Sequence record: OW849071.1 | DNA: 64,000 nucleotides | Source of the DNA: a plasmid | Reading direction: 5' to 3' (one strand) | Part shown: piece after piece, positions 1-64,000 of the stretch | Layout of the letters: each line of letters starts with the position of its first letter | Numbering within the stretch: the first letter of the stretch is position 1 | Notes under the pieces: model-generated | Told to the model about the DNA's origin: nothing | The model's database searches: none | The model's input: the letters and a program-made list of their open reading frames with translations, nothing else | Translations under genes and position numbers: made by a program

Positions 1-235
1 AACAAGACGGTTATAGGCGTGCCCCAGCTGGCCACCCAGTTTTTTGTAATGCTCCGGTCGAAACCAGGTCGGGTTTTCACATTTGGGTTTTGTGGAGTGC
101 TCGCCGCGCCGGCGACGGGTAGATTTCTTCTCCGGGGAAACCAGAAAAGATGCCACATGGCCGTCCTCTACCCCCTGCCAGAAACGGATCTGTTCATCCA
201 TATCCAGCTGACTCCAGTGTTGCGGATTGTGCGCA

Positions 236-787
236 TTACTCATCTGCACTCTCCCTGCCGCTGTTTTTGGCGGCCAGACACTTCAGTCTGGCTTCGCTCA
301 GAGAGAGTGGAAATACGCCAAGAAATTCGAACAGCTTAGGGGTGAAAAAAATCTCAGCAGTTGAATAGCAATCCGATGAGCAGGCAACAAATTCAAAATC
401 TTTTTCCAGCGATTCCAGTGCCCTGATTGCTCGTGTAATGGACACTTCGCCAGAAAGAGATTTAGTTGCAAGTCCGCACTCCAGGGCAATCTCCCTGAGT
501 GAGCGCAGAACTTTATTTGACAGGGGATCGTAATAAAAACACATCGCCATGAGCAACGCATTCATCGCTCTGCGGCGCAAAAATGGGGGTTTACGTTTTC
601 GTATTCCGTCCCTACGCGACATCGCTGATGCGATATCGAAACTGAAGCTTTCAGTGAAACCATTGGCTTTTACCATAAGTTTCAGCGAGAAAGGCCAGGG
701 AGTGTAGTCCTGGGGAACCGTGAAAACAGGTTCAGGATTGTTTACCTGAACATACTTGCATGAGCTTTGTTGGTTATGATCAGTCAC
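236..787 (-). CDS. repA1: IncFII-type replication initiator RepA1, N-terminal 183 aa in this frame (GTG start overlapping tap stop); C-terminal part continues in another frame toward window start
   Basis: Translation MTDHNQQ...NPEPVFT...RRRAMNALLMAMCFYYDPL...ECGLATKS...SITRA matches RepA1 of R100/R1-family replicons; GTG start overlaps tap stop as in R1. Frame ends at 236 but a -1 frame continues RepA1-like (..QLDMDEQIRFW..) to position 1. Confidence 0.75.
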   Translation of the reverse strand: MTDHNQQSSCKYVQVNNPEPVFTVPQDYTPWPFSLKLMVKANGFTESFSFDIASAMSRRDGIRKRKPPFLRRRAMNALLMAMCFYYDPLSNKVLRSLREIALECGLATKSLSGEVSITRAIRALESLEKDFEFVACSSDCYSTAEIFFTPKLFEFLGVFPLSLSEARLKCLAAKNSGRESADE

Positions 788-858
788 CGCTTCCTGCGCT
801 TATGTTGCACAGAAGGAGCGAATGACACAGAAACTGAGCTTGAAGTTTTCTGAGCATG
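781..858 (-). CDS. tap: Tap/RepA6 leader peptide (translational coupler for repA1)
   Basis: 25-aa ORF MLRKLQAQFLCHSLLLCNISAGSGD resembles R1/R100 Tap (..FFLCSLLLRIVSAGWCD); its stop overlaps the repA1 GTG start. Confidence 0.55.
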
Positions 859-874
859 TACATATACTCCCTGC

Positions 875-960
875 ATAGAGCAACAGCTTCTATGCAGTTT
901 ATGAGGGCCCCGTTAATCTTTTCCTTCCGCCAAGATTGAAGAAGATTATCGGGGTTTTTA
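875..960 (+). ncRNA. copA: CopA-like antisense RNA (copy-number control), with -35 TTGAAG/-10 TATACT promoter at 840..868
   Basis: Position between copB and tap opposite to repA1. Two stem-loops (871-897; 907-954), the second followed by a T5 tract (rho-independent terminator). Loop II contains CGCCAA. Near-consensus sigma70 promoter immediately upstream. Confidence 0.45.
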
Positions 961-1068
961 CTTTCTGGTTCCGGGTAAACATCCACAAAACCAGCTCCCT
1001 GCCACCTTATGGTGTGGCCAGCCAAGAATTCTAAACGTTCAGTAATCTAGCACTCATAGCAGGCATGA

Positions 1069-1338
1069 TCAAGAATGTGACGTCGTTACGTCGATTCCTA
1101 GTTTCGCAGATTCCCTTTCAATCAGCCTCTCAATCATTGCTGCCTGAGTAATTCCTTCATTCTCACACATGATTTGAAGCTGGTTTTTAAGCTTGTCCCG
1201 CACAAATACTCTCACCTCTTTGTGCGTCGCTTTTTTTCGGGCAACAGCTTTCTGCTGACGTTCTGCCGCAGAAACAGGGTTGCCCTTCCTATAGGGACGT
1301 TTAGATGAGGAAGTAACTCCGTTAACGACCTGTGACAT
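1069..1338 (-). CDS. copB: Replication regulatory protein RepA2/CopB
   Basis: MSQVVNGVTSS..KRPYRKGNP..ERQQKAVARKKATHKEVRVFV...CENEGITQAAMIERLIE matches CopB/RepA2 of IncFII; located upstream of tap-repA1. Confidence 0.8.
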   Translation of the reverse strand: MSQVVNGVTSSSKRPYRKGNPVSAAERQQKAVARKKATHKEVRVFVRDKLKNQLQIMCENEGITQAAMIERLIERESAKLGIDVTTSHS

Positions 1339-1473
1339 CTCTGCCTCCTCAAGCATATAACTGAATACTTGAACAAAGATACTACACGTCGCTGGATGCA
1401 GCGAGAGTTACGTTATTTTTTGTTATATAACCTGCCCTTGTTGGCGCAATGAGCAGGCTATTGAGCGAGGAGG

Positions 1474-2034
1474 TTAATACGAGGAACTCCAGTCTTTTCC
1501 CATCTCCCACCGAGTTTGCCAGTGCTGGAGATAGCGTTGAGCAACGACTGGTTCATCCCACACGACTAGCACGTTCTCTGAATTGAACCGATCAGCGGCT
1601 CGAGTGTAGTTAAAAGACCCCACTTCAACATTACGGCCGTCAGCAATAATGACTTTATCGTGCATGATTTTGTACTGCGACACTGTGCGAACCGGGATAC
1701 CGGCATTGACCAGAAGATTCATGGCCGCCAGACTCGCCTTGTTTTGCCTGCCTGTATTGGCTTTCCAGTCCAGAACCACTTTCACATCGAGACCACGCTG
1801 TTTTGCCCTGACAAGCGCGCCGGCGACTTCGGGTGAGGTGAAGGAATAGCCCATCAGCCGGATTTCCTGCTGTGCAGAATTAATAGTCTTCAGGACCAGC
1901 TGCAGAGCCGTTCCTTCCGGCGAATACCCCGTCTCGATGCTGGCGGCATACACGGCCGGAACTGGTGCAAACAAAGACAGGCTGATAAGCCCGGACAGAC
2001 AACATCTGCGGAGCGTACGGTTCATTTTTTTCAC
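1474..2034 (-). CDS. nuc: Phospholipase-D family periplasmic endonuclease (Nuc-like)
   Basis: Signal peptide plus HKD motif (IMHDKVIIADGRNVEVGSFNYT), ~186 aa like plasmid Nuc nucleases. Confidence 0.75.
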   Translation of the reverse strand: MKKMNRTLRRCCLSGLISLSLFAPVPAVYAASIETGYSPEGTALQLVLKTINSAQQEIRLMGYSFTSPEVAGALVRAKQRGLDVKVVLDWKANTGRQNKASLAAMNLLVNAGIPVRTVSQYKIMHDKVIIADGRNVEVGSFNYTRAADRFNSENVLVVWDEPVVAQRYLQHWQTRWEMGKDWSSSY

Positions 2035-2128
2035 AGTATTTCCTTAACGGGTGTTTAAGAAACGCCGGGAGCGGGGAAACTGGCTTTTCCCCGTTCCCGA
2101 GGTTGGACAACGACGCGATGCGGAGGCG

Positions 2129-2437
2129 TCAGGATTTTGTGGTATGACGAAACCAGTAGCAGACGGGTCCGTCGCCGGTATCGTGGACAGATCCCAGAAA
2201 CCAGCCATCATCATCCGGTGGCTCCGGTATCCAGCCACGGGCATTCGGGGCTTCATCCGTAAATCCGGCAGCGAAAGCTTCAGGCGCTTCATCGCGCATT
2301 GTTATCACAAAGCACTGGAGTTTATGGGTTCTGAGCCAGTAACTTAATTCTGCGGAAGTTTCACAGCCACTTCGTACCAGCGCAGGATGTGTCCAGTACC
2401 CCTGTTCATCACGTTTCACTTCGGCGGCGATAATCAT
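2129..2437 (-). CDS. hypothetical protein
   Basis: 102-aa ORF, ATGA overlap with upstream ORF; no recognisable motif. Confidence 0.4.
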   Translation of the reverse strand: MIIAAEVKRDEQGYWTHPALVRSGCETSAELSYWLRTHKLQCFVITMRDEAPEAFAAGFTDEAPNARGWIPEPPDDDGWFLGSVHDTGDGPVCYWFRHTTKS

Positions 2438-3083
2438 TTTTCATTCTCCTTGCGTTCAGTATGCTCTGTCGTTGAATTCATACCGGTTATGGATTTTTCG
2501 GCTGCATCGGCTCCGCGGTATTTCAGAAACTCTCCGACCTTTCTTACCAGACTCTCCGAATCCCGATCGCGTAGTAGTGGAATGCCGGCCTGCCTCAGAA
2601 CCTCTTCCAGCAGAATATCGCGCCGGATACGGTGTTTTTTCTGGTGTGAGGCATCATCCAGTTCAACTGCGCCGATGATAGCGAAGGTATGGATGTCAAC
2701 GATGACCACATCGCAGTGCCACTGTGATGCCATCCGGAAGAGTTGCCACCAGGTCCGGGATCGTGGCCGGATATGGGGAGAGAGTGTGGCAATATCTGCC
2801 ACCCGGACCTGAGGACACAACAGCCAGCGTGTTCGGCTGGTATGCCTCAGCAATGCCCGGAAAAAATGTTGTTCCCGTGGCGTCATCAGTGTGTCATTAC
2901 CCACCCAGACCCGCTGGCGACACAACCGTTGCTCAGCCTCTGAGGGGCGAATACCCAGGGCTTTCAGTGACCTCAGAACCGGGGAAGTCTTCGTTACTGC
3001 GCGTCCTTTCAGAAGCAGCACCAGAAATCCCAGCAAACTCAGCACAACAACGGTACTGCCCGCCATCATTAATATCTTTGCCA
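2434..3083 (-). CDS. DUF2726-like (nuclease-related/NERD-like) membrane-anchored protein
   Basis: ORF with N-terminal TM (MAKILMMAGSTVVVLSLLGFLVLLL) and C-terminal domain (WHCDVVIVD...AIIGAVELDDASH) typical of DUF2726; start chosen at Met 3083 rather than the longest ORF. Confidence 0.5.
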
Positions 3084-3139
3084 TGTATTTTATTCCCTGA
3101 TGTTCCTTTCTTTCCCGATGCGTTTTCCTGTCGTCTTCC

Positions 3140-3784
3140 TCATCTTTCTGTCCCTCTTCTGATAAGGCAGAACTCTGCCGGCAGCCTGTCGAGCAACGCG
3201 CGGCGAAATACATTCGGCAGTCCTCTCCCGGCTACAACATCAGCAATCAGAACTGATATGACGCTAATCTGCAGGAAGTGGCACAGGACAAAACCAATCT
3301 GATGCACCAGTTCCGCAGCAGGCATATTACGAAGAGCATTAATCAGCCGGATGGCATCCTGTGGGGAACCCCAGGCGAGAATACCGATACCGACCAGCAT
3401 CACCGCCGGCGTATACAACAGCCCCCGGCTGATAACCCGTCCGGTCAGGCCTGTAAGCTCACACCTTTGCTGGCGAAACACCTCATCATCCCGGAGGATT
3501 TCCCATTCCAGCCGGGCCTTTTCATGGCGCGGCACCTCGGCCACCACCTGAATACCGTCGCGAATACTGACCAGCGGTGAGACCTCTGGCTTTCTCATCC
3601 GGTCGATGTGCCGGGTGTACAGGGCAAGGCCTGCCCAGAACAGCGCGACAGATAACGCAACCAGATAAAATCCGCTTGCCCGGGATACAGGAGAAAATAA
3701 AACCATCTGAACCAGTGCCAGCGCGCAGCCGTATAAATAACAGAATAACTGCTGCTCAGGGCGCAGAATGAAATATCTGAACAT
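3140..3784 (-). CDS. hypothetical inner-membrane protein
   Basis: 214-aa ORF with several predicted TM helices. Confidence 0.45.
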   Translation of the reverse strand: MFRYFILRPEQQLFCYLYGCALALVQMVLFSPVSRASGFYLVALSVALFWAGLALYTRHIDRMRKPEVSPLVSIRDGIQVVAEVPRHEKARLEWEILRDDEVFRQQRCELTGLTGRVISRGLLYTPAVMLVGIGILAWGSPQDAIRLINALRNMPAAELVHQIGFVLCHFLQISVISVLIADVVAGRGLPNVFRRALLDRLPAEFCLIRRGTER

Positions 3785-3833
3785 ATTGATTCCTTTTTAG
3801 ATAAAAATAACATTCACAGCCGTCTTAATTTCA

Positions 3834-4436
3834 TTATCGCCAGACCACTGTTTTCTCATACACCGCAATCACACCACGCCTGATTAATTCCTCTTTAACG
3901 CGACCATAAAGCGCCATGCCTTTTGTATTACCGGACAGGGATTTAATATAATTCATCAGGGATGAAGTATTCGCCGGGCGGTTCCCTGCAGATTTTTTAC
4001 TTAATGACTGGACTTTATCGGTCAGGTGCAGCACTTCATCGTTACTGATTACCATAGGTGCCGCCTTCGGTTTCTCTGCAGAGCAAGGCGATGATATACG
4101 GCAACATCGTCTCCCCGCCCTGCATAGCTCGGCAATGACGCCATCATAGCCTTTATCATTCGAGATAATATGAAATATCATCTCTTCCGGTGCAGTCGCG
4201 CTAAGTCTTCCCAGCTCAAACACCAGATGGAAGTCCACATTATTTTTTGACACATTCGCAACCTGGAATACGCTTACCGATATATCACCTGCATACGTTA
4301 CAGCTGGAAAACGTATAAACTCCTGCTGAGGCCCGGTAAATAAAATAAGGCGTTCATAACGGGACAGACGGACACTTTCAAGTGTACCAATATTTTCATA
4401 ATCTACGAGAGCAATAATTTTTTCAGTCATCGTCAT
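3834..4436 (-). CDS. NYN/PIN-like domain protein (putative RNase)
   Basis: N-terminal IALVDYENI and later IISNDKGYDGVI resemble the NYN (LabA-like) nuclease fold; sits downstream of finO as in many IncF plasmids. Confidence 0.5.
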   Translation of the reverse strand: MTMTEKIIALVDYENIGTLESVRLSRYERLILFTGPQQEFIRFPAVTYAGDISVSVFQVANVSKNNVDFHLVFELGRLSATAPEEMIFHIISNDKGYDGVIAELCRAGRRCCRISSPCSAEKPKAAPMVISNDEVLHLTDKVQSLSKKSAGNRPANTSSLMNYIKSLSGNTKGMALYGRVKEELIRRGVIAVYEKTVVWR

Positions 4437-4596
4437 CCAGAATCTGTCTGCACGGACAGTTATGATGCCGCAGCCTGTAATGCGGCAAATATAAAATGAA
4501 TACCTGTTGCTATTTCAGGCATACCCTCAGCTAATTTTCGTTACATCTATTAGCTGAGGATTCCCAGGTATAATTATCAGGAATGGGTAAATATAA

Positions 4597-5190
4597 TTAA
4601 AGGGTCTGACTCATCTTTCGTTCAGCCCGCAGCAGCTCCTTCATCATGCGCTCACTGGCGTACTGCGCTTCCTCTGCAGTGACGGTCGCGACGGCATTCC
4701 CCTGCAGATCATAGCGGGAGGCCCCCACCTTCATCCGGGACAGATAGCCCGCAGACCGGGTCAGACTCTTCAGGCACTTAATGACCTGTTTATGCGACAG
4801 CGGCAGGTCGCGGTTCACAATGTCGGCGAACAGCTGTTCGCGCATACCCGTTGCCAGCAGACGGGGTGAGTTTCCGTCGAACAGCTGTGGCCAGAATGCC
4901 TTCAGGGTCATGATGGCCTGTTCCGGCGGCAGCAGGCGAAGATAATGCACCGGAGGTGGCGTCTTTACCGCTTTAACCGGCACCGGCGCAGCGTTGCGCG
5001 CGGCGGCTTCGGCCGCTTGTTTAACCTTCTCAAGTTTCTCTTTTTTTGCCTTCCAGGCCGGCGGGGACGAGACCACCACGACCTTCTTTCGGCGCACCAC
5101 ACCAGGAGCAGGGGTCGCCTCTGCGGAGGTCGTACTGTTCTCCGCCGGTTTTCGTTTCAGGCTCAGTACAGGGCGTTTTTCTTCACTCAT
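4597..5190 (-). CDS. finO: Fertility inhibition RNA chaperone FinO
   Basis: MSEEKRPVLSLKRK...LKAFWPQLFDG..PRLLA.G.R..L..D.....PLSHK...C.K.T match F/R100 FinO; position after traX. Confidence 0.85.
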   Translation of the reverse strand: MSEEKRPVLSLKRKPAENSTTSAEATPAPGVVRRKKVVVVSSPPAWKAKKEKLEKVKQAAEAAARNAAPVPVKAVKTPPPVHYLRLLPPEQAIMTLKAFWPQLFDGNSPRLLATGMREQLFADIVNRDLPLSHKQVIKCLKSLTRSAGYLSRMKVGASRYDLQGNAVATVTAEEAQYASERMMKELLRAERKMSQTL

Positions 5191-5345
5191 AAGGGGCCAT
5201 ATCAATAAAAGCTACAGGTCTGAGGTATACGATACGCTAACGGTATCATCGTTTCACCTCGCAATGCAGTGGACACAACGATGATGTCCCCTTTGTCACG
5301 TTTACGGGCAATGTGCCCGCCCCCGGACCTGTGTCCGGTTTTTTT

Positions 5346-6071
5346 TTACATCGAGACGACAATACCGAGTACCGCCAGGTGCACGGCATAGAACATCACG
5401 AAGAACTGCCGCGGCCAGAAGCGTTTCACACGTTCTCCGGCAGATGAGCACACCATCAGCGTCAGCAGCGCAATCGCCAGCCCGGCCACTGATTCACTCA
5501 CGTCATGCATATTCATCAGCAACACCATGAGGGCCCACAGCACCCCGTATCCCAGCCGTTCCGGTGCATGCTGTGCGCGACAAAGCAGCCAGCTGGCGGT
5601 GAGCATGCCCACTCCGGCCATGCCGTAGCTGCCGGTTGACAGGGGTATCCAGGTGACCAGCAGTCCAGCCGCCGGGAGGGTGTAATACCAGGACGGCTGG
5701 CTGACCCACCGCAGGACCTGGCCCGTAACGGCAAAGGCAAACAGAATATTCCCGGTATACCACGGGTATCCAATAAGCATAAACGACACCTGGGCGACCA
5801 GCGCCCAGCCCCACAGGCTGTTCAGTTGAGACTGGCGTATTTCCGCGTGCCGGGCCAGATTCATTCCCCATGCCAGACCGAACAGCGGAAAACAACCACG
5901 TCCCAGCAGGCGCATCACTTCATTGTTTCCGGCCAGCAGTAAGCCGGTGTGGTCAGTCACCATCAGTACCAGTGCGACCGTTTTAATCATATCCGTTTGT
6001 CCCGGTGTCCAGGTCAGCAGGCGCTGAAGCCAGCTGTCTGTCGCGCCTGGAAATGTGTATTGTGCTCTCAT
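5346..6071 (-). CDS. traX: F-pilin acetylase TraX
   Basis: Polytopic membrane protein at the traX position immediately after traI; sequence and length are TraX-like. Confidence 0.85.
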   Translation of the reverse strand: MRAQYTFPGATDSWLQRLLTWTPGQTDMIKTVALVLMVTDHTGLLLAGNNEVMRLLGRGCFPLFGLAWGMNLARHAEIRQSQLNSLWGWALVAQVSFMLIGYPWYTGNILFAFAVTGQVLRWVSQPSWYYTLPAAGLLVTWIPLSTGSYGMAGVGMLTASWLLCRAQHAPERLGYGVLWALMVLLMNMHDVSESVAGLAIALLTLMVCSSAGERVKRFWPRQFFVMFYAVHLAVLGIVVSM

Positions 6072-6150
6072 ATTTTTTTCCTTTTAGCGCACCGGCAGAC
6101 TGCCCGATTTTAATCGGGGAGGCTGCCGGTGCAGACAAGCCGCAGGCGCG

Positions 6151-9100
6151 TCAGTCGCCCCCGAGTGTTTTCTCGCGGTTAAGGTCACGAACCATGTCAC
6201 GCTCCACAGCCTGCAGACGCTCACGCTGCAGACGTTCTGAGGCCACCTGCTGAATCGCCGCCTCCTGGCGCCGGAACTGAGGATCATCCGGTAGCGTCGT
6301 TTTCTCCGTACCCGGCCGGTCACGCTCCAGTCCGCGAATGACGTCCCCGATAACCTCTTTCACCCGGTCCGCCGGCTCGCCGGCTTTACGCGCCTCCCCG
6401 GCCACTTCCCGGGCAGTCTGTTCCGCCTGTTTTTCCATTTCCCGGCGCTGCTGTTCTTCAGCCGCCCGCTGTGCCAGTACCTCTGGCGGGAGGATAATGT
6501 CAGCCCCGGCCTGCGGTACCGGAGCCACCGGCGCAGGTTCAGCCCATACCCGCCCACCGGTCATGGCCCCGGGGTTCCAGGGGCGGTCATCACCGGCCAG
6601 CCGCACCACCACCCCCGTATCGGGATTGTCGCGGGCCATTCTGACGCCCTCCCCCATATTCCCGGCCAGCAGGCTTTCTCCGTTGCGGCTGTTCTGCAGC
6701 GCCACGAACCGGGCGTCTTCATTGCCCATAATTCGTCCCCCTCCGCCGATAGCCTCCAGCCGTCCGTCCCGATCGGTCAGCGGGCTGAGCCAGATACCGG
6801 CGGCTTTCCCGTTTTTATCAAATGCCGGCAGCGCCACATGCGGCTGAGGGTACTTTTTCCCCGGAGAAATGAATTTTCCCGGTGAACTTCCCTGTGCCAG
6901 ACCGGACTGCTGCAGGGCTGCCCGGCCCGCGGCGGTTTCATCCAGTGGCCTTGCCCGCCCGAACAGCAGATCGGCGGTTTTCACCGCCCGGTCGTTACGG
7001 GGTTCAAGAATATCGTGCGCCGTCGCTTTCTCAGGTGAATGCTTGATGGCCTTTATCCAGCCCTCACGGCTGTCGGTGTAGACCTGAACATGCTGTTTCA
7101 TGCGGGATAAAGCCACATAGGCAGACTCAAAGCTGGCCATCTGTTCCCGGCCACCGGCCACCCCTTCCAGCGCGATGGCATACGGCTCGCTGGCCCCCTG
7201 GGCGCCGTGGGCGGTGATGGCGTAGGCGAGGTCGATATGCTGCTGTGCCTGCTCCGCCTTCGGGGTCAGCGTACGGGTGAGTTTGCCATCAGACAGCGTG
7301 ACACTGTCACCCGAAACAGACTGCACTTCCCAGATACTGTTGGCCACATAGCCGCGCTCCGGGTCACTTTTGCTGAAGCGCATTCGGTCCCCCTGAGACA
7401 CGGTGATCTTTTCCTGACGATAGAGCGTGACGCCTTCTGCCGATGCCTCCCGGGGTGAGATAAATCGCTCCTTTCCTTCACTGTCTGTCAGGGTGATCAG
7501 CTGATTATCCTTATCCACTTTGCTGATACGGTGGTATACGTTATCAACCAGCGCCACCGCCTCCTTGTGAGCCGTCCAGGTCGACAGTTTGCGCAGTTCA
7601 CCGTCACGGATGTTACTCGTGACCAGCACCGGCAGGGTGATTTCCTCTTTGCCGGTTTCCCCGTTCTCCCGCCGTGCGTCATGGATCAGACTGTTCAGCG
7701 CCCGCCGGTCCTTATTCAGATGGGTGATCACCAGCGTCTGCGACTGTGCCTCCGGGGTCCGTCCGGTATAGTCCTTCACCAGCGCCTCGTAGAGTGTCGC
7801 GGGCTGACCTTCCGGCAGGGTTTTCCCCTCGCTCAGCGCCTTTTCTATCGCCTTTTCCTGCTTTGGCGTGAATTCCACCACAGAACTGCCCGGCGCCCAT
7901 GCGCCTTCTTTTCTCGGCACCTGCTCCGGCGTGACCTGCTCGATGGTGGTCAGGGCGCGGTGCACATCCCGCTCAATCAGGCTGTAGACCGCCGGTCGCA
8001 GCTCAGGCATCTGGCGTACAATCTCTTTCATGATGGCAACGTCGGCGGCGCTGCGCTGCTGCGTCAGCCTGAACGGCTGGCCCGACGCGATGGGCGGCAG
8101 CTGGTCGGTATCCCCGCTGGGCACCGCCCGTCCACCGCCGGCGGCGATGAGGGAGTGGGCTTTTGCCATATCGGCCAGCCCCACCATCGAGCTCTCGTCG
8201 AGCAGGAACAGGGTGTTGCTGAAATCGGGTGTCTGCCCATTGCGCTGCAGCAGCTGCGTGTCGTGGAGGAACGACGCCGTCGTGCGCGCATCCACGCCAG
8301 CACTCTGCATTTCCCCGACCGCGCGATGCGTCGGCGCCAGACCGATGACGCGCGGGCGGGTCTCTTCCGGCAGCAGACTGATGGCACTCATGACTGCCCG
8401 GAACTGGGTGGTTTTCCCCACCCCGGCATACCCCTGAACCACCGTGAACCGGTCCGTGCTCTCCAGAATCATCCGGGTCGCCGCCCGCTGTCCGGCGGTC
8501 AGGTCCGTCATCAGACTGGCCGGCACGCGGTCCATCAGGGGGGCCACCGCGCCTTTACCTTCCAGCACGTGGGTCAGGATGCTTTTTTCGGCGTCCCAGG
8601 TCTGACGGGAAATCAGCAGGTCATTGCCGTAGCCGTGCGCCACCGGTACATTCAGCAACTGCCCCGACCTGATTTGTGCCTGGATGGTCGTGTCGATGTC
8701 CGCCATCGAAACCTTCCCGCCCCCGGTTTCCATTGCCGTCGCCAGCAGCTGGGGCCGGGAGAAGGTCAGGTCCTGGCTCTCAAGCAGCGGGATGGCCAGG
8801 TGAATGGCCTGTTCTGCCGGGGTATGCAGCCCGGCCTTCTGCTGCGCAATGGCCGTATCCAGGTCCGTCTCGCCGGATCGGGACTTCAGCTGCTCTGAGA
8901 CCACGCTGAACGCGGTATGCCGCGACAGCTTCTCCGTCGTGCGCGCCGCATCCTGCGCCGAGTACAGCCGGAGGTGACTTCCGCTCTGTGCCAGCTGGTT
9001 GAGGGTGGCGTTATCCAGCTCACGCTGCGTCACCGACGCAAAGACCGTTGCCGTCTCGCTAACCGACCTGCCGGGACTTTCCACCCAGCCGTGGCCGACT

Positions 9101-11409
9101 TTAATACCGTCAAACACGCCCGCGCCCGCGGCCAGGGTCTGCGTGGTTTTCTGCCCCGGCCGCTGTACCGTCAGCTGCCCCTCCTCCACTTTCATCACCG
9201 TGATGCTTTCCCCGCCTTTCAGGCGTGTGTCCGGTATCTTCCCAAGCACCGCCAGACGTTCCCCCTCTGCCACCGGCAGTGTATCTGCCCGGAACAGCGT
9301 CCACTGGCTGTCGACCGCGGAAACCTTCAGATCCAGACGACCCCCTTCCCGGTCTTTCAGGGTCAGCATATTGCTGCTCGCGGTCACCCGGTCAATGACA
9401 AAGCGATCGTGCGTCCGGTTCTCCGGATCCCAGCGTTCCATCACCATCCCCTCCCGGTAATAATCCCGCACGCCCCGGCTTTTGCTGTCCAGCCACACCG
9501 GCGTCAGGGCTGTAATGGTCGTGTCTTTCTCACCCAGCACCCCCTCCTGTCTGAGGGAGTCACGGATGAGGCCGTTGAGTACGCTCTGTTCACGGGTCCC
9601 GCTGATTTGGGCCACGCTTTCCTGCCCTTCACGCACGCTGACGGCAAACTCCTGTGCCAGCCGGCTGTAGCGTGCTCCTTTATCCGGTTCACTGATGATG
9701 TCGGCTGTGGTCTGATGGCCACCCTGCCAGCGATACGTATTCACGCCGCTGTCCTTCAGCACCGCCAGCGCGCTGCCGGTCCCGCTGCGCTTCCCGCTGT
9801 CGGAGAGCAGGACCTGCACGTTATGGCGCATCGCGCCATCGAGCAGGGAAATCGTTTCCTTCAGGCTCAGCTTCTCCGCCTGATCCACGATGAGTGTTCC
9901 GCCCGGAATAAACGCCGTCCCGTCCTGCAGGGCGGATTTACCGGTCACCGTTTCCCCGGCCAGACGCACATCACCGGCGAGAAAATCACGTGAGCGGTTA
10001 TCGGCCGCCAGGATATGGACATCACGCCCCTGCTCCCGGGACATCAGGGTTAACTCGGCCACCCGCTCCCGCTGGCCGGTGGCACCGCCCTGACCGGAAA
10101 CGATACCCATTACCGGGCGATCCTGCGCCAGCACGCTGACGGCATCGCTGAAAGGAACCTGGCGCACCACAGACGCATCGGGCGTGACGGAGACATGATT
10201 CTGGCGCTGCACCTCCTGACTCAGGGCTTTGACGGCGAGTTCATCGAGAACGTGGATGTTTGAGGTGAACAGCCCTTTCTCGCGATCGAGAGGGATAAGC
10301 TGCTCCCGTTCAATGGCGGCATCGATGCCCTTTCTCGCCAGCTCAAACACACCGTCCTTCGCCTCCAGCTGGCCGACCGTGCGTGCCAGCAGGTCGGCAT
10401 ACGTGAACTGCACCTTGCGGTCGCTGAGACCGGCAATCGCTTTCGTCACCACATCCGTGATATCCGGACCGTCAGTGTTCACCGGCGCGGCAGGTGCACG
10501 GGCCAGCTCTGCGGCTCGCGCATCGGCGGCCTCACGGTACCCCCGGATGTCAAACCCGGTCTCCTTCAGCGTGTTCATCCACTCCACCATCTTCTCTGCC
10601 GGATCGATGGCTTCTTTCGACTTGCGGGTATCGAGCGCGGCCACATCCCGTGACTTCAGGGAGGCATCGGGTCCTGCAGCCTCCCGGAGTTCCTGACTGC
10701 GCGTGGAAAACGACTCAACCGGCACGCCCTCCATCTCCCACATGCCATTCCGACCCGCATCGACTGTCTTGTAACCCATAGACTCAACATCGGCCCTGAG
10801 AGAGTTCTGGTATATCTTTCCGAAAGCGATGCGGTTGGCCAGTATGGTTTCGGAGAACCCGGTTTTACCGACGGTATCGCTGGCCAGCGTCTGCCATTTA
10901 TCGCCGTTCTGTGTCGCGTTGATAACCACGCTGTGTGTGTGTATCTGTGGATCCTGAGCGCGCGATGTATCATGGTTAAAGCGGGCAATAATCAGATTCC
11001 CGGTCAGGACTGTTTCAGACACGCCATCTTTCTTTACCCGTGTGGAAGCAAGGGACTCCACCTGGTTAAGAGCCACTGTTACCGCGCGATTATGAGCATC
11101 GATGAGACGCTTATCGCCGCCCAACATAGCCAGCATCGATACACTTTTCGGTGCCGAGAACGTCAGGTCATAACCGGGCCGGTGCTTATTCACGCCATCC
11201 TGTATCCGGGTCAGGTCGCTGCCATCAGGTAGTTTTCCCTGCAGAAGCTCCGTGAAGACCTGCTTGTCTACCTTTCCTTCAAGTCCCAGCAATTCTGCGC
11301 CTTTACCCTGCCAGCGCTCCTCCATGCTCCCGATGACGTAGTAATTGTCTTTCTCTGTGTAGTAGTTACCGGCACTGCCCGCCGATTTAACCTGGCTGAA
11401 ACTGAGCAT
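6151..11409 (-). CDS. traI: Relaxase/helicase TraI
   Basis: 1752 aa. N-terminus [40 protein letters not shown] (relaxase His triad); Walker A GYAGVGKTT. Near-collinear with F TraI along its length. Confidence 0.97.
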   Translation of the reverse strand: MLSFSQVKSAGSAGNYYTEKDNYYVIGSMEERWQGKGAELLGLEGKVDKQVFTELLQGKLPDGSDLTRIQDGVNKHRPGYDLTFSAPKSVSMLAMLGGDKRLIDAHNRAVTVALNQVESLASTRVKKDGVSETVLTGNLIIARFNHDTSRAQDPQIHTHSVVINATQNGDKWQTLASDTVGKTGFSETILANRIAFGKIYQNSLRADVESMGYKTVDAGRNGMWEMEGVPVESFSTRSQELREAAGPDASLKSRDVAALDTRKSKEAIDPAEKMVEWMNTLKETGFDIRGYREAADARAAELARAPAAPVNTDGPDITDVVTKAIAGLSDRKVQFTYADLLARTVGQLEAKDGVFELARKGIDAAIEREQLIPLDREKGLFTSNIHVLDELAVKALSQEVQRQNHVSVTPDASVVRQVPFSDAVSVLAQDRPVMGIVSGQGGATGQRERVAELTLMSREQGRDVHILAADNRSRDFLAGDVRLAGETVTGKSALQDGTAFIPGGTLIVDQAEKLSLKETISLLDGAMRHNVQVLLSDSGKRSGTGSALAVLKDSGVNTYRWQGGHQTTADIISEPDKGARYSRLAQEFAVSVREGQESVAQISGTREQSVLNGLIRDSLRQEGVLGEKDTTITALTPVWLDSKSRGVRDYYREGMVMERWDPENRTHDRFVIDRVTASSNMLTLKDREGGRLDLKVSAVDSQWTLFRADTLPVAEGERLAVLGKIPDTRLKGGESITVMKVEEGQLTVQRPGQKTTQTLAAGAGVFDGIKVGHGWVESPGRSVSETATVFASVTQRELDNATLNQLAQSGSHLRLYSAQDAARTTEKLSRHTAFSVVSEQLKSRSGETDLDTAIAQQKAGLHTPAEQAIHLAIPLLESQDLTFSRPQLLATAMETGGGKVSMADIDTTIQAQIRSGQLLNVPVAHGYGNDLLISRQTWDAEKSILTHVLEGKGAVAPLMDRVPASLMTDLTAGQRAATRMILESTDRFTVVQGYAGVGKTTQFRAVMSAISLLPEETRPRVIGLAPTHRAVGEMQSAGVDARTTASFLHDTQLLQRNGQTPDFSNTLFLLDESSMVGLADMAKAHSLIAAGGGRAVPSGDTDQLPPIASGQPFRLTQQRSAADVAIMKEIVRQMPELRPAVYSLIERDVHRALTTIEQVTPEQVPRKEGAWAPGSSVVEFTPKQEKAIEKALSEGKTLPEGQPATLYEALVKDYTGRTPEAQSQTLVITHLNKDRRALNSLIHDARRENGETGKEEITLPVLVTSNIRDGELRKLSTWTAHKEAVALVDNVYHRISKVDKDNQLITLTDSEGKERFISPREASAEGVTLYRQEKITVSQGDRMRFSKSDPERGYVANSIWEVQSVSGDSVTLSDGKLTRTLTPKAEQAQQHIDLAYAITAHGAQGASEPYAIALEGVAGGREQMASFESAYVALSRMKQHVQVYTDSREGWIKAIKHSPEKATAHDILEPRNDRAVKTADLLFGRARPLDETAAGRAALQQSGLAQGSSPGKFISPGKKYPQPHVALPAFDKNGKAAGIWLSPLTDRDGRLEAIGGGGRIMGNEDARFVALQNSRNGESLLAGNMGEGVRMARDNPDTGVVVRLAGDDRPWNPGAMTGGRVWAEPAPVAPVPQAGADIILPPEVLAQRAAEEQQRREMEKQAEQTAREVAGEARKAGEPADRVKEVIGDVIRGLERDRPGTEKTTLPDDPQFRRQEAAIQQVASERLQRERLQAVERDMVRDLNREKTLGGD

Positions 11410-13721
11410 CAGAAATTCCCTCCAATCTCGACATCATCCTGCTCATCGTGACGGTGGCTGTGGTTGATATTGACTTCCTCACGCCGCTGCATATCCCGCT
11501 GTGTCTGCTCATCTGCCAGCCAGGCGTCATACGCCTGCATGTCCTCGATGACGCCGTCCTCGTTCATGCCGGCCGGCAGCATGTCCTGTCCCTGTTCCGC
11601 TGACTGCTGCGCCAGTTCCTGTTGTGTCCCGCCTGCAGCTGTTGCAGGGGCACCGGAAGAGGATGCTGTTGAGGCAGCAGCGGCCGCTGCGGCTGCTTTT
11701 GGTTTGATCAACGGTACGGTCGTGACCCGCAGGACGGAAGGCTCCGTTGTTCTGACGGAAGGTTCCGCTGCCGGACGCTTTATTGTCGGCGGCGCTTTTA
11801 CCGGTTCCGGAGATACTGTCATGTCTGCTGGCGCAGGCTGACTGACCGGCTCAGGTTGTTCACCGGCGTGACTGTTTGTATCAGCGGGCCCGGATGCCGG
11901 CGCATCCGGAGTGAAAAGCGCCCTGGCAAGGCTGCCTTCAGCTTCCCGCGCTTCAAGCAACGCACTGAGCCGCGCATCCACCCGCGCATCGAGAGTGCGA
12001 GGAATAAATCCCTCGGCAATTTTCGGACGCGGCTTGTATTTGAGGGCCAGCTTCACGGCCGGATATGGCCCGGGCAGCGTGACGTAACAGGACAGGTCAG
12101 GCAGCGTCTGAATATCGGAGTAACTGACCAGCGTTTCCCGCTCTTTTTCTTTCCCGGTCGATACACCATCACGCACCGGGTCAGCACCGTAAGAGTACTG
12201 CTCGCTGGCTTTGAGGATTTCCTTCTCGCCAATTTCACCGGCAGCAAACTCCGCGATCTCCCTGCTGGGTGAACGGAAGAAGGCCCGGGTGTTCATTACG
12301 TCAAAGAGCGTGGCGGCAGGCTTAACGCCATAGATGTCTTCCAGCTGGGCATAGGACTGAATACCGAAAACATAACAACCACCAAATTTACGCGCCTCAG
12401 GGAGGATTTCGACCAGGTCAGGCAGCTTGTGCAGCGTGGGGAGCTCGTCGGCGAATATCCACACGCGCCGGTTACGGTTCTCCCCCATCGCCAGCAGGCC
12501 GCGGATGGCAATTGACAGCCACATCGAGATAACCGGCTTCAGGGAAGCATGGGTGTCGGCGTTGGAGGAGATAAACAGCCAGCCATTGGGTCTGTCCTCA
12601 CGGACACCGCGCATCCAGTCCCGGATAGTGAACGGCTCCCCGTTCTTCTCGATGCCCTGCAGGTAGCGAATAGCCTTGACGTAGTTGGTCAGCACGGCAC
12701 GAATGGAGATGGCCGTTTTCTCAATTTTCTCTTCAACCAGGTTCGCTGCCGGCGTGTTCTGCAGATAAGCGCGCAGCTTGTCGATTTTAATGGACAGCAT
12801 GGTATCGACCAGCTTCTCGTAGCTGCGATCGTCGTCTTCGCGCATCAGATACGCGCCTTCGGCAAAGATAGTGCGACCGGAGCCCTGCCAGAACGGGTCT
12901 TCTTTGGTACCCATCGGGATAAGGGTGTTGGAGATGTTGTCGAAGTCCGGCAGCGTCAGGCACTCTTTCCACAAATCCCAGGCAGCGCAGCGCGAATCCA
13001 GCGGGTTGAGGATTTTATCCAGTGACGGGTCGTAATAGCTTTTGACGAACTCACAGGAGCGATCGTAAATGATGGCCATATCGCCACGTGCACGCACGTA
13101 GTTCAGTAGCCGGCGGATCACTTCTGATTTACCGGAACCTACGGTACCGTGGAGGCAAAAGTTCTGGATTTCGGAGTTTTTAAGAATAGGCAGATCGCCA
13201 ATTTTAATATCGGAGGCCATACCATCACGCTTCATCTGACGGGCCACTTCTTTGGGCTTATCGGAAAGCTGGCGCCCGCCGGTATTCTCATCCTCACTCT
13301 GCTGTTTCCCCTGGCGGCCCAGCACCCAGCTGGCGATGAAGAACGTCACGATACAGATAACAAGAGAAACCACGGCTGCAAAGACGAAACTGGTCCACAG
13401 CTGCTCTCCGCACCAGATAGTATATTTATCGGCCAGGATTTGTTCTGAGGTATATTCCAGCGACTGGCCGTAATACTGAATGGTGTATACCGGCTGGGAA
13501 CGAATAATATCGCGCATCGGACCCAGCGTCGTACACCACCAGTATACGCAGCCGTTCACAAAGGTTTGCCAGCTGAGCCGGTACATCAGCATCAGCCCGC
13601 ACAGCACCCAGAATAAAATAAACAGCACGTAGAAAATAATATTGGCAATCTGACCAAACATGCGAAAGCGCATATTGGCGATCTGACCACCCTGCGTCAT
13701 ATCTTTGGCATTAAAACTCAT
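11409..13721 (-). CDS. traD: Type IV coupling protein TraD
   Basis: 770 aa, N-terminal TMs, Walker A (GTVGSGKS), TraD-like body; stop overlaps traI start (ATGA). C-terminus Ala/Gln-rich low complexity. Confidence 0.95.
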
Positions 13722-13849
13722 GGCACTAATCCGTCAGTAAAGTATTAGGGTCGGAAGGACAAATTAATCAGCGGAAATACACCGGCACAGAAAACAGGAT
13801 TACAGTCATGCCCGGATCCATAGATGACCAGGCCGGATACTTATTGCTA

Positions 13850-14539
13850 TTAAGAGGTTATGCAGAAGGAATAGCCCTCTGAGCCAGGGCAGTGCCCGCC
13901 TTTAATATACGACTTCGCCACTTGCCGTCCGGCCTCATCGACCAGGGCATGCAGTGTGGATGGCAATGTTTCAGCCGTGTACTGCAGGCAGACGCAGTAG
14001 CATTTCACCGGAGGTTTAATCATATCCGGACGTTCAAACCAGCCGGTCGACGGGAAAATCCGTGTGCCGAAGAGCCTGTCAGAAGGAAACTGAGTCTGCA
14101 CGGACCAGGCAAACACGTCGTCAGCGCTGTCGCGGCGATTGACGCCGGGGATATACAGATTTTCTGCTTCGCGGACAACACGGGAGGCAAGAGAGGACAA
14201 GGCGGAGTCATCCGTGCTGGCCGGGCCTTCCACACATATGGAAAGATGGAAGTATTCCGGTTTGCTCTGTGCTTCTGGCTTTGTATCGGGAATAACTGAC
14301 GCCGTGTCTCGCTTACGTCCCGTGGAAGACGTCATTAACTTTTGGAAAAAGACACCTGCGATGAAAACAAGCAGAAGAATAACTAACGCGCTGCAGATAT
14401 ACATGATGTGGTCACTGAAGAGAGAACAGACCTCGCAATGTGACAGGGAATAACTTCCCCCCACTGCAGGATGTGGGTAAATATCGCCAGGCATCAGTTC
14501 ATGTGTATTAAGAGACCTGACAGGCTCAGATATTGTCAT
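13850..14539 (-). CDS. hypothetical membrane-anchored protein inserted between traT and traD
   Basis: ORF with RBS (GAGGT) before Met at 14539; one TM helix; no F counterpart at this position. Confidence 0.45.
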   Translation of the reverse strand: MTISEPVRSLNTHELMPGDIYPHPAVGGSYSLSHCEVCSLFSDHIMYICSALVILLLVFIAGVFFQKLMTSSTGRKRDTASVIPDTKPEAQSKPEYFHLSICVEGPASTDDSALSSLASRVVREAENLYIPGVNRRDSADDVFAWSVQTQFPSDRLFGTRIFPSTGWFERPDMIKPPVKCYCVCLQYTAETLPSTLHALVDEAGRQVAKSYIKGGHCPGSEGYSFCITS

Positions 14540-14566
14540 AAATAACCTCTGTTCAAATAAAGACGA

Positions 14567-14632
14567 AAGACTCCGCCGAAGGCGGCAACGCCTCACAGAT
14601 GCACAAATAAATTGCGCAACTGTTCACCGTTT
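14567..14632 (-). terminator. ~66-bp repeat containing rho-independent terminator hairpin (downstream of traT)
   Basis: Hairpin GCCGCCTTCGGCGG followed by a T-rich tract on the minus strand; near-identical copy at 15712..15778. Confidence 0.5.
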
Positions 14633-14730
14633 AGATGTGGAATTAACTGATTATTTGACGAATGAATTCTGACACGCCAGAAAGGTGATGCCAGTCTGGC
14701 CCGGAGTACCCGGGCCGTGGAATAGAACGC

Positions 14731-15462
14731 TTACAGAATATTAGCGATCGATTTTGCCAGCTGGTCTTCAAGAACAGGCTGGGCTTCAGGGAACTTGAGG
14801 TTAACTTTATTAGCGTTAGAGACGATGCGAGTCTGGTATTTATGTTGATTACCCGTTTCAGTACTTGTCTGCACTTTTGCGCCAGATGTTCCCTGACGTA
14901 ATACGGCCACGTTATCAGTCTGAACCTGTGTTTTGGTTCTTTCCGCGATCTGAACATCGGTGATCATGGTGTAGTTCACATCTTCCACCATCGCGTCAGC
15001 CGCCATTCCGACCAGACCGGCTGCAAGCCCTACTCCCAGGGTTGCTCCCGCGGAACTGGAGTTGTAAGCGGTAATCCCCGCCCCAAGAGCGGCGCCAGTC
15101 ACAGCGCCCTCATAACCCCGGCTTAACCAGCCCTGAGACTCACGAAGGTCCATTTTATCGGCCTTGAGCACATTCGCCTGGATCCAGTAGCCCGCCGTAT
15201 CGGGGTTACTGACGACCTGATATCCCTTTGAAGTGACAGCGCTGGCAATTTTTGCCTGCAGGCCACTCATATCCTTATCGGAGGTATTTTTGATTTGCAG
15301 ATAAACCGTCTTATTATTTGAAGGTTCCAGCCAGATTGTTTCGCTCATCTGGGTTTTTACTTCCAGATTTCTCTTTTTAATAGCGGTTCCCATTGCACTA
15401 CATCCAGACAACACCAGAGCAGAGCTGACGACCATCACAGCCATGACTTTATTAAGCTTCAT
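14731..15462 (-). CDS. traT: Surface exclusion / serum-resistance lipoprotein TraT
   Basis: Near-identical to F TraT (lipobox LSGC; ...[17 protein letters not shown]..., C-terminus AKSIANIL). Confidence 0.93.
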
Positions 15463-15711
15463 CCTGAATCCTTGTGACATAATCAATACGAGTGAATACA
15501 CATTCTCTTATGATTTCGGAATGCGCATTCACTATATACGAATTTTAAACGAGATGTGAAAACTAATTACAGTCTAAGAAACCAATAATAACAAAGGAAA
15601 CTTTTAGCCTGTTAACAAACCACCATAATTGATAGGTTGAGTATGGATGACCAACTCCCAACTTTGACAGATTCATAAATTCCCATAATTAACCCTGACT
15701 TAATGTAAATC

Positions 15712-15778
15712 AAAAGACTCCACCGAAGGCGGCAACACCTCACAGGCGCACAAGTAAACTGCGCACCTGTTCACCGTT
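15712..15778 (-). terminator. Second copy of terminator-containing repeat (downstream of traS)
   Basis: Direct repeat of 14567..14632 with hairpin CCACCGAAGGCGG. Confidence 0.45.
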
Positions 15779-16295
15779 CATGATTTCTAACCGATTCAAT
15801 AACAGACGTCAGGGTCGCCAACTGATAACGACTAAGGTCAATATTCATAACCATAAGTGTTAATAAAAGACTGAAACCGGTAACAACAATAAAAACAACC
15901 GCATTAATTCCGTTATATGCAGAAAAAAACGCCAGGCATGGGAATATAGTAAAAATAACTGCTCCATAAGTTCTGCATTTCTTTGCTAAAAAACCAAAGA
16001 ACAACGACTTTTTCCTGAAAGACTCAGGTAAAGAAAGGAAGAGTGAGCGGGTATTCGCGGTTGCAATGATAGAAAAAATGCCCACAACTGCCGCAAAAAC
16101 CATTGATGAAATTCTATCAAGACCCGTAGAAAAATCACTTATCCCATATGAAAAATATGATGAAAGTAAAAACCAAAACATAAAAGTCAAGCCAGGCCAG
16201 ATACAACTCCAGAATGAGGGGATCGTTAAATCCTTCTCAGTCAGAACTAGTTTTAACTCGTCAATTTCACCTTGTATTATTTGATGGGTTAACAT
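15771..16295 (-). CDS. traS: Entry exclusion inner-membrane protein TraS
   Basis: Multi-TM 174-aa protein at the traS position between traG and traT. Confidence 0.6.
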   Translation of the reverse strand: MLTHQIIQGEIDELKLVLTEKDLTIPSFWSCIWPGLTFMFWFLLSSYFSYGISDFSTGLDRISSMVFAAVVGIFSIIATANTRSLFLSLPESFRKKSLFFGFLAKKCRTYGAVIFTIFPCLAFFSAYNGINAVVFIVVTGFSLLLTLMVMNIDLSRYQLATLTSVIESVRNHER

Positions 16296-16305
16296 TCTTT
16301 CCTCC

Positions 16306-19149
16306 CTATCCCTTTGGTTTCTCGTTTTCTAATTTTGTTGCCTTATCCAGTAGTTCTTTGGTTGAATCCGCGCCAGGCAGTCTGGTTTGATGCTCTTTCT
16401 TATCATTATAAGAATTTTTGAAATCATTTCCTTTTGTTTTGTGGTCATTTTCCAGTTCAGCATTCTCTTTTTTCACTTCAACGCCTTGCTGTTGTATGTT
16501 TTCACGGGTTTCCTGATGCTGTTGTTTATTCTCTGCAATCATCCCATCCACTTTCTGACCCACATTATCCTTAATACCAGCGTCTTGCGTCATGGCATCG
16601 ATACGACCAGAATTTTGTCCGTAGTCAGCCATTACCGAACCATTGTCCCCACCACCTGACACCCCAGCCATATTCTGTCCGATGCTTTCACGCCCCTGTT
16701 GATACGCGGCATCAACCCTGGGTTCAACCTGCTCTTTGACGAATTCACGCGCCAGTGCTTCACGCTGCGCCGCAATTTCAGGAGAACTGGTATTGGTCAG
16801 AATAGCCTCGGCATCCTGTGGAGCGCGACGCTGAACAAAGTTAGCAAACTGCTGAGAGAGATTCTCGCTCATCTGGCCAGTCATGCTCTCTGTGCGTGAC
16901 GCCATCTCACTGTACTCATGGCTGCGTGTCCGGCTGGTTGTATACTGGTCGTAGCTGTTTTTGGCACTGGAGAGTGACGCGGCAAACTGGTCAACACGCG
17001 AGCTGGCATTATTATCGGTGATATTACCCGATGTGGTGGTTTTGCGGCTGGTGAAGTAATCGGATGCTTCCTTAAAGTCTTTCGCCGCCTGGCTGCTGGT
17101 ATCGTGCCTACTGTCATGAGATTCCCTTCCAGATTCGGTTGTCGAGTCAGTAGAGCCACTTGATGCATTCGCTCCAGCACTAATTTTAGCCCCCCCTTCA
17201 GCAGTGAGTCCTGTAGCCCATTTACCCAGTTTCCCGACCAATTGGTCGCCACTACTCCATTTAGCATTACCATACATCTCACCTGATACCGTTCCCTTCC
17301 TAGACTCATCCATCAACTGCTGGAAAGACTCCTCATTACTGATGTTGTTGGCTTTCGCATTAGCAACAACCGCATTCCACATCTTGCTTCTGGCCATCGA
17401 ATCCTGCGAAGACTCAGTAGTATCGGCCCCGGTCGTTGTTGAGGCGCTGTTCCCTTTATTGGTGCCAAATTGCTGCAGACTATTCCAGGCACTTGTCACG
17501 CTGCTGTTATAGCCATGCAGCGCGCTTTCGGCCTGGACATCAGCCTCACGGGCCATCTGTTGCTGCGCACTGGCTATCTGACGACCGACGTTGATATCCA
17601 CCGGCAGTTTTGACATTGCACCACCACTGTCCCAGACCATCGAACCATCCCGCGTCTGCGTGCTCATGCCCCCATTCGCCAGCTGCCGCGACATCTGTCC
17701 GAAACTGGTTGTGCTGTTGGTACCCCAGCTGTAGCCGCTGACGTTCTCCATCTGCATGTTGGCGAAAGAGTAATTCCCGTCCACCACGCCGGAGGCAGCC
17801 TGCGATGTTGCACTGAGCCCCGATGAAGAAAAATGGCTGTAGGCACTGGAGAAAGCGGCCCCCATGCTCTTCACGATCCCCCACGACAAGGGCGGTATCA
17901 TCACGGCAATATAACCCGCGGTGGTCGCAATATCCGAGTTTTTGAGCTGAACCTGCGACAACTCAGAGAGAACGACCGGGACGCCATTTTGCTTCGCATA
18001 GTAGGCCATTGCGCTGTTCAGGATGGCGAACAGTAATGGCCACGTCTGCAGCCAGATAAGCGCAAACACATACCCCTTTAGCACCTGCAGCGTCATCATG
18101 TTAAACATGGCGGCCATCACCATGATCGGGAACATCCCAATCATTATCCCCATGATAACGGTCTGCATCAGCGGAAGTGTGCGAAGCGCCTGGTGCCCCA
18201 TTGTGGCCTGTGCCAGCCGCTGCTTTTCAAGGGATGATGTGTTAGCCATATTGACCAGACTGGCAGTGTCCCCGCTGCGGGCCGCATAACTCTGGATCCC
18301 ACTGCGCAGGGCGTTCATCGTGACGTTCTGGCGGATAATCTGCCCGGCGCTCTGTCCCGAGCTGTAGAAGTAATTGTAGCTGTCGCCAATCATCTGGCTG
18401 AAAAGCAGATCGGGATTAGGTTTGCCGCCAAACAGCTGACGAACATAGTAGTTCCAGGTTTTACCGCCTGTCTGAGTATCCAGCGCGAGAGCCGATTTCA
18501 GATCCCGTGAGGCCTCCTCGCATGTCTGGAACTGGTTGTTTTTGTCAAACACGCCACGCAGTGGACTCGGGTTTGCAAAAATCAGGGTATACGGATCAGG
18601 TGAATTCAGTAATTCCTCAAAAGAGTACTTATGATTGAGGAAAATATCGCCCATCACACAGTTTTGTACGTAATCGGAAAACAGCGTCGTAATCTGAGGA
18701 TTTTGTGACAAAAAATCCGTACTTTTCGCGACCAGATTACTGCCAAATAACATCCCCGTTTTACTGTACGTGACACTGTCCGGCAGCGCGAAGACCATCT
18801 CATAACTCTGGATAAGCGCGTTTCCTACCCGCGTTGTCAGCGACGCCGGAATGGCCAGACCAATAGGTACATTATCGACTTCATAGACCTGCGCAACGTT
18901 ACTGTAATCGATGATCTGCACAGGGGTGCGAATGACAACCAGCATAGAGACCAGGGTGAGGGAAAAGACCCAGCCCAAAAGGTCCATCACGTTGTGTTTT
19001 TTTACCCAGTTCCCCGCCACAATGAGTACCGAGATGGCGATACACATCTTTTCTATGGTCGACCATGTGCCGGTCTCCATAAACGCCGCAATCGCGTTCA
19101 GGTTGCCCCGTAACCAGTCACCGCCTGCAATGGCATATACCTCAAGCAT
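16306..19149 (-). CDS. traG: Mating pair stabilisation / pilus assembly protein TraG
   Basis: 947 aa, N-terminal polytopic domain and periplasmic C-domain; position and size as F TraG. Confidence 0.93.
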   Translation of the reverse strand: MLEVYAIAGGDWLRGNLNAIAAFMETGTWSTIEKMCIAISVLIVAGNWVKKHNVMDLLGWVFSLTLVSMLVVIRTPVQIIDYSNVAQVYEVDNVPIGLAIPASLTTRVGNALIQSYEMVFALPDSVTYSKTGMLFGSNLVAKSTDFLSQNPQITTLFSDYVQNCVMGDIFLNHKYSFEELLNSPDPYTLIFANPSPLRGVFDKNNQFQTCEEASRDLKSALALDTQTGGKTWNYYVRQLFGGKPNPDLLFSQMIGDSYNYFYSSGQSAGQIIRQNVTMNALRSGIQSYAARSGDTASLVNMANTSSLEKQRLAQATMGHQALRTLPLMQTVIMGIMIGMFPIMVMAAMFNMMTLQVLKGYVFALIWLQTWPLLFAILNSAMAYYAKQNGVPVVLSELSQVQLKNSDIATTAGYIAVMIPPLSWGIVKSMGAAFSSAYSHFSSSGLSATSQAASGVVDGNYSFANMQMENVSGYSWGTNSTTSFGQMSRQLANGGMSTQTRDGSMVWDSGGAMSKLPVDINVGRQIASAQQQMAREADVQAESALHGYNSSVTSAWNSLQQFGTNKGNSASTTTGADTTESSQDSMARSKMWNAVVANAKANNISNEESFQQLMDESRKGTVSGEMYGNAKWSSGDQLVGKLGKWATGLTAEGGAKISAGANASSGSTDSTTESGRESHDSRHDTSSQAAKDFKEASDYFTSRKTTTSGNITDNNASSRVDQFAASLSSAKNSYDQYTTSRTRSHEYSEMASRTESMTGQMSENLSQQFANFVQRRAPQDAEAILTNTSSPEIAAQREALAREFVKEQVEPRVDAAYQQGRESIGQNMAGVSGGGDNGSVMADYGQNSGRIDAMTQDAGIKDNVGQKVDGMIAENKQQHQETRENIQQQGVEVKKENAELENDHKTKGNDFKNSYNDKKEHQTRLPGADSTKELLDKATKLENEKPKG

Positions 19150-20516
19150 TACTGATTCCCCCCAAAATGATAGTTATTCTGGTAGCGGGTCATCATGCGG
19201 GCAGAGACCTGCTGGCGCATGTAACTCATTTGTCTGTCCACCACGAGCAAGGCGTCCTGCTGAACCTGAACGCGGGACTGGAAAGCGGCAATCTGGACAC
19301 TCGCCTGGTTGAGGTTTTCCATGATCATATCCATTGTCGACTGGGGATAATTACCGGTTGAGATCATCGCCCGGGCCTGCTGGATAAGTTCCTGAATGTA
19401 CTGCAGCAGGATGTCGTAGCCGATATAGTCCGTCAGCTGGTAAATAAGTGAGTTAGACACACCGAGCATCTGCGGGTCGACCAGGTATTTGAACACCGGA
19501 ATGGTGGTGCTGGAGATAAACCCTTTCTCCTGATCCGTCAGTTTTTCATCAGCCACCGCTTTATTCTGGATACTGCTTAACAAAGCGGAAATCTGGCTTT
19601 TCAGCGCCTTACTGGAGGTGATGGTCACGGTGGCATCAGCAACGACCTTAAGACACTTATCCGAATCATTGCAGTGATAGATTTTAGCCGTGCCGCCCTC
19701 CATCATGGCTTTAATCAGATCCTGGTCAGTGGTGCGTGCCGGCAACGGGGTGATCTCACTGTTCTCACCAAAAATCAGCGTCCCGGTCAGGGTCATCACA
19801 AACTCTTTCAGCTCCTTATTGCCGTCAAAGAGCCGGTTTTTGGACAGGGCATCCCACATAATGTTGATGTTCTTCATTACACGCTCCTTGTCCTTATCGC
19901 TGGCTTTATCCTGCACTTTGTCCATCTGCCCCCCCACCGAACAGCCCTGACGGGAAGCCGCCCAGTCCGCAAAAATGTTGCTCTCACCGGCGATGTCCTG
20001 GCAGACCTTTTGCTGCGCCACCTGGTTGCGGGGGAACAGACCGCCCACAATGCCCTGAGCGGCCTGGCAGGAGCTGAGGTTCATGCTGTTGATGTCGCTG
20101 GCCATCTTCTGCAGGAAGTCTTTGGCAGTTTTGATCTCCGGAACCGTGGTCTGCAGGGCAAGGTCAAAGAAGTAGCCCGCGGCGTTGGACATAATTTGTT
20201 TGCCGAAGCGCTGCAGCTGCTCGCTGTTGATAAATGAGAACGACCCCAGGTACGCATCGATGCCGCCGCAGCCGGCGTTAATATCCGGCAGGGTCATGCT
20301 GACCAGCTGGATCGTTTTCACCTGCGTTCTGGCATACAGCGAACCGCCGGAGGCGTAACCCGCAGCCTGTCCCTGCCAGACCTGCGGCTGGCTGGTATTG
20401 GACGCAAAGCCCAGCTTATTGAAGAAGTTGTTCATATCGCCATTCACGTCGGCGGCGGCGCTAAATGACAGGCCAAGCACGGCACCGCAGAAGAGTGACA
20501 GAAGTTTAATTCGCAT
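19149..20516 (-). CDS. traH: Pilus assembly protein TraH
   Basis: Signal peptide then a sequence collinear with F TraH; likely start at Met 20516. Confidence 0.9.
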   Translation of the reverse strand: MRIKLLSLFCGAVLGLSFSAAADVNGDMNNFFNKLGFASNTSQPQVWQGQAAGYASGGSLYARTQVKTIQLVSMTLPDINAGCGGIDAYLGSFSFINSEQLQRFGKQIMSNAAGYFFDLALQTTVPEIKTAKDFLQKMASDINSMNLSSCQAAQGIVGGLFPRNQVAQQKVCQDIAGESNIFADWAASRQGCSVGGQMDKVQDKASDKDKERVMKNINIMWDALSKNRLFDGNKELKEFVMTLTGTLIFGENSEITPLPARTTDQDLIKAMMEGGTAKIYHCNDSDKCLKVVADATVTITSSKALKSQISALLSSIQNKAVADEKLTDQEKGFISSTTIPVFKYLVDPQMLGVSNSLIYQLTDYIGYDILLQYIQELIQQARAMISTGNYPQSTMDMIMENLNQASVQIAAFQSRVQVQQDALLVVDRQMSYMRQQVSARMMTRYQNNYHFGGNQ

Positions 20517-20949
20517 CCAGTCCTCCATTACGCACAGCATTCTTTTTAACTCTGTCATTTCTCAGAATAAAAAGGGTCTTAAGGTGATAACTGAAAAAAT
20601 TGCGGATTGCTAATGTCACTCCGGCAACAAAGAACCCCACCCCAACAGCGATCAGCGCATAAGGGATGGCGTACATCATAATATTCCACAGGTCTTTTAC
20701 TCGCAGGTCACCGCTGGCTATCCAGTCATCCACGCAGAGATTAAATAAAAATCTCATTATCCATAACAGCAGAGCACCTGCAGTGAGAAACACAATGAAT
20801 AATTCCAGATAGATTTCCAGACGCCTTTCCCGGTGGATAAATTCCGGCTTCAGTTGTTCTATTTTTTCTGCTGCTGTCTGCCCGGAGTCCTTTAAACTGG
20901 CTGGAAATAAAAACGCATACAGTCCCGTCGAACGTATATATTTGTTCAT
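20506..20949 (-). CDS. TrbF-like inner-membrane protein (trbJ/trbF position)
   Basis: 147-aa protein with 2-3 TM segments between trbB and traH; assignment by position only. Confidence 0.4.
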   Translation of the reverse strand: MNKYIRSTGLYAFLFPASLKDSGQTAAEKIEQLKPEFIHRERRLEIYLELFIVFLTAGALLLWIMRFLFNLCVDDWIASGDLRVKDLWNIMMYAIPYALIAVGVGFFVAGVTLAIRNFFSYHLKTLFILRNDRVKKNAVRNGGLDAN

Positions 20950-20994
20950 GGCTATTTTCCTTAATCACTTGCTAAGACCGGATATAACAGAGAC

Positions 20995-21537
20995 TCAGTG
21001 CATCATCTGAAATACCGTATCCACTCTGGCCATAAAGCCCTGTGCATCCGTGGCGCCCTGCAGGATTGGGTACGCTGCCAGCGTGTTTACGTTCACCAGA
21101 AACGTAGTCGGCGTGGCCACCGGGATATTGGGGAAAAAGGTCTGCATCACGTCAGGAGGCGCCGGCAGCGCTTCCGGAAACGCGTCATCACCCTGTCCGT
21201 CAATGGTGTAAGAGAACACGGAGAAGCCATACTGTCCGGCCAGCTGCTTCAGCACCGGGTCAAACTTATGACAGTAGGGACAGTGTCCCTGCATGAACAG
21301 CACCACTTTCCAGTCGCGCAGGTCCACCTGCTTTCCGTTGCTGAGTCGTAACCAGCGTGGCTGAGATGCCCCGCTCACCGCCTGGGGAGTGTCGCTCTGC
21401 GGGGAGGCCGTTTCAGTACCGGAGATTCCCCGCGGATCCCAGAGCGACTTCACCTCATCGAGCGTTCCCGCATGTGCCATCCCGGCCAGAGCAAGGGAAA
21501 GAGCCAGTGCCGCCAGCGGCGTCTTAGCGAGGTTCAT
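20995..21537 (-). CDS. trbB: Thioredoxin-fold disulfide isomerase TrbB
   Basis: Signal peptide and CPYC active site (FMQGHCPYCHKFDPV); position after traQ. Confidence 0.85.
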   Translation of the reverse strand: MNLAKTPLAALALSLALAGMAHAGTLDEVKSLWDPRGISGTETASPQSDTPQAVSGASQPRWLRLSNGKQVDLRDWKVVLFMQGHCPYCHKFDPVLKQLAGQYGFSVFSYTIDGQGDDAFPEALPAPPDVMQTFFPNIPVATPTTFLVNVNTLAAYPILQGATDAQGFMARVDTVFQMMH

Positions 21538-21763
21538 CAGGCTGTTTTTCACAGGCTTTCTCCTCTTTTTCGGCTTCAGCAATCAGGGCGTTTAGAATGC
21601 GGTATCCCCCGAACACCACCATACCCAGCCCGAAGATTTCCCCGGCCTGGACGGCCAGCTCAGGCTGTTTTCTGACAAGCCGGGCTATCAGGTGGAAAAA
21701 CACGCCCACGGCCAGCACCCACATCCCGGTGATATCTAAATCCGGAAAACGAATATTTCGCAT
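21524..21763 (-). CDS. traQ: Pilin chaperone TraQ
   Basis: FPDLDITGMWVLAVGVFFHLIARLV matches the F TraQ core (LPRLDVPGMWVFSLGVWFHIVARLV). Confidence 0.8.
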   Translation of the reverse strand: MRNIRFPDLDITGMWVLAVGVFFHLIARLVRKQPELAVQAGEIFGLGMVVFGGYRILNALIAEAEKEEKACEKQPDEPR

Positions 21764-21773
21764 GACACACTCC

Positions 21774-22526
21774 TTAGAAATTCGGTTTAAAGTCGCTGGA
21801 GACATAGAGGAACTGTTTCGCCAGGTCGTCCTGACTGATAAAGCCGTAACTGAGAGGCTTCACCTGGCCACTTTTCGGGTTAACCAGCATCATCGCGGGG
21901 AAGAACTTCACGCCAAGCTGCTCTGCCTGGCCCTGGTCCGTCCGGCTGTCGGGCAGCATGGGGTTAATCACTCCGTCAACCGACACCGGTATCACGCTCA
22001 GGCCATAGGTTTCGCGAAAATTTTTAATCACCTGGACCAGCTGGCCATCGATCGCTTCCCGGCCCCGGTAGAAGAACATCACGCCGTAGTGCTGTGCGAG
22101 GGTGGAGATAGCCTGTCGCTGTTCGGCATAGTCGGCAGCGAGCTGGTTTTTTACCGTGCCGTTGTAGTGGCTGTACTGCAGGTTGTAATCGAGTTCGGGG
22201 TTTTCCAGCATGGCTTTCTTCGCACTCATCGAGAACAAACCTGCCTGCTGCGTCCAGTAGTTCTGCAGCCGGAAATACTTCACGAAGTTTTCAGACGATG
22301 GATACAGAATGGCTTCGTACAACGACCGTTTGGTGGCCGCCTGGAGTGTGGCGAGTTTCTCCAGAATATCCATTTGCGGCGGTGGTGCCGCTGGTACGGC
22401 TTTCCTGTCCTCATCACGGGGCTTCAGTTTCTCGTTGTACCACTGCCAGCCCGCGTCTTTGGCGAAAGCCGGCATCAGGGCGCAGCAAAGGCACCCCGCC
22501 AGCATGGCGGCATGTATTGTTCGCAT
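21774..22526 (-). CDS. traF: Pilus assembly thioredoxin-like protein TraF
   Basis: KDAGWQWYNEK...YNLQYSHYNGTV...C-terminus DDLAKQFL.VS.DFKPNF nearly identical to F TraF. Confidence 0.93.
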   Translation of the reverse strand: MRTIHAAMLAGCLCCALMPAFAKDAGWQWYNEKLKPRDEDRKAVPAAPPPQMDILEKLATLQAATKRSLYEAILYPSSENFVKYFRLQNYWTQQAGLFSMSAKKAMLENPELDYNLQYSHYNGTVKNQLAADYAEQRQAISTLAQHYGVMFFYRGREAIDGQLVQVIKNFRETYGLSVIPVSVDGVINPMLPDSRTDQGQAEQLGVKFFPAMMLVNPKSGQVKPLSYGFISQDDLAKQFLYVSSDFKPNF

Positions 22527-22546
22527 GGCAAATACCCTTTTATGAA

Positions 22547-22873
22547 TTAATGCGACTGGCGTGACAGATGCTGATAGACACTGTATTTATCGAGCTGGCG
22601 CTGTACCTTTCCTGCATCATCACGGGCTTCAAAGCGATAACCGCTGCAGTACAGAGGCAGATAATTTATCTGAAGGTCCACCCGCTCCCCGTCCCTGATC
22701 ACCCACGCGGCCTGAGAAACAGTGTCGCACTGGATCCCCCAGGCCCGGTTGGTTGTCATAAATGCGTTAACCTGCCTGTCCCGCCACAGGCTGTACGACA
22801 TAATGCTGACCAGGAGAAAGACAAACACCCCGACAAACACCATGACCAGCCCGTATGCTTTTTTCTCTTCCAT
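22547..22873 (-). CDS. TrbE-like small membrane protein
   Basis: 108 aa with an N-terminal TM helix, at the trbE position downstream of traN. Confidence 0.45.
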   Translation of the reverse strand: MEEKKAYGLVMVFVGVFVFLLVSIMSYSLWRDRQVNAFMTTNRAWGIQCDTVSQAAWVIRDGERVDLQINYLPLYCSGYRFEARDDAGKVQRQLDKYSVYQHLSRQSH

Positions 22874-22885
22874 TGACTCTCCTGG

Positions 22886-23152
22886 TCACATAATAAGGAA
22901 TAGCGGCATGCTCAGTACTGAAGATATAAAAGCCTGCCGGTCCGCTGGCAGTTTCTGGAAAGCAGGTGAGTACTGAGCGGCCATCTGAACCAGTTCGGAC
23001 GAGTTAATCAGGAACCTGTCTGTATGCAGAGAGATATCCGCAAGAACAGCCAGCACCATAACATGATGCTCCTGGGGTAAATTCTCTTCATTCAGAATGT
23101 CTATAAATTTCTCAATCGTGATATATCGATTCATCTTTGCTTTTCCTTGCAT
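22886..23152 (-). CDS. hypothetical small protein (traN-trbE interval)
   Basis: 88-aa ORF, AT-rich; no F counterpart. Confidence 0.3.
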   Translation of the reverse strand: MQGKAKMNRYITIEKFIDILNEENLPQEHHVMVLAVLADISLHTDRFLINSSELVQMAAQYSPAFQKLPADRQAFISSVLSMPLFLIM

Positions 23153-23366
23153 TTATAACTTTCTCCAGGACTGAGAAAAACAAATAACACACAGACATGG
23201 CAAACCCAGCCATAAGAATAAAGACCACACTTTCGACATAATCACTTCCCGACGTCCCTTTGACGGCATCCCAGGAGAAATAAATCACCGGAGAAATAAT
23301 GATTATTGTTAGCGTTAATCTCAGGACAAAATCAATAACAGGCTTTTTGTGAAAACTCATTTTCAT
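23112..23366 (-). CDS. hypothetical small membrane protein (traN-trbE interval)
   Basis: 84-aa ORF with two hydrophobic helices. Confidence 0.3.
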   Translation of the reverse strand: MKMSFHKKPVIDFVLRLTLTIIIISPVIYFSWDAVKGTSGSDYVESVVFILMAGFAMSVCYLFFSVLEKVINARKSKDESIYHD

Positions 23367-23397
23367 GATTATCGGTCTCTTTATTAGGCAGCATGGT

Positions 23398-25353
23398 TTA
23401 TTGCGCGGATTGCTGACTCATGATTTCCTTAATTCGTTCTCTGGTCTTATTGGTGAGCACATCGTTTTCCGGTATTTTTTGATTTTTCATCAGGTCGTCC
23501 ATAAAGTTGGTGAAATCCAGCTTGTTAAAATCAATCCCCTGGAGTTCCGCGACGGTAATGCCCCGACAGTCAGGACTGCTGGCGCCGCCAAAACCGATAT
23601 GCAGCTGACCGTTTCTTCCCTGCTGCTGAACGATCTGCGCCAGTTTTGAGTCGAACTGGCAATAGCTCCTTTTTTTCTCCAGGCAAATCCCCAGAACCTT
23701 TTTAGAGCAGAATTCCCCTATACTGACCGTCAGCTTGTCTTTTTTCGCTTTGGCCAGCGCCTTTTCCTCGCTGCTGCAGCGTGCCAGCCCCACATCCTGG
23801 CCCCAGCCGCTGTCTTTGCAGCAGTTACTGAAGCCGGCAGCAAACTTCTTACAGAACTTCGCTTTTCCGGTGAATGCCCGGACATCCACCCCGTTCAGTG
23901 CCGCGACGTCCTTCCCCGCGGCAGCCAGTGCCGCCAGCTCAGACACCGCCTGCCCAAAGTCGTTGCTCTTCCCGGACGTGGCTTTGTCACATTCACCATC
24001 AAGGCAGAAGACATCACCGCCGCAGATCATTTGCTTGCCACTCGTCCTGGTTTCGCAGGAATACGTTGCATATTCATGCAGGCACGTGCCTTCCTCGCTG
24101 GAGAAGGCGCACTGGCGGGATGACAGAGTACAGGCCGTATTTTTCATCAGGCTTTCACAGGAGCCGTTGTCCGCCGGCTGCGTGAGCCAGGTATCCTTAT
24201 ATTTCCAGCAGGCCTCCGTGAACGAGTAATCCCTGCCTCCGAGGGTGATGGTTCGCGTTCCTCCCGGACTGATACATTCCTCGCCCGTTTTTTTTCCTTC
24301 ATCCTTACTGAACGGACAGCTTTCAACCCAGACGACTTCAGGTGCATAGACGGTTTCGGTTTCTTCCATCACCAGGGTGACCGTGACCTGTACGGGTTTC
24401 TGGCTGGCCGATGATACGGTCCGTGATGTTTTGCTTACTGAAAAGTTCTGCCCAGCAGTGACCGCTTTGTCCACACCAAACGACTGATGAATCTTCCCCT
24501 TCCCGTCATAGGTATATTTCGTACAATGCGTGTTCTGACCGCCTGAACACATCGATTCTGAACGTGGCCAGTTGATCACATCAATGGGGAACGTTCGTTC
24601 AAAGAGGGTCAGGCTTTCACTCACTGCACTCTTGCAGCTATCCCGCACCTTCCCTTCGGAATCGCATTCTTCAATCCAGGGGATCACCAGAGGCTCACCA
24701 TCCACCGAGGCATTCAGCAGACGACCGTTGGTCGGGATCGTCAGGTTGCCACTCCATTGCCGGGTACTCCGGGCATAATTCAGCGTCACCACCTGCTGAT
24801 AGGTTCGGTTAACTTTCTGTGTGGTGGCGTTATCCTTCAGGGTCGCTTCCCGTGTGCAAAAATTTTCCACCTGCAGATCACGTTCGCAGGTATGGTTTGT
24901 GAACTCACTGCGGTTCACAACCTGGGCGGTACAGGACTGTCCGGTATCGCCGACAATGCTGTCGGCACGGGATTCTGTATCCTTTGCGGCCTGAATAAAC
25001 GGCGCATCCTGAGATATCTGATCCGGTGGCCGGTTCGTGAACGACTCCGTAATCGCTTTGCCGGTATCTCCCTGGCTGAACTCCAGGGCTGAATCGCTTT
25101 TCAGAGAGCTGTCTCCGCTGGCAGTGACGCCGCCATAGTATTTTGTCTGATCAGGGCTGTCGGTATACCCCGGCAGGTTTTGCTCACCACTGAAATTTTT
25201 CAGTGAGTTCAGACCATTGCCCTGCACCTGTTTCGCAAAATCCGAACCAGCTTTATAGTCGCTTCCTCTGTCAGCACAGGCTGGGGATGCCAGCCAGATA
25301 AAGGCGCTCAGGACAAAAAAATGCGCAGTCAGCACGGAAATAACCGTCTTCAT
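23398..25353 (-). CDS. traN: Outer-membrane mating pair stabilisation protein TraN
   Basis: 651-aa Cys-rich protein with signal peptide, collinear with F TraN. Confidence 0.93.
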   Translation of the reverse strand: MKTVISVLTAHFFVLSAFIWLASPACADRGSDYKAGSDFAKQVQGNGLNSLKNFSGEQNLPGYTDSPDQTKYYGGVTASGDSSLKSDSALEFSQGDTGKAITESFTNRPPDQISQDAPFIQAAKDTESRADSIVGDTGQSCTAQVVNRSEFTNHTCERDLQVENFCTREATLKDNATTQKVNRTYQQVVTLNYARSTRQWSGNLTIPTNGRLLNASVDGEPLVIPWIEECDSEGKVRDSCKSAVSESLTLFERTFPIDVINWPRSESMCSGGQNTHCTKYTYDGKGKIHQSFGVDKAVTAGQNFSVSKTSRTVSSASQKPVQVTVTLVMEETETVYAPEVVWVESCPFSKDEGKKTGEECISPGGTRTITLGGRDYSFTEACWKYKDTWLTQPADNGSCESLMKNTACTLSSRQCAFSSEEGTCLHEYATYSCETRTSGKQMICGGDVFCLDGECDKATSGKSNDFGQAVSELAALAAAGKDVAALNGVDVRAFTGKAKFCKKFAAGFSNCCKDSGWGQDVGLARCSSEEKALAKAKKDKLTVSIGEFCSKKVLGICLEKKRSYCQFDSKLAQIVQQQGRNGQLHIGFGGASSPDCRGITVAELQGIDFNKLDFTNFMDDLMKNQKIPENDVLTNKTRERIKEIMSQQSAQ

Positions 25354-25411
25354 TTCTGCCCTCCCTCATCCCTCACCATTTCCGGTAACGCTATGAAGTA
25401 CGGTCTGTCTT

Positions 25412-26059
25412 TCATGGCTGGCTCCCGGCGGCATTCGAGGGCGCATCAAGCATCTGCCGGGCCACCTGTGCGCAGTCACCGGTTTGTGCCACTTTCTCCA
25501 GCGCCTGTTTGACGTGAATGTTACCGCGTACCACGTCATATCCGGCCTGACACCGTACCACCAGAGACGGCACACTCCGGATGCTGTACTGCGTGTACAG
25601 TGTCGGGTCGATCTGCACGCCGTCGGTCACGCCATCCTTCACCAGCTGCAGCACCGCGTCAGTGGTGGTCTTCATGTCGTTATTGACGAGCCCACGCAGT
25701 GTCGCCGGAATGCCGTACTGCCGGGTTTCGTGCAGCATCCGCTTCAGCCCCTCTTCAGGTATCGAGAAGGAGACAAAGTACAGCGCCCCTTCTGCCGGCT
25801 TTTCCTGATTCGCCGCTTTCTGCTGGCTGACCAGATTATCGATAAACTGGCGGTCTGATTTGGGCAGAGGATTGCGGCTGATTTGCGCCTCAAGCTCCTG
25901 CTGCAGCTGTTTATCCGGATGCTGGCGCAGCTGTTCGCTGAGGTTCTCCTGCTGTTTCAGCCACTGCTGGTCCCCGGGAGTATTAATATTGTCAGCGGCT
26001 GACGCCGTAGTGCAGAGCAGACTCAGCCCCCAGGCCAGCCCGGTGATTCCTTTATTCAT
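25412..26059 (-). CDS. trbC: Pilus assembly protein TrbC
   Basis: 215 aa with signal peptide; TrbC-like sequence and position. Confidence 0.88.
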   Translation of the reverse strand: MNKGITGLAWGLSLLCTTASAADNINTPGDQQWLKQQENLSEQLRQHPDKQLQQELEAQISRNPLPKSDRQFIDNLVSQQKAANQEKPAEGALYFVSFSIPEEGLKRMLHETRQYGIPATLRGLVNNDMKTTTDAVLQLVKDGVTDGVQIDPTLYTQYSIRSVPSLVVRCQAGYDVVRGNIHVKQALEKVAQTGDCAQVARQMLDAPSNAAGSQP

Positions 26060-26137
26060 AATTACCTCAATTAGAGAGAGTTATGTGCCTGGCTATTGCT
26101 ACAGGTCATGACAAATGCATAGCCCTGCATCACATAT

Positions 26138-26314
26138 TCAGTTATTCGACTGCATTTTTTCTCTGAGGGTTGCGCCAATGTATTGCCAGTCTCTGTATTG
26201 CTCTGCCGTTAGTACCTTTTTATCCGTGCTGAAAGTGACCCGGGATGTAGTGGGAGATACATCCTGATGCAGGAGGGGTTGCTGGCAACATTGATTCTGT
26301 TCTTTTTCCATCAT
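26138..26314 (-). CDS. hypothetical small ORF between traU and trbC
   Basis: 58-aa ORF MMEKEQNQCCQQ... with AAGGA RBS; fills a 275-bp gap absent in F. Confidence 0.25.
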   Translation of the reverse strand: MMEKEQNQCCQQPLLHQDVSPTTSRVTFSTDKKVLTAEQYRDWQYIGATLREKMQSNN

Positions 26315-26334
26315 TTATCCTTTTCCTGTCTGAC

Positions 26335-27324
26335 TTACAAAAATACGCAGTTACGTTTACGCCACATCAGGTAGCCATAGTTCTTGCGGGTGTTGGGCGG
26401 ATTTTTGCCGGCCTCCCAGCGCATCACGCTGCGTCCAAGCGGATGGCACTGACCACTGTCCGGATACATGTTCACCATCTGATAGCGCCAGCGTTCTTTC
26501 GGGATGATCGGGGAGGGATATTCGTAACAGACTGCCTTGTCCTTCCCGATACTCTCCATAATTTGTCCCTGCCGGTGGAGCTTGAAGGCCATACGCTCAC
26601 TGACCAGTACCGACGACTGCAGCGGGCTGGACTCATTACTGACCTGGCCGTTAAACGGGTAAAGTGAGCCATGGCTTCCACCACACCAGAAGAGGACATC
26701 CAGAGGCATATGGAATGCACTGGCCAGCGCATCCGCTGCGCAGGCGCCCTGCGCGATGGGGTTGGCAAACAGGATCGCTTCCGGATTCAGAATGGTGGTG
26801 AGGCTGCTGTCCACCCAGGTCGGGTCAATCTCGGACAGATAGGCTATATCCATGTCTCCGCCTTCCAGACAGCCTGCCGAAGTGATGATGTTCAGCCAGT
26901 ACGTCAGCGGGTACTTGTACCAATGAACGTGATAGAAGGCGCCGTTCACCTGCTTGTCGTCCTTTCTCGCGGTCCCCATGCCGGTCTTGCCGAGATTGAT
27001 ACTGAAGCCCCCCAGATTGACCATACAGCCAGGCGAACGGCTAACGTCCGTCATGGCCATCGGCTCCCAGTACCCGATGGCCAGTCCGGGACGAACAAAA
27101 AGCGGTGGCGGAGCCGGACACAGCTGCAGGGGACTGCCGGGATTGCTGGTATCAGGCAGGTCGCCTTTACCAACCTGCACGCTGCCGAGCGACAGAGGGA
27201 AGATGCAGCGCCAGCACACATCGGTGATCGGGTTAACAAACCGGCCCTCACAGGAGGGGTCTGCGGCGGCGCGGCCACTGAACGTTGAGAACGCGATGCA
27301 GATTAAAAAAAACATGGCTTTCAT
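26335..27324 (-). CDS. traU: Pilus assembly/DNA transfer protein TraU
   Basis: 329 aa, signal peptide, highly TraU-like. Confidence 0.95.
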   Translation of the reverse strand: MKAMFFLICIAFSTFSGRAAADPSCEGRFVNPITDVCWRCIFPLSLGSVQVGKGDLPDTSNPGSPLQLCPAPPPLFVRPGLAIGYWEPMAMTDVSRSPGCMVNLGGFSINLGKTGMGTARKDDKQVNGAFYHVHWYKYPLTYWLNIITSAGCLEGGDMDIAYLSEIDPTWVDSSLTTILNPEAILFANPIAQGACAADALASAFHMPLDVLFWCGGSHGSLYPFNGQVSNESSPLQSSVLVSERMAFKLHRQGQIMESIGKDKAVCYEYPSPIIPKERWRYQMVNMYPDSGQCHPLGRSVMRWEAGKNPPNTRKNYGYLMWRKRNCVFL

Positions 27325-27722
27325 TCGTCAGTTTTCTCCCTGAGAACAAGACGGAGGGCATCGATTTTATTGCGGACCTTTTCCCGTGTAGAGTCTTCGG
27401 CGCCCTCCATCCCGGCCCACACCATCAGGGACAGGCAGTCGAAGAGGTAAAGCTGGCGACGGTATGAATCCCTGTTCGTCTGGCGAACGGCGGACAGTGC
27501 ATCGAGTTCACAAGTCATTTCATCGATAACCTTTTCACTGTTGTATCTCAGCCAGCGGTACAGCTTCTCGTTATCGGTCCTGAGACGCTCAACCTCTCTC
27601 TCCAGCCAGCTTTCTCTTGTACTGAGTTCCCGTATGACATTCTCCTGCTTACGGATGGTGGACCACATTAGCGTCAGCAAGAGCATCGTGAGCAGGATTA
27701 TTAAGGCCAGTATCATCGGCAT
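27321..27722 (-). CDS. hypothetical TM + coiled-coil protein between traW and traU
   Basis: 133 aa, N-terminal TM helix followed by a charged heptad-like region; overlaps traU start by 4 nt; absent from F. Confidence 0.45.
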   Translation of the reverse strand: MPMILALIILLTMLLLTLMWSTIRKQENVIRELSTRESWLEREVERLRTDNEKLYRWLRYNSEKVIDEMTCELDALSAVRQTNRDSYRRQLYLFDCLSLMVWAGMEGAEDSTREKVRNKIDALRLVLREKTDE

Positions 27723-27756
27723 CGGTTACCTCTTTTGAATAAAACGCAGCCCCAGA

Positions 27757-28392
27757 TCAGGGGTGCGGGACGGGCGGGAAGGTCTCAATATTCAGCCGTT
27801 CACCGGAGGGCGCCGGCGTGATCCGCGCCGGGACCGCCGTCAGGCCAAATCGCTTGCTCAGTACACCGTTCTGGTCGAAATAGATCCGGCTGTCCAGCGC
27901 TGCGGAGGTGTCCGGGATACTGCCACGCACCAGGATAATTTTGCTCATCAGGGTTTCCGGCACCTGACGCTTCATCCAGGCCAGCTGGTCGGCATCGTCA
28001 CCATTGATGAAGTACAGGGTCTGGACAAACGGTACGGTTTTAAGCGGGTTTACCACTTCGCCCTTGCGGGCAAACACCCGCCCCTCATTGTCCTTCAGGT
28101 CTTCGGTCAGTCGGATGCTGGGATCAAACCAGCGCTGCTCGTATTTCTCCGCACGCTTAATGCCTTCCACCGGCGCCGGACGCTGACTGTTCTCGATAAC
28201 CCGCTGCTTAAACGCGTCCATCGTCTGGTCCCACTGGCCAGAGGATTGCAGCGACTGCAGACGCTGCGTGATGAGCTGCAGCATGTCCTGCTCACGGAGG
28301 GGCCATAAATCCCCCCAGGTACCGAGATCAGCCGCCTGAGTCAGCGGCGATAACAGGCAGGCGGCGAGCAGACAGTCTTTCAGTCGTATCAT
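27757..28392 (-). CDS. traW: Pilus assembly protein TraW
   Basis: 211 aa with signal peptide, TraW-like throughout. Confidence 0.92.
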   Translation of the reverse strand: MIRLKDCLLAACLLSPLTQAADLGTWGDLWPLREQDMLQLITQRLQSLQSSGQWDQTMDAFKQRVIENSQRPAPVEGIKRAEKYEQRWFDPSIRLTEDLKDNEGRVFARKGEVVNPLKTVPFVQTLYFINGDDADQLAWMKRQVPETLMSKIILVRGSIPDTSAALDSRIYFDQNGVLSKRFGLTAVPARITPAPSGERLNIETFPPVPHP

Positions 28393-28784
28393 TACTGTTC
28401 TCCTTTCATCCGGCGGGCAATGTCGTGCTGGATGTTGCGGGTCACATCAGGCGCGCCCTGAACCACGGCAGGTGAAACCAGAATGACCACATGATGCTGC
28501 TGCTGATACTCCGCCAGACTCTTCTCCAGCGCGTCGTTAAACCGATCAGAGAGCGCTTTGGACTGCGCCTCTGTCAGCTGCTTCTGACTCACACTGTCCA
28601 TAAAGCTGTCGAGCGTCTTCTTCATATCAAAAGCCACCACCCGCGGCGTGGAGTACTCCAGAACCACGCGTGAGAGAAACGCGCTGGTTGCCAGGGCGAA
28701 AAGCACGAGAGCAACGATGACAGGTATCCGGCGAAAGGTATGAGAGGTCGTACTGACCGGTTGTTCGGTGTTGTTTTTCATCAC
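28392..28784 (-). CDS. trbI: TrbI
   Basis: 130-aa bitopic protein; position and sequence as F TrbI; overlaps traW start. Confidence 0.85.
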   Translation of the reverse strand: MMKNNTEQPVSTTSHTFRRIPVIVALVLFALATSAFLSRVVLEYSTPRVVAFDMKKTLDSFMDSVSQKQLTEAQSKALSDRFNDALEKSLAEYQQQHHVVILVSPAVVQGAPDVTRNIQHDIARRMKGEQ

Positions 28785-31420
28785 TGTTTATCCTCCATGT
28801 CATTCACCGGTATTCGGGATTCAAGCTCTGCCATTTCGTCTTTAAAGTTGCGGCACGCCAGTCCGTATACCGCATCGTGGATATCGACCCCCTCCTGCCG
28901 GCGCGCTTGCATGTACTCAAAATCCGGGCCTTTGGAGGAGTACATCGCCCGGCTGAGCGGGTCAACGAACAGGCGGTGCCAGGAGCAGTTCGCTTCCACC
29001 TGCAGCATAAAGGAGGAGAACCACTGCTCTTTTGCCGAGCCGAAGCCGTTAATCATGTCTTTCTCCAGCTTGCTGAACTGATCCGGGTACAGCTGGTTAT
29101 ACTTGGCAAATTCCTTCGCTGACTGTTTCAGAATGGCCTTGTACGATGAGTTCCCCCACGCTGCACGTGCGGCGCTGGAGGCGGTCGGGGAGTCGAAGTC
29201 GACGATATTTTGCGTGATGGTGATGTATGCGCCGGTATGTCGACGCGCGGTACGGTAGCCTTTCTCGATAAACTGCCCCACTTTTCCATTCTTGAAATCA
29301 AGGAGCTTCCAGCCCTCATCGATGACGTTCAGTTTTTTCAGGCCACGCGGTGACTGATACATCCTGTTCTCGATGTAAATAATCAATGAGAACATCACCG
29401 CGATAAGCAGAGAGGGCCTCGACTCCAGACCACCGAGCTCCAGTACCACCATCCGGGCGTCATCGTGAAGTGTTGGTTTATCTGAGTTGAAATAGTCCCC
29501 GTAGATCCCATTCACCGTGTACTGATCGAGCAGGATTATCATCTCGTCCAGACGGCCCCGGATTGTCGGGGAATCAGCATATTCATCGCTGTCCTTCGCG
29601 TCCTGTAAAAACTGCACTACGTCATCAACGCGTGCATGATTACGCTTGCTTAACCAGGCCGCCTGAACTGCCTGCAGAAGCAGACCTTCATGGACTTCAT
29701 CGAGGTTGCCGTTCGGACTGGCCATCACCGACATCTGATCGCGTATACGTTCTGCTGACATGTCAAAGTGAGCATCATCCAGCACGTTGGCGAACGGGTT
29801 AAACTTGAGGGTATCGCCATTGAGGTATACGCCCCCCATGTTTTCACACAGGGACTTATAGCCATCGCCCATGTCGAACACCCAGGCAAACCCGCCGGAG
29901 TCGAGCACACTGCGAATGAGGGGCTGAATCAGACCGGTTTTACCCGCCCCGGACGTCCCGCAGACTGCCATGTTGAAATTGGTATTGTTCATTCCCTCGT
30001 AGAACAGGTCGATGAACGCCAGCTGATTTCGGTAGGTGGGGGCCAGGAGTCCCGCCGGCGCCAGCGGGCTGTCAGCGACGATCGGCAGGAGGTTGGCCAC
30101 CTGGAACGTCTCAGCCCGCTTCACCACGCCTGCCGCCTGCAGCTCTTTGAACAGGCCTTCGCCGCATTTGAACGGCATCATGGCCAGAAAATTACGCAGG
30201 TGATGGTAGCGGGCCGGGATAAGCTGGAAGCCACCCTTACGGTAACTGTTGAGCACCTGCTGCTCGGTAGCGAGAGAGGCCTCTGCGTTATCGGCGGTAT
30301 ACGTGGTGATATTAAAGAAGTAGGACACCAGGGAGGTCTGGTTGGTCGCCAGTCGCTGGCGGATATCGCCCCACTCCTGCATTTCCTTTATCACGTTCGG
30401 AAAGTACTTCGCGTAGGAGGTTTTGCTTTTCTTCTCCACGTCCATGAATTTCAGGTTGGCTTCGTTCTGGGTCTTCACCTGGTCCTCCACCATCAGCGTC
30501 AGCGTGATGACAAAGGGGCAGGAGATGGAGAGCTCCGGGTTCAGCAGGTTGGCGTAGTTGTCCGCATTGGACCAGAGGAAGGCCATTTCCGGATCTTTCT
30601 CCAGATGGTAGCTCGTCACCCGGGTCACGCACTCTTTCCCGTCGCGCCCCAGGCGGCCAATTTTCAGATGACCGGCCGTGACCTTCATATCAAAGCTGTC
30701 ATCGACACACTGATAGTTCAGATCCTGATAGGGGTCCAGCTTATACGGTACGCGGTACATCTCGTGCGGGTCCGGGTTAATCAGCTCACGCATCAGTTCG
30801 ACCAGCCCGGCCGCATCAAGGATACGCGTCGGAATGTAAGCCCCGCCCAGTGACGCCCGCAGGATTTTTATCTGGTTCTCCATCTCCACAATTTGCGTGG
30901 CGGAGTTCTTCTTCCGGGGCACGCAGCAGGAGATGTACACGCGGTAGTTACGCAGCGTCAGGGGCAAATCCAGATTGTCCGGCAGGGGAAATTGTGTTTC
31001 CGCCGCCCGGAGATAGTAGGCGCGGGTAATGGCGTTAAACTTTTTAGCCTGTTTACCACTCCAGCGGAATTCACGCAGACCGTAGTCGATATCATTGCCG
31101 ACCAGTTTGCTGGAGACCAGATGAAAACTGACCGGGACGCCCCGGGGAAGTTTGCTGCGCAGTAAATGCTCCAGTGTGGCGACGATACTTTTATCCGCAC
31201 CGGGTAAAGGACGCGCCTCAAACATAAAACCGACGGTTTTGTTATTAATAAACAGACCGGTCGCGGAATCATAATCCTTATAGGGCAGAATACGGCTGAA
31301 CTGGGGGAAATTCATGCTGCCCAGCGTGTCATTGGCTTTTGCAGATTCGTCGGGCAGCTTCAGTGCTGATACCAGTGAATTCACAGTCTGGGTGACGGCA
31401 TCGATGATGTTATTACTCAT
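28781..31420 (-). CDS. traC: VirB4-like ATPase TraC
   Basis: 879 aa, Walker A (GTSGAGKT), collinear with F TraC. Confidence 0.96.
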   Translation of the reverse strand: MSNNIIDAVTQTVNSLVSALKLPDESAKANDTLGSMNFPQFSRILPYKDYDSATGLFINNKTVGFMFEARPLPGADKSIVATLEHLLRSKLPRGVPVSFHLVSSKLVGNDIDYGLREFRWSGKQAKKFNAITRAYYLRAAETQFPLPDNLDLPLTLRNYRVYISCCVPRKKNSATQIVEMENQIKILRASLGGAYIPTRILDAAGLVELMRELINPDPHEMYRVPYKLDPYQDLNYQCVDDSFDMKVTAGHLKIGRLGRDGKECVTRVTSYHLEKDPEMAFLWSNADNYANLLNPELSISCPFVITLTLMVEDQVKTQNEANLKFMDVEKKSKTSYAKYFPNVIKEMQEWGDIRQRLATNQTSLVSYFFNITTYTADNAEASLATEQQVLNSYRKGGFQLIPARYHHLRNFLAMMPFKCGEGLFKELQAAGVVKRAETFQVANLLPIVADSPLAPAGLLAPTYRNQLAFIDLFYEGMNNTNFNMAVCGTSGAGKTGLIQPLIRSVLDSGGFAWVFDMGDGYKSLCENMGGVYLNGDTLKFNPFANVLDDAHFDMSAERIRDQMSVMASPNGNLDEVHEGLLLQAVQAAWLSKRNHARVDDVVQFLQDAKDSDEYADSPTIRGRLDEMIILLDQYTVNGIYGDYFNSDKPTLHDDARMVVLELGGLESRPSLLIAVMFSLIIYIENRMYQSPRGLKKLNVIDEGWKLLDFKNGKVGQFIEKGYRTARRHTGAYITITQNIVDFDSPTASSAARAAWGNSSYKAILKQSAKEFAKYNQLYPDQFSKLEKDMINGFGSAKEQWFSSFMLQVEANCSWHRLFVDPLSRAMYSSKGPDFEYMQARRQEGVDIHDAVYGLACRNFKDEMAELESRIPVNDMEDKQ

Positions 31421-31491
31421 GCAGGCGTTCCTTTAAGAGCATTTCAAAATAACAAGGGTAATAAATGGCAAGAAGAATATTCACAGCCGCA

Positions 31492-31890
31492 CTAGAAACT
31501 CCTCCTTATAATGGAAAGCACAGGAATGAAAAACAATAAACACATGGAGGCGATAATCTGACCCATAAAGATCGAATCCAACAACACCTCCCCTTGCCAC
31601 AAACAAATAAGCAGAGTGATAAATAATAAAACCACATGAAAGAAAACAATCAGGAACAGAATGTTCGCTGAGAATTCGCCATCACCAACTTCCACCTCTA
31701 AGCAGAAAAAATAAAATACACACAAACTACAGATAATATAGACGCCTTCATGTCGAATACCCTGAAGGAAATCAGCAGAAAAGTCTCCTGCCAGTCCATT
31801 GTAAGTCAGTCTGGCTCCCAGATAGATGAGCCAGTAGACTGGAGGGGTAAACAAAAATCCATACTTTCGAAGAAACAGCATCATATCCAT
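31492..31890 (-). CDS. hypothetical polytopic membrane protein (low-GC island)
   Basis: 132 aa, ~4 TM helices, ~38% GC. Confidence 0.4.
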   Translation of the reverse strand: MDMMLFLRKYGFLFTPPVYWLIYLGARLTYNGLAGDFSADFLQGIRHEGVYIICSLCVFYFFCLEVEVGDGEFSANILFLIVFFHVVLLFITLLICLWQGEVLLDSIFMGQIIASMCLLFFIPVLSIIRRSF

Positions 31891-31897
31891 CCCCTGA

Positions 31898-32308
31898 TTA
31901 TTTGCTCATATCGTTCAGTGCGTTAAGTTGTTTTTCACGTACTGCTTTAATCTCTTTTTTATCCTTGCATTCTGATGCCATCTTTTTTGCGTCACCAAAA
32001 GTTAATGTCGCTGACGAAGTCACATTATTAGTTTGAAGAGCCATCCGAAAAGCCTCACCCGCACAAGGCGCATCATGAATAATACTTTGCAGTTGTTCTG
32101 GAGTGGCGGGCTGCATATCGCGAAAATCTTCATACTGAACAAAAAAACATCCAGCTGAAGCAAAAAAAAGAAGAACCCAAAAAATACCATATAGCAGATC
32201 AAAACGTTTCAATTCTTGCCTTTCTTTTTCATCGGCCTTTCTTATTAAATCCCGAGAGCGCTCTTCAATTTCTTGTTGTCTTTCCATTGTTCCATCCCTA
32301 CCGGTCAA
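31898..32308 (-). CDS. hypothetical bitopic protein (low-GC island)
   Basis: 136 aa, charged N-terminus, one TM helix, periplasmic C-terminus. Confidence 0.4.
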   Translation of the reverse strand: MTGRDGTMERQQEIEERSRDLIRKADEKERQELKRFDLLYGIFWVLLFFASAGCFFVQYEDFRDMQPATPEQLQSIIHDAPCAGEAFRMALQTNNVTSSATLTFGDAKKMASECKDKKEIKAVREKQLNALNDMSK

Positions 32309-32329
32309 TCCAGTTTATTAATCAGCATT

Positions 32330-32785
32330 TCATTTTGAGTTAGCTTTATATAATTCCCACTGATGGATATAGGAATAATACTGCCCACCAGGCACATTAA
32401 TGATGATGCCATCACAGTCCAGTTTATTAACAGGGCTGGTAAAAGCGCCTGTCGGCATGTTTACCTCAAGTGTCCGGCAGTCATCTTTCCAGTGTCTACC
32501 TGCTTCAAGTTCATCCATCGAAAATGAGTGAATGGAGATAACGAACATCCCGGAAAACCCAACCACCGCTATAAGCGCACAGTATATGAATGTATCGCCT
32601 CTGTTAACTCGAAGATTGAATTTTTCAGGGATGGCAACCATTGCCAGCGCACCGACCAAACCAATAACAAAAAGAATCAGGCATATACCGTTAAGCCATG
32701 CAACGTTATGTCCAAGTATATAGTACGCTTTCACTTTCTTATTCCTTATGCTGCATACTTTCAAATAACGTGAGATTGTTAACAC
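32330..32785 (-). CDS. hypothetical membrane protein with C-terminal HWKDDCRTLE motif (low-GC island)
   Basis: 151 aa; shares a HWK.DCR.LE motif with ORF 33411..33644. Confidence 0.4.
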   Translation of the reverse strand: MLTISRYLKVCSIRNKKVKAYYILGHNVAWLNGICLILFVIGLVGALAMVAIPEKFNLRVNRGDTFIYCALIAVVGFSGMFVISIHSFSMDELEAGRHWKDDCRTLEVNMPTGAFTSPVNKLDCDGIIINVPGGQYYSYIHQWELYKANSK

Positions 32786-32800
32786 TGACCACCGGTCTTA

Positions 32801-33112
32801 CTATTCACCCGCCCCCATCCGATCAAAGTAATAAATCAAGACATAAAACATATAAAAGATCACTGTGGCTGAAAAAAATCCCGTTATTACTGATAGCGTC
32901 AAATCAGGAGAACCGGCCCACATATTTTTATCCATGAATACCATTAAAGAAAATAAAGCACTGAGACCTGTAAGCCCAAACAACATTAAAATATAGGCAA
33001 GCGCATCTCTTATAAAAACACCAATAATTACATAGCCGTAACCGCAGATAATGATTGCCATTGCAAAAAAAAGTCGAACAAAACCATCAAAACTTAACTG
33101 GTATTCAGCCAT
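32801..33112 (-). CDS. hypothetical membrane protein (low-GC island)
   Basis: 103 aa, 3 TM helices. Confidence 0.35.
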   Translation of the reverse strand: MAEYQLSFDGFVRLFFAMAIIICGYGYVIIGVFIRDALAYILMLFGLTGLSALFSLMVFMDKNMWAGSPDLTLSVITGFFSATVIFYMFYVLIYYFDRMGAGE

Positions 33113-33331
33113 TTACCCACCCTCACTCAATGTTTCTATCACGCTGCTCAAAGGCTCGCGGGTTTTAATTTCAATGCACTCTCCTGTATTACTTCCGTAA
33201 CCTCTGCCACCACGTGCTTCGAGTACCCGTAGCATTTTTATGCAGACATCTGTATTAGGCATGGGAGTAATATCCCAAATTCCACCACCACTACTCGGCG
33301 TCATCAGCACCAGAAAAATAAAGGCATGCAT
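33113..33331 (-). CDS. hypothetical small secreted protein (low-GC island)
   Basis: 72 aa with a signal-like N-terminus; abuts the next ORF. Confidence 0.3.
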   Translation of the reverse strand: MHAFIFLVLMTPSSGGGIWDITPMPNTDVCIKMLRVLEARGGRGYGSNTGECIEIKTREPLSSVIETLSEGG

Positions 33332-33410
33332 ACTTTATTGCCTCTGTTTATATATTAACGAATGAATATTTCTTTCATTGCCTCTGCGATAGTTGTTTGC
33401 TTATCGCCCC

Positions 33411-33644
33411 TTATCGCTCTGTCATAATCAGCCTTGCTGACATTTTCAATAACATCACCACACTGAAGTCTATTTTGCGCTGGAGAGAAAACCCTTTATC
33501 AATATTAGTCTCAAGCAACCGGCAGTCATTTTTCCAGTGATGAGAAAGAACTTCGGGCACTGTATTACTGTCACTAGAAAAAAGCAGGCGATAACCTGTC
33601 AATAAAAACACCAGCGCCATCGTCCATTTGAATAATTCATCCAT
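33411..33644 (-). CDS. hypothetical small protein, paralogous fragment of 32330..32785
   Basis: 77 aa containing HHWKNDCRLLETN, matching the C-terminal motif of the 151-aa ORF. Confidence 0.3.
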   Translation of the reverse strand: MDELFKWTMALVFLLTGYRLLFSSDSNTVPEVLSHHWKNDCRLLETNIDKGFSLQRKIDFSVVMLLKMSARLIMTER

Positions 33645-33648
33645 AACG

Positions 33649-34059
33649 TTACTTACCTTCCGTACTAAGTTTATTAATCTCTGCCTTATCTCTGTATCTC
33701 ACATCCATATACCGTGTTACGCCATCCGGGCAAGACCAGGCATCTTTTGCTTTAGCCAGAAACCCTGCCTGCTGCGCTTCAAATGCGGAGACTCTGCAAT
33801 TTCTAAGCGTATAAATGATATTTTCTTTCCTGTTTATAATTTGTTTATATGTTGACTCAGGATCAAGAACTCCTGTTGCTGTAGTAATCATACTCACCAT
33901 ACACAGTATCACACTGAGGGTTTTACCCCACCAGGATGTGATTACTCTCTGAAAAAAGGAAGACACGATTACGGCAGAACCAACAATAAGAATCAACATA
34001 AAAATATATGACGAATCTTCGCGCAAAAGCAGCCATAGATATTTCATTGAGTCAGTCAT
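33649..34059 (-). CDS. hypothetical membrane protein (low-GC island)
   Basis: 136 aa, two N-terminal TM helices, soluble C-terminus. Confidence 0.4.
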   Translation of the reverse strand: MTDSMKYLWLLLREDSSYIFMLILIVGSAVIVSSFFQRVITSWWGKTLSVILCMVSMITTATGVLDPESTYKQIINRKENIIYTLRNCRVSAFEAQQAGFLAKAKDAWSCPDGVTRYMDVRYRDKAEINKLSTEGK

Positions 34060-34190
34060 TTTTCAAATTCTTTCATTTTTCGTTATCGACGTTCATTTCA
34101 CACGCTACCGCCCATCCCTTTCAACGCAGAGGGCACTCGTTATAATTCAGAAATGGAACACTACTGCAGCGCCAGCAATGGCGCTGTGAA

Positions 34191-34775
34191 TCAATTAAGG
34201 CGAGGCTGTCCCCACGCCGATGGTTTTACGACAAAAAGAACCGTTGCCGGCTGGTGATATACATCATCTGAATCCACATACGGCGCTATCCACAATGACG
34301 TTGTCTCCTCCCCTTTTCTTAATGGCCGGGGATAATTACCTGGCGGTGTTGACGGTGACGTAAACGTTGACGCCACTACTGGTAAAGACATTTTCACTAC
34401 CGGCAAAGACTGGAGCCTTTTCTCGGTTTCGAAATATATTGCCTCATTCTTTGCCGTTGGATTATTTAGGTACACTGCACGTGCTCGTTCTCTCTCCGCT
34501 GCCACTCTGGCCCGGTTCAGGTTGGGTTGAGGCGGCAACGGGAACGAATTAACTGACGTGGTTCTGAAATTACCCTCAGCCAGTTGTGGCAACCCGGCCG
34601 CAGCCGGCTTTGCATCACTGCGTACCTCCTTCAGCTTCGCTTTTTCATTTGCCTGCTCCATCGTCATACAGGTATCCGACGTCGTGGCATTACATTGAAA
34701 TTCGGTCTCTGTGCCCGCACACCCGGTTAAGAGCAAAGCGCTGCCCAGAGGAATTAACAGCATTAATTCCTTCAT
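34191..34775 (-). CDS. traV: Outer-membrane lipoprotein TraV
   Basis: Lipobox LLTGCAG followed by TEF.CNATTSDTCMTMEQANEKAK, as in F TraV. Confidence 0.9.
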   Translation of the reverse strand: MKELMLLIPLGSALLLTGCAGTETEFQCNATTSDTCMTMEQANEKAKLKEVRSDAKPAAAGLPQLAEGNFRTTSVNSFPLPPQPNLNRARVAAERERARAVYLNNPTAKNEAIYFETEKRLQSLPVVKMSLPVVASTFTSPSTPPGNYPRPLRKGEETTSLWIAPYVDSDDVYHQPATVLFVVKPSAWGQPRLN

Positions 34776-34797
34776 GATATTTCTCGCTATTTATCGG

Positions 34798-35163
34798 TTA
34801 TTTCTTCAGGTTCATCCTGATTTGGGTATTTTCCTTAATCGCCCGAACAAATTTATCCCCTTCATCCGGACTCATTTCATAGTAAACACGCTTAATCTGG
34901 CTGACATCAGATCGGGCTAGAATCAGCCCTGAAGAACCCGAACCAGCCTCTCCGACGACAACACCGTTTTTCCGTATGATCACCCTGCGGACAGGAGTCC
35001 GACGGAAAACCACAGCGATCCCGGTAAACACCACCGCCATCAGCAGCCAGAGCCAGAGAATATTATGCGTATAGCTCTGGTCGATATATGCTGCATACCC
35101 TGCCGCATCCGTACTGACGGTGGTGCAGTCTTCCTGTAAAACCGGAGGCAGTGGAGCGTTCAC
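34798..35163 (-). CDS. TrbG-position hypothetical protein
   Basis: 121 aa with one TM helix between traV and traB; assignment by position. Confidence 0.4.
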   Translation of the reverse strand: MNAPLPPVLQEDCTTVSTDAAGYAAYIDQSYTHNILWLWLLMAVVFTGIAVVFRRTPVRRVIIRKNGVVVGEAGSGSSGLILARSDVSQIKRVYYEMSPDEGDKFVRAIKENTQIRMNLKK

Positions 35164-35214
35164 CGCATCACCATTAAGTTCTTTCGGCCCCGTGCAGTCC
35201 TGAATGACATATCC

Positions 35215-35394
35215 CTACTGCTGCACAGACTCTACGGTTTTCACCAGCGTCTGGCCGAACGTGTACGGTCCCGTCAGGAACACCAGAACAACCAGTAACA
35301 TCATCATGGCCAGCGGATACACCACCGCACACTTAACCAGCCAGTGAGCCCAGCGCAGTGCTGACAGAACAGCAGTAATGAGAGACTTAGCCAT
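35215..35394 (-). CDS. TraP/TrbD-position small inner-membrane protein
   Basis: ~60 aa (MAKSLITAVLSALRWAHWLV...) immediately after traB; TraP-like N-terminus. Confidence 0.4.
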   Translation of the reverse strand: MAKSLITAVLSALRWAHWLVKCAVVYPLAMMMLLVVLVFLTGPYTFGQTLVKTVESVQQ

Positions 35395-36811
35395 TATTTT
35401 CCCCCTGCGGCGCTGCGCCCGGAGAGAACTCACGCGGATCAAGTTTGCCCAGCTTCTTCAGCATCTCGTCAGTATTGAATCCGTTCATACCGCCGCCTGA
35501 CTGATGATGTGCATCAGCCTGCGGTGCCGGCTCCGCCTCCTGATTCTGAGCCTGCTGTTGCCCGTTCTTTTCCGCTTCCAGTTCTTCAATCGTTTTCAGC
35601 TGGAATCCATCCTGGAACACGACGGTCACTTCGTTGCCGGCACCAATCGGAATGATCGGGTGATACTGCTCGGCCCTTTTGATGTAGTACTCGCTCAGCG
35701 TCTGCGCAGCTTTAGATGCACCACCGCCGACCCCCATTTTCAGAACGTCACCGGCGCCAACAGTTGCGGTTGCCCCCAGGCCAACAGCCGGCTGTGAAGC
35801 CCGTTCCATGCCCTGACCAATCCCGTCAACAAAACCGGCCCCCCATGCCCAGCCGAGGATTTTTCCGTTACGCATCACCACCTCTCCCTTAACCCCGTTT
35901 TTCCCCATAAAGGAAACGTGGCCGTTAATGGGCTGATCGATGGTTTTATCACCTTTGATACAGCTGATATTGCGGGTACGGACAATGGCGCGTTCGCTGG
36001 AGACATCTCCCCAGGCCTCAAGGCCCACAAAACACCCTGTCAGGTCGTAGGTTTTGCTGTTTGGCATTTCCACGCGACCGGTGATACGCAACTGCATCGG
36101 TACAGTTGATTCATTCCCGGTAACAGACGCGTTGGCATCTGCCCCCTCGATAAGCATACTTTTTGCAAAGCTCCCCGACGGAATGTACGGCAATGACTTC
36201 GTTTTTTTTCCTTTGTCGTAACTGAACGTTTTACGCTGTATCTGGTTTGGTACCGGTACAGACTGGTAGCTGACCTGCGGCGGCGGTGTCATACCATTCC
36301 CCGGATAGAATGCCGTCGGAGGCGGTACCGCGGCGCCGGTTTGCGGCGGATAACTGGCTGGCTGCGGCTCCCCTTCCGGACCGGGTGGCGGTGACGGAGG
36401 AGTCGGCGCGGGCTCGCCACCAGAGACAGCCGGTTTCACGCCCAGCGCCTTCAGCTGATTCTGCATGGCTTCATTGTCACTGCTGAGCTTGTCGATACGT
36501 ATCTGGTCAGCGGTTCGCGCCTTACTCAGTAGGTCCACTTCCCCCTGCAGGGAGTCAAAACGCTTGTTGAGATCAGCGGCAGTCGCCTGCATTTCTGTTG
36601 TCGCGTGCTGCTCCACCTTACTGTTGAAGCTGCTGTCGACCACCCCGGTCATATCCGGTGCGGGTTCGCCCTGAGCCGGGGCTTCCTCATCAGAGCTCAT
36701 GTTCAGATCTGACAGATACAGCCCGCCTCCGACGGCTGCCGCGCCGCCCGCCAGAATGAGTCCCAGCCAGATATATTGCTTACGTTTGATCAGCGTGTTG
36801 AAGTTGGCCAT
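35387..36811 (-). CDS. traB: VirB10-like TraB
   Basis: 474 aa, Pro-rich linker, TraB-like C-domain. Confidence 0.95.
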   Translation of the reverse strand: MANFNTLIKRKQYIWLGLILAGGAAAVGGGLYLSDLNMSSDEEAPAQGEPAPDMTGVVDSSFNSKVEQHATTEMQATAADLNKRFDSLQGEVDLLSKARTADQIRIDKLSSDNEAMQNQLKALGVKPAVSGGEPAPTPPSPPPGPEGEPQPASYPPQTGAAVPPPTAFYPGNGMTPPPQVSYQSVPVPNQIQRKTFSYDKGKKTKSLPYIPSGSFAKSMLIEGADANASVTGNESTVPMQLRITGRVEMPNSKTYDLTGCFVGLEAWGDVSSERAIVRTRNISCIKGDKTIDQPINGHVSFMGKNGVKGEVVMRNGKILGWAWGAGFVDGIGQGMERASQPAVGLGATATVGAGDVLKMGVGGGASKAAQTLSEYYIKRAEQYHPIIPIGAGNEVTVVFQDGFQLKTIEELEAEKNGQQQAQNQEAEPAPQADAHHQSGGGMNGFNTDEMLKKLGKLDPREFSPGAAPQGENNG

Positions 36812-37551
36812 CAGCGCTTCACTCCTTCATCTGACGTCGTGACCCAGATCTGCATGCGACCACCGGCAGTCAGCAGGCCCGCCGGGGTACTGAACATGAC
36901 GGCACGTGTTCCGGGCTGCCAGAAATCGCTTTCACGCACCATACGGGCCGACAGGGAGACATTGTCCAGACTGTAACGGACAACTTTCAGGTGATGACCG
37001 ACCCAGACCCGATCGGCAGTGGCGCGCAGACCAGCCGGCACCTGCAGTACTTCAGAAGTGACGGGGACAGACTGATACTCACCGGGTACGCTGCCCTGAC
37101 GCACGGCGCGATTCAGCGAAACCAGTAACGATTCATAGGGGTTCGACTCTTCCCAGGCTTTTGCCGGACCGGGGGTACCCGCCAGCTCGCTGACCAGCTG
37201 AATTGTCCGGCCTGAGCCCGCACGGGGCACGGCACGAATGGAGAAGTTCAGCCCGCGTTCGGTTTCCACAATGAAGGTGAATGGTTTTTTACTGACGGTC
37301 GCCAGAATGGCGCCGCCGCTGTCGGTCTGCTCCTGATTTGTCAGGCCGCCGTCCAGGCTGTTTATCGCCGTGATGCGATCGCCAGGTACTGTGAACAGAT
37401 TCGGATCGGTGTTACTCACGGCAATATTTGCCTGACCGCCATTGGTCAGGGGAACCACTGTCGGCTCCAGCGTACCGCTGAGGGTCGCGGACATCGCAGG
37501 GGCGACCAACAGCAGACAGCCTGAAATAAATAACGGGTTAATTTTTTTCAT
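36811..37551 (-). CDS. traK: VirB9-like TraK
   Basis: 246 aa with signal peptide, TraK-like. Confidence 0.93.
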
Positions 37552-38104
37552 TATTTATTTCTCCAAAACGCGCCAGCCAGCTGACACCATCGACACGACT
37601 GAACTGAATGACATAACTTTTAATTTCACTGTAGGGTTTGGAATCCCCAATCCACGTTTTCAGCTCACCCCGGATATCCACGCGGTTCTCTGCCGGCCAG
37701 GCACGCATCGACGTCATATAAAAGGTGGAATTAACGTTATTGTCTTTAATGCGTTTCGCATCTTCAGCCAGATGGACCTTGAGGCTGTTCTGCGAGGCAG
37801 GTAATACATACCGGAGTAGCTGCTGATGCTGGGCATCAACCGTTTCCGGCGTGACATTCAGACGCAGGGCAACAAAGGACAGGCCCAGCTGCTCAATATA
37901 AGAGGCGTCAGCCTGGTTCTGAGACACCGCAAAGGGTGCACGGAATAACATCGGTGTCACCGCCACTTTCTGTTCCGTCTGCAGACGGTAATTATTTATG
38001 CCTTGGATAATATTGGTTGCAAGACTGAGGGTCAGGAGTGTCCCCAGACTGATAAATCCCACAGCGATAACGCGGGTGGTATTTTGTCTGGCACCATGTT
38101 CCAT
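37538..38104 (-). CDS. traE: VirB8-like TraE
   Basis: 188 aa, bitopic, TraE-like. Confidence 0.93.
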
Positions 38105-38123
38105 ATGTTATTTCCCCGTTGAT

Positions 38124-38432
38124 TTATTTAATCCACTGCCGGAAACAGGAGTCCGGAACATCATGAAAGAAACCTTTAAGAAGGGAGGTTGGCAGATACC
38201 AGTAAATCAGGTCGCGTAGCCAGGAACTGCCCCGCCCTTTTTTCAGTTTCTTGATACCCCAGAAAACCAGTACCGCTGAAGCTATGCCAAAAATGAACTT
38301 GCTGGTCCAGAAACCCCAGCCGAGACAAATCACGGCCGGGATAAGTTCATCGAGATATAAGCCAAACCAGCGGGACTGGTTAGTCAGTGTTTCCGGGAAA
38401 CGGTATCGCTTTAATTCGTCTCCCGTCATCAC
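38124..38432 (-). CDS. traL: VirB3-like TraL
   Basis: ~100 aa membrane protein at the traL position after traA. Confidence 0.88.
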
Positions 38433-38442
38433 GTGCTTCCTG

Positions 38443-38811
38443 TCAGTAACCGGCGACCGACATACCGATGGTTATAAAGGTGGAAATAATCGCGAAGCCA
38501 AACAGGAACTTCACGTTTTTGGTCATCATGTACATGATGCCACCGGCGACGACTTCTGCCAGAACAACCCATTTGACTACGCTGGATTGCTTACCAAACG
38601 TGCCTTTAACGGTCGCATCCCCGGACTTCATCAGGTCGGTTGCCGTGGTGGTGGCCATCGCAGCATCCGGGAAGAACGCCGCCACAGCAGCAACCGGCAG
38701 CGCAACTTTAGCGACTTTCAGGGCTTTCTTTTTATTGAAAACGCGGGACATAAAAGACGGTTTGGTTTTTTCAGAGACAGCAGAGCCCTGAACACTTAAT
38801 ACAGCATTCAT
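38443..38811 (-). CDS. traA: F-type propilin TraA
   Basis: MNAVLSVQG... leader and mature region ..[35 protein letters not shown] match F pilin. Confidence 0.95.
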
Positions 38812-38872
38812 ATTTATTTCCTTTAAAAAGAATGGTTGATATATAAAACAGATTTTTGACTATGATGTTAAA

Positions 38873-39091
38873 TCACTCTTCCTTTTCACCTCCTGGTACG
38901 GCTAGTTCCGAGTTATAAAAGTCCGGAAAACGTTCTAGATGATCTTTCAGTCTCAAATAAGCTTCAGCTGTTTTACTTCTTCTGCTTCTGTCTTTTGCTT
39001 TGATGAGTCGACGATTAGTTTCTTCATCTAATTTTAAAAGCACATTTTTTCCAGGCGCAGGTCGTGCGTTGCTCCTAATCGCTCTTTCCAA
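38873..39091 (-). CDS. traY: Ribbon-helix-helix relaxosome accessory protein TraY
   Basis: 72 aa, basic RHH-like (..KNVLLKLDEETNRRL..), first gene of the tra operon after traJ. Confidence 0.75.
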   Translation of the reverse strand: MERAIRSNARPAPGKNVLLKLDEETNRRLIKAKDRSRRSKTAEAYLRLKDHLERFPDFYNSELAVPGGEKEE

Positions 39092-39211
39092 TCGACCTCC
39101 AAAGTAAGATTACCAACCTTTAATAAATCTTACATTGGAGGATTTAAAAGTAAACAAACTAAGGAGAAATCTTGAGTAAATTATTTTCACAAATCAAAAG
39201 TACCGACGGTA

Positions 39212-39931
39212 CTATTGATTTAACAAAAAATTAACACCATCGTTTAATATCGAAACCACATTCGATATAAACTTTCCATAACTTAGAGTATAGATCGATG
39301 ACATTATGATATAGTCACGATTATCAAAGCTCAGTTCCTTTTTTATTTTACTAACTGTATTTTTTGAGGTTTGCACCCCAACACCTGTAATCTTCGAAAT
39401 AGATGCATGAGAAAACCCAACCGCATACAGATTAAAGATAGCCCAGTCAGACTTTGCTGAACGCTGAATTCTTTCGATATATCTTTGCATCTTTATAGAA
39501 AAGTCATTGTATTCCATTGAAGGATGAGGCATCGGTTCATCTTCATTTATAAAAACCCATTTACTGTATGTATCTTCATTAATCGAGAACGTTTCAATAA
39601 AAACAGTCCAAAGTGAACCTGCCAACCAAATATTTTTAACAAGTACAGCAGAACCTTCTGAAAACGATTTCAGTTCTGACTGCATCAGTTCCAGTTTGAT
39701 CTCCAGGGAGAGATCCAGAAACCAGCTTCCAGGTGCTCTGGGTGTATCAAATGCTCCAGTTCCACCAGATGTTAAGAAAATTTTGTCAAAGGTTGGGCTG
39801 GTGTGAATTACTTCGCCCCGGGAATCACGAATAAAAGCAGGGCAAGATGAAATATTAAGCATCTCGCGCATAGAATGAATGGAATCTGTTTGACTGCGCA
39901 CAGCAATATGACTACGATCCTTCGCACACAT
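39212..39931 (-). CDS. traJ: Transfer activator TraJ
   Basis: 239-aa AT-rich ORF at the traJ position between traM and traY; C-terminal HTH-like segment (ISKITGVGVQTSKNTVSKIKKEL). Confidence 0.7.
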   Translation of the reverse strand: MCAKDRSHIAVRSQTDSIHSMREMLNISSCPAFIRDSRGEVIHTSPTFDKIFLTSGGTGAFDTPRAPGSWFLDLSLEIKLELMQSELKSFSEGSAVLVKNIWLAGSLWTVFIETFSINEDTYSKWVFINEDEPMPHPSMEYNDFSIKMQRYIERIQRSAKSDWAIFNLYAVGFSHASISKITGVGVQTSKNTVSKIKKELSFDNRDYIIMSSIYTLSYGKFISNVVSILNDGVNFLLNQ

Positions 39932-39934
39932 AGG

Positions 39935-40020
39935 CGCCTCCTGGAAAGGACACTATGGATAGTTGACGTTCGGGGGGACTAGCCCCGGACGTCAACGCTT
40001 CAACAAATTTTATTACAACC
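39935..40020 (+). ncRNA. finP: FinP antisense RNA (antisense to traJ leader)
   Basis: Opposite strand of the traJ 5' UTR; strong stem-loop GACGTTCGGGG-GGACTAG-CCCCGGACGTC at 39965..39993, typical of FinP/traJ SLII. Confidence 0.5.
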
Positions 40021-40130
40021 CTGTAAGTATTCTATATTCCTTATTCTTCCATGTCACTTTTTAAAGCTAGATCATTATTCTTTTTTTACTACTGAATTAA
40101 TTACAAACCACCATAAACACACACCAGTTC

Positions 40131-40514
40131 TTACTCTTCTTCCTGCTCGGGGAAGAAGTGAGAAATAACATCTTTTGCATCTTCTCGAATGTTACTCACC
40201 ATGCTGCGGAACTCGAATCGTTCATCACCTGTAACATGAGGGCTTAGAGAGCCAATAGCCAAAAGTTTGGATACGGTAAACTGAGTCTTCATGACATTCT
40301 CAAGCAAAATCTTATTAAACTCAGTTTGGTTAAACCCTGAATCTTTTCTTTCCATTTGAGCCTCATAAACCCTAAGCCCTAATTCAAGGAGCATCGAAGC
40401 GACACTTGAAAAACTGACATCCTTTTCCTTTGCCCCTTCAGCCCTTCGCTTTTCCACTATTGCATTAATTTTCTCTGCAACTTCATCACTAGCATAAGCT
40501 TGTACCCTGGCCAT
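40131..40514 (-). CDS. traM: Relaxosome/signalling protein TraM
   Basis: MARVQAYASDEVAEKINAIVEKRR.EGA.EKDVSFS..ASMLLELGLRV.EAQMERK matches F TraM. Confidence 0.9.
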   Translation of the reverse strand: MARVQAYASDEVAEKINAIVEKRRAEGAKEKDVSFSSVASMLLELGLRVYEAQMERKDSGFNQTEFNKILLENVMKTQFTVSKLLAIGSLSPHVTGDERFEFRSMVSNIREDAKDVISHFFPEQEEE

Positions 40515-40547
40515 ATCGGTTCCTTTATTAAAAACAGCATCAAGCAA

Positions 40548-40930
40548 GTTATTATGGCGAGAAGATAACGCGAGTTTACCTTCTTTACAACTCTAAACTT
40601 AAGTCTAGAGTCTAAGAAAGTTGCATTACGAGTCACATGGCGACTTAAGTCTAGAGTTAAGTCGCTTTAAATATATGATTATAAAAGAGTGAGTCATAAA
40701 CGAGTCGCTATAGACTTACCGACGACTTACTACTGACTCGCCGGCAACTCACATATATATAAAGAAAAATAACATAATGTAATATAACTACAGTTAAGCC
40801 ACTGAAGCTAAAGTGAAATCTGCAAAATTTTAATTTTGCGTAGTGTGTGGTCATTTTGTGGTGAGGAGTGCATATATGTTGAGTCTCGGTCTTGGATGGG
40901 TTAAGGTTATTCCGGGATTTGGCACGGAGG
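40548..40930. promoter_or_regulatory. oriT: Origin of transfer oriT (nic region ~40845..40865 on + strand, TraM/TraY/IHF binding region, divergent promoters)
   Basis: Between traM and orf169. Contains GCGTAGTGTGTGGTCATTTTGTGGTGAGG, resembling the R100/F nic motif GCGTGGGGTGTGGTGCTTT; inverted repeats (AAGTCTAGAGT...ACTCTAGACTT). Confidence 0.75.
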
Positions 40931-40937
40931 GGAATTC

Positions 40938-41423
40938 ATGAAGGGAGCAGCGTTTGGTATCATCCTGTCTTTAATACCATTGTCATCAATGGCAGCAGAC
41001 TGCTTTGATATGGCTGGCAGGGATTACAAAATTGATCCGGATCTCCTGCGTGCTATATCATGGCAAGAATCACGATTTAAAATTGATGCGATTGGTCGTA
41101 ATCCTGTTACGGGTTATGGATCAGGCTTGATGCAAATTGACTCGCAGCATTTCAACGAACTGTCGCGATATGGAATAAAACCGGATCATCTTCTTAGCGA
41201 TGCTTGTCTTAACATCTACACCGGAGCCTATTATCTGGCTCAGGCGTTTAAAAAGTGGGGCGTTTCGTGGGATGCAGTCGGGGCATACAATGCAGGCTTC
41301 AAAAAGACCCCGCGCCAGGCAGCAAGACGTTACGAGTATGCGAAGAAGATCCATTACTACTACACGGCTATCAAAGCAAGCAAACGAACTTCTTCTAAAG
41401 ATCAGAAAATCGCCATGAACTAA
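40938..41423 (+). CDS. Lytic transglycosylase (F orf169 / R1 gene 19, P19)
   Basis: Signal peptide, ..[27 protein letters not shown]...[21 protein letters not shown], almost identical to F ORF169; GGAGG RBS. Confidence 0.92.
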
Positions 41424-41455
41424 AAAACCTTCTGATATAAGAAGGCTTGAATTTC

Positions 41456-41788
41456 TTAAAAATCTACGGCATCTATACCTGGATAATAATCGGCATCACT
41501 ATCAAAATGAAAAAGCAGATACCCGCCCTCCCGGTGCATTAGTATGAGATTTTTGCGTAAAAATTTTGACACCCCACCTCTTTTTAGCGCCAGAAGATGG
41601 CGTTTGAAATCATACATCCTTATAACACAACCATAAGGTGTATCATGTATCCACTCTAAGTAACTATCGCAAGTTAGATAATTGGTTGTTGATGAAAGCA
41701 CCTGAAGAACTCTGATATCACCTTCTTCCATATGTGAAATACTGATACAGACAGCTTTAAATTCAAACATAAGTATTCCCACCATCAA
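41456..41788 (-). CDS. hypothetical leading-region protein
   Basis: 110-aa ORF between orf169 and orf273. Confidence 0.4.
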   Translation of the reverse strand: MMVGILMFEFKAVCISISHMEEGDIRVLQVLSSTTNYLTCDSYLEWIHDTPYGCVIRMYDFKRHLLALKRGGVSKFLRKNLILMHREGGYLLFHFDSDADYYPGIDAVDF

Positions 41789-41817
41789 AACGCCGGACAG
41801 CTGCCCGGCGCTTATAA

Positions 41818-42654
41818 TTAGCCTTTAAGAGTGCGGAATTTCTCCGCAATTAACCACAATGCCTTATTGAGTTTAACATCACCATCGATTGCTTTTACTG
41901 GCCGGGTTGTTGTTCTTTTCCCTTTTTCAGTTCGGCCAGGCAAACCGCCTTTAATCAGATTTTCCTGGACCCTTTGATATGTAGTCCAGATGTCATCTTT
42001 TTTATCTTCATAACGGCGCGGATGAATTATCTGTTCAATACTGACCGGAGATTTATTTTCATCTTCATATCGGTAGGTTAATGCAGCTTGTCCAAACAGA
42101 CGCTGTTCTTCCTTGGTTAAGGTAATAGACTTCATGACATCAACGCCTTCAGTTATTTTATCGAAAATTCCCAAAACTTCGTAAGCACCTTCGATAACCC
42201 TTCCCACAATATCACCTTTATGAGGTACACGAATCTCACCAAACGACGTACCGCACACAAGGCCATTTGTGCATACAAAACGGAACATACCCGGGATCAT
42301 TTGATAACTGGACGATCCATCATGCGAGTTAAGAAGAATGATTTCGGGTACTTCTGTTCCTTTATTGGCCCCTTCACGGCGAAGTCTTACCATATGCTTA
42401 GTATGCCCCCGTTTATCCTCATCCCTTACTCGTGACTGACAGGCAAAAAATGGCTGGAAACCTTCTTCACGTAATTTATCCAGCAGTGTAATGGTTGGAA
42501 TATAGGTATAGCGATCACTACGTGAATTATGCTTTTCTTCTGAAAACACAGAAGGTACAACCTTGACCAATTCATCGTTAGTCAGTGGGCGTTCCTGACG
42601 AATGGAATGAGTAAGTCCAAATCGGGATGCTAAACGCATATTATTCTCCTTCAC
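41818..42654 (-). CDS. Leading-region protein ORF273-like (DUF932 family)
   Basis: 278 aa; position next to orf169 and size match F ORF273. Confidence 0.65.
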   Translation of the reverse strand: MKENNMRLASRFGLTHSIRQERPLTNDELVKVVPSVFSEEKHNSRSDRYTYIPTITLLDKLREEGFQPFFACQSRVRDEDKRGHTKHMVRLRREGANKGTEVPEIILLNSHDGSSSYQMIPGMFRFVCTNGLVCGTSFGEIRVPHKGDIVGRVIEGAYEVLGIFDKITEGVDVMKSITLTKEEQRLFGQAALTYRYEDENKSPVSIEQIIHPRRYEDKKDDIWTTYQRVQENLIKGGLPGRTEKGKRTTTRPVKAIDGDVKLNKALWLIAEKFRTLKG

Positions 42655-42673
42655 CTGTTTAATTTTTTAACCA

Positions 42674-43335
42674 TCACCCGTTGAGTTGCCGGGGCCGCGG
42701 TTTTGACTTTGTGCGGGGACCTGCTGAACCTGCCCCTGGATATAACCTTCACCCGTTTGAGAGCCGTTCGCCGCAAGGGCGTAAACGAGCACGGCCCGGT
42801 GCAGATGTCCGGGGGTGAGCGGGAAATTTTTTTCGGTCTAATGAAGCGCAGCGGAATGGCCGGGAAAAATTTATTGCGAAAGGCTCTGCCGTCCCCTGGA
42901 CAGCAAGACGGGTTGTGCTTGTCTCAGCCCCGGCGAATGGACTCAAACGGGTGATACGGGTACCAGGGGAAAGGAGCAGGCACCCGCCGCAACGACGAAG
43001 AGCGCGGGCGCGAAACGGCGTTGCCCCGCAGAGTGCCGGCAGTCCTTCGCCGGCACGGTGAAAGCGGCGCGGCCGGAACGGCCGCAGCAAGCGCTGCCGT
43101 TGACTTTGACCTCAGACATCAGACACTAGCCGTCAGGCCCGAAAGCGCGTAGCGGGTTCGGCGGAGCCCGGCGGGTGCGAAGCAGCTGCCCTGGCGGAGT
43201 GTGGCTCGACGACCGGACAGCGCAGCTGGCCGGGAGCCGAAGGTGTCCAGTGTGGGTATGCTTTTAAAGCCTTTAAGGTTTAAAAAGAGGCATCACAGCA
43301 GGGAGAAGGAGAGGAAGCAGGCAAACAGCAGGCAG
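42674..43335. repeat. Frpo-like GC-rich palindromic element, copy 1 (putative ssDNA promoter / ssi)
   Basis: ~0.66-kb element repeated at 46062..46665 (~85-90% identity with internal indels); long-range inverted arms (ATCACCCGTTGAGTTGCCGGGGCC ... GCCCCGGCGAATGGACTCAAACGGGTGA); purine-rich 3' tail. Confidence 0.5.
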
Positions 43336-43466
43336 CAAACAGGGAAGACGCGGAAAGGAAATGCGGGCGGCGCGTCAGCGCGGCCCGGTTTTCCCGGCGC
43401 CGCAGGCGCGCGGTCTTTCGAGGCGCGGCCAGACGGGGACAGGTGCCCCGCCGGCTTAACGTGTCA

Positions 43467-44032
43467 TCAGACGGTTATTCTGAGAATGGCGGTCGCTACC
43501 TGGGTATACGTGAATGTTCCCCGTGGCAACGGCTCCCAGACGTCCGCCAGGGACTCCAGCGCCTTTTGCTGACGCGGCCCGTCCAGACATATGCCCGTCA
43601 GAATCCCGCCAGGTTCAAGCAGAGTTAATGCCCGCCGGATATGCCGGATATCATCACCGCGATTAAACGGCGGATTCATGATAATTCGTGTATACCGGCG
43701 CTCCGGATGATATTCGAGAAAATCTCCGCACCAGATCCGGACCTCCGGGAAATGAGCCTGCAGGTGACGGGCTAACCCGGCGTGCAGCTCCACGGCGTCA
43801 CACTTCGCCCGGGGGACTGCATCCCTGATCGCCTGCAGTATGGCGCCCGTTCCGGCACTGGGTTCCAGAATGCGATCGGTTTCCCGGACATCAGCCAGCT
43901 CAACTAACCGGCGACATTCCGGGGAGGGGGTGACAAAAAGTTGCGAGCTACCCCGAATTTCAGCGACAGGGGCGCGCCCTTCCAGTTTGACCCGCATCGC
44001 CTGAATACGGTGTTTAAGGTCATGATGCATGA
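43467..44032 (-). CDS. Orphan DNA methyltransferase (N6-adenine/N4-cytosine class, NPPF motif)
   Basis: SAM motif I (ILEPSAGTGAI) and motif IV (IIMNPPF); GGGAG RBS before Met at 44032; no adjacent restriction endonuclease gene. Confidence 0.75.
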
Positions 44033-44077
44033 ATGTACTCCCTGACCTCCCCGGCAAGATGCCGGGGAGCCTTCCTG

Positions 44078-45433
44078 CTATTTTTTCGGAATTTCAACGG
44101 TTTTCATGTCTGTGATATACACATTCACGAGCGTACAACCGTGCGTCATGCACCGGCGGAAGCGGTAGGCGCCGTGTGTTTCGGTTTCTGCAGCACCCCG
44201 CACGCCTTTATAATCAGCGGGTAATTTCGCCCACTCGGCTTTTGTCATTTCCCGGAACCCTTCCCCCGGATAATTGACGATCGGTGGGCGCTTCGCCGCT
44301 TTCTTCGCGTCGCTGGCTTCCTCCGCTGTCGGGGCTTTGTAGTCCGTGATACGGTCGGGCGTGAGTTTCATCGTGCCGCTGTAGCCCAGAAAGCGATAAC
44401 CGGGCGTTTCGACTGAACTCACCTCCCCCTTACTCCGGTTAACCCGGAGAATGGTTAACCATTCTCCCCGGCTCAGTACCTGCCCGCCTGGTTCAAATTC
44501 CTGTGTTCGGGTGACAACGCCACCGTTTTCATTGAGCATCGCGCGTTCGTAGGCCAGGCGGTTCTGGTAATGATTAACCCAGCGCTGTTGGTGGTTAATC
44601 GTGCGCTCATGACAGCGGATCGCAATATCACGCGCCTGTTCAAAAGTAATGATCTCCTCCGACAGGGCAGAATGGAGAGACATCGAGCCCTCATACTGGC
44701 TTTTCTCTGCCGGGCGGGGGTATTTGTCGAGCGTGAAGCAGGCATGAATATGATCATAATTACTGACCAGTAACGCCATTTTCAGATCGAGCGTCTGCGC
44801 ACGCCACATCGTCATATACTTTTCAGACCGGGCAATGTGCTTTTGGGACTTGCGTAATTCCGCCTCGATTTTTTTGATACGGCGGTAACGCACATCCGGA
44901 CGCTCCTTGTATTTTGCGTGCCGCAGAGAGGCCTGCGCGCGCTGTTCCCAGTATTCCGCACGCTCGAACAGCATCACGGCACGTTTCATGCCGCTCTCAA
45001 TTTTCTGCGCATGCCGGCGCGCGCGGCGCTCGCTGTGGTGGCCTACCAGGATCGGCTGTCCCAGCGGGACAGCCGATGCCAGCGAATCAACATGCGCAAG
45101 CGCCTGCTCCGATTCAACCGCCCGCCGGTCACTGTAGTCACTGAACCGCCCGGCGCGCTGCTCCTGGCGATCAAACAGGGTGCTGTCCTCGTCCTCGATA
45201 TCACCGGCGAGCGAAAGCAGGACATCCTCCCGCCCCGGCGTCCAGGCTGGCGCCACAAAGAGTTTCTGTTTGGGCGCCCAGCGAAAGCCTGCTTTGTTGA
45301 TCAGGGAATACGTTTCTTCATCGAGCCGTAATGATGCGTAAAGTCGCAATTTATTATCATCGGGTGAATAGGTTGCCCGGTAAGTCTGGCTGACGGTATT
45401 TTCCGTCATGATCTGTGCGGTAGTCGGTGTCAT
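44078..45433 (-). CDS. Large leading-region protein (DUF3560-like)
   Basis: 451-aa hydrophilic, Arg/Glu-rich protein immediately upstream of the methyltransferase in the same orientation. Confidence 0.5.
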   Translation of the reverse strand: MTPTTAQIMTENTVSQTYRATYSPDDNKLRLYASLRLDEETYSLINKAGFRWAPKQKLFVAPAWTPGREDVLLSLAGDIEDEDSTLFDRQEQRAGRFSDYSDRRAVESEQALAHVDSLASAVPLGQPILVGHHSERRARRHAQKIESGMKRAVMLFERAEYWEQRAQASLRHAKYKERPDVRYRRIKKIEAELRKSQKHIARSEKYMTMWRAQTLDLKMALLVSNYDHIHACFTLDKYPRPAEKSQYEGSMSLHSALSEEIITFEQARDIAIRCHERTINHQQRWVNHYQNRLAYERAMLNENGGVVTRTQEFEPGGQVLSRGEWLTILRVNRSKGEVSSVETPGYRFLGYSGTMKLTPDRITDYKAPTAEEASDAKKAAKRPPIVNYPGEGFREMTKAEWAKLPADYKGVRGAAETETHGAYRFRRCMTHGCTLVNVYITDMKTVEIPKK

Positions 45434-45484
45434 TGTGTTTTCTCCTTCCTGCAGTTGCCGCCCCTCGCGGGGCGGCTCACCTCA

Positions 45485-45715
45485 TCAGTTAAATGCGCGT
45501 TTCAGTTCCAGCGTGCGGAGTACCTGCCCGAGGGCGGTATTTTTCATCGCGGGGATGTGGACACCGCGCCCTTTGCGGTGACTTCTGGCGATATGACGCC
45601 CGAAAGCTCTGAGAGCGGGATCAATCTCCGGTGCGGTGATATCTGCGCGCAGAATGCGCGAATGACGACGGGGCTTTACAGCGCCTGCGGAAGGTGAAAA
45701 AATAGAAACGATCAT
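45485..45715 (-). CDS. hypothetical small basic protein
   Basis: 76 aa with strong AAGGAG RBS. Confidence 0.45.
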   Translation of the reverse strand: MIVSIFSPSAGAVKPRRHSRILRADITAPEIDPALRAFGRHIARSHRKGRGVHIPAMKNTALGQVLRTLELKRAFN

Positions 45716-45806
45716 AAAGTTGACTCCTTATGGTAGTTAACGAAGCCGGAAAAACCGTTCGTGCGATTTTTACGGCGTGGGAGAAGCAGGGTTTACCCTG
45801 CTTTTT

Positions 45807-46034
45807 TCATACCTGCGGTTTGCTTCCCGCCTCTTCTTCCTCCTTCTGAACCTGATCGGTAATGTCTTCCGGTGCGCCCAGAAACCAGCCTTTGACGGGT
45901 TCACAGCGTTCAATAAACGCTTTTATCGCCCGTTTTCCGGTCGTGGCCTGCACCCGGGTAAACATCGGCAGATTGCCGCTGGCATTGCTTCCCAGAAATG
46001 CGATCCGATACGTTCGCAATGAAGGATCCTGCAT
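45807..46034 (-). CDS. hypothetical small acidic protein
   Basis: 75-aa ORF immediately downstream (minus sense) of Frpo-like copy 2. Confidence 0.35.
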   Translation of the reverse strand: MQDPSLRTYRIAFLGSNASGNLPMFTRVQATTGKRAIKAFIERCEPVKGWFLGAPEDITDQVQKEEEEAGSKPQV

Positions 46035-46061
46035 TTTTCTTTTTCCCGATTTTTAAAGAAC

Positions 46062-46665
46062 ATCACCCGTTGAGTTGCCGGGGCCGCGGTTTTGACTTTG
46101 TGCGGGGACCTGCTGAACCTGCCCCCTGGTATTAACTTCACCCGTTTGAGAGCCGTTCGCCGCAAGGGCGTAAACGAGCACGGGCGACGGCAGCTGTCCA
46201 GGGCGCGGTTTACCGCGTGCCATTTACCCTGGACGGATGATGGCGACTGTGCTTGTCTCAGCCCCGGCGAATGGACTCAAACGGGTGATACGGCGCCAGG
46301 GGGAAGGAGCAGGCACCCGCCGCAACGACGAAGAGCGCGGGCGCGAAACGGCGTTGCCCTGCAGAGTGCCGGCAGCTTTATCGCCGGCACGGTGAAAGCG
46401 GCGCGGCCGGAACGGTCGCAGCAAGCGCTGCCGTTGACCTTGACTTCAGACATCAGACACTAGCCGCCAGGCCCGAAACCGCGTAGCGGGTTCGGCGGAG
46501 TTTACCGCGTCTTTTCGCGGTTAGCGGAGTGTGGCTCGACGACTGGACAGCGCAGCTGGCCGGGAGCCGAAGGTGTCCAGTGCGGGTGTGCTTTTAAAGC
46601 CTTTAAGGGTTAAAAAGAGACATCACAGCAGGAAGAAGAAGAGAAAGCAGACAGACAGCAGGGAG
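46062..46665. repeat. Frpo-like GC-rich palindromic element, copy 2
   Basis: Direct repeat of 42674..43335 including the same inverted arms and purine-rich tail. Confidence 0.5.
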
Positions 46666-46760
46666 CAAGCCGGAAACGTAAAGATGCAGGCTGGAGAGAA
46701 TATGTTTTTCATGCCGCCGGAAAGAAGCCATGATAAACCGGCGGCATACCAGACGGGGCG

Positions 46761-47078
46761 TCAGGAACGGAGCTTATTTTCCTTCCTGAACTGCGCAACG
46801 CTATACCAGATTGAAGCCAGGAAAGCGAAAACGGTGATCAGGACACGAAATTCGTCACCCGGCTCTTTCCCCTTCAGCATCAGCGTTATGATGATGCCGG
46901 CAACGATAATCCACGCAATACCACTCCAGAGGCGCAGCTTATCCGCCACGACATTAATCAGAACAAAAGCAACGGCCAGGATAGCCCCCCACAGAGCCGG
47001 AACAGGCTGAAACGGAATAAAAAACAGGTTAATACCGGTTAAAAGCGTCACGGCAGCAAACATCAGAGACATACGCAC
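46761..47078 (-). CDS. hypothetical inner-membrane protein
   Basis: 105 aa, 3 TM helices. Confidence 0.4.
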   Translation of the reverse strand: MRMSLMFAAVTLLTGINLFFIPFQPVPALWGAILAVAFVLINVVADKLRLWSGIAWIIVAGIIITLMLKGKEPGDEFRVLITVFAFLASIWYSVAQFRKENKLRS

Positions 47079-47112
47079 AGATTACCCTCCCTGGACACAC
47101 TGAGTAAGAAAA

Positions 47113-47382
47113 TCAATTCTGCTGATCATCGCCCGGTTTATTATATTCGGGTGCATTTGCGCGCGGCAGCTGCTGACTGTTCAGTCGATGTACGCGGAAC
47201 CGTTCATGGAAATATTCGCGCAGGTGTTCAGGCTGTTCCCGTTCAACAAGTTCCGGCATGACGGGCTTGTTCATGCGCTCCTGCCAGGCAACATCAGCAG
47301 CCACCCTATCGACGGCAACTTTGTCCTGCTCCTCCTTTGAAAAAGAGGCAATATTCCACTGCGACATACGCAAAATCAGCAA
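47113..47382 (-). CDS. hypothetical small protein
   Basis: 89-aa ORF (probable start MSQWNI..). Confidence 0.35.
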   Translation of the reverse strand: MLILRMSQWNIASFSKEEQDKVAVDRVAADVAWQERMNKPVMPELVEREQPEHLREYFHERFRVHRLNSQQLPRANAPEYNKPGDDQQN

Positions 47383-47603
47383 AAGAAGAAAAGGTACGCA
47401 GATATTACGCTCTTAATCCTTAACTGGCGACCTGTTGAGGTGAGGCCAGTACGCAGCGCCGCAGGTGTGGCGAACCGCCTCACTGGCAGGCGAAGCCTGC
47501 CAGGATTTTCGCGCGGCCGCACCGATCTGCGAAGCCGGGTAAGCTCCTCACAGATCGTGCCGTCTCTGACCTTAAACGGGGCGTCGGGCGCCCCGATATA
47601 GTA

Positions 47604-48083
47604 TCAGTCCAGAGCCGCGTAAATAGCAGCGCATTCGTCATGAGAGTCAATGAAATTCCACAGCTGCGATTCCCGCAGCATCAGGTGGCGTGTCAGGGCA
47701 GCATCACCGCGTTCATGGTGCAGCCAGATACGGCGGTTGATCGCCAGCGCCGTAATGATAACTCCGGCCGCATCCGCGCTGACGGACCGATCAAACCAGT
47801 TATCCGGGTTAGTCAGATGGAAACGGTCACCGTCAGGCATCATGTAGCCGCCGCCCTCCGGAATACGGATGAAATGCCAGAAGCCTCCGCAGTAATCGGT
47901 GATGTGTTTCTCAGCGAGCGCATAGACCTGCATCTCTCCGGCCAGAAAATCGTTACCAAACAGATCCGGCAGGAACGAGAGACGGTCGGACTCCTCTACA
48001 TTCAGCATGGTTTGACGGGCATGATACATAGCAACCTCCACAGGTTCATAAGATTGCGGCACCGGGTTGTGCCGTGCCGACAC
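47604..48083 (-). CDS. Putative anti-restriction protein (ArdB/KlcA-like)
   Basis: 159 aa; size, leading-region location and ..DYCGGFWHF.. segment are reminiscent of ArdB/KlcA/YfjX; needs profile confirmation. Confidence 0.45.
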   Translation of the reverse strand: MSARHNPVPQSYEPVEVAMYHARQTMLNVEESDRLSFLPDLFGNDFLAGEMQVYALAEKHITDYCGGFWHFIRIPEGGGYMMPDGDRFHLTNPDNWFDRSVSADAAGVIITALAINRRIWLHHERGDAALTRHLMLRESQLWNFIDSHDECAAIYAALD

Positions 48084-48548
48084 GACAGCCCGGCGGAAAG
48101 CGGAAGATGCAAGGGCGACACCGGAGGCCGCAGCGCAGATAAAGCACGAAGCTGGTCTGGACGGTTTTAGAGCGAACCTGAGCGAGAAAACGACGGGAAG
48201 AACGGCGAGCTTCCTAAAAAAACTGCGACCGGGCGAGGATGGCGGCGCCAGCGAACCCTTGCATCTGCAGCGGCCGGGCTAAAGTGAAGGCACGGCACTA
48301 CCCGAAGCGATGCAGGAGATACAACATGAGGTCCCCTGTCGCGGTTTACGAGCGCAGGGAGAAAAGCAGAAGCTGGCATCGCGACGCGATGGCTGCGTAT
48401 AAAGGCCGCAGACCGGAGGGAGGGGGCCGGACAAAGCGGAGCCGGCGGCAAAGACAAGCCGGCGACGTCCTTATCCGGTGTTGATGGCATGGCGCCAGTT
48501 TATCAGCTGCCCGTCACCAGGCGGCCCGGGAGACCTCTCGTTCTGAGC

Positions 48549-48779
48549 TTATCGGCGATCTGGTTTATCACTGGCCACGGAGATACCAATGTACATACCG
48601 CTTCCCCAGATAATCTGAGAGAGCACAAATAGCCACTGAGGGACGTCAACAATCAACAGCGGAAGAAGAGCAACCGTCACGATTAAAATCAGGCGGCTAC
48701 CGAATTGCCGGCGCACCGGTTCAGCGGCGTCAACCGGGACGCCTGCATATCGCAGAACCTGCCTTAAACCCGTATTCAT
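48549..48779 (-). CDS. hypothetical small membrane protein
   Basis: 76 aa (MNTGLRQVL...) with two hydrophobic helices, downstream of the intron 3' end. Confidence 0.3.
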   Translation of the reverse strand: MNTGLRQVLRYAGVPVDAAEPVRRQFGSRLILIVTVALLPLLIVDVPQWLFVLSQIIWGSGMYIGISVASDKPDRR

Positions 48780-48962
48780 AATCACTCCACTCAGAATAAA
48801 TGCACTGTACGTCAGTATATTACATTTTATTAGATAACGATTCTCCGGACTGGCAGCGATCCTTCTGAAATTTCCCTGTTTTTGCAGGAACAGCAAATGG
48901 TTACAGACAACGGCAACAAGATGACTTAAAAAAAAACGGCCTCCGCAAAATAATGTCGCGGT

Positions 48963-50887
48963 AGGGATACCCGTTACCGGGTACCCCCCGCACAGATCCC
49001 GGCGTGCGCTATTCACGCACCGGGCTCCTGCCTTGGGTGTCTGGCGGTGAACCGCTCCACAGGCCATGGATGCAGAACCCGAACCTTCGGCAGCCATACG
49101 GCTGCCAGTCTGTTTGCTTTCGTCCATGTCGTATCATCCTGCTGGCTCCTGCGCCTCAGCGCCCGTCGCCAGAGGTCTGTTACGTATATCCTGAACTTCC
49201 GCATCATGGGATAGTTGCCCGGGACTGAGTGGTAGTTCAGGTATCCCTGAACCACTCTCCTGAGCCATTTTCCCTGTTCGGGGATTGAGTAATGCCAGCG
49301 CTTTCGTAGTCCGTCCTTGATCGCTTTCAGTGTCGCCGTCATCCTGCCCCGGCGTGTCTTTCGTATCAGCATGAACCTGCCACTACGATCTTTCCCACTG
49401 ATATGCGTGAACCCGAGGAAGTTGAACGTTTCTGGTTTACCTTTTCCCCTGCTGGCGCGGTTTTCGGCTGCGAAGCGGCCGAACTCCGTCAGTCGGGTTT
49501 TCTTCGGATGTACCGTGAGTCCGAACTCCTTCAGTCTGCGCTGCATGGCTATACGAAAGCATTGAGCGTCGATTCGCTTGTCGAACCCGATGACTATGTC
49601 ATCTGCGTATCTGACCATGACCACATTGCCTGTGGCATGGCGGCGTCGCCACTGATGCGCCCACAGATCGAAGACATAGTGGAGGTAGATGTTTGCCAGC
49701 AGCGGCGAGATAACCGCACCCTGTGGGGTGCCTTCCTCCGATGCCCGCCATTCTCCTTCCTCCGATGCCCGCCATTCTCCTTCCTCTGAGGTCCCGGCTG
49801 TGAGCCACTTTCGTATGAGCCTGATTACCCTCTGGTCGCCGATTCTGTGTTCTATGAACCTGATTAGCCATTCATGGCTTACCTTGTCGAAGAACTGACT
49901 GATATCGGCATCCAGTACCCAGTTTACATTGGTCCGAACCAGCCCTGTGGCCAGTGCGTCCAGCGCATTGTGCTGGCTTCGCCCGGGTCTGAACCCGTAT
50001 GAAAACCCCATAAAGTCATTTTCGTAGACTGCATTCAGGATCTTAACCAGCGCATACTGGACGATTTTGTCCTCCAGTGAGGCGATGCCGAGCGGGCGCT
50101 GTTTTCCATCCGCTTTCGGGATGTAGTGCCGCCTGCCGGGCTGAGCCCTGTAACTACCCTGATGAAGCCTCCGGTGCAGATCTGCTATGTTGACCTTCAG
50201 GTTTTCGGCGTAGTCCTTCCACCTGACACCATCAACTCCGGCAGCCGCTTTCCTGCTCAGGGAGAGGAATGCGTTCTCCAGTGCCTCTGCTGTCAGGAGG
50301 TGGAACAATGCGGTAAACCGTTCTTTCTTCCGCTGCTTCGCAGCTTCCCGCACGCGTGACAGCCTCTGTGACATACTTTCCCGGCTCTGCGTCCGGCGCA
50401 TGTGTGGCTGTTCCGCGTTTCCCTTGGCCCCGCTCCTTCGCTCCACTGACTCCGCTCCTTGCGGATTGTTCGCCAGATTCGCAGCTACTATGAGCGAGTC
50501 CGACTTCTCCTCTCCGTACATCACCGGCTTCGGCTCCTCGCCTTCCCGGTGCGGGCCATCTCCGGCACTGGCAGATGGTCAGAGGGGAGATCTCCCGGTT
50601 CCCGCGTAAAGATCGTATTGACATGCCAGGGTCTCAGACCCCGCCGGGTCCATATGGCACTCGCAGTAACGCACCCTATGATGTTGCCTTCCGTAAACAG
50701 TACAACGTCGGCACCCGGGAATTTAATATACATTTCGTGGCTCAATGGCTGGCCTGTCAACACCCCTGTCAACGCTTCGCCCCATACCTCACGGTATACA
50801 ACGCATGACTCGGGGACCCTGTGGATTGCTGGTCCTTCAATGGTCGGGGACTTTCACCCCTTGATCTTTACCGGTCTCCCGGCGCAC
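48963..50887 (-). mobile_element. Group II intron (ORF in domain IV; endonuclease-less RT, class C-like)
   Basis: 5' end GTGCGCC on minus strand. Domain V-like hairpin with AGC triad (GAGCCCGGTGCGTGAATAGCGCACGCCGGGATC) ~40 nt from 3' end. Domain VI hairpin GGGTACCCG-GTAA-CGGGTATCCC with bulged A; ends ..CTAC. Confidence 0.7.
49013..50401 (-). CDS. Group II intron reverse transcriptase/maturase
   Basis: RT motifs (..GTPQGAVISPLLANIYL.., YADD in MVRYADDIVIGF), maturase X domain; no C-terminal HNH/En domain; start uncertain (longest ORF from 50524). Confidence 0.85.
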   Translation of the reverse strand: MRRTQSRESMSQRLSRVREAAKQRKKERFTALFHLLTAEALENAFLSLSRKAAAGVDGVRWKDYAENLKVNIADLHRRLHQGSYRAQPGRRHYIPKADGKQRPLGIASLEDKIVQYALVKILNAVYENDFMGFSYGFRPGRSQHNALDALATGLVRTNVNWVLDADISQFFDKVSHEWLIRFIEHRIGDQRVIRLIRKWLTAGTSEEGEWRASEEGEWRASEEGTPQGAVISPLLANIYLHYVFDLWAHQWRRRHATGNVVMVRYADDIVIGFDKRIDAQCFRIAMQRRLKEFGLTVHPKKTRLTEFGRFAAENRASRGKGKPETFNFLGFTHISGKDRSGRFMLIRKTRRGRMTATLKAIKDGLRKRWHYSIPEQGKWLRRVVQGYLNYHSVPGNYPMMRKFRIYVTDLWRRALRRRSQQDDTTWTKANRLAAVWLPKVRVLHPWPVERFTARHPRQEPGA

Positions 50888-50888
50888 A

Positions 50889-50904
50889 CTGTATATATAT
50901 ACAG
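50889..50904. promoter_or_regulatory. LexA (SOS) box CTGTATATATATACAG upstream of umuD-like gene
   Basis: Perfect CTGT-N8-ACAG palindrome 22 bp upstream of the umuD-like ATG. Confidence 0.7.
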
Positions 50905-50925
50905 CCTTAAGCGAGGGAAAAAACG

Positions 50926-51351
50926 ATGAAGTTCATTCCTGCAGTATCAGAAGCCAGCATAGTAAAAATTCCTTTGTTCACAGAGCGATGCCCTGCGGGT
51001 TTTCCGTCACCGGCAGCAGACTACACTGAGTCTGAACTGGATCTGAATGAGTACTGCATTCACCGGCGCCACTCCACCTATTTTGTCAGGGCGATTGGCA
51101 ACTCAATGACTGATATTGGCCTCTATTCCGGCGATCTGTTGGTCGTGGATAAAGCAGAACAGCCGCGGCACGGGGATATTGTTATCGCGGAAATTGAGGG
51201 TGAATTTACGGTAAAACGCCTGCTTCTGACGCCGCGGCCAGCCCTGCAGGCGATGAACCCGGACTTCCCTTCCCTGTACCCGGATCCGGAAACGCTGCAA
51301 ATTTTCGGCGTGGTGACAGCCTTCATTCATAAAACCCGGAGGGCAGACTGA
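50926..51351 (+). CDS. umuD: UmuD/MucA-family S24 peptidase (pol V accessory subunit)
   Basis: ..[12 protein letters not shown].. (Ala-Gly cleavage site), GNSM Ser active site, TVKRL Lys; RBS GAGGG. Confidence 0.88.
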
Positions 51352-52622
51352 TGTTCGCCCTGGCTGACGTCAACTCCTTCTACGCCAGTTGCGAGAAGGT
51401 TTTCAGGCCGGATTTGCGCGGCAAACCTGTCGTCGTTCTCAGTAACAACGATGGCTGCGTTATTGCCCGGAGTGCTGAAGCCAAACTGCTGGGTATAAAG
51501 ATGGGAACCCCCTGGTTCCAGCTCAAAGAGGCGCAGTTTCCTGAAAAATTGTACGTTTTTTCCAGCAACTACGAGCTCTACGCGAGCCTGAGTAACCGTG
51601 TGGTCGCCCTGCTGGAAGAGCTGTCGCCCCGCGTCGAACAATACTCAATTGACGAATGTTTCCTGGATGCCCGGGGAATTGGCCACTGTATGGATCTGGA
51701 GGATTTTGGCAGGCAGCTGCGTGGGCATGTTCTCAGTGGAACCGGACTGACGATCGGTGTCGGCTTCGGCGCCACAAAAACACTGGCCAAATCGGCGCAG
51801 TGGGCGTCAAAGGAATGGCCACAATTCAGGGGGGTGCTGGCGCTGTCGCCCGATAATCCACGCAGAACGGCAAAATTACTCAGCCTGCAGCCGGTGGAAG
51901 AAATCTGGGGCGTGGGGAACCGGATAGCGAAAAAGCTGCACGTTATGGGGATCACCACCGCCCTACAGCTGTCGCTGACGAACCCTACATTTATCCGGAA
52001 AAACTTCAACGTAGTGCTGGAGCGCACGGTACGTGAGCTGAACGGCGAGAGTTGCATTTCACTGGAGGAAGCGCCGCCGCCGAAACAGCAGATTGTCTGC
52101 AGTCGCAGCTTCGGGCAGCGGATCACCACCTACGAAGAAATGCGCCAGGCCGTCTGCCAGTATGCCGAGCGCGCGGCGGAAAAGTTGCGCGGTGAGCGAC
52201 AGTACTGCCGGCATATCAGCACCTTCATCAAGACATCCCCTTTTGCGGTTAATGAGCCGTATTACGGTAACGTGGCCACGGAAAAACTGCACACCCCTAC
52301 CCGTGACACCCGGGACATTATCGCGGCTGCGGTCAGGTCTCTGGACAGGATCTGGCTCGATGGCCACCGCTACGCAAAAGCGGGGATAATGCTCAATGAT
52401 TTCAGTCCGAACGGCGTCGCGCAGCTGAATCTGTTCGATGACGTGCAGCCACGGCCGCACAGCGATGCGCTGATGAAGGTACTCGACGGCATTAATCATT
52501 CCGGACTCGGGAAAGTCTGGTTTGCCGGACGGGGTATTGCGCCGGACTGGCAGATGAAACGGGAGATGCTGTCACCGGCATATACCACCCGCTGGAAGGA
52601 GCTGCCGGTTGCCCGTTTCTGA
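51351..52622 (+). CDS. umuC: UmuC/MucB-family Y-family DNA polymerase (pol V catalytic subunit)
   Basis: [29 protein letters not shown]... hallmark Y-family N-terminus; start overlaps umuD stop (ATGA). Confidence 0.93.
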
Positions 52623-52700
52623 CCGTCGAAATGACAGACGGGACTTGCCGCAAGAGCTTACTTTACCGATCATACAGATGACTTGTCTCAGGGGGGGACC

Positions 52701-52952
52701 ATGACAAATATCATTCTGTGTGATGTGACTGCCAGCATCAGCGAACTTAAAAACGATCCGGTGGCCACCGCCAGTGCCGGCGGCGGCTACCCGGTCGCGA
52801 TTATTGACCGCAACCGCCCTGTTTTTTATTGTGTGCCCGCGGCTCTGTATGAACAAATGCTCGATGAGCTGGACGAAAAAGACCTAGTGCAAATGATAAC
52901 AGAACGTCAAAACCAGCCGCTGCGTGAAGTGGATCTCAATCAGTATCTGTGA
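52701..52952 (+). CDS. YafN-like (Phd/YefM family) antitoxin, apparently without cognate toxin
   Basis: ISELKNDPVATAS...PVAIIDRNRPVFYCVPAALYEQMLDELDE resembles YafN; only an 11-codon ORF follows before sequence composition changes. Confidence 0.55.
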   Translation: MTNIILCDVTASISELKNDPVATASAGGGYPVAIIDRNRPVFYCVPAALYEQMLDELDEKDLVQMITERQNQPLREVDLNQYL

Positions 52953-53196
52953 TGTGCTCCGGTGCGAGGAGCAAGGAATGTATTAAGCCTATGTTACCCA
53001 CTCGATGATCAATGCTGTCTTAAAACACTATAAAATCAATAAAATAGAATTATATCTGCATGTCGATACCATACAAAATACCATGGTAAGAAAACTTGGA
53101 GACTGTACTGATCGTGTCGCCCGACGCAAAACGCTTTTAGACTGACAACTTGCACACCACAAAGGATATTCATCCAAAAGCAGTTATTCAAAGAAG

Positions 53197-55149
53197 TCAA
53201 CGCCCTGGGTTGGATCTTCCGCTTGCCTCCACCAGACTTACATCATCACGAAGCAATGTCACCATCGCTTCATGATGTGCTGTTATCTGCTGATCGTCCC
53301 AGTTTGTATTTCGGGTGATTTCCGCCATTCTCTTGAGCTTGGGACTTTGAAGTTCAATTGTATCCTTGAAGTTTTCGGCCTTTGCTCTGGGGAGGCTATT
53401 GCTGAATTTTGAGTTCGCGCTGACGCTTACGAGCGCGAGGTTGCCAAGCAGGTTAAGGCTAGAACCTGAAACAACCGCGCCCGACTGTTCTTTGTCAGGA
53501 TGCTGTGGATAGAAGTGCTCAATGGAAGTTCTGAACTGAAATTTGAAATCTCGTTTTGAGGAGTCACTCAACAGAAGATAGTCGAGATACGAAAAGACGA
53601 TACGGCTGATACCAAACCCTTGTGGTTGCTGATCTTTCTCAAAGGAGAATGTCTCTTTAACCTTGCTGCGGGCATATCCCTTCAACAAATCGGCAAGATC
53701 CGCATGTTTCACGTCTCGAGGGGCTTTAACGGAGAGCCAGCGAAGAACTTTGGTAATCCAGTGCATCGTTCGCGGAGAAGTGTAGGTAATCCGAAGCATG
53801 GACTGAAGCAGCAATACATCTCGGGTATGTGGGTCAGCACTCCCGTCCTCCTCTAAGCTTCCATTGCTGGCCGAGAAAACATGGATGTACGTCGGGGTTG
53901 GCTTCTTGTCCCCGCCTCCTTTTTTCAGTCGCTGGAGAGACCAATCGCCATCGTCACCGATGTTTGCCGTGAATTGACGCTTCAAGATGAAGCCATCGAA
54001 GAGGTTGCGGCACTTGAGAAGCATAAATGCAAAACTACGCACCCAATCGGCTTTAGCATCGGGTACATTATTTACGGCGTCGTCAAATGACTTGATGAGG
54101 CGCTTGTCGTCAAGCAGGCCTTCGTCTTCGACCTCATCGCCTTTCATAATTCTTAGAACGTGTAGCAGAAAGGCCGGAAACTCAATAGTCGAACGAAACC
54201 GCTCGTTGCCCTCGTCTTCAGTGGAATTTGACTCGAGCTCTTTAGCGTATTTTGACAACGCCTCATCCAAGGACAACGATACCCCTTCGGAGGATTGCCT
54301 TGATGAATTGATGCCGGATTGCGGACGACTTTCCATTAGCGAAGAGAAGCTGGTCACCTCCAGCCAGGACCATTCATCACCAAATACTTTGTTTCGCAAA
54401 CTTGTGTCACCACGGGTCAGAGACATCTGGACATAAGAATCCATGTCAGCACAGGAATCCCAAACCCACGCAAAGCATTCGCGTTCATATTGATTGGGCA
54501 GTTTGCTCATCAGGCGAGCCTTAACAATATCAACCTGCTTGAGTTGCTGCCCACGAGTGTTCATGATCTCGAAGTAGCGATTGAGGTCGGTATTGGGTGG
54601 CAGCGAGGCACGGACGACAGTCACCTTCGTTAGCAAGAAATCGGAGAATTTTTCGCGTGAGCGATTAAGGTTTTCATTTTGTTTGAAGAACTGATTGATG
54701 ATGCTGTAGCCTTCATGAATGCCAGCATCTGCATTACTCGTGGAGCCCTGCGGTCGAACGTGCTCCTTAGCCGCCTCCTGTGCTACTCGCAGCAGGGCCT
54801 CAGTTGCCCGTGCGCGCGACTCATATTGCAAGTGGCCTGCATGGCCAACCGACGGCTTCTCACCCTCACCGTCTTGCTCCAGGAAGGTAAGAAGCAGATA
54901 GAGGGTTGTAAGTCGTTGTTGTCCATCTATGACCTCGAACTCATCCTCTCTACCCCGCTTGATTACAACAAGGTTCCCAAGAAAATAGTTGTCCTGGCCC
55001 CCTACCACCGAGTCTTGAATATCGCTAATAAGTTGCTCAATCTGTTCGGCCCGCCAAGCATAGTTCCGTTGATAAATAGGAATCAGATAATTGTCAGTGA
55101 ATAACTTGCCTACTGTTAACAGTTCAGGTTTCAACTCCTTCTTGCTCAT
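53197..55149 (-). CDS. GmrSD-family protein: N-terminal DUF262 + C-terminal DUF1524 (His-Me finger nuclease), putative type IV restriction/defence effector
   Basis: DUF262 motifs (LIPIYQRNYAWRAEQIEQLISDI; IDGQQRLTTL; FEIMNTRGQQL) and C-terminal DUF1524-like HNH (SIEHFYPQHPDK...LGNLALVSVSANSKFSNS); start overlaps upstream gene stop (ATGA). Confidence 0.85.
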   Translation of the reverse strand: MSKKELKPELLTVGKLFTDNYLIPIYQRNYAWRAEQIEQLISDIQDSVVGGQDNYFLGNLVVIKRGREDEFEVIDGQQRLTTLYLLLTFLEQDGEGEKPSVGHAGHLQYESRARATEALLRVAQEAAKEHVRPQGSTSNADAGIHEGYSIINQFFKQNENLNRSREKFSDFLLTKVTVVRASLPPNTDLNRYFEIMNTRGQQLKQVDIVKARLMSKLPNQYERECFAWVWDSCADMDSYVQMSLTRGDTSLRNKVFGDEWSWLEVTSFSSLMESRPQSGINSSRQSSEGVSLSLDEALSKYAKELESNSTEDEGNERFRSTIEFPAFLLHVLRIMKGDEVEDEGLLDDKRLIKSFDDAVNNVPDAKADWVRSFAFMLLKCRNLFDGFILKRQFTANIGDDGDWSLQRLKKGGGDKKPTPTYIHVFSASNGSLEEDGSADPHTRDVLLLQSMLRITYTSPRTMHWITKVLRWLSVKAPRDVKHADLADLLKGYARSKVKETFSFEKDQQPQGFGISRIVFSYLDYLLLSDSSKRDFKFQFRTSIEHFYPQHPDKEQSGAVVSGSSLNLLGNLALVSVSANSKFSNSLPRAKAENFKDTIELQSPKLKRMAEITRNTNWDDQQITAHHEAMVTLLRDDVSLVEASGRSNPGR

Positions 55150-56426
55150 TGCAGCCCCTTGATAAAAGCAACGAGTTCCTTTTCGTGGTTATCGCTGTAT
55201 GGCTTACTTGTTATTGGAAGTTTGCGGACAACACTTCCAGTCATCGCATTACGTAGCAAAACAAAAGGCGATTTATTTGCATCGTTTTTACCTCGCGCTC
55301 GGTTGTCAGCAGATACAAATTGCACACGAAGTAACTCGACCCGCAAGGCATATGCCCATGCGAATAACCTATTTCGCACTTCATCTACATCTTCATCGCC
55401 AAACTTGTTTGTATAGCAAAGCAGCGCGGCAATGAACAATTCGTACACGTAGCGGTAGCGACTTTGAGATGGGCCAAAGTTTTTGAAACCTCTGTCAATA
55501 ACCTCTTGTTCCAGTATCTTCAATTCGTCAAGCATGAATGTCACCATCTCGAAAAATGAGCGTCCTGCGATTATCGGGGCATCAAGCTGAAAGCGGCTGC
55601 GCCCGGCGTTTCGTGCATCATGTGTAGAGGATACCGACCATGCACTTAGAAGTGGCATAGCGGCTTGTGCTGCAAGGTGATATCGCAGATTTGGCGAAAA
55701 TGACCTGTGGGATCGTGATGAAATGCCCTTGAACATGCCGATGTCCCGAATAGTAAATTCGAGCGAGCTTTCGCCTCGTGACCACTTGGATATCCGGTAT
55801 AAAAAAGTAGAAAAAAGCCTGTCCAGATCCTCATCGTTTACGGCTTCCCAAGCCTCAACGACAGCCACTTTCATAGCAGCGGACTCATCGTGCATTTCGC
55901 GCAGGTGGTGTGCTTTGAGCAAGTCGTGAGGGGCAAGCGGTTTGCCGCGATAGTTCTGGGAATCAAAGACACGAAATGCCTCATCAATATCGTCCGTCAC
56001 AATACGCACCAACTGACATTTGTGACAGATAAAATCCAAAAACTCTTTTTTATCTTCCAACTGCGACAGGCGCCTTTGAAGCTCTATCCAAACTAGGGAG
56101 ACAGGAGTGTCGCTGTTACCAGACATCGAAATTTGATGATTTATCGGATCTAAGGCCGCAAGAATCATTCGCAAAGTCAGCAGGCGCTGCTGCCCGTCGA
56201 CTACATTGAGATACTCACCATCATCGTGAAGAATGATTGCACCCAAAACATAGGGAATATCTTTTCGTTCGGTATCTCGAAGAGCTTCGCTGATATCATC
56301 CACCAGTTGTAGAGCAGTCGATACATCCCAACTGTATGGGCGTTGATAGTTCGGTATCCGAAGGCCTTGCTTGAGTAGTTCATCCACGGTGACTGCACTA
56401 ACACCGTTCTCTCCGTTAATCGCCAT
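55146..56426 (-). CDS. DUF262-only (GmrS-like) partner protein, first gene of two-gene operon
   Basis: RIPNYQRPYSWDVSTALQLVDDI; VVDGQQRLLTL; FDSQNYRGKPLAPHDLLK; no C-terminal nuclease domain. Confidence 0.85.
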   Translation of the reverse strand: MAINGENGVSAVTVDELLKQGLRIPNYQRPYSWDVSTALQLVDDISEALRDTERKDIPYVLGAIILHDDGEYLNVVDGQQRLLTLRMILAALDPINHQISMSGNSDTPVSLVWIELQRRLSQLEDKKEFLDFICHKCQLVRIVTDDIDEAFRVFDSQNYRGKPLAPHDLLKAHHLREMHDESAAMKVAVVEAWEAVNDEDLDRLFSTFLYRISKWSRGESSLEFTIRDIGMFKGISSRSHRSFSPNLRYHLAAQAAMPLLSAWSVSSTHDARNAGRSRFQLDAPIIAGRSFFEMVTFMLDELKILEQEVIDRGFKNFGPSQSRYRYVYELFIAALLCYTNKFGDEDVDEVRNRLFAWAYALRVELLRVQFVSADNRARGKNDANKSPFVLLRNAMTGSVVRKLPITSKPYSDNHEKELVAFIKGLQ

Positions 56427-56935
56427 TCCTATGTCCCTTCATTGACGCTTTTCTATTTTCTCAGCGTATTTTCCGCAAACTTTATTCACCTATATGGATA
56501 CTTCGATTCCGAGTGGCGGCTGTCTTGTTCACAATTTCTATCACGAGGTGCTCCTCTGGCGCATATTTAACGATCTGGGGCAAGGGTCGAGAGAGCGGTT
56601 CTGATCAAAGCGAGCATCGATGGCATCAGCACAGCGCTGCAATGCACCCGGTTGTCGATACCATGGCATTTGCTGATACGGTCACATGGTATTTGCTATA
56701 TCTTCGATTCAGCGTCGGCCTTAAACCATAAAAAATGCCATTGATAATGCAGTCATATCATCAATGGCACTCACTAAATCAAATAAAACAATAGGCTAAA
56801 TAATAGCCTCACTCCCACTCTATTATCAACTGCCTATATATCATATTAATTTACTTAGATTAAATATCAAATAAAATATCAATGCCATGACTAATGCCAT
56901 ATCTAAAAAATATGAACACAGGGTACATCTCCTGC

Positions 56936-57338
56936 TTATCTCACGCAGCCTAGAAACAGCATTACGATCCGATAAGCTGGCTCATAGCAAGACAGTACCC
57001 TCGGGTCGGGGTCTACTTCGCCGTGTAGTAGGGCGTTTCGCATAGCGTAGATCGTTTCAATCAATCCCGACAATAGCTCTTCAGGGGAGCACTGAAACTC
57101 CATCGCCCCGACTTGCAGGCGATCGGCTCCACCACGCAGTAGGTCGCGCCTCGGGCGCGGGTTGCAGCCGTCATAGAGCTGCCGCAGCGTCGTTTGCTGG
57201 GCTTTAGAGAGGTTCGCAGTAAAGTCTGCATGGCCATAGATCGTGTTCGGCTCATAATGCACCTGAACGTGCTGGAATTTCACGTTTCCATTGCGAACTG
57301 AGGTGACGGTGATCTGGATGTTTCCGCCCGCGATCTTC
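56936..57338 (-). pseudogene. C-terminal fragment of an unknown gene truncated by IS1
   Basis: Open frame runs into the IS1 inverted repeat with no plausible native start; GC content differs from the adjacent DUF262 genes. Confidence 0.3.
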
Positions 57339-57393
57339 GGTGATGCTGCCAACTTACTGATTTAGTGTATGATGGCGTTTTTGAGGTGCTCCA

Positions 57394-57669
57394 GTGGCTT
57401 CTGTTTCTATCAGCTGTCCCTCCTGTTCAGCTACTGACGGGGTGGTGCGTAACGGCAAAAGCACCGCCGGACATCAGCGCTATCTCTGCTCTCACTGCCG
57501 TAAAACATGGCAACTGCAGTTCACTTACACCGCTTCTCAACCCGGTACGCACCAGAAAATCATTGATATGGCCATGAATGGTGTTGGATGCCGGGCAACC
57601 GCCCGCATTATGGGCGTTGGCCTCAACACGATTTTACGTCACTTAAAAAACTCAGGCCGCAGTCGGTAA
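57394..57669 (+). CDS. insA: IS1 InsA
   Basis: [43 protein letters not shown]... Confidence 0.88.
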
Positions 57670-57690
57670 CCTCGCGCATACAGCCGGGCA

Positions 57691-58089
57691 GTGACGTCAT
57701 CGTCTGCGCGGAAATGGACGAACAGTGGGGCTATGTCGGGGCTAAATCGCGCCAGCGCTGGCTGTTTTACGCGTATGACAGGCTCCGGAAGACGGTTTGC
57801 GCACGTATTCGGTGAACGCACTATGCCGACGCTGGGGCGTTTTATGAGCCTGCTGTCACCCTTTGACGTGGTGATATGGATGACGGATGGCTGGCCGCTG
57901 TATGAATCCCGCCTGAAGGGAAAGCTGCACGTAATCAGCAAGCGATATACGCAGCGAATTGAGCGGCATAACCTGAATCTGAGGCAGCACCTGGCACGGC
58001 TGGGACGGAAGTCGCTGTCGTTCTCAAAATCGGTGGAGCTGCATGACAAAGTCATCGGGCATTATCTGAACATAAAACACTATCAATAA
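57691..58089 (+). CDS. insB: IS1 InsB' (expressed as InsAB' by -1 frameshift)
   Basis: C-terminal transposase frame ...[47 protein letters not shown]. Confidence 0.75.
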
Positions 58090-58863
58090 GTTGGAGTCAT
58101 TACCCTCAGAACCATTGTTAAAGCGGTACTGGGTAGATTTGAAGTCAATATCAGACCCCTCACTCTTATAACGCAGCATATTTAACAATTTGTCCATTTC
58201 AGTTCTCTTGCTTAGGTTTCATTAACATATTTTAAATAAGCCACTGTCTGAGTGATTGTGTCTGGTACGCAGAACAAACAGGACCTTCATTCAGTTGCTC
58301 CACTCAAACTGTGATTAGCTACTTCCGCTTTTTTCACAAAGCGGACGATATCCCGTTAAAGCGCTTGCATATACTGTAAAACAAAATTCAATACCCGGTA
58401 AAAGAAAGCTTGGCTTCCAGCCAGTAATATGAGGTCCTGTTTGCTTGTTGTACTGTCCCCTCATCCGTAGACAAATTTCATCCTCGCAGAGAGGCCTATT
58501 AGAAAGTCTTCGGGCTTAATCCATAGAGGAAGTTGTGGCGTCAGATATGATTGCAGGGCACTTCAATGTAATCAAATATATCCTGCCGGGCCATGGCCCG
58601 GGCTTGATATATTCACTTCCTTACACGCACTTATATGAGTAAACAAGAAACGATGCTGCCTTAGCATTATCCCAGCAATTGCTACTTTAGACATGCTTTA
58701 GCTCTAACATTGGAACAATACTACTCTTTTGTACCTTTGCCGATGTCGGCATGGTACTCACCTTCACAAATTCAATGACAGCCATATGGTAATTTTTTAC
58801 TAATTTTTGGCGCGCCATTATGAAGTTAGTCGAGTGACCTGCCCCCAGGATTAGATACAACCG

Positions 58864-59696
58864 TCAGTTAGTAAGGTCGGTTTGTTTACCTTCACATTTT
58901 ACATTTCGCCACCGTGCTGCAAACTCTGATGGCGTCTGATAATTCAGTGCTGAATGTGGACGACACTCGTTATAATCCTGCCGCCAGTCATTAATGATTT
59001 TCCTTGCGTGAACGATATCGCTGAACCAGTGCTCATTCAGGCATTCATCGCGAAATCGTCCGTTAAAGCTCTCAATAAATCCGTTCTGCGTTGGCTTCCC
59101 GGCTGGATTAAGCGCAACTCAACACCATGCTCAAAGGCCCATTGATCCAGTGCACGGCAAGTGAACTCCGGCCCCTGGTCAGTTCTTATCGTCGCCGGAT
59201 AGCCTCGAAACAGTGCAATGCTGTCCAGAATACGCGAGACCTGAACGCCTGAAATCCCAAAGGCAACAGTGACCGTCAGGCATTCCTTTGTGAAATCATC
59301 GACGCAGGTAAGACACTTGATCCTGCGACCGGTGGAAAGTGCGTCCATGACGAAATCCATCGACCAGGTCAGATTGGGCGCCGCCGGACGGAGCAGCGGC
59401 AGACGTTCTGTTGCCAGCACTTTACGACGTCTTCTGCGTTTTACGCCCAGGCCACTGAGGTGATAAAGCCGGTACACGCGCTTATGATTAACATGAAGCC
59501 CTTCACGGCGCAGCAACTGCCAAATACGACGGTAGCCAAAACGCCTGCGCTCCAGTGCCAGCTCAGTGATGCGCCCTGATAAATGCGCATCAGCAGCCGG
59601 ACGGTGAGCCTCATAGCGGCAGGTCGACAGGGATAAACCTGTAAGCCTGCAGGCACGACGTTGCGACATACCGGTCGCATCACACATCAGCATCAC
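58864..59696 (-). pseudogene. IS3-family transposase OrfB with -1 frameshift near the catalytic region (~59096)
   Basis: Frame breaks at GGGAAGCC (expected GGGAAAGCC). Restoring one A gives ..[43 protein letters not shown].. to a stop at 58864. Confidence 0.55.
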
Positions 59697-59719
59697 GGCT
59701 TCCCGCTTCTGGTCTGTCG

Positions 59720-59983
59720 TCAGTACTTTCGCCCAAGAGCCACCTGAAGCGCCTCTTTATCCAGCATGGCTTCGGCAAGCAGCTTCTTGAGTCTGGCGTT
59801 CTCTTCCTCAAGCGACTTCAGGCGCTTAACTTCAGGCACCTCCATACCGCCATACTTCTTACGCCAGGTGTAAAACGTGGCATCGGAAATGGCATGCTTG
59901 CGGCAGAGTTCACGGGCGGGTACCCCAGCTTCGGCTTCGCGGAGAATACTGATGATCTGTTCGTCGGAAAAACGCTTCTTCAT
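59720..59983 (-). CDS. IS3-family transposase OrfA (HTH)
   Basis: MKKRFSDEQIISILREAEAGVPARELCRKHAISDATFYTWRKKYGG... leucine-zipper C-terminus. Confidence 0.8.
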   Translation of the reverse strand: MKKRFSDEQIISILREAEAGVPARELCRKHAISDATFYTWRKKYGGMEVPEVKRLKSLEEENARLKKLLAEAMLDKEALQVALGRKY

Positions 59984-60535
59984 GGGGATGTCCTCATGTG
60001 GCTTATGAAGACATTACTAACATCGGGGTGTACTAATCAACGGGGAGCAGGTCACGAGCTATATATTGGCAATGTGAGAGTCAAGAGGCTGGATTTACAT
60101 CATAAGTCTTTCAAGAAGCTACCCACATGTATATCCCCGTCACTGTGGATAAACAATCTATTGAGTCTTATTCATCTGCATAACCTGTGATAAGTAATGT
60201 CTCTGAAATCCCCAGATCATACAGTGTGACGAAATGCATGATGTGGCTATGCTGATGACGGAATGATGTTATTCACCCTGGGTTGTGAAAATAGCCTGGA
60301 TTGGTTACTTGCCGGACGAAGGTCTGAACAGCGCGTAGCGGCAGCAATTGACCTTTAAAAACTGGAGGAGATTAAACCGAATACACTGCGAAATTTGACA
60401 AATTGTACTCAGTATACTCGGCTCTAATCCCGATCCATTACTATTCAATCGCCAGATATTTCAGTTCTGCTGCAAGATTATTCCGCTCTTCGTGATGCAA
60501 TCATGTCAAAAATCAGTTCGTCATTGACATCAATG

Positions 60536-61020
60536 CAACCATGGTCCCAGGCTGATAACCTGACCAACGATGCAGGTGGGACCGTGGTCCCAGGCTGGAA
60601 ACCTAAACAATGATGCAGGTGGGACCGTGGTCCCAGGCAGCTAAGCTGACCGACGACGCAGGTGGGACCGTGGTCCCAGAAAGATAACCTGACCGACGAT
60701 GCAGGTGGGACCGTGGTCCCAGGCAGCTAAGCTGACCGACGACGCAGGTGGGACCGTGGTCCCAGAAAGATAACCTGACCGACGATGCAGGTGGGACCGT
60801 GGTCCCAGGCAGCTAAGCTGACCGACGATGCAGGTGGGACCGTGGTCCCAGAAAGATAACCTGACCGACGATGCAGGTGGGACCGTGGTCCCAGAAAGAT
60901 AACCTGACCGACGACGCAGGTGGGACCGTGGTCCCAGGCAGCTAAGCTGACCGACGACGCAGGTGGGACCGTGGTCCCAGAAAGATAACCTGACCGACGA
61001 TGCAGGTGGGACCGTGGTCT
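60536..61020. repeat. sopC: sopC centromere: ~12 tandem 43-bp repeats each with GGGACCGTGGTCCC inverted repeat
   Basis: Period-43 tandem array immediately downstream of sopB; repeat core matches the F sopC SopB-binding site. Confidence 0.9.
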
Positions 61021-61111
61021 CAGAGAGAATATTTAGGCCAGTTATGTTTTCTGGCCTGTGAGAAAGGAAATGAAGTAAAGGGAGATAACCGTAGACTAAA
61101 GCGTGTCCGCA

Positions 61112-62083
61112 TCAGACTCCTGGTTTCTCAAGCTCCTTAAGAATGGCTTCTATTTTCTCTATACACTCCACAGGAATGCGGGACCTATCCAGATTAAGCA
61201 CCATTTTATCGCCCTTATACAATGCTGTTGCCCCTGGAGCAAACTGATGACGTGAGCTCAGATTAACCCTTGGAGAGGGAGATTGTTTCAGTACGGATGT
61301 TAAAAGACTAATGACCTCTTCAGCTTCAAAGATTAGTCCCGCTTTCTTCTGATCGTGGAGAGTCTCAGCCTGCTGCTTCAGTAATTCTTCTTTATCTGCA
61401 AAAGCCTTCTGAAGGGCTTCACCTGACCGGGCAGACAGTTCTCCAGGATGTGCAAACAGGGCAACAACGGATTTAGGAAGTTTGGCCGTATTAATACAGC
61501 GGGTAATGATCTTACGAGAGATGTTTTCCGCATCGGCAAGCGCAGAAATATTTCCTGCAAACTCATTCTGCAGCCGGCTTGTATAACGCAGGCCACGTTC
61601 ATAAGCACTCGTCGGCCGATAATCGTTACCCAGTCGGGACAATGCAGCCATCTGCTCATCGTCCAGTTCACCAACCAGAACGCGATAATCACTTTCCGTC
61701 AGGATTGCGGCTTTACGGCGACGGCTGCCGTCTGCAATTTCTATGACATCAGAAACCCGGCGGCCGAAAGCTGGAGTCTGCTGACCGGTCAGTAAAAATG
61801 AAGGAATGAGATCATCCAGAGCATCTTCGGTAAGTAGTTCCTGATCGCGCTCATTGCCTGACCATACGCGTGAAGCGCTCTCAACAGAGTCTCCCCGGAG
61901 CACCTCAAGGGTAAATTTTACTTCCCGTCCACATACCGGAAGAGAGATAGCATTACCTCGGGCCATAGCACCCACGCGCGCAATTAATGAATCCACCATA
62001 GGTGCGGCTGGCGCCGGTGATGAAGTATCTTCAGTCGATTGAGTATGTGTGGTATGTCTTGGAATGACAGGAGCACGCTTCAT
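61112..62083 (-). CDS. sopB: Partition protein SopB (ParB)
   Basis: 323 aa, near-identical to F SopB. Confidence 0.95.
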
Positions 62084-63258
62084 TATCTAATCTCCCAGCG
62101 TGGTTTAATCAGACGATCAAAAATCTCATTGCAAACAGGTTCCCATATAGAGAGGGCATTACGCCAGGCGCCAGTTGAAGAACGTTGATCAATAGCCTGT
62201 TCAAAAACGGTTCTCATACGGATCTGACCTTTACCGACTTCATCCGTTTCGCGCACAACATTTTTAAGGACCATGCTTCCCCAGGCATCCCGAATTTGTT
62301 CTTCCATCCACGGGGACTGCGAGCCGTTATTATTACTGTATTTAGTAAGCAGAATACGGACATCTGGCTCAAAGCCTTTAAGATCCACGTTCTTAAGCAG
62401 GTCACGCAGCATATCGAAAAACTGCAGTGCGGAGGTGTAGTCGAAAAGCTCTGCCGGAGTAGGGACAATCAGTACATCAGCAGCGCATACAACATTTATC
62501 GTACCGATACCAAGGTTGGGTGCACTGTCGATAACTATCACGTCATAATCATGAGCGATAGTTTCAATGGCCAGACGGAGCATCAGGTGCGGGTCAGCAG
62601 GTAATTTGCCTTCGTCAAATTTCCCCATCAGCTCGGTTTCAATGCGGTGCAGTGCCAGACAGGACGGGATGATATCAAGGCCAGGCCAGCAGGTGGGCTT
62701 TATAGCGTAGCTGGCGTCATCCTTTTCCCCAAGATAAAAGGGCAGGAGAGTGTCCTCAGCATGAATATGAAGATCGGGCACCCATCCGTGATACATAGAA
62801 GCAGTTCCCTGTGGGTCATTGCCTTCAACAAGCAGAACACGGAGTCCTTTCAGAGCAAGATCCTGAGCCAGGTGAACGGATACTGAGGTTTTGTAAACAC
62901 CACCTTTGTGAGCAGCAACACCAATCACCGGCGGAAACGCATCTTCAGCACGGCGCAGTCGTGTACCAAATACATCCCGCATGTGATTGATTTGCTCGAT
63001 GGTATAACCAACGCGTTGCTCAACTCTCCCACGGGTTTCCATATCAGGGTGCGGCAGCCGGCCAGCTTTCTCGGCATCCCTGATAGCCTGAGATGACACG
63101 CCAACTAAATCAGCTGCTTCACCAATCCTCCAGCGCCGGGTTATTTTCCGGGCTTCCGGACTGTCATCATTAAACTGCGCAATGGCGATTGCTTTCGTCA
63201 TTTCATGACCAGCACTTATGCACTGGTTGAGTGTATCCATGAGTCCCATACTGAACAT
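62083..63258 (-). CDS. sopA: Partition ATPase SopA (ParA)
   Basis: Near-identical to F SopA (..[13 protein letters not shown].. Walker A); stop overlaps sopB start. Confidence 0.95.
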
Positions 63259-63284
63259 CCTTTAATCTTCACTTTGCATTATTT

Positions 63285-63385
63285 TATTAAATCTTGGAAT
63301 TTATTGCAAAGCAACAATAAAAACGCAAAGTGCACGAAAAAGTGCAAAGTGAACCGCATTGGGTGATGCAAAGAACGCAGGGGAT
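63285..63385. promoter_or_regulatory. sopA promoter/operator with four GCAAAG (CTTTGC) SopA-binding repeats
   Basis: TTGCAAAGCAAC, CGCAAAGTGCAC, GTGCAAAGTGAAC and GATGCAAAGAAC upstream of sopA, as in F. Confidence 0.55.
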
Positions 63386-63394
63386 TACAAAAGA

Positions 63395-63960
63395 GTACAT
63401 ACCGCAGTCAATATTAATCACTGCCGCTCGCCGCAGTAAGCGATCTCACGGAGTGAGAAAGCGGCGAGGAAGCGGAAAATCACAGAATTCACAGATTGCA
63501 CGTACGTCGGGTTGCTAAAGATGGCTCTGGATAAGCCAGTTATAATGAAATTGACTGCGGTATGTAATATATTGACTATGGTATGATGCTTACCGCATCT
63601 GTGTCGAGAAAGAGGAAAGACGACTCAGCATACCGCAGTCAATGTTTCATTGTTGTACCTGTAGATCTCAATCTTCCAGAGCGTATTCAGGAAAATCAGG
63701 CCAGGGTTCTGGATATCTGGTATGGCGCTTCCGGCCTTGTATCTGGGTTATTCATGGTCTCGATCCAATAATTGATCCCAAGGAGATCATAGTGAGATCC
63801 AAAAGAGATCCCCGGATCGCTCCAGCATGCGCTGTAACTGGCTTTAACGTCTGTCTGGATCGACTGCGGAATGTAAAATGTTGACTGTTATATGCATAAT
63901 CTAATACTGTGATATGCAACGGTATTTACAGAGGTATGTATATCCGTTGACTGCGATACG
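63395..63960. repeat. Iteron-like repeats (TACCGCAGTCAAT motif, direct and inverted), putative incC-like region of an adjacent RepFIA-like replicon
   Basis: At least three good copies (63403, 63545 inverted, 63630) plus degenerate copies near 63885 and 63945; region partly resembles F sequence between incC and sopA. Confidence 0.3.
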
Positions 63961-64000
63961 TATTACTACATCCTTTTGTGGATAACCGTTGAGGATCAAG

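Follow-up and report, generated by a model that had tools for sequence, protein, structure and literature searches.

The 64,000-nucleotide stretch of sequence record OW849071.1 analyzed here (the window) belongs to a Klebsiella IncFII(K)/FIB(K) conjugative plasmid, and its gene annotation was taken from the RefSeq record of an identical plasmid, NZ_CP034282. A homologue of the oriT nic region of the F plasmid is located on the + strand (Table 1). In F (NC_002483), the nic region and ssiD lie on one strand, which is the template for the leading genes. Judged from the nic homologue and an ssiD orientation as in F, the + strand is assigned as the transferred strand (T-strand), which places the leading region in the DNA at higher coordinates than the nic homologue. 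An antisense RNA family encoded on the + strand, AS-pc01, is also located in this leading region.

Two direct repeats of about 0.6 kb (42672–43346 and 46061–46676; families D1–D5, 91–98% identity) were found in the leading region, in agreement with an earlier sequence-only reading of this DNA, and no third copy occurs in the 64-kb window. Pairwise alignment of copies 1 and 2 gave a mean column identity of 88%, with one replacement of about 55 nt at 42815–42913. The same reading had described the repeats as GC-rich and as preceding blocks of minus-strand genes, and both descriptions hold: the GC content is 0.56–0.70, versus about 0.41–0.45 in the adjoining orf273, and in the annotation copy 1 lies upstream (in the minus sense) of orf273 and copy 2 upstream of the small ORFs, the DUF3560 gene, and the methyltransferase gene. 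Both copies have the same orientation relative to nic as ssiD in F, and all of the genes downstream of them are on the minus strand, with a start codon and ribosome-binding site about 50 nt downstream of each hairpin in the orientation fit for expression. The unit occurs in over 5000 plasmid records, at up to seven places per record, and in all loci examined it keeps the same orientation and placement with respect to the genes templated by the T-strand.

Table 1. Coordinates of the features described in the text (positions in the window)
Feature	Position	Strand	Remarks
FinP		+	just left of nic homologue
traJ/traM		-	just left of nic homologue
oriT nic-region homologue	40833..40868	+	TTTTGCGTAGTGTGTGGTCATTTTGTGGTGAGGAG; 79% identity over 58 nt to F nic region, E 5e-10
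Block downstream of copy 1	41456..42639	-	RefSeq annotation
DUF5983 gene	41456-41785	-	in block downstream of copy 1
DUF932/orf273	41818-42639	-	in block downstream of copy 1
Copy 1 hairpin	42690..43012	+	class-1 (Frpo/ssi/ssp1) ssDNA-promoter homologue
Copy 1 proximal tail	43013..43112	+	small conserved hairpins TGCCGGC/GCCGGCA and GCGGCC/GGCCGC; TTGAC-containing linker
Copy 1 tail core	43113..43243	+	~130-nt multi-helix; covariance model R1 135.8 bits, E 2e-25
Copy 1 distal tail	43244..43346	+	T-rich patch (GCTTTTAAAGCC...), then purine-rich low-complexity sequence to repeat end
Block downstream of copy 2	43467..46034	-	annotation
Methyltransferase gene	43467-44030	-	in block downstream of copy 2
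DUF3560 gene	44078-45433	-	in block downstream of copy 2
Hypothetical gene	45485-45715	-	in block downstream of copy 2
Hypothetical gene	45807-46034	-	in block downstream of copy 2
Copy 2 hairpin	46067..46351	+	short-tip class-1 subtype
Copy 2 proximal tail	46352..46446	+	
Copy 2 tail core	46447..46573	+	covariance model R1 130.3 bits, E 3e-24
Copy 2 distal tail	46574..46676	+	T-rich, then purine-rich
klcA/ardB	47604-48029	-	
Class-2 (ssp2-type) ssDNA-promoter homologue	48063..48304	+	34 nt upstream of klcA/ardB

Hairpins of the two repeats

The long-range inverted arms that had been proposed for the repeats are real, but they are confined to the first half of each. The hairpin occupies only the first ~350 nt, and the other ~300 nt (43013–43346 and 46352–46676) make up a separate module of small helices outside the big hairpin. 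The reading of the 0.6-kb unit as a single large palindrome was rejected in favor of a hairpin with an independent tail.

When the + strand was folded as single-stranded DNA (ssDNA), both copies gave imperfect promoter-type hairpins of about 300 nt, as anticipated from the sequence-only reading. The folding energy is −99.8 kcal/mol (z −6.1) for copy 1 and −101.4 kcal/mol (z −8.6) for copy 2, versus −83.1 and −80.0, respectively, for the complements; ssiD of F forms an imperfect hairpin of about 330 nt and similar stability (−93.9 kcal/mol, z −9.0). In 10 of 10 F-like elements the T-strand folds better than its complement (consensus energy −99.45 versus −76.28), and their alignment shows a strand bias, with 71 G.T cells versus 8 A.C cells. 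The hairpin consensus is paired in 96.2% of cells, versus 38–45% in slid controls, with compensatory changes at 9 pairs, versus 0–4 in the controls.

The copies match the F Frpo elements with E values down to 8e-32, which supports the earlier assignment to the Frpo type. Copy 1 is 68% identical to F ssiD/Frpo1 over 345 of 351 nt (ssiD positions 4–348; E 2e-20) and 68.7% identical to F Frpo2 over 396 nt (E 8e-32), and copy 2 is 68.6% identical to Frpo2 over 344 nt (E 6e-27). F Frpo1 (ssiD) and Frpo2, also named ssp1a and ssp1b, are class-1 elements (Masai & Arai 1997; Couturier et al. 2023, PMC9849209) that, like the copies described here, lie on the T-strand of the leading region, and the homology extends along the whole hairpin. 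In F, likewise, the repeat extends beyond the hairpin (Frpo1 and Frpo2 are 89% identical over 554 bp), and Frpo1 (63656–64003) is located directly upstream of ygeA and a DUF932 gene beside oriT; the placement of copy 1 upstream of its own DUF932 gene is syntenic with this. The differences from F comprise the identity of only about 68%, the sequence of the 3′-arm bulge, the AT-rich tip stem of F (lacking in copy 2), and the F tail, which lacks the 130-nt core found in copies 1 and 2. Furthermore, the F elements are experimentally proven, whereas the copies here are known from sequence and are putative promoters.

Copy 1 has an AT-rich, UP-like tip stem (42824–42839 paired with 42860–42875) and, on the 3′ arm, a bulge of 12 nt (42873–42884). 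The bulge reads ATTGCGAAAGGC in copy 1 but GATGTGCATTTCAC in F; the F and ColIb bulges look −10-like. In copy 2, a mini-hairpin with a 5-bp GC stem, CGCGG-TTTA-CCGCG (46204–46217), replaces the AT-rich tip stem and, with it, any duplex segment able to hold a −35 element; CATTTACCCTGGAC (46221–46234), identical to the corresponding stretch of F Frpo2, is retained. This short-tip subtype is conserved in at least 2601 plasmid records.

The published candidate Frpo′1 (Samuel et al. 2024, Nature, PMC11541004, Supplementary Table 2) and copy 1 are 98.7% identical, and the published support for this type is bioinformatic only; the identity includes the 5′ flank, so the downstream gene is the same. 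Copy 2 is 82.5% identical to Frpo′5 and is a mosaic, its flanks resembling Frpo′2/3 and its center Frpo′5. Frpo′1–3 are from Serratia marcescens (CP047692.1) and Frpo′5–6 from an insect gut metagenome; Serratia has the long-tip type at the position equivalent to copy 2. The ssi1–3 elements of ColIb-P9/IncI1 (Frpo1–3 in AJ238399; Bates et al. 1999; class 1 in Wen et al. 2025) have the same architecture and role. The distal motifs TGTCCGGGGG and CCCCTGGAC are common to ColIb-P9 and the copies here, and the AT-rich tip is shared with copy 1, but the basal two thirds of the ColIb-P9 hairpin gave no BLAST alignment to either copy.

A standard sigma-70 scan found no −35/−10 pair in copy 1 or copy 2. 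By eye, candidate boxes are TGGCCG-17-AAGGCT (42857–42885) on the 3′ arm of copy 1, only CATTTA (46221–46226) on that of copy 2, and TTGAGA-17-CGTAAA (42757–42785) on the 5′ arm. Neither copy has the full feature set of the proven F and ColIb elements, and the −35/−10 hexamers of both cannot be fixed from the sequence.

The tail and its core

The proximal tail of copy 1 overlaps the 3′ end of the published 328–351-nt ssi sequences, and its helix 3 shows compensatory changes in 5 of 7 pairs (alignment A2). The core that follows is non-coding, and in copy 2 its variable helix is a different hairpin at the same position, ACCGCG-TCTTTT-CGCGGT. Across the tail alignment, 98.4% of cells are paired, versus 23–42% in controls, with 15 compensatory pairs versus 0–3. 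At the position of the distal tail of copy 1, related loci carry short tandem repeats.

The core is plasmid-borne in 55% of complete E. coli genomes and has been kept by compensatory changes beside five different hairpin subtypes on IncF and IncI plasmids; an IncI-gamma plasmid, for example, has a ColIb-type hairpin followed by the same core, 79% identical to that of copy 1. It is established as an optional module that accompanies class-1 ssDNA promoters. A search with covariance model R1 found the core absent from F, where the Frpo promoters work without it; promoter activity therefore does not depend on the tail. The published Frpo′ entries are 400-nt windows that end inside the proximal tail, and the core is undescribed there (PMC11541004). 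In Rfam it matched nothing at gathering thresholds, with chance-level matches only up to E = 10.

As a tentative proposal, the conjugative plasmids of enterobacteria may have in the core a functional structured element, so far undescribed, that acts as an insulator during the single-strand phase. Our best guess is that the tail would protect the hairpin from being melted by polymerases that come from upstream; more fully, it could block RNA polymerase or the complementary-strand replisome coming from the upstream operon and thereby prolong early expression. That the core instead works as RNA—as a terminator or stabilizer at the 3′ end of the upstream operon mRNA, or as a small RNA of + sense that is transcribed from the established plasmid and stops at the T-rich run after the core—seems rather unlikely. 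Nearly the same structure is possible on both strands (alifold −42.4 versus −37.8), the G.T and A.C counts do not discriminate between them, many copies have a T-rich run after the core on the + strand, and the leading region already has another + strand antisense RNA family in AS-pc01, all of which would suit an RNA. Yet the sigma-70 scan found no promoter for a + sense RNA in either copy, the T-rich run is absent from several copies (L003, L005, L016, and L022), the helices are not followed by a U-run in the minus sense, and no Rfam family corresponds to the core.

Segments near klcA

Two further GC-rich structured segments, 47383–47603 and 48084–48548, had been pointed out as preceding other minus-strand genes, and they fared differently. 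The second holds a genuine 242-nt hairpin (48063–48304), with TTGCAT-N15-TAAAGT at a mismatched bubble on its 3′ arm, whereas the first gave only small local hairpins (z −3.45) and is not supported as an ssDNA promoter. No BLAST similarity of 47383–47603 to the reference and candidate ssDNA promoters tested was found, nor any match to the tail core; a terminator-like hairpin lies in it at 47576–47594, just past the klcA stop codon.

The region 47603–48304 aligns with F 56480–57181, comprising ardB and the upstream ssp2 region, with an E value of 5e-60 and 68% identity across gene and upstream region; the published candidate Frpo′4 is 81% identical to this F region. Elements of the ssp2 type lie upstream of ardB (yfgB)/klcA and ardA (Wen et al. 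2025, PMC12672017; Fraikin et al. 2026 bioRxiv). The 242-nt hairpin is homologous to F ssp2 and has the same position upstream of a klcA/ardB homologue, and, like ssp2, it is long and its 3′ arm bears a conserved TTGCAT-N15-TAAGAT-like motif. In a five-sequence alignment, the ssp2-type hairpin consensus shows compensatory changes at 21 of 49 pairs. This element has no sequence relationship with the two repeats and is, on sequence grounds, assigned to another ssDNA-promoter class (class 2, ssp2).

Proposed expression from the entering strand

We consider it likely (probability roughly 0.8) that each repeat is a two-part leading-region unit, with a class-1 ssDNA promoter hairpin and a separate structured tail, and that an ssp2 homologue lies upstream of klcA. 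The homology, strand, position, fold, and covariation of the hairpins are direct observations. Class 1–3 ssDNA promoters in pESBL and F are backed by 5′-RACE and RNA-seq (PMC12672017), and by analogy with experiments on F, ColIb-P9, and pESBL, initiation here would be specific to ssDNA, with corresponding expression timing and a priming role, and the elements would probably be active as promoters in the OW849071.1 plasmid. In the proposed mechanism, the + strand enters the recipient as ssDNA, and about 300 nt would fold back into a long imperfect hairpin that mimics duplex promoter DNA. Host sigma-70 RNA polymerase would start inside the hairpin and transcribe leftwards along the + strand, from copy 1 into orf273 and the DUF5983 gene and from copy 2 into the small ORFs, the DUF3560 gene, and the methyltransferase gene, before the complementary strand exists. 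Synthesis of that strand would then remove the hairpin and turn the promoter off, and the transcripts may also prime this synthesis. The conserved, structured tail is a module of its own, located between the hairpin and the end of the preceding gene.

It is improbable that the hairpins are mainly ssi signals or structural roadblocks for complementary-strand synthesis rather than mRNA promoters, even though the initial isolation of F ssiD was as a signal for priming and Frpo transcripts can serve in vitro as primers of DNA synthesis (PMC7690428). Early rifampicin-sensitive conversion events in vivo map near the ssp1/Frpo loci, and complementary-strand synthesis is stalled by the ssp2 hairpin (bioRxiv 10.64898/2026.01.09.698686); both hairpins here are very stable, at −100 kcal/mol. 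However, priming and promoter roles are compatible, F needs the same elements for early gene expression, and the hairpins stand in expression orientation ahead of a start codon with a ribosome-binding site. Still less credible, to the point of being very improbable, is that the repeats are non-functional leftovers—recombination scars or a passively spreading miniature repeat—with expression from dsDNA promoters. The mosaic copy 2 indicates that the units do recombine, a published case describes a 9.7-kb leading-region block inserted or lost between such repeats (PMC3817090), and the scan for canonical hexamer pairs was negative in both copies. But the hairpin is preserved by compensatory changes across subtypes, its fold is biased toward the T-strand, and its placement relative to T-strand-templated genes does not vary in the loci examined; passive repeats would not keep a strand-specific structure.

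Two-part units with ssDNA promoters are the preferred reading, and through such Frpo-type promoters, anti-defense and establishment genes are expressed before the plasmid is double-stranded, which makes these promoters central to the establishment of Klebsiella and E. coli resistance plasmids in new hosts. The element type itself is already known and catalogued, so their confirmation in an IncFII(K) backbone contributes little that is new; the gain lies in exact coordinates and in the separation of the repeat into modules. The leading region would be organized by three promoters of two classes. Copies 1 and 2 belong to different subtypes, with a long AT-rich tip and a short GC tip, respectively, each lacking one F/ColIb feature, and this contrast could reveal which features RNA polymerase needs. 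The tail core, being very common, structurally constrained, and unannotated, is the one item that may open a new question.

Hairpin-and-tail organization of the repeats

The two GC-rich repeats of ~0.6 kb reported by the sequence-only reading are real: 42672-43346 (copy 1) and 46061-46676 (copy 2) share blocks of 91-98% identity, GC content reaches 0.56-0.70 within them, and pairwise alignment showed 88% column identity with one internal replacement of ~55 nt (42815-42913 in copy 1). No third copy was found in the window. When the + strand was folded as single-stranded DNA, long hairpins formed in both copies, and none of the shuffled controls matched either fold. The inverted arms that had been ascribed to the repeats thus exist, but are confined to the first half of each unit, with the ~300 nt beyond each hairpin holding small local helices only (z about -2.4 to -2.9). 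The distinction between hairpin and tail within the repeat is new here; in the F plasmid, the repeat containing Frpo1 and Frpo2 (554 bp, 89% identity) also extends past the hairpin. The 8-kb region around the repeats is 100% identical in many Klebsiella pneumoniae IncFII/IncFIB conjugative plasmids, and the gene layout was taken from the RefSeq annotation of one of these, NZ_CP034282.

Features of the leading region and its surroundings (hairpins are predicted DNA folds)
Feature	Position	Strand	Remarks
traJ homologue (tra operon)	39212-39931	-	RefSeq NZ_CP034282
FinP	39925-40002	+	annotation
traM (tra operon)	40131-40547	-	RefSeq NZ_CP034282
nic-region homologue TTTTGCGTAGTGTGTGGTCATTTTGTGGTGAGGAG	40833-40868	+	between traM and the SLT gene
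SLT transglycosylase gene	40938-41423		RefSeq NZ_CP034282
Copy 1 ssDNA hairpin	42690-43012	+	dG -99.8 kcal/mol, z -6.1
Copy 1 tail core	43113-43243		beyond the hairpin
AS-pc01 match (RF02875)	45710-45806	+	between two small minus-strand ORFs of the copy-2 operon
Copy 2 ssDNA hairpin	46067-46351	+	dG -101.4 kcal/mol, z -8.6
Copy 2 tail core	46447-46573		beyond the hairpin
Class-2 ssDNA-promoter homologue	48063-48304		242-nt hairpin, 34 nt upstream of klcA
Leading-region genes: DUF5983, DUF932 (orf273), methyltransferase, DUF3560, small ORFs, HolE-like, KlcA antirestriction protein		-	after the SLT gene
Group II intron	49013-50854	-	RF02005 at 50629-50854, ltrA at 49013-50524; between the klcA block and umuDC
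umuDC			past the leading-region minus-strand genes, as is the intron

Homology, transferred strand, and predicted promoter activity

Reference sequences for BLAST were taken from Supplementary Table 2 of Samuel et al. (2024; PMC11541004) and from the F plasmid. Copy 1 (42671-43027) aligned with positions 4-348 of the 351 of F ssiD, which is Frpo1 (68% identity, E 2e-20), and with F Frpo2 (68.7% over 396 nt, E 8e-32), and copy 2 matched Frpo2 with an E value of 6e-27. Among the published candidates, Frpo'1 from a Serratia plasmid is 98.7% identical to copy 1, 5′ flank included, and Frpo'5 from an insect gut metagenome is 82.5% identical to copy 2. Copy 2 (46061-46376) is itself a mosaic, its flanks being 92-96% identical to Serratia Frpo'2/3 and its centre being of the short-tip type of Frpo'5; repeat units of different plasmids therefore swap central parts. 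Position agrees as well: in F, ygeA and a DUF932 gene beside oriT are immediately preceded by Frpo1 (63656-64003), and copy 1 occupies the equivalent place. Homology to F Frpo1/Frpo2, position, and + strand fold together bear out the Frpo-type reading of both repeats. By sequence, these are elements of a known kind, with copy 1 near-identical to a candidate listed in 2024; experiments in F and IncI1 plasmids have already established the class-1 family, so they will not surprise a specialist.

Over 58 nt, the TTTTGCGTAGTGTGTGGTCATTTTGTGGTGAGGAG segment shares 79% identity with the nic region of F (E 5e-10). F has its nic sequence and the active ssiD strand both on the template strand of the leading genes, and the + strand of the window is therefore the transferred strand (T-strand), as had been proposed; it enters 5′ to 3′ toward higher coordinates, and the minus-strand genes are transcribed from it. 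The hairpins are biased in the same direction. A consensus structure of 82 pairs from ten F-like elements had 96.2% of cells paired (38-45% with the partners slid), compensatory changes at 9 pairs (0-4 in slid controls), and a covariation score of 0.158 (at most 0.062). Its energy was -99.45 on the T-strand versus -76.28 on the complement, the alignment contained 71 G.T cells versus 8 A.C cells, and the T-strand fold was the more stable in 10 of 10 elements, the difference in copies 1 and 2 amounting to 17 to 21 kcal/mol by DNA folding. Such a bias is a prediction of selection on the folded transferred strand.

Single-stranded F Frpo folds as a stem-loop that offers -35/-10 boxes to host RNA polymerase. 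Three classes of ssDNA promoter were defined in pESBL and F by 5′-RACE and by RNA-seq following donor elimination (PMC12672017). Class-1 transcripts also prime complementary-strand synthesis (bioRxiv 10.64898/2026.01.09.698686). Homology, position, and fold suggest that copies 1 and 2 should be active as promoters in the same manner. From the entering strand, copy 1 would drive orf273 and the DUF5983 gene, and copy 2 would drive two small ORFs and the DUF3560 and methyltransferase genes; both would fall silent once that strand becomes duplex. The AS-pc01 match ("antisense to pHK01_035"; 97.7 bits, gathering score 79) places a + strand antisense RNA family within this putatively ssDNA-promoted copy-2 operon.

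A standard sigma-70 consensus scan found no hexamer pair in either copy. In hairpin drawings made with RNA parameters, three features are common to the proven elements of F and ColIb: an AT-rich tip stem, an asymmetric 3′-arm bulge of 9-14 nt with the sequence TATATC, TACATC, TGCATC or TGCATT, and CCCCTGGAC after that bulge. Copy 1 keeps the tip stem and differs in its bulge sequence, ATTGCGAAAGGC. In copy 2, CATTTACCCTGGAC is retained and matches the corresponding Frpo2 stretch exactly, and the tip stem is swapped for a 5-bp GC mini-hairpin; at least 2601 plasmid records contain this short-tip subtype, and one has it directly beside an ssb gene. Several geometries of the -35/-10 boxes were weighed against F and ColIb. 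The Frpo construct of Samuel et al. comprised the 3′ arm without its basal third, which points to a distal promoter and against the reading of TTGAGA-17-CATACT in the 5′ arm as the promoter, although the result would also fit read-through from native promoters farther upstream.

Structured segments around klcA

Of two further segments suggested as structured, 48084-48548 does contain a true hairpin before klcA, the 48063-48304 element of the table. klcA with its upstream region matches F ardB plus the ssp2 region before it (E 5e-60). When the hairpin was aligned with F ssp2 and three candidates from the literature, compensatory changes were seen at 21 of 49 pairs, and the 3′ arm carries a conserved TTGCAT-N15-TAAAGT/TAAGAT at a mismatched bubble. 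To judge from these similarities, the hairpin is a homologue of the class-2 ssDNA promoters (PMC12672017; PMC13478746). The other segment, 47383-47603, is not supported as an ssDNA promoter: it holds small hairpins only, one of them terminator-like directly after the klcA stop codon, and showed no BLAST similarity to known or candidate elements. That GC-rich hairpin (47576-47594, minus strand; CGGGGCGCC-CGA-CGCCCCG followed by TTTAAGG) is plausibly a terminator between klcA and the HolE-like gene. Farther on, ltrA of the group II intron contains a perfect 24-nt tandem duplication (49731-49778), CCTTCCTCCGATGCCCGCCATTCT occurring twice.

Distribution and structure of the tail core

A covariance-model search of the window for the tail core, a multi-helix element of ~130 nt located 3′ of the hairpin, returned two matches only, those in copies 1 and 2. 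When one genome per species was searched for the motif, 21 loci were obtained, nearly all on enterobacterial plasmid contigs. Wherever a locus extended far enough, the core followed a class-1-like hairpin at a distance of ~80-135 nt on its 3′ side; five hairpin subtypes accompany it (the ColIb, F, copy-1, copy-2, and Salmonella Frpo*5 types). Core homologues are present in 2993 of 5426 complete E. coli genomes, at a median of three per genome, with 8211 of the 8297 places on plasmids and RNA annotation at none of the 8297. By covariance model, the core is absent beside the ssp2-like hairpin, from 47383-47603, and from the 20-kb F leading region (L002, NC_002483 48000-68000), and is therefore not required for Frpo activity. 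The E. coli IncF plasmid pU13A_A (L027), by comparison, carries it at 125.8 bits between hok/mok and an Frpo1-like hairpin, making F, the laboratory model plasmid, atypical here. Hairpin-plus-tail units of enterobacterial type also occur on contigs of a Ferruginibacter MAG (L006, L021), Streptomyces morookaense (L016), and a Dysgonomonas MAG (L023, L025), most likely reflecting contamination or mis-binning rather than true host range.

Alignment of 22 tails showed a multi-helix structure of 46 pairs, with 98.4% of cells paired versus 23-42% in slid controls, compensatory changes at 15 pairs versus 0-3, and a covariation score of 0.243 versus at most 0.055. In copy 2 and its relatives, one helix is wholly exchanged for another hairpin. 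Protein coding was rejected as an explanation, there being no frame open across the 22 homologues, indels that are not multiples of three, and compensatory variation in the helices; a known RNA family was likewise rejected, no Rfam match being obtained, and the conserved motif strings retrieved only an unrelated oligonucleotide from the searchable literature. Because the helices covary and no frame is conserved, the short "hypothetical protein" CDSs that some records place over hairpin and tail (L027 1392-2069; CP024508 207025-207699) are likely annotation artefacts. After the core comes a low-complexity stretch, which in the window holds AGCAGG-like repeats, the purine-rich tails noticed earlier (43290-43346 and 46625-46676), and in related plasmids holds short tandem repeats of varying unit: (CCACG)n in L012, L014, and L018, (CAGGAA)n in L005, (GCAGGA)n in L019, and (CCTTGA)x4 in L023.

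Whereas the T-strand is clearly favoured for the hairpin, G.T versus A.C counts and two-strand alifold favoured neither strand for the tail. As the core lies between the end of one operon templated by the T-strand and the hairpin promoter that follows, it may act as an insulator or roadblock, which is offered as a guess. Also new here is the evidence that the tail core is very common and under structural constraint, and it merits separate follow-up.

Follow-up and report, generated by a model that had tools for sequence, protein, structure and literature searches.

A variant of the Kl.pn.I5/Se.ma.I1 group II intron that probably homes to the LexA operator

INTRODUCTION

Three types of target only have been listed for bacterial group II introns, i.e., homing sites, terminators, and attC sites (PMC4424553). 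Class C (IIC) introns are found behind intrinsic terminators and within integron attC sites. They are compact ribozymes without an endonuclease, and their target is a short palindromic motif dispersed in many copies rather than a unique gene; they have no EBS2, their IBS1 comprises 3-4 nt located downstream of a stem, and they need the stem-loop. RmInt1 and the endonuclease-less IIB-like classes D, E, and F recognize their targets by means of EBS1, EBS2, and EBS3, and the RmInt1-type introns home into specific sites, e.g., IS elements. Introns of classes E and F lack D/En, have a ribozyme of 450-700 nt, and have a 5-nt loop in domain V (D5) (PMC3753933).

The closest described element to the one analyzed here is Kl.pn.I5, which is the same as Se.ma.I1 and the "retA"/"ltrA" intron of IncR and IncFIB(K) Klebsiella plasmids (Zimmerly database; Leclercq & Cordaux 2012, PMC3522654). 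In the accessible part of the literature on Kl.pn.I5, the homing site is presented as an anonymous consensus of three copies, and SOS, LexA, and umuD are not mentioned. In a Klebsiella pneumoniae outbreak, two de novo insertions of Kl.pn.I5 were recorded, one 24 bp upstream of sbmC and the other next to umuD (PMC8269217 supplementary file 5), and an ST11 strain contains 11 copies of the intron, whereas a closely related strain has 6 (PMC6965571). From IncF plasmids, PNAS reported a mobile "putative group II intron" in 2023 (PMC10104558), which we could not connect to the intron described here. Literature searches pairing group II introns, Kl.pn.I5, or Se.ma.I1 with SOS, LexA, or umuD/umuC returned no statement of a link; to our knowledge, the link between this intron and the LexA box is unreported. 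LexA-controlled integron integrases, SXT/ICE, and lambdoid or P2-like prophages depend on LexA boxes to link their mobility or expression with the SOS response, and they bring their own LexA-regulated promoter.

Here, we present an analysis of a group II intron in a stretch of plasmid DNA of 64,000 nt (OW849071.1; referred to as the window). In contrast to the SOS-linked elements above, this intron enters pre-existing host operators. We conclude, with a probability of roughly 85%, that it is a full-length, endonuclease-less, IIB-like variant of Kl.pn.I5/Se.ma.I1 that homes to the LexA operator by RNA pairing.

RESULTS

A sequence-only reading of the window had placed a minus-strand group II intron between 50887 (5′ end) and 48963 (3′ limit). 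The strand and the 5′ end agree with the match to RF02005, the RT/maturase open reading frame (ORF), and the 5′ splice-site motif GUGCG (50883-50887, minus strand), which is kept in all relatives. The 3′ limit did not hold: the homologous intron-free plasmids L001 and L002 read ...CGCAAAATAAT|ACTGTATATATATACAG..., and the inserted DNA is therefore 48955-50887 (minus strand). Thus, comparison with intron-less loci leaves the 5′ junction in place, moves the 3′ junction to 48955, and establishes both boundaries of a complete intron of 1,933 nt. Its 3′ terminus, ...CCCUACCGCGAC, agrees with a match to RF00029 (49029-48955).

Covariance models of group II introns, which had been suggested as a check, located both ends of the ribozyme with unequal scores. 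At the gathering threshold of Rfam, only D1-D4 was matched (RF02005, group-II-D1D4-6; 184.5 bits, E = 5e-54), in a full-length match to the model that covers the domain I region (50629-50854, minus strand). D5/D6 surfaced in E-value mode alone (RF00029; 36.9 bits, local E = 4e-5), 3 bits short of the gathering threshold of 40. Because of this subthreshold score, we turned to covariation for confirmation, and in a consensus fold of D5/D6 from 19 relatives, 11 of the 27 pairs have compensatory changes. Domain V (48995-49027, minus strand) has the AGC triad, a 2-nt bulge, and the 5-nt loop GAAUA, while domain VI (48955-48993, minus strand) has a bulged A and the 3′ end ...CCGCGAC. The hallmarks of a bacterial group II intron (GUGYG, the D5 triad and bulge, and the bulged A in D6) are therefore present at the ends of the insert, and these ends coincide with the junctions of the empty sites, which establishes the anatomy of the intron.

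The RT/maturase ORF (49013-50524, minus strand) encodes 503 amino acids, with YADD at 49598-49609, and its stop codon falls within D5. It matches RVT_1 in Pfam (E = 8e-45) and TIGR04416 (362 bits, cut-off of 300). In the Pfam search, RVT_1 was the only match, with no maturase or En domain, in agreement with the sequence-only reading that the intron is endonuclease-less. The homologues of the RT are 64-98% identical, including the N-terminal extension. A perfect 24-bp tandem duplication within the ORF (49731-49778) adds EEGEWRAS in frame and explains why the intron has 1,933 nt in the window and 1,909 or 1,910 nt in other variants. Little of the intron is non-coding (~420-570 nt, depending on the ORF start chosen).

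Compared with solved structures, the RT is nearly equidistant from IIC, IIB, and IIA RTs (E-values from 8e-40 to 7e-32). As in classes E and F, there is no D/En domain, the ribozyme is compact, and the D5 loop is 5 nt long (GAAUA). The pairing elements described below differ from those of IIC introns, in that a 5-7-nt EBS1 pairing and an EBS2 candidate are present and exon positions −12 to −10 are conserved, while IBS1 lies in the palindrome rather than behind a stable terminator or attC stem-loop, and there is no T-tract. Accordingly, the intron looks IIB-like, and the earlier assignment to a class C-like intron is not supported, in view of the 6-7-nt EBS1, the EBS2-type loop, and the 5-nt D5 loop. 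Distant relatives occur in Bradyrhizobium and in Bryobacterales/Solibacteraceae metagenome-assembled genomes, and the copies at LexA boxes are ~1.9 kb long; class F/g3 introns of 1.91-1.94 kb have been described in Nitrobacter, Bradyrhizobium, and Solibacter (Toro 2013). From these taxa and this length, an F/g3 placement is a lead only.

Over its full length, the intron is 91.0% identical to Kl.pn.I5-1 of pKPN3, with which it shares its architecture, the EBS1 and EBS2 loops, and the insertion point upstream of umuD; it differs by the remaining divergence and by the 24-bp in-frame duplication. It is therefore best called a divergent variant (9%) of Kl.pn.I5/Se.ma.I1 and not the same element. 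The precise empty sites and the published de novo insertions of Kl.pn.I5 (PMC8269217) lend its presumed splicing and retrohoming indirect support only. In pKPN3 and the window, the flanks are 99% identical and the box is identical, whereas the introns are just 91% identical; judged by this divergence, the two introns are independent invasions of one box. Copies identical to the intron in the window occur in many Klebsiella plasmids, and relatives occur in 4,198 PLSDB records. At the IncFIB(K)-type umuD locus, the flanks are uninterrupted in at most 266 of 1,682 PLSDB records.

The intron lies immediately upstream of an umuDC-like operon on the plus strand, consisting of a gene for an UmuD-like autoproteolytic subunit of Pol V (50926-51351; Peptidase_S24; NF007621, 145 bits) and a gene for an UmuC-like Y-family polymerase (51351-52622; IMS, IMS_C, and DUF4113; NF002955, 804 bits). 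The next gene downstream on the strand of the intron is a small hypothetical ORF (48549-48782, minus strand) that is annotated in homologous plasmids and has no family match. Between the intron and umuD, 21 nt upstream of the ATG, is the core of a LexA (SOS) box, CTGTATATATATACAG (50889-50904), which is a perfect palindrome, the only LexA-type box with an AT spacer in the window, and intact in the empty sites, where it abuts the −10 hexamer. With its CTGT-N8-ACAG palindrome, AT-rich spacer, and location at an SOS-gene promoter, it is a predicted LexA operator. The sequence-only reading had recognized this box in the 5′ exon of the intron, which the empty sites bear out, and had placed the insertion 1 nt from it; this distance holds for the 16-mer core, but relative to the 20-mer consensus TACTG(TA)5CAGTA the cut lies inside the operator, between the outer T and A. 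On the minus strand, the exon elements are IBS1 at 50888-50894, IBS2 at ~50896-50900, and IBS3 at base 48954.

In the empty intergenic region, the sole sigma-70-like match is TTGAAA-17-AATAAT (10/12). The intron starts at the base directly following the −10 hexamer, exactly between the −10 and the operator. It was previously argued that any −35 element would be displaced by 1.9 kb; this is correct but understated, since in the window the intron, which is antisense to umuDC, moves both the predicted −35 and the −10 by 1.9 kb while leaving the operator in place. The whole predicted promoter, TTAAAA-17-AATAAT (48926-48954, plus strand; a consensus match only), is cut off flush with its −10. As also pointed out earlier, splicing cannot repair the umuDC transcript, because the intron is antisense to it. 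In a consensus scan, which misses the known umuDC promoter of Escherichia coli, we found no replacement hybrid or outward promoter at the junction of intron and box, a negative result that carries little weight given this miss. The only other match, ATGGCA-17-TATGAT (50654-50682), was rejected as a replacement promoter because it is at chance level. We infer that plasmid-borne Pol V is uncoupled or silenced in the window copy. The same scan predicted no promoter driving the intron in the window and, therefore, this intron copy may be inactive.

We examined 151 copies and relatives of the intron in at least 51 unrelated flank clusters or loci, covering plasmids, E. coli chromosomes, prophages, metagenomes, and Betaproteobacteria. 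In almost all of them, the cut is at ...CTG-N10-CAGT|A. Considering the distinct 5′ flanks that adjoin genuine introns with the shared 5′-end 17-mer, 71 of 91 have CTG-N10-CAG at exactly −17 to −2, for which the chance at a fixed register is ~2e-4; the collection is skewed to prophages and plasmids, and homologous sites in it are not fully independent. The sequence logo of 77 occupied sites is the LexA consensus, and +1 of the exon is A in 37 of 39 sites. Targets on plasmids include the IncFIB(K) umuD, the IncR-type umuD, and a bacteriocin promoter of ColE1 plasmids; on E. coli chromosomes, they include umuDC, sbmC, tisB/istR, and a prophage gene. Only some E. coli strains have the intron in the native umuDC, sbmC, and tisB boxes, which we take to be classical LexA boxes. 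Betaproteobacterial relatives with 69-74% RT identity also lie at such boxes in Janthinobacterium, Burkholderia, and Paraburkholderia, as do copies in IMG/VR prophages and metagenomes. This establishes recurrence at many independent boxes. Thus, the position of the intron beside the LexA box is no accident, and the suggestion that the contact between the two is meaningful stands.

EBS1, 5′-ACUGUUU-3′ (50695-50701, minus strand), is in the terminal loop of a hairpin (50686-50712); it can pair over 5-7 nt with the terminal part of the 5′ exon, whose last bases are ACAGT. Across 23 lineages, EBS1 and IBS1 form on average 6.15 bp in cognate and 3.38 bp in non-cognate combinations, and none of 5,000 permutations reaches the observed value, establishing covariation between the two. 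In line with this, within the clade the exon TACAGG| of L041 is matched by the EBS1 CCUGUA, and in L023, where the exon CACAGTA| is cut one nucleotide later, the EBS1 is UACUGUG. A candidate EBS2, 5′-GUAUAUU-3′ (50725-50731, minus strand), is in an internal loop (50714-50737), and its UAUAU could pair with ATATA in the exon spacer at −13 to −9; consistently, exon positions −12 to −10 are TAT in 95-97% of sites. Covariation between EBS2 and IBS2 is weak (p = 0.004 over all lineages), and within the LexA clade it is uninformative because all spacers are AT-rich.

Among sites that match the RNA-paired half, a full box is present in 19 of 20 unoccupied and 55 of 60 occupied sites (Fisher p = 1). 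Thus, in this comparison, we found no excess of left-arm conservation over site availability that would point to a separate recognition of the left arm by protein or hairpin, and the left arm was dropped as a targeting requirement. Occupied sites include those in which the left arm is degenerate (ATG, GTG, or a 1-nt deletion).

DISCUSSION

In the mechanism that we propose, the SOS box is contacted at its right arm and spacer through base pairing with the intron RNA. EBS1, ACUGUU(U), would pair with (AA)ACAGT at −7 to −1, the EBS2-type loop UAUAU with ATATA at about −13 to −9, and an intron U with A (rarely G) at +1, and reverse splicing would then split the T from the A in ...CAGT|A, where TACTG(TA)5CAGTA has its outer edge. 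The palindrome would allow insertion on either strand, with the orientation set by whichever arm is closer to ACAGT|A. In the window, the arm on the minus strand reads ACAGT|A and that on the plus strand ACAGC|C, which would account for the antisense insertion. A sense copy would sit at the extreme 5′ end of the SOS transcript and, therefore, should be LexA-repressed, damage-induced, and removable by splicing; an antisense copy would lie between promoter and operator. SOS-inducible expression of the intron from sense copies is thus expected; however, copies in the two orientations occur in about equal numbers (based on a crude ORF-based call that is wrong on E. coli umuD and gives rough parity only), arguing that SOS-coupled expression is not the sole factor that maintains the copies.

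The sequence-only reading had offered hairpin mimicry as the basis of targeting, i.e., that in single-stranded DNA the operator palindrome forms a stem-loop, which a class C-like intron recognizes and directly behind which it inserts. The target is indeed palindromic, the intron has no endonuclease domain and a small non-coding part, and acidobacterial relatives are located flush behind a covarying hairpin repeat. However, the palindrome supplies IBS1 with its own 3′ arm, and a hairpin would therefore sequester the target of the intron. Moreover, SOS boxes fold weakly as single-stranded DNA (−1.8 to −4.0 kcal/mol), EBS1 covaries with the exon over 6-7 nt next to an EBS2-type loop, the 5-nt D5 loop is a trait of classes E and F, sites with a degenerate left arm are still occupied, and full boxes are no more frequent among occupied than among unoccupied half-matching sites. 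Hairpin mimicry is unnecessary to explain the targeting, and we regard it as very unlikely. A different idea is that insertion occurs at any short ACAGT|A and that only the copies at SOS boxes persist, because these sites are non-coding, harmless, and transcribed upon induction. IBS1 alone comprises merely 5-7 nt, insertions in coding sequences would be purged, and sense copies behind SOS promoters would be those able to propagate. This idea is nevertheless unlikely to be correct: in the same DNA, ACAGT preceded by an AT-rich hexamer is common outside boxes, and CTG is absent in 64 of 134 such unoccupied sites but only 5 of 70 occupied sites (p = 1e-9); the conserved exon positions −12 to −10 match the EBS2 loop; both de novo insertions in the outbreak were at SOS genes (PMC8269217); and antisense insertion, which brings no SOS promoter, is seen as often as sense insertion.

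Finally, the association could go back to coincidence or hitch-hiking, with one ancestral insertion at an umuD box spreading by descent and recombination or the intron carrying the box with it, and two umuD sites are in fact common to thousands of plasmids. This explanation is already contradicted by our results and is hardly tenable: the flank clusters are numerous and unrelated, native E. coli boxes are filled in some strains only, empty sites keep the box without the intron, and introns that are 9% apart occupy the same box between nearly identical flanks. Homing by RNA pairing to the operator therefore remains our preferred reading. We consider it somewhat probable that the LexA operator is, more generally, the adopted homing site of a Gamma- and Betaproteobacterial clade of endonuclease-less IIB-like introns, down to ~69% RT identity, in which sense copies are SOS-inducible and antisense copies disconnect genes.

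Like RmInt1 and classes D, E, and F, the intron in the window would recognize its target via EBS1, EBS2, and EBS3. As in RmInt1-type introns, an endonuclease domain is absent, so that replication presumably supplies the primer; its small ribozyme and 5-nt D5 loop are as in classes E and F (PMC3753933). With IIC introns, it has in common the missing endonuclease, the compact ribozyme, and a palindromic target in many copies, but it differs in that its EBS1 of 6-7 nt pairs with the 3′ palindrome arm, that an EBS2-type loop is present, and that hairpins at the target are weak. Unlike the target of RmInt1, its target is a transcription-factor operator common to many unrelated genes and replicons, which ties the position of the intron to a stress regulon.

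If this reading is correct, the LexA operator would join unique homing sites, terminators, and attC sites as a fourth kind of target for bacterial introns, and an RNA-guided retroelement would be aimed at a transcription-factor binding site. The operator would offer the intron dozens of safe and conserved places to land in each cell, whether chromosomal, plasmid-borne, or in prophages, and would explain copy-number bursts such as that in the ST11 strains as well as the host range, as the CTGT-N8-ACAG operator is common to Beta- and Gammaproteobacteria. From sense copies, the intron RNP would be induced by DNA damage or conjugation, at a time when single-stranded DNA and stalled forks abound. 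On the practical side, annotators could recognize copies and their boundaries, and the intron could be turned into a vector that can be retargeted and whose natural site is defined. The element occupies operators of umuDC, sbmC, tisB, bacteriocin genes, and many prophage SOS genes, and its orientation should decide whether the gene remains LexA-regulated with the intron spliced out or is severed from its promoter. Antisense copies would thereby disconnect Pol V in the window and in thousands of Klebsiella resistance plasmids, and because so few of the IncFIB(K)-type umuD loci are uninterrupted, the regulation of plasmid-borne mutagenic polymerases in K. pneumoniae may differ widely from the textbook.

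Results

The window belongs to a Klebsiella-type IncF plasmid, in which Rfam identifies CopA, FinP and traG-antisense RNAs, and DNA identical to it is present in many K. pneumoniae IncFIB/IncFII plasmids. The Rfam backbone matches (CopA, AS-traG, FinP, AS-pc01 and an IS1222-type frameshift element on the minus strand) lie at 875..963, 18345..18430, 39925..40002, 45710..45806 and 59636..59753. The intron adjoins the sole AT-spacer LexA-type palindrome in the window, CTGTATATATATACAG (50889..50904); further along the plus strand, umuD (50926..51351) and umuC (51351..52622) remain intact. A 650-aa ORF follows umuC (53197..55149, minus strand); identical plasmids carry the annotation 'DUF262 domain protein' for it, with a small 'plasmid stabilization protein' gene between it and umuC.

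To define the boundaries of the intron, the two flanks were joined and searched against PLSDB, and contiguous intron-free flanks were found in 266 records. Because the empty sites in the homologous plasmids L001 and L002 read ...CGCAAAATAAT↓ACTGTATATATATACAG..., the inserted DNA is 48955..50887 (1933 nt), and the intron ends in ...CCCUACCGCGAC. The sequence-only reading had placed a minus-strand intron at 48963..50887; its 5' junction is exact, the true 3' end is shifted outward by 8 nt, and with this correction the observation as a whole is real. Domains V and VI (D5/D6), which that reading expected covariance models to find, are present: the RF00029 match at 49029..48955 agrees with the empty-site 3' end (36.9 bits, under the gathering score of 40; local E=4e-5), and the consensus fold of 19 relatives contains 27 pairs, with compensatory changes in 11. 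Full-length group-II-D1D4-6 was matched at 50854..50629 (minus strand, Rfam, 184.5 bits). The 503-aa RT/maturase ORF (49013..50524, minus strand; RVT_1, E=8e-45; TIGR04416, 362 bits, cut-off 300) contains YADD, and a protein domain search found no endonuclease domain in it. Within this ORF, a perfect 24-bp tandem duplication (49731..49778) adds EEGEWRAS in frame directly before the conserved TPQGAVISPLLANIYL block of the RT and accounts for the 1933-nt length compared with copies of 1909/1910 nt.

Copies 91-99% identical to the window intron occupy several other LexA boxes, and the cut always follows ...CAGT. Occupied boxes include a second umuD box in IncR-type plasmids (TACTGGTTATGCATACAGT↓), a colicin-like bacteriocin promoter in a 12-kb ColE1 plasmid (TATACTGTGTATATGTACAGT↓), a prophage gene box and, on the E. 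coli chromosome, the classical LexA boxes native to umuDC (TACTGTATATAAAAACAGT↓ATAACTT), sbmC and tisB/istR (TTTACTGTATAAATAAACAGT↓). At the E. coli sbmC site, ISKox3 (ISL3 family; L012 239..1500, also L218/L238) adjoins the intron and replaces the left half of the box. With many added prophage sites from exact-match scans of IMG/VR and metagenomes using the intron 5' 17-mer, we obtained a pooled set of 91 distinct 24-nt flanks next to genuine introns. These end in CAG[T/C/G] in 77 cases, of which 71 have CTG at −17..−15; in the remaining six, the left arm is degenerate (ATG, GTG, CAG or a 1-nt deletion) or the site is truncated by ISKox3. The site logo, TACTGTATATATA(T/A)ACAGT↓AT, equals the LexA consensus, and the +1 base is A at 37 of 39 sites and G at two. 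Clustering of the DNA upstream of the box resolved 151 copies into 51 unrelated loci. Because empty sites retain the box, it is the target and not cargo. When species-representative genomes were scanned using an RT alignment, relatives with 69-74% RT identity (Janthinobacterium, Burkholderia cenocepacia, Paraburkholderia and other Burkholderiales) were found to adjoin CTG-N10-CAG boxes, whereas those with ≤65% identity have different, lineage-specific targets. Thus, the proposal that the operator matters to intron placement was right, and there is strong support from comparisons, together with independent hints in the literature, that SOS boxes serve as homing sites for a clade of Beta/Gammaproteobacterial introns.

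An alignment of domain I from 27 relatives revealed a conserved hairpin, GCCGACG..GU[N6-7]..CGGAAGGC, whose loop, in every intron, is the complement of the 6-7 nt at the end of that intron's 5' exon. This EBS1-exon pairing averages 6.15 bp for cognate and 3.38 bp for non-cognate pairs, and none of 5000 permutations equalled the cognate value. The window intron has the EBS1 ACUGUU(U) (50701..50695), which pairs with ACAGT; in the commonest boxes the partner is AAACAGT. Within the LexA clade, small target differences are mirrored by the EBS1 loop: the exon ...TACAGG↓ at locus L041 is matched by CCUGUA, and ...CACAGTA↓ at L023, where the cut is one base later, by UACUGUG. A candidate EBS2-type internal loop, CGAAAUGUAUAUUAAAUU (50737..50714), contains UAUAU that can pair with exon ATATA at −13..−9; exon positions −12..−10 are TAT in 95-97% of sites, and covariation is weak (4.37 versus 3.79 bp, p=0.004). 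In 2.05 Mb of DNA, ACAGT after an AT-rich hexamer is frequent outside boxes, while occupied sites are nearly all boxes (p=1e-9), arguing that recognition extends beyond IBS1. When matches are restricted to TAT..A.ACAGT, boxes make up 19 of 20 unoccupied and 55 of 60 occupied matches (Fisher p=1); the conserved left arm, therefore, calls for no separate recognition. Homing very probably proceeds by RNA-DNA base pairing with the right half of the operator.

Discussion

The sequence-only reading had instead proposed a class C-like intron that recognizes the operator as a mimic of a hairpin. Our data argue against this idea, which we consider very improbable: the 3' arm of the palindrome is IBS1, and a hairpin would conceal the very nucleotides that the RNA must pair with; as single-stranded DNA the boxes fold only weakly (−1.8 to −4.0 kcal/mol); EBS1 is long and an EBS2-type loop is present; and the D5 loop has 5 nt (GAAUA), a class E/F trait according to Nagy et al. 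(PMC3753933). The RT is about equally distant from solved IIC, IIB and IIA RTs, and the hosts and sizes of the distant relatives resemble Toro's class F/g3 set, which is a lead only. One observation leaves the hairpin idea a low probability: Acidobacterial relatives lie flush after a dispersed, covarying hairpin, and its 3' arm is again their IBS1. In these Acidobacteriota MAGs (L059, L065, L068, L071 and L073; ~57% RT identity), the repeat CAGACCTC-N6-8-GAGGTCTG↓ has covarying stems and its junction ~515 nt upstream of the RT match, and the EBS1 CAGACC pairs with the 3' arm. Introns of this family may more generally choose short palindromic repeats and pair with their 3' arms.

Previous work has already described and named the intron and located it upstream of umuD. 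It is catalogued as Kl.pn.I5-1 in pKPN3 of K. pneumoniae MGH 78578 (119263..121172; Leclercq & Cordaux 2012, PMC3522654), is also named Se.ma.I1 (PMC6764390), and its RT corresponds to 'retA' in IncR backbones (PMC11047700). The pKPN3 copy occupies the same umuD box as the window intron; because the flanks are 99% but the introns only 91.0% identical, two variants invaded this operator independently. Leclercq & Cordaux used three copies to define a homing consensus, and SOS, LexA and umuD are all absent from their text (PMC3522654); an outbreak study reported two new Kl.pn.I5 insertions, 24 bp upstream of sbmC and beside umuD, leaving LexA unmentioned (PMC8269217 supplement); and a genome note counted 11 copies versus 6 in related ST11 strains (PMC6965571). 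For bacterial group II introns, a 2015 review of their evolution names homing sites, terminators and attC as the three target specificities (PMC4424553). In the searchable full-text literature, nothing relevant was found on a link between group II introns and SOS boxes or LexA; this link seems to be new, although subscription-only work may already describe it.

PLSDB contains 4198 plasmids with relatives of the intron; among 5426 complete E. coli genomes, 218 have such relatives, 45 chromosomal places being included. A copy in the E. coli CUVET18-789 chromosome (L016, ~1480..3440) is recombinant, with the 5' exon from the IncFIB(K) umuD box and the 3' exon from the IncR-type site; its first base is A, not G, and TnAs1 and IS1 fragments surround it. 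Head-to-tail arrays without spacer contain four copies in L124 (IMG/VR 2880021599_000003, 6089..11832, spaced 1909 nt) and two each in L163 and L026. With the junction ...CCCTACCGCGAC↓GTGCGCC..., they look like re-invasions of an occupied 5' junction in which IBS1/2 are kept and +1 is G.

Being a palindrome, the operator offers a target on either strand. The minus-strand arm in the window is ACAGT↓A; the plus-strand arm, ACAGC↓C, is mismatched at −1 and +1, explaining the antisense insertion. Relative to the neighbouring gene, introns lie in sense about as often as in antisense; a crude test over the sites gave 14 sense-only, 13 antisense-only, 3 both and 10 unassigned. In sense copies, the promoter-operator pair is intact upstream (e.g., at locus L008), and the 3' exon typically leads directly to a ribosome-binding site and ATG; with this arrangement, they would be expected to be repressed by LexA, induced by damage and removed by splicing.

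In antisense copies, the intron is on the promoter side of the box. The only sigma-70-like match in the empty site is TTGAAA-17-AATAAT, with the insertion point directly at the end of its −10 hexamer. In the window, the corresponding predicted promoter, TTAAAA-17-AATAAT, is at 48926..48954 (plus strand); since the intron follows at 48955, both hexamers, and not the −35 element alone, are now 1.9 kb from the operator and umuD, extending the displacement noted from the sequence. The −35 hexamer (48926..48931; 1864..1869 in L001) differs between the empty sites (TTGAAA), pKPN3 (TTGAAT) and the window (TTAAAA), which may reflect drift once it was cut off from the gene or lineage noise alone. A transcript from the displaced predicted promoter must traverse the whole antisense intron, and LexA at the box is unable to occlude this promoter. 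A weak terminator-like hairpin (49089..49106, plus strand; GGCAGCC-ATAC-GGCTGCC with a T-poor tail), antisense to the intron, lies in this read-through path, the number of such matches being within chance expectation. A promoter scan predicted no replacement promoter at the intron-box junction. Likewise, none was predicted in the window ahead of the intron on the strand that encodes it, and this copy may, therefore, be transcriptionally quiet. Judging from the sequence, plasmid Pol V expression would be uncoupled from SOS control or silenced. Altogether, in one orientation, insertion of this intron at SOS boxes would unplug SOS genes from their promoters.

Follow-up and report, generated by a model that had tools for sequence, protein, structure and literature searches.

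The two genes at positions 53197–56426 of the 64,000-nucleotide plasmid stretch analysed here (sequence record OW849071.1; hereafter the window) very probably constitute, judging by their sequences, a divergent, stand-alone type IV restriction module of the TgvAB family. TgvAB, first described in 2024, is a two-protein enzyme from VPI-2 of V. cholerae that cuts phage DNA containing modified bases (PMC11411939; bioRxiv 10.1101/2024.04.05.588314). Its activity needs both proteins and restricts T-even phages with sugar-modified 5hmC (PMC11411939); the phage range comprises T2, T4, T6 and other Tevenvirinae, and escape mutants lose the glucosyltransferase. TgvB alone, even when over-expressed, confers no protection. 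Defence is abolished by the exchanges G94A and R97A in the DGQQR motif of TgvA, G81A in the DGQQR motif of TgvB, and H571A and N602A in TgvB (PMC11411939). The V. cholerae tgvA and tgvB genes overlap by 8 bp.

Both window genes are carried on the minus strand, as are all features of the pair given below, at exactly the coordinates proposed in an initial sequence-only reading. Gene A (tgvA-like, 55146..56426) encodes a protein of 426 aa with a DUF262 and a DUF7834 domain and without a nuclease domain, and gene B (tgvB-like, 53197..55149) encodes the effector, a protein of 650 aa composed of DUF262, a helical linker and a DUF1524 His-Me nuclease. The translational coupling proposed in the same reading was evident from the ATGA overlap of stop and start codon (55146..55149), since the junction reads ...CTGCAATGAGC..., with the TGA of A overlapping the ATG of B; a Shine-Dalgarno-like AAGGGG lies 7–12 nt 5' of the B start codon. 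The closest non-identical relatives (loci L082–L086; 86–89% nucleotide identity by blastn) delimit a transferable cassette of 3.4 kb (53178..56597) that consists of an upstream region of ~170 bp, gene A, gene B and 19 bp beyond the stop codon of B. Alignments to these relatives end sharply at window positions 53178/53187 and 56576/56597, with nothing aligned outside, and their flanking genes are unrelated to those of the window. The conserved upstream region (56427..56597), which lies inside the block kept in L082–L086 and travels with the cassette, presumably comprises the promoter and 5' UTR of the pair. A consensus scan of this region gave no strong sigma-70 site, no LexA box was present upstream of A, and Rfam returned no RNA families in 52.6–57.4 kb. 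A CTG-N10-CAG match inside gene A was read as a chance occurrence rather than a LexA box.

Protein A matched two Pfam profiles above the gathering score, namely GmrSD_N/DUF262 (PF03235; residues 19–175, E 1.6e-28; 55902..56372) and the all-helical DUF7834 (residues 186–413, E 3.5e-55; 55188..55871); GmrSD_C was absent. Its earlier description as a DUF262-only product was thus incomplete, and DUF7834 is the signature domain of the partner protein. The motifs YQRPYSW (residues 27–33) and DGQQR (residues 77–81, nt 56184–56198), to which the sequence-only reading had drawn attention, were both found in A; D77, G78, Q79, Q80 and R81 do not vary in any of three alignments, and neither DGQQR nor YQRPY changes from phylum to phylum. 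An AlphaFold2 model of A (pLDDT 85.9) matched the folds of SspE and DndI, its best structural matches (PDB 6jiv, 7dri, 9jfl), and of BrxU, the latter through the DUF262 domain of A. The helical half of the model matched the structure of the SspE C-terminal domain, and DUF7834 appears in this model to resemble GmrSD-family proteins in the helical core of their C-terminal half, but lacks the His-Me finger.

The two domains previously assigned to B, DUF262 and a C-terminal DUF1524, were recovered with scores above the Pfam gathering score (GmrSD_N, residues 14–214, E 4.5e-34, 54508..55110; GmrSD_C/PF07510, residues 521–631, E 7.3e-15, 53257..53589). A DGQQR motif with invariant positions D75–R79 lies at residues 75–79 (54913–54927), and the core of the His-Me finger, SIEHFYP...GNLALVSVSANSKFSN, spans residues 541–584 (53398–53529), with the codon of the catalytic His545 in the SIEHFYP motif at 53515–53517. 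Residues E544, H545, G569, N570, L571, N579, S580 and N584 are invariant among 14 diverse homologues, and the nuclease region aligns with the EH..P and N..L..N elements of DndI (9jfl) and SspE (6jiv).

BLASTP aligned residues 22–364 of A, continuing into DUF7834, with V. cholerae TgvA (27% identity over 377 aa, E 2e-28), and B with residues 1–399 of TgvB (29% identity over 420 aa, linker included, E 5e-36); the TgvA and TgvB sequences were compared over ~400 aa, and the B/TgvB alignment stops before the nuclease domain. V. cholerae TgvA also contains GmrSD_N and DUF7834 (Pfam; DUF7834 E 3.4e-38), and the window positions equivalent to TgvA G94 and R97 and to TgvB G81, H571 and N602 are all invariant. 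The two systems further share the order of a DUF262-DUF7834 gene followed by a DUF262-linker-DUF1524 gene, the overlap between these genes, a DGQQR motif in each protein and, in the second protein, a His-Me finger. They differ in that the window pair is borne on a Klebsiella IncF plasmid and lies outside any type I restriction-modification (R-M) operon, whereas V. cholerae tgvAB is located within one, from which its name derives, and in that the proteins are merely 27–29% identical, so that substrate specificity is not safely transferable. Embedding in a type I R-M operon is not a defining trait, because stand-alone tgvAB is 17 times commoner than the five-gene form (PMC11411939) and hsd genes neighbour 10–18 of the 80 homologous loci collected here (HsdR in 13, HsdS in 12 and HsdM in 11).

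Over the ~110 N-terminal residues compared, A and B are identical to at least 54 and at least 56 K. pneumoniae plasmid entries, respectively, in the accessible part of Table S5 of PMC11411939 (for example AIX87315.1/AIX87316.1), which is based on the two-gene TgvAB MacSyFinder model of its authors (VC1767-66). The locus represents a system of known rather than new kind: architecture and gene order are those of the published TgvAB, and the N-termini of both proteins occur in that part of the table. The earlier suggestion of a possibly uncharacterised system is thus not supported. The assignment to GmrSD-type (type IV) defence appears sound, and so does the proposal of a two-component, paired-DUF262 system. 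By analogy with TgvAB, we infer that the pair would require both proteins, depend on DNA modification and act against phages. A literature search returned no experimental work on the Klebsiella plasmid pair.

The 80 genomic loci stem from Actinomycetota, Bacteroidota, Bacillota, Pseudomonadota, Spirochaetota and one archaeon, and 74 of them were informative, having enough room downstream of the A-like gene. In all but one of these (73/74), the next gene after the A-like gene was B-like and had the same orientation, so that the pairing is essentially obligate in the bacterial phyla covered and is also found in at least one archaeon. The overlap between the genes was usually 4–14 nt, with 4 nt as the commonest junction (13 loci) and 8, 11 and 14 nt also frequent. 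Apart from hsd genes, no neighbour family recurred in more than 3 of the 80 loci.

This pairing bears on the question whether B might be self-sufficient, with A as an accessory that serves as a decoy or guard against IPI*-type anti-restriction proteins of phages or as a regulator that keeps the nuclease of B in check. B has the complete architecture of a single-chain GmrSD enzyme and shares the full domain set and catalytic motifs of Eco94GmrSD/EcoCTGmrSD, BrxU (= HEC-05) and HEC-06, of which BrxU and HEC-06 work alone, and the authors of PMC11411939 themselves raise anti-inhibitor or regulatory roles for TgvA. However, TgvB alone is inactive and DGQQR mutations in TgvA abolish defence, the DGQQR and YQRPY motifs of A have remained invariant across phyla, and a core subunit fits pairing in 73 of 74 loci better than an optional accessory does. 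An accessory role of A is therefore considered unlikely. Single-chain GmrSD enzymes act as homodimers of one polypeptide, whereas the window contains a nuclease-less paralogue upstream of the complete chain. The original model of separate GmrS and GmrD subunits does not describe the pair either, since B holds both domains and A a second DUF262; EcoCTGmrSD was later re-interpreted as a single protein.

A second alternative, in which A-B is a phosphorothioate-dependent effector of the SspE/DndI type that relies on Dnd or Ssp genes on the plasmid or chromosome, was suggested by DndI (9jfl) and SspE (6jiv), which ranked first among PDB entries in both sequence and fold, and by weak matches of PADLOC SspE models to the N-terminus. 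Yet these models cover merely ~75 residues, whereas TgvA and TgvB align over ~380–420, and the sequence similarity to SspE and DndI is confined to the DUF262 core; the matches are explained by the shared GmrSD fold. SspE and DndI depend on Ssp/Dnd modification modules, a linkage seen neither in the window nor in the homologous loci: the 64-kb window is free of dnd and ssp genes, and Dnd/Ssp-like families are not recurrent beside the A-B pairs of the 80 loci. In addition, the cassette is found on 379 plasmids in diverse hosts. Dependence on phosphorothioate modification is accordingly rated as highly improbable. More broadly, the 64-kb window yielded neither Dnd, Ssp or BREX genes nor type I R-M genes, in line with the earlier claim that the pair has neither such partners nor a cognate methyltransferase nearby. 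PADLOC 2.0 matched HEC-06 (best), Orf5 and SspE models, mainly in the N-terminal DUF262 domain, and A, B and the truncated ORF described below had no NCBIfam match; neither resource contains a dedicated TgvAB model.

Among other two-protein systems, GrwAB of WASA-lineage V. cholerae is a GmrSD-like type IV system in which both proteins are required (PMC12137116; PMC12409362). GrwAB resembles the window pair in that both proteins carry DUF262 and only one carries DUF1524, and differs in that the gene for the fusion protein comes first (the window order being partner, then fusion), in the long C-terminus of GrwB with several unknown domains (A has a single DUF7834), and in a broader target range, which takes in 7-deazaguanine phages.

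In the proposed mechanism, A and B would be co-produced from one translationally coupled mRNA. B would represent the complete GmrSD-type chain, with DUF262 as NTPase and modification sensor, the linker and the DUF1524 His-Me nuclease, and A a paralogue that retains the DUF262 NTPase/sensor and the DUF7834 helical core and lacks the nuclease. The two most likely form a hetero-oligomer, much as BrxU and SspE form intertwined homodimers. In this complex, both DGQQR nucleotide-binding sites would gate a single kind of nuclease that cuts incoming DNA with hypermodified bases. No methyltransferase would be needed, since host DNA does not carry the modification. As a default guess, held with somewhat less than even confidence, the target may be sugar-modified 5hmC. 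It is conceivable, if rather doubtful, that the pair instead senses a modification other than glucosyl-5hmC, such as one found in Klebsiella phages, and that A is an exchangeable specificity or sensor subunit.

A second tgvAB-like pair of the same architecture exists in the same host genus, on other Klebsiella IncFIB/IncFII plasmids (for example AHM87930.1/AHM87929.1 of NJST258_1; pKP27-MPH, locus L087), and is carried by ~396 PLSDB plasmids. Its A protein is ~30–35% identical to the window A, and the pair follows immediately after a type I R-M operon, close to the IncFII repA gene. A common plasmid slot, or defence hotspot, for both Klebsiella variants was considered and rejected, the second pair being at a different position. 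If A sets specificity, two divergent alleles on ~800 Klebsiella plasmids would shape the infection of epidemic clones by phages with modified DNA, including therapeutic ones. If the window pair is active, resistance plasmids would in addition equip their hosts to restrict phages with hypermodified DNA, which would be relevant to phage therapy and plasmid ecology. The TgvAB papers ask why a complete GmrSD-type enzyme should need a nuclease-less paralogue; this question is sharpened by the role of DUF7834 as a marker of the partner, by the obligate pairing and by the predicted structural resemblance of A to a GmrSD protein minus its His-Me finger.

The 64-kb window contains tra, leading-region, umuDC and sopAB genes, and the pair is placed between the leading region with umuDC and the partition and replication genes. 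The previously noted SOS-regulated umuDC neighbour was confirmed by a LexA box (CTGTATATATATACAG) at 50889, upstream of umuD. At 48.4%, the GC content of A-B shows the reported dip relative to the window (52.1%), the tra genes (52.6%) and umuDC (56%), but the contrast is modest and had been overstated (sopAB, 49.4%). Of the two boundary features described earlier, the orphan antitoxin was annotated as an antitoxin in RefSeq, while its Phd/YefM match stayed below the Pfam threshold (20.2 vs 29.8 bits); no toxin ORF follows this gene. The IS1-truncated gene on the other side corresponds to an upstream ORF of 138 aa that is cut by IS1 (57339–58104) and whose first codons derive from the IS1 end. 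A simple insertion of IS1 into one gene was rejected, because the flanks lack a target-site duplication and the two fragments do not share a reading frame. An intact form of the truncated ORF was sought in the 197-aa gene that precedes the pair of the closest relative, L084, but that gene proved unrelated, and relatives of the truncated ORF were absent beside the A-B pairs of the 80 loci. IS1, IS3-family and group II intron insertions surround A-B.

The location among such insertions, beside a truncated gene, and a promoter search upstream of A that identified none could fit an inactive, hitch-hiking remnant. However, both ORFs are intact with every catalytic residue, the cassette is full-length and at least 99% identical in 365 of 379 plasmids, and comparison with relatives of 84–89% protein identity gave dN/dS values of 0.13–0.15 for A and 0.19–0.20 for B. 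The genes are under purifying selection, and decay into a remnant is hardly credible. Since A-B is carried by a conjugative plasmid, at the site given above, and type IV enzymes are able to restrict modified plasmid DNA, its main selected role might also be competition between plasmids or other mobile elements via foreign-modified DNA rather than phage defence. Against this, TgvAB, GrwAB, BrxU and HEC-06 have all been shown to act on phages with hypermodified bases, and conjugative plasmids are not known to bear such hypermodifications. Competition as the main role is thus very unlikely; it would in any case be compatible with a TgvAB-family restriction module.

The proposed recent acquisition as defence cargo is plausible, given the sharp boundaries of the cassette and the unrelated contexts of its closest relatives. 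However, with 379 plasmids (376 from Klebsiella) carrying the cassette (53178–56597) in fixed form at ≥99% identity, it is an established part of the plasmid lineage. The pair resides on conjugative IncFIB(K)/IncFII(K) plasmids of Klebsiella, and hundreds of conjugative multidrug-resistance plasmids of K. pneumoniae have the cassette, among them ST307-type plasmids with TEM-1 and OXA-9.

Two minus-strand ORFs were recovered exactly at the coordinates proposed by the sequence-only reading, namely A (tgvA-like; 56426..55146; 426 aa) and B (tgvB-like; 55149..53197; 650 aa). In the junction sequence (...CTGCAATGAGC...), the TGA stop codon of A thus overlaps the ATG of B, and an AAGGGG Shine-Dalgarno-like element is located 7-12 nt 5' of the B start. 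The predicted domains were confirmed with Pfam scores well above the gathering thresholds: GmrSD_N (PF03235, DUF262) in both A (residues 19-175) and B (residues 14-214), and GmrSD_C (PF07510, DUF1524) in B (residues 521-631). A also contains the YQRPYSW and DGQQR (residues 77-81) motifs claimed for it; its description as a DUF262-only protein had to be abandoned, because residues 186-413 match DUF7834 (E 3.5e-55). In B, DGQQR occupies residues 75-79, and GNLALVSVSANSKFSN comes after the His-Me core SIEHFYP (H545).

The same division of domains is found in TgvAB of V. cholerae VPI-2, in which TgvA is a DUF262 protein and TgvB comprises DUF262 and DUF1524, the genes overlap by 8 bp, both proteins are required and the pair is sufficient for defence, T2, T4, T6 and all Tevenvirinae of the BASEL collection are targeted, T2 escapers have lost the alpha-glucosyltransferase, and mutation of DGQQR in either protein, or of H571 or N602 in TgvB, abolishes defence (PMC11411939; bioRxiv 10.1101/2024.04.05.588314; PMC12409362). 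Like A, TgvA has a GmrSD_N + DUF7834 architecture. Using the first ~400 residues of each protein for comparison (Table S3 of PMC11411939), A showed 27% identity to TgvA over 377 residues covering both domains (E 2e-28) and B showed 29% identity to TgvB over 420 residues, extending through the linker (E 5e-36). By these criteria, A-B is a divergent member of the family characterised in 2024. In the part of Table S5 of PMC11411939 that was available, the N-termini of A and B occur at least 54 and 56 times, respectively, among the K. pneumoniae plasmid matches of the authors' two-gene TgvAB model (e.g. AIX87316.1/AIX87315.1), so that the pair is, at the bioinformatic level, already catalogued as a TgvAB homologue. 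A literature search returned no experimental work on the Klebsiella pair. One of its genes is annotated as 'RloF' in MF116002.1; a DUF262 protein within a type I R-M locus of Campylobacter jejuni bears this name, which is an older one for TgvAB-family relatives. With the family, and the N-termini of A and B in the available supplement, known already, the new aspects are modest: DUF7834 marks the partner subunit, which structurally resembles a nuclease-less GmrSD core; A-B pairing is near-obligate across phyla; the cassette has sharp limits; and a type I R-M operon adjoins only one of two divergent Klebsiella alleles.

In alignments of diverse homologues, DGQQR and YQRPY of A as well as DGQQR, E544-H545, G569-N570-L571, N579 and N584 of B were invariant. 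The dN/dS values were 0.13-0.15 for A and 0.19-0.20 for B, as determined against the closest non-identical relatives, five metagenomic contigs with 84-89% protein identity. The intact motifs and purifying selection contradict the idea that the locus is a dead remnant; it is a genuine defence module and is probably active. A self-sufficient B, with A as a decoy or regulator, is likewise disfavoured, both by the TgvAB genetics and by the invariant NTPase motif of A. DNA similarity to the metagenomic contigs was confined to window positions 53178-56597 and ended abruptly on both sides, and the flanking genes differed; the mobile unit is therefore a 3.4-kb cassette made up of A, B and the ~170 bp upstream of them. 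This block was found on 379 PLSDB plasmids (376 from Klebsiella), always with at least 99% identity and full-length in 365. A divergent second tgvAB-like pair, also listed in Table S5 of PMC11411939, is present on ~396 other Klebsiella plasmids (e.g. pKP27-MPH, NZ_CP041640.1, positions 9001-12487), bringing both alleles to ~800 in total. Its A protein (MESINNQ...) shares ~30-35% identity with that of the window and, unlike the window pair, it lies directly downstream of an hsdM-hsdS-YecA-CSD-hsdR-SprT type I R-M operon, with an IncFII repA nearby.

Pairing was surveyed in 80 genomic loci with a gene for an A-like protein; their sources were Actinomycetota, Bacteroidota, Bacillota, Pseudomonadota, Spirochaetota, Verrucomicrobiota and one Methanobrevibacter MAG. 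Downstream sequence sufficed in 74 loci, and in 73 of them a same-strand B-like gene (DUF262, linker, DUF1524) directly followed; at 66 of these 73 junctions the genes overlap by no more than 60 nt or are at most 200 nt apart, overlaps of 4, 8, 11 and 14 nt being commonest. Unbiased ORF clustering of all 80 loci yielded HsdR (13 loci), HsdS (12) and HsdM (11) as recurring neighbours and no other family in more than three loci. Several loci show the order hsdM-hsdS-A-B-hsdR, as in V. cholerae; most pairs stand alone, in agreement with the TgvAB authors' count, in which stand-alone tgvAB is 17 times commoner than the five-gene form (PMC11411939). A-B is thus a self-contained two-gene module. The archaeal pair (Methanobrevibacter sp. 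MAG, locus 6971-10220; 37% identity to A) suggests spread between domains, although it comes from a single MAG, in which contamination is possible.

By analogy with TgvAB, A and B would be co-translated from one mRNA and probably form a hetero-oligomer, as the counterpart of the intertwined BrxU/SspE homodimers, in which both DGQQR NTP sites would be needed to license the His-Me nuclease of B on DNA carrying a hypermodified base, predicted to be sugar-modified 5hmC. A methyltransferase would be unnecessary, since self DNA is unmodified. The specificity may depart from that of TgvAB, given 27-29% identity and the broader target range of the related two-protein system GrwAB. A phosphorothioate-dependent effector resembling SspE or DndI is a rival to this scheme, but the likeness is confined to the shared fold and no dnd or ssp genes occur in the window or the homologous loci. 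Dnd, Ssp and BREX genes were absent from the 64-kb window, as were type I R-M genes. A main role in plasmid competition is possible and compatible with the proposed mechanism.

The window is a piece of an F-type conjugative plasmid, with IncFII CopA RNA (875-963), FinP (39925-40002), and traI, traD, traG and traC, in listed feature order, preceding a leading region that encodes DUF932, a small methyltransferase and DUF3560, and in the matching record also antirestriction and Pol III theta genes. K. pneumoniae IncFIB(K)/IncFII plasmids, among them pJYC03A from an ST307 strain, carry the same DNA with 100% identity. A GC dip at A-B is real, as claimed, but small (48.4% versus 52.1% for the window; sopAB, 49.4%). 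A minus-strand group II intron (49013-50524 and 50629-50854; ltrA reverse transcriptase/maturase; Rfam group-II-D1D4-6, 184 bits) is located only ~35-70 bp from the perfect LexA box (50889) and start codon (50926) of umuD in umuDC; its reverse transcriptase has a tandem 7-aa duplication (SEEGEWRASEEGEWRASEEG). Only 244 bp separate the B stop codon from a plus-strand Phd/YefM-like ORF (52683-52952; 89 aa). Its Pfam score of 20.2 bits falls short of the 29.8 cut-off, RefSeq records list it as an antitoxin, and no toxin gene follows it. Beyond the opposite end of A-B lie IS1 (57339-58104), a minus-strand IS3-family element (59037-59983) with an IS1222-type programmed frameshift signal between its two ORFs (Rfam RF00383, 145 bits, 59636-59753), and, last in feature order, sopAB.

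IS1 lacks a target-site duplication (flanks gcgatcttc/ctcagaacc), which suggests deletion or recombination mediated by IS1. Its left end abuts a truncated minus-strand ORF (56936-57338) of ~133 real codons, the first codons of the listed 138 aa being supplied by IS1. This ORF had no Pfam, PADLOC or NCBIfam match. It was found on the same ~377 Klebsiella plasmids and nowhere else, and outside them it is not a conserved neighbour of A-B pairs; its RNALLHGE stretch, which fits the HEPN Rx4-6H pattern, is a candidate HEPN motif. At its right end, IS1 meets the short beginning of a further minus-strand ORF (58105-58197; MDKLLNMLRYKSEGSDIDFKSTQYRFNNGSE...). Because this fragment and the truncated ORF are in different frames, it probably represents the 5' end of another, interrupted gene. 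Apparent small indels in insB near 57780-57800 relative to canonical IS1 (e.g. GACGGTTTGCGCACG) fit the RefSeq annotation of the transposase as two short CDSs, and the element may therefore be defective. A long minus-strand hairpin (56733-56772; 16-bp stem, then a T-run) lies between the truncated ORF and the conserved upstream region of A and looks like a terminator that would shield the cassette from upstream transcription.
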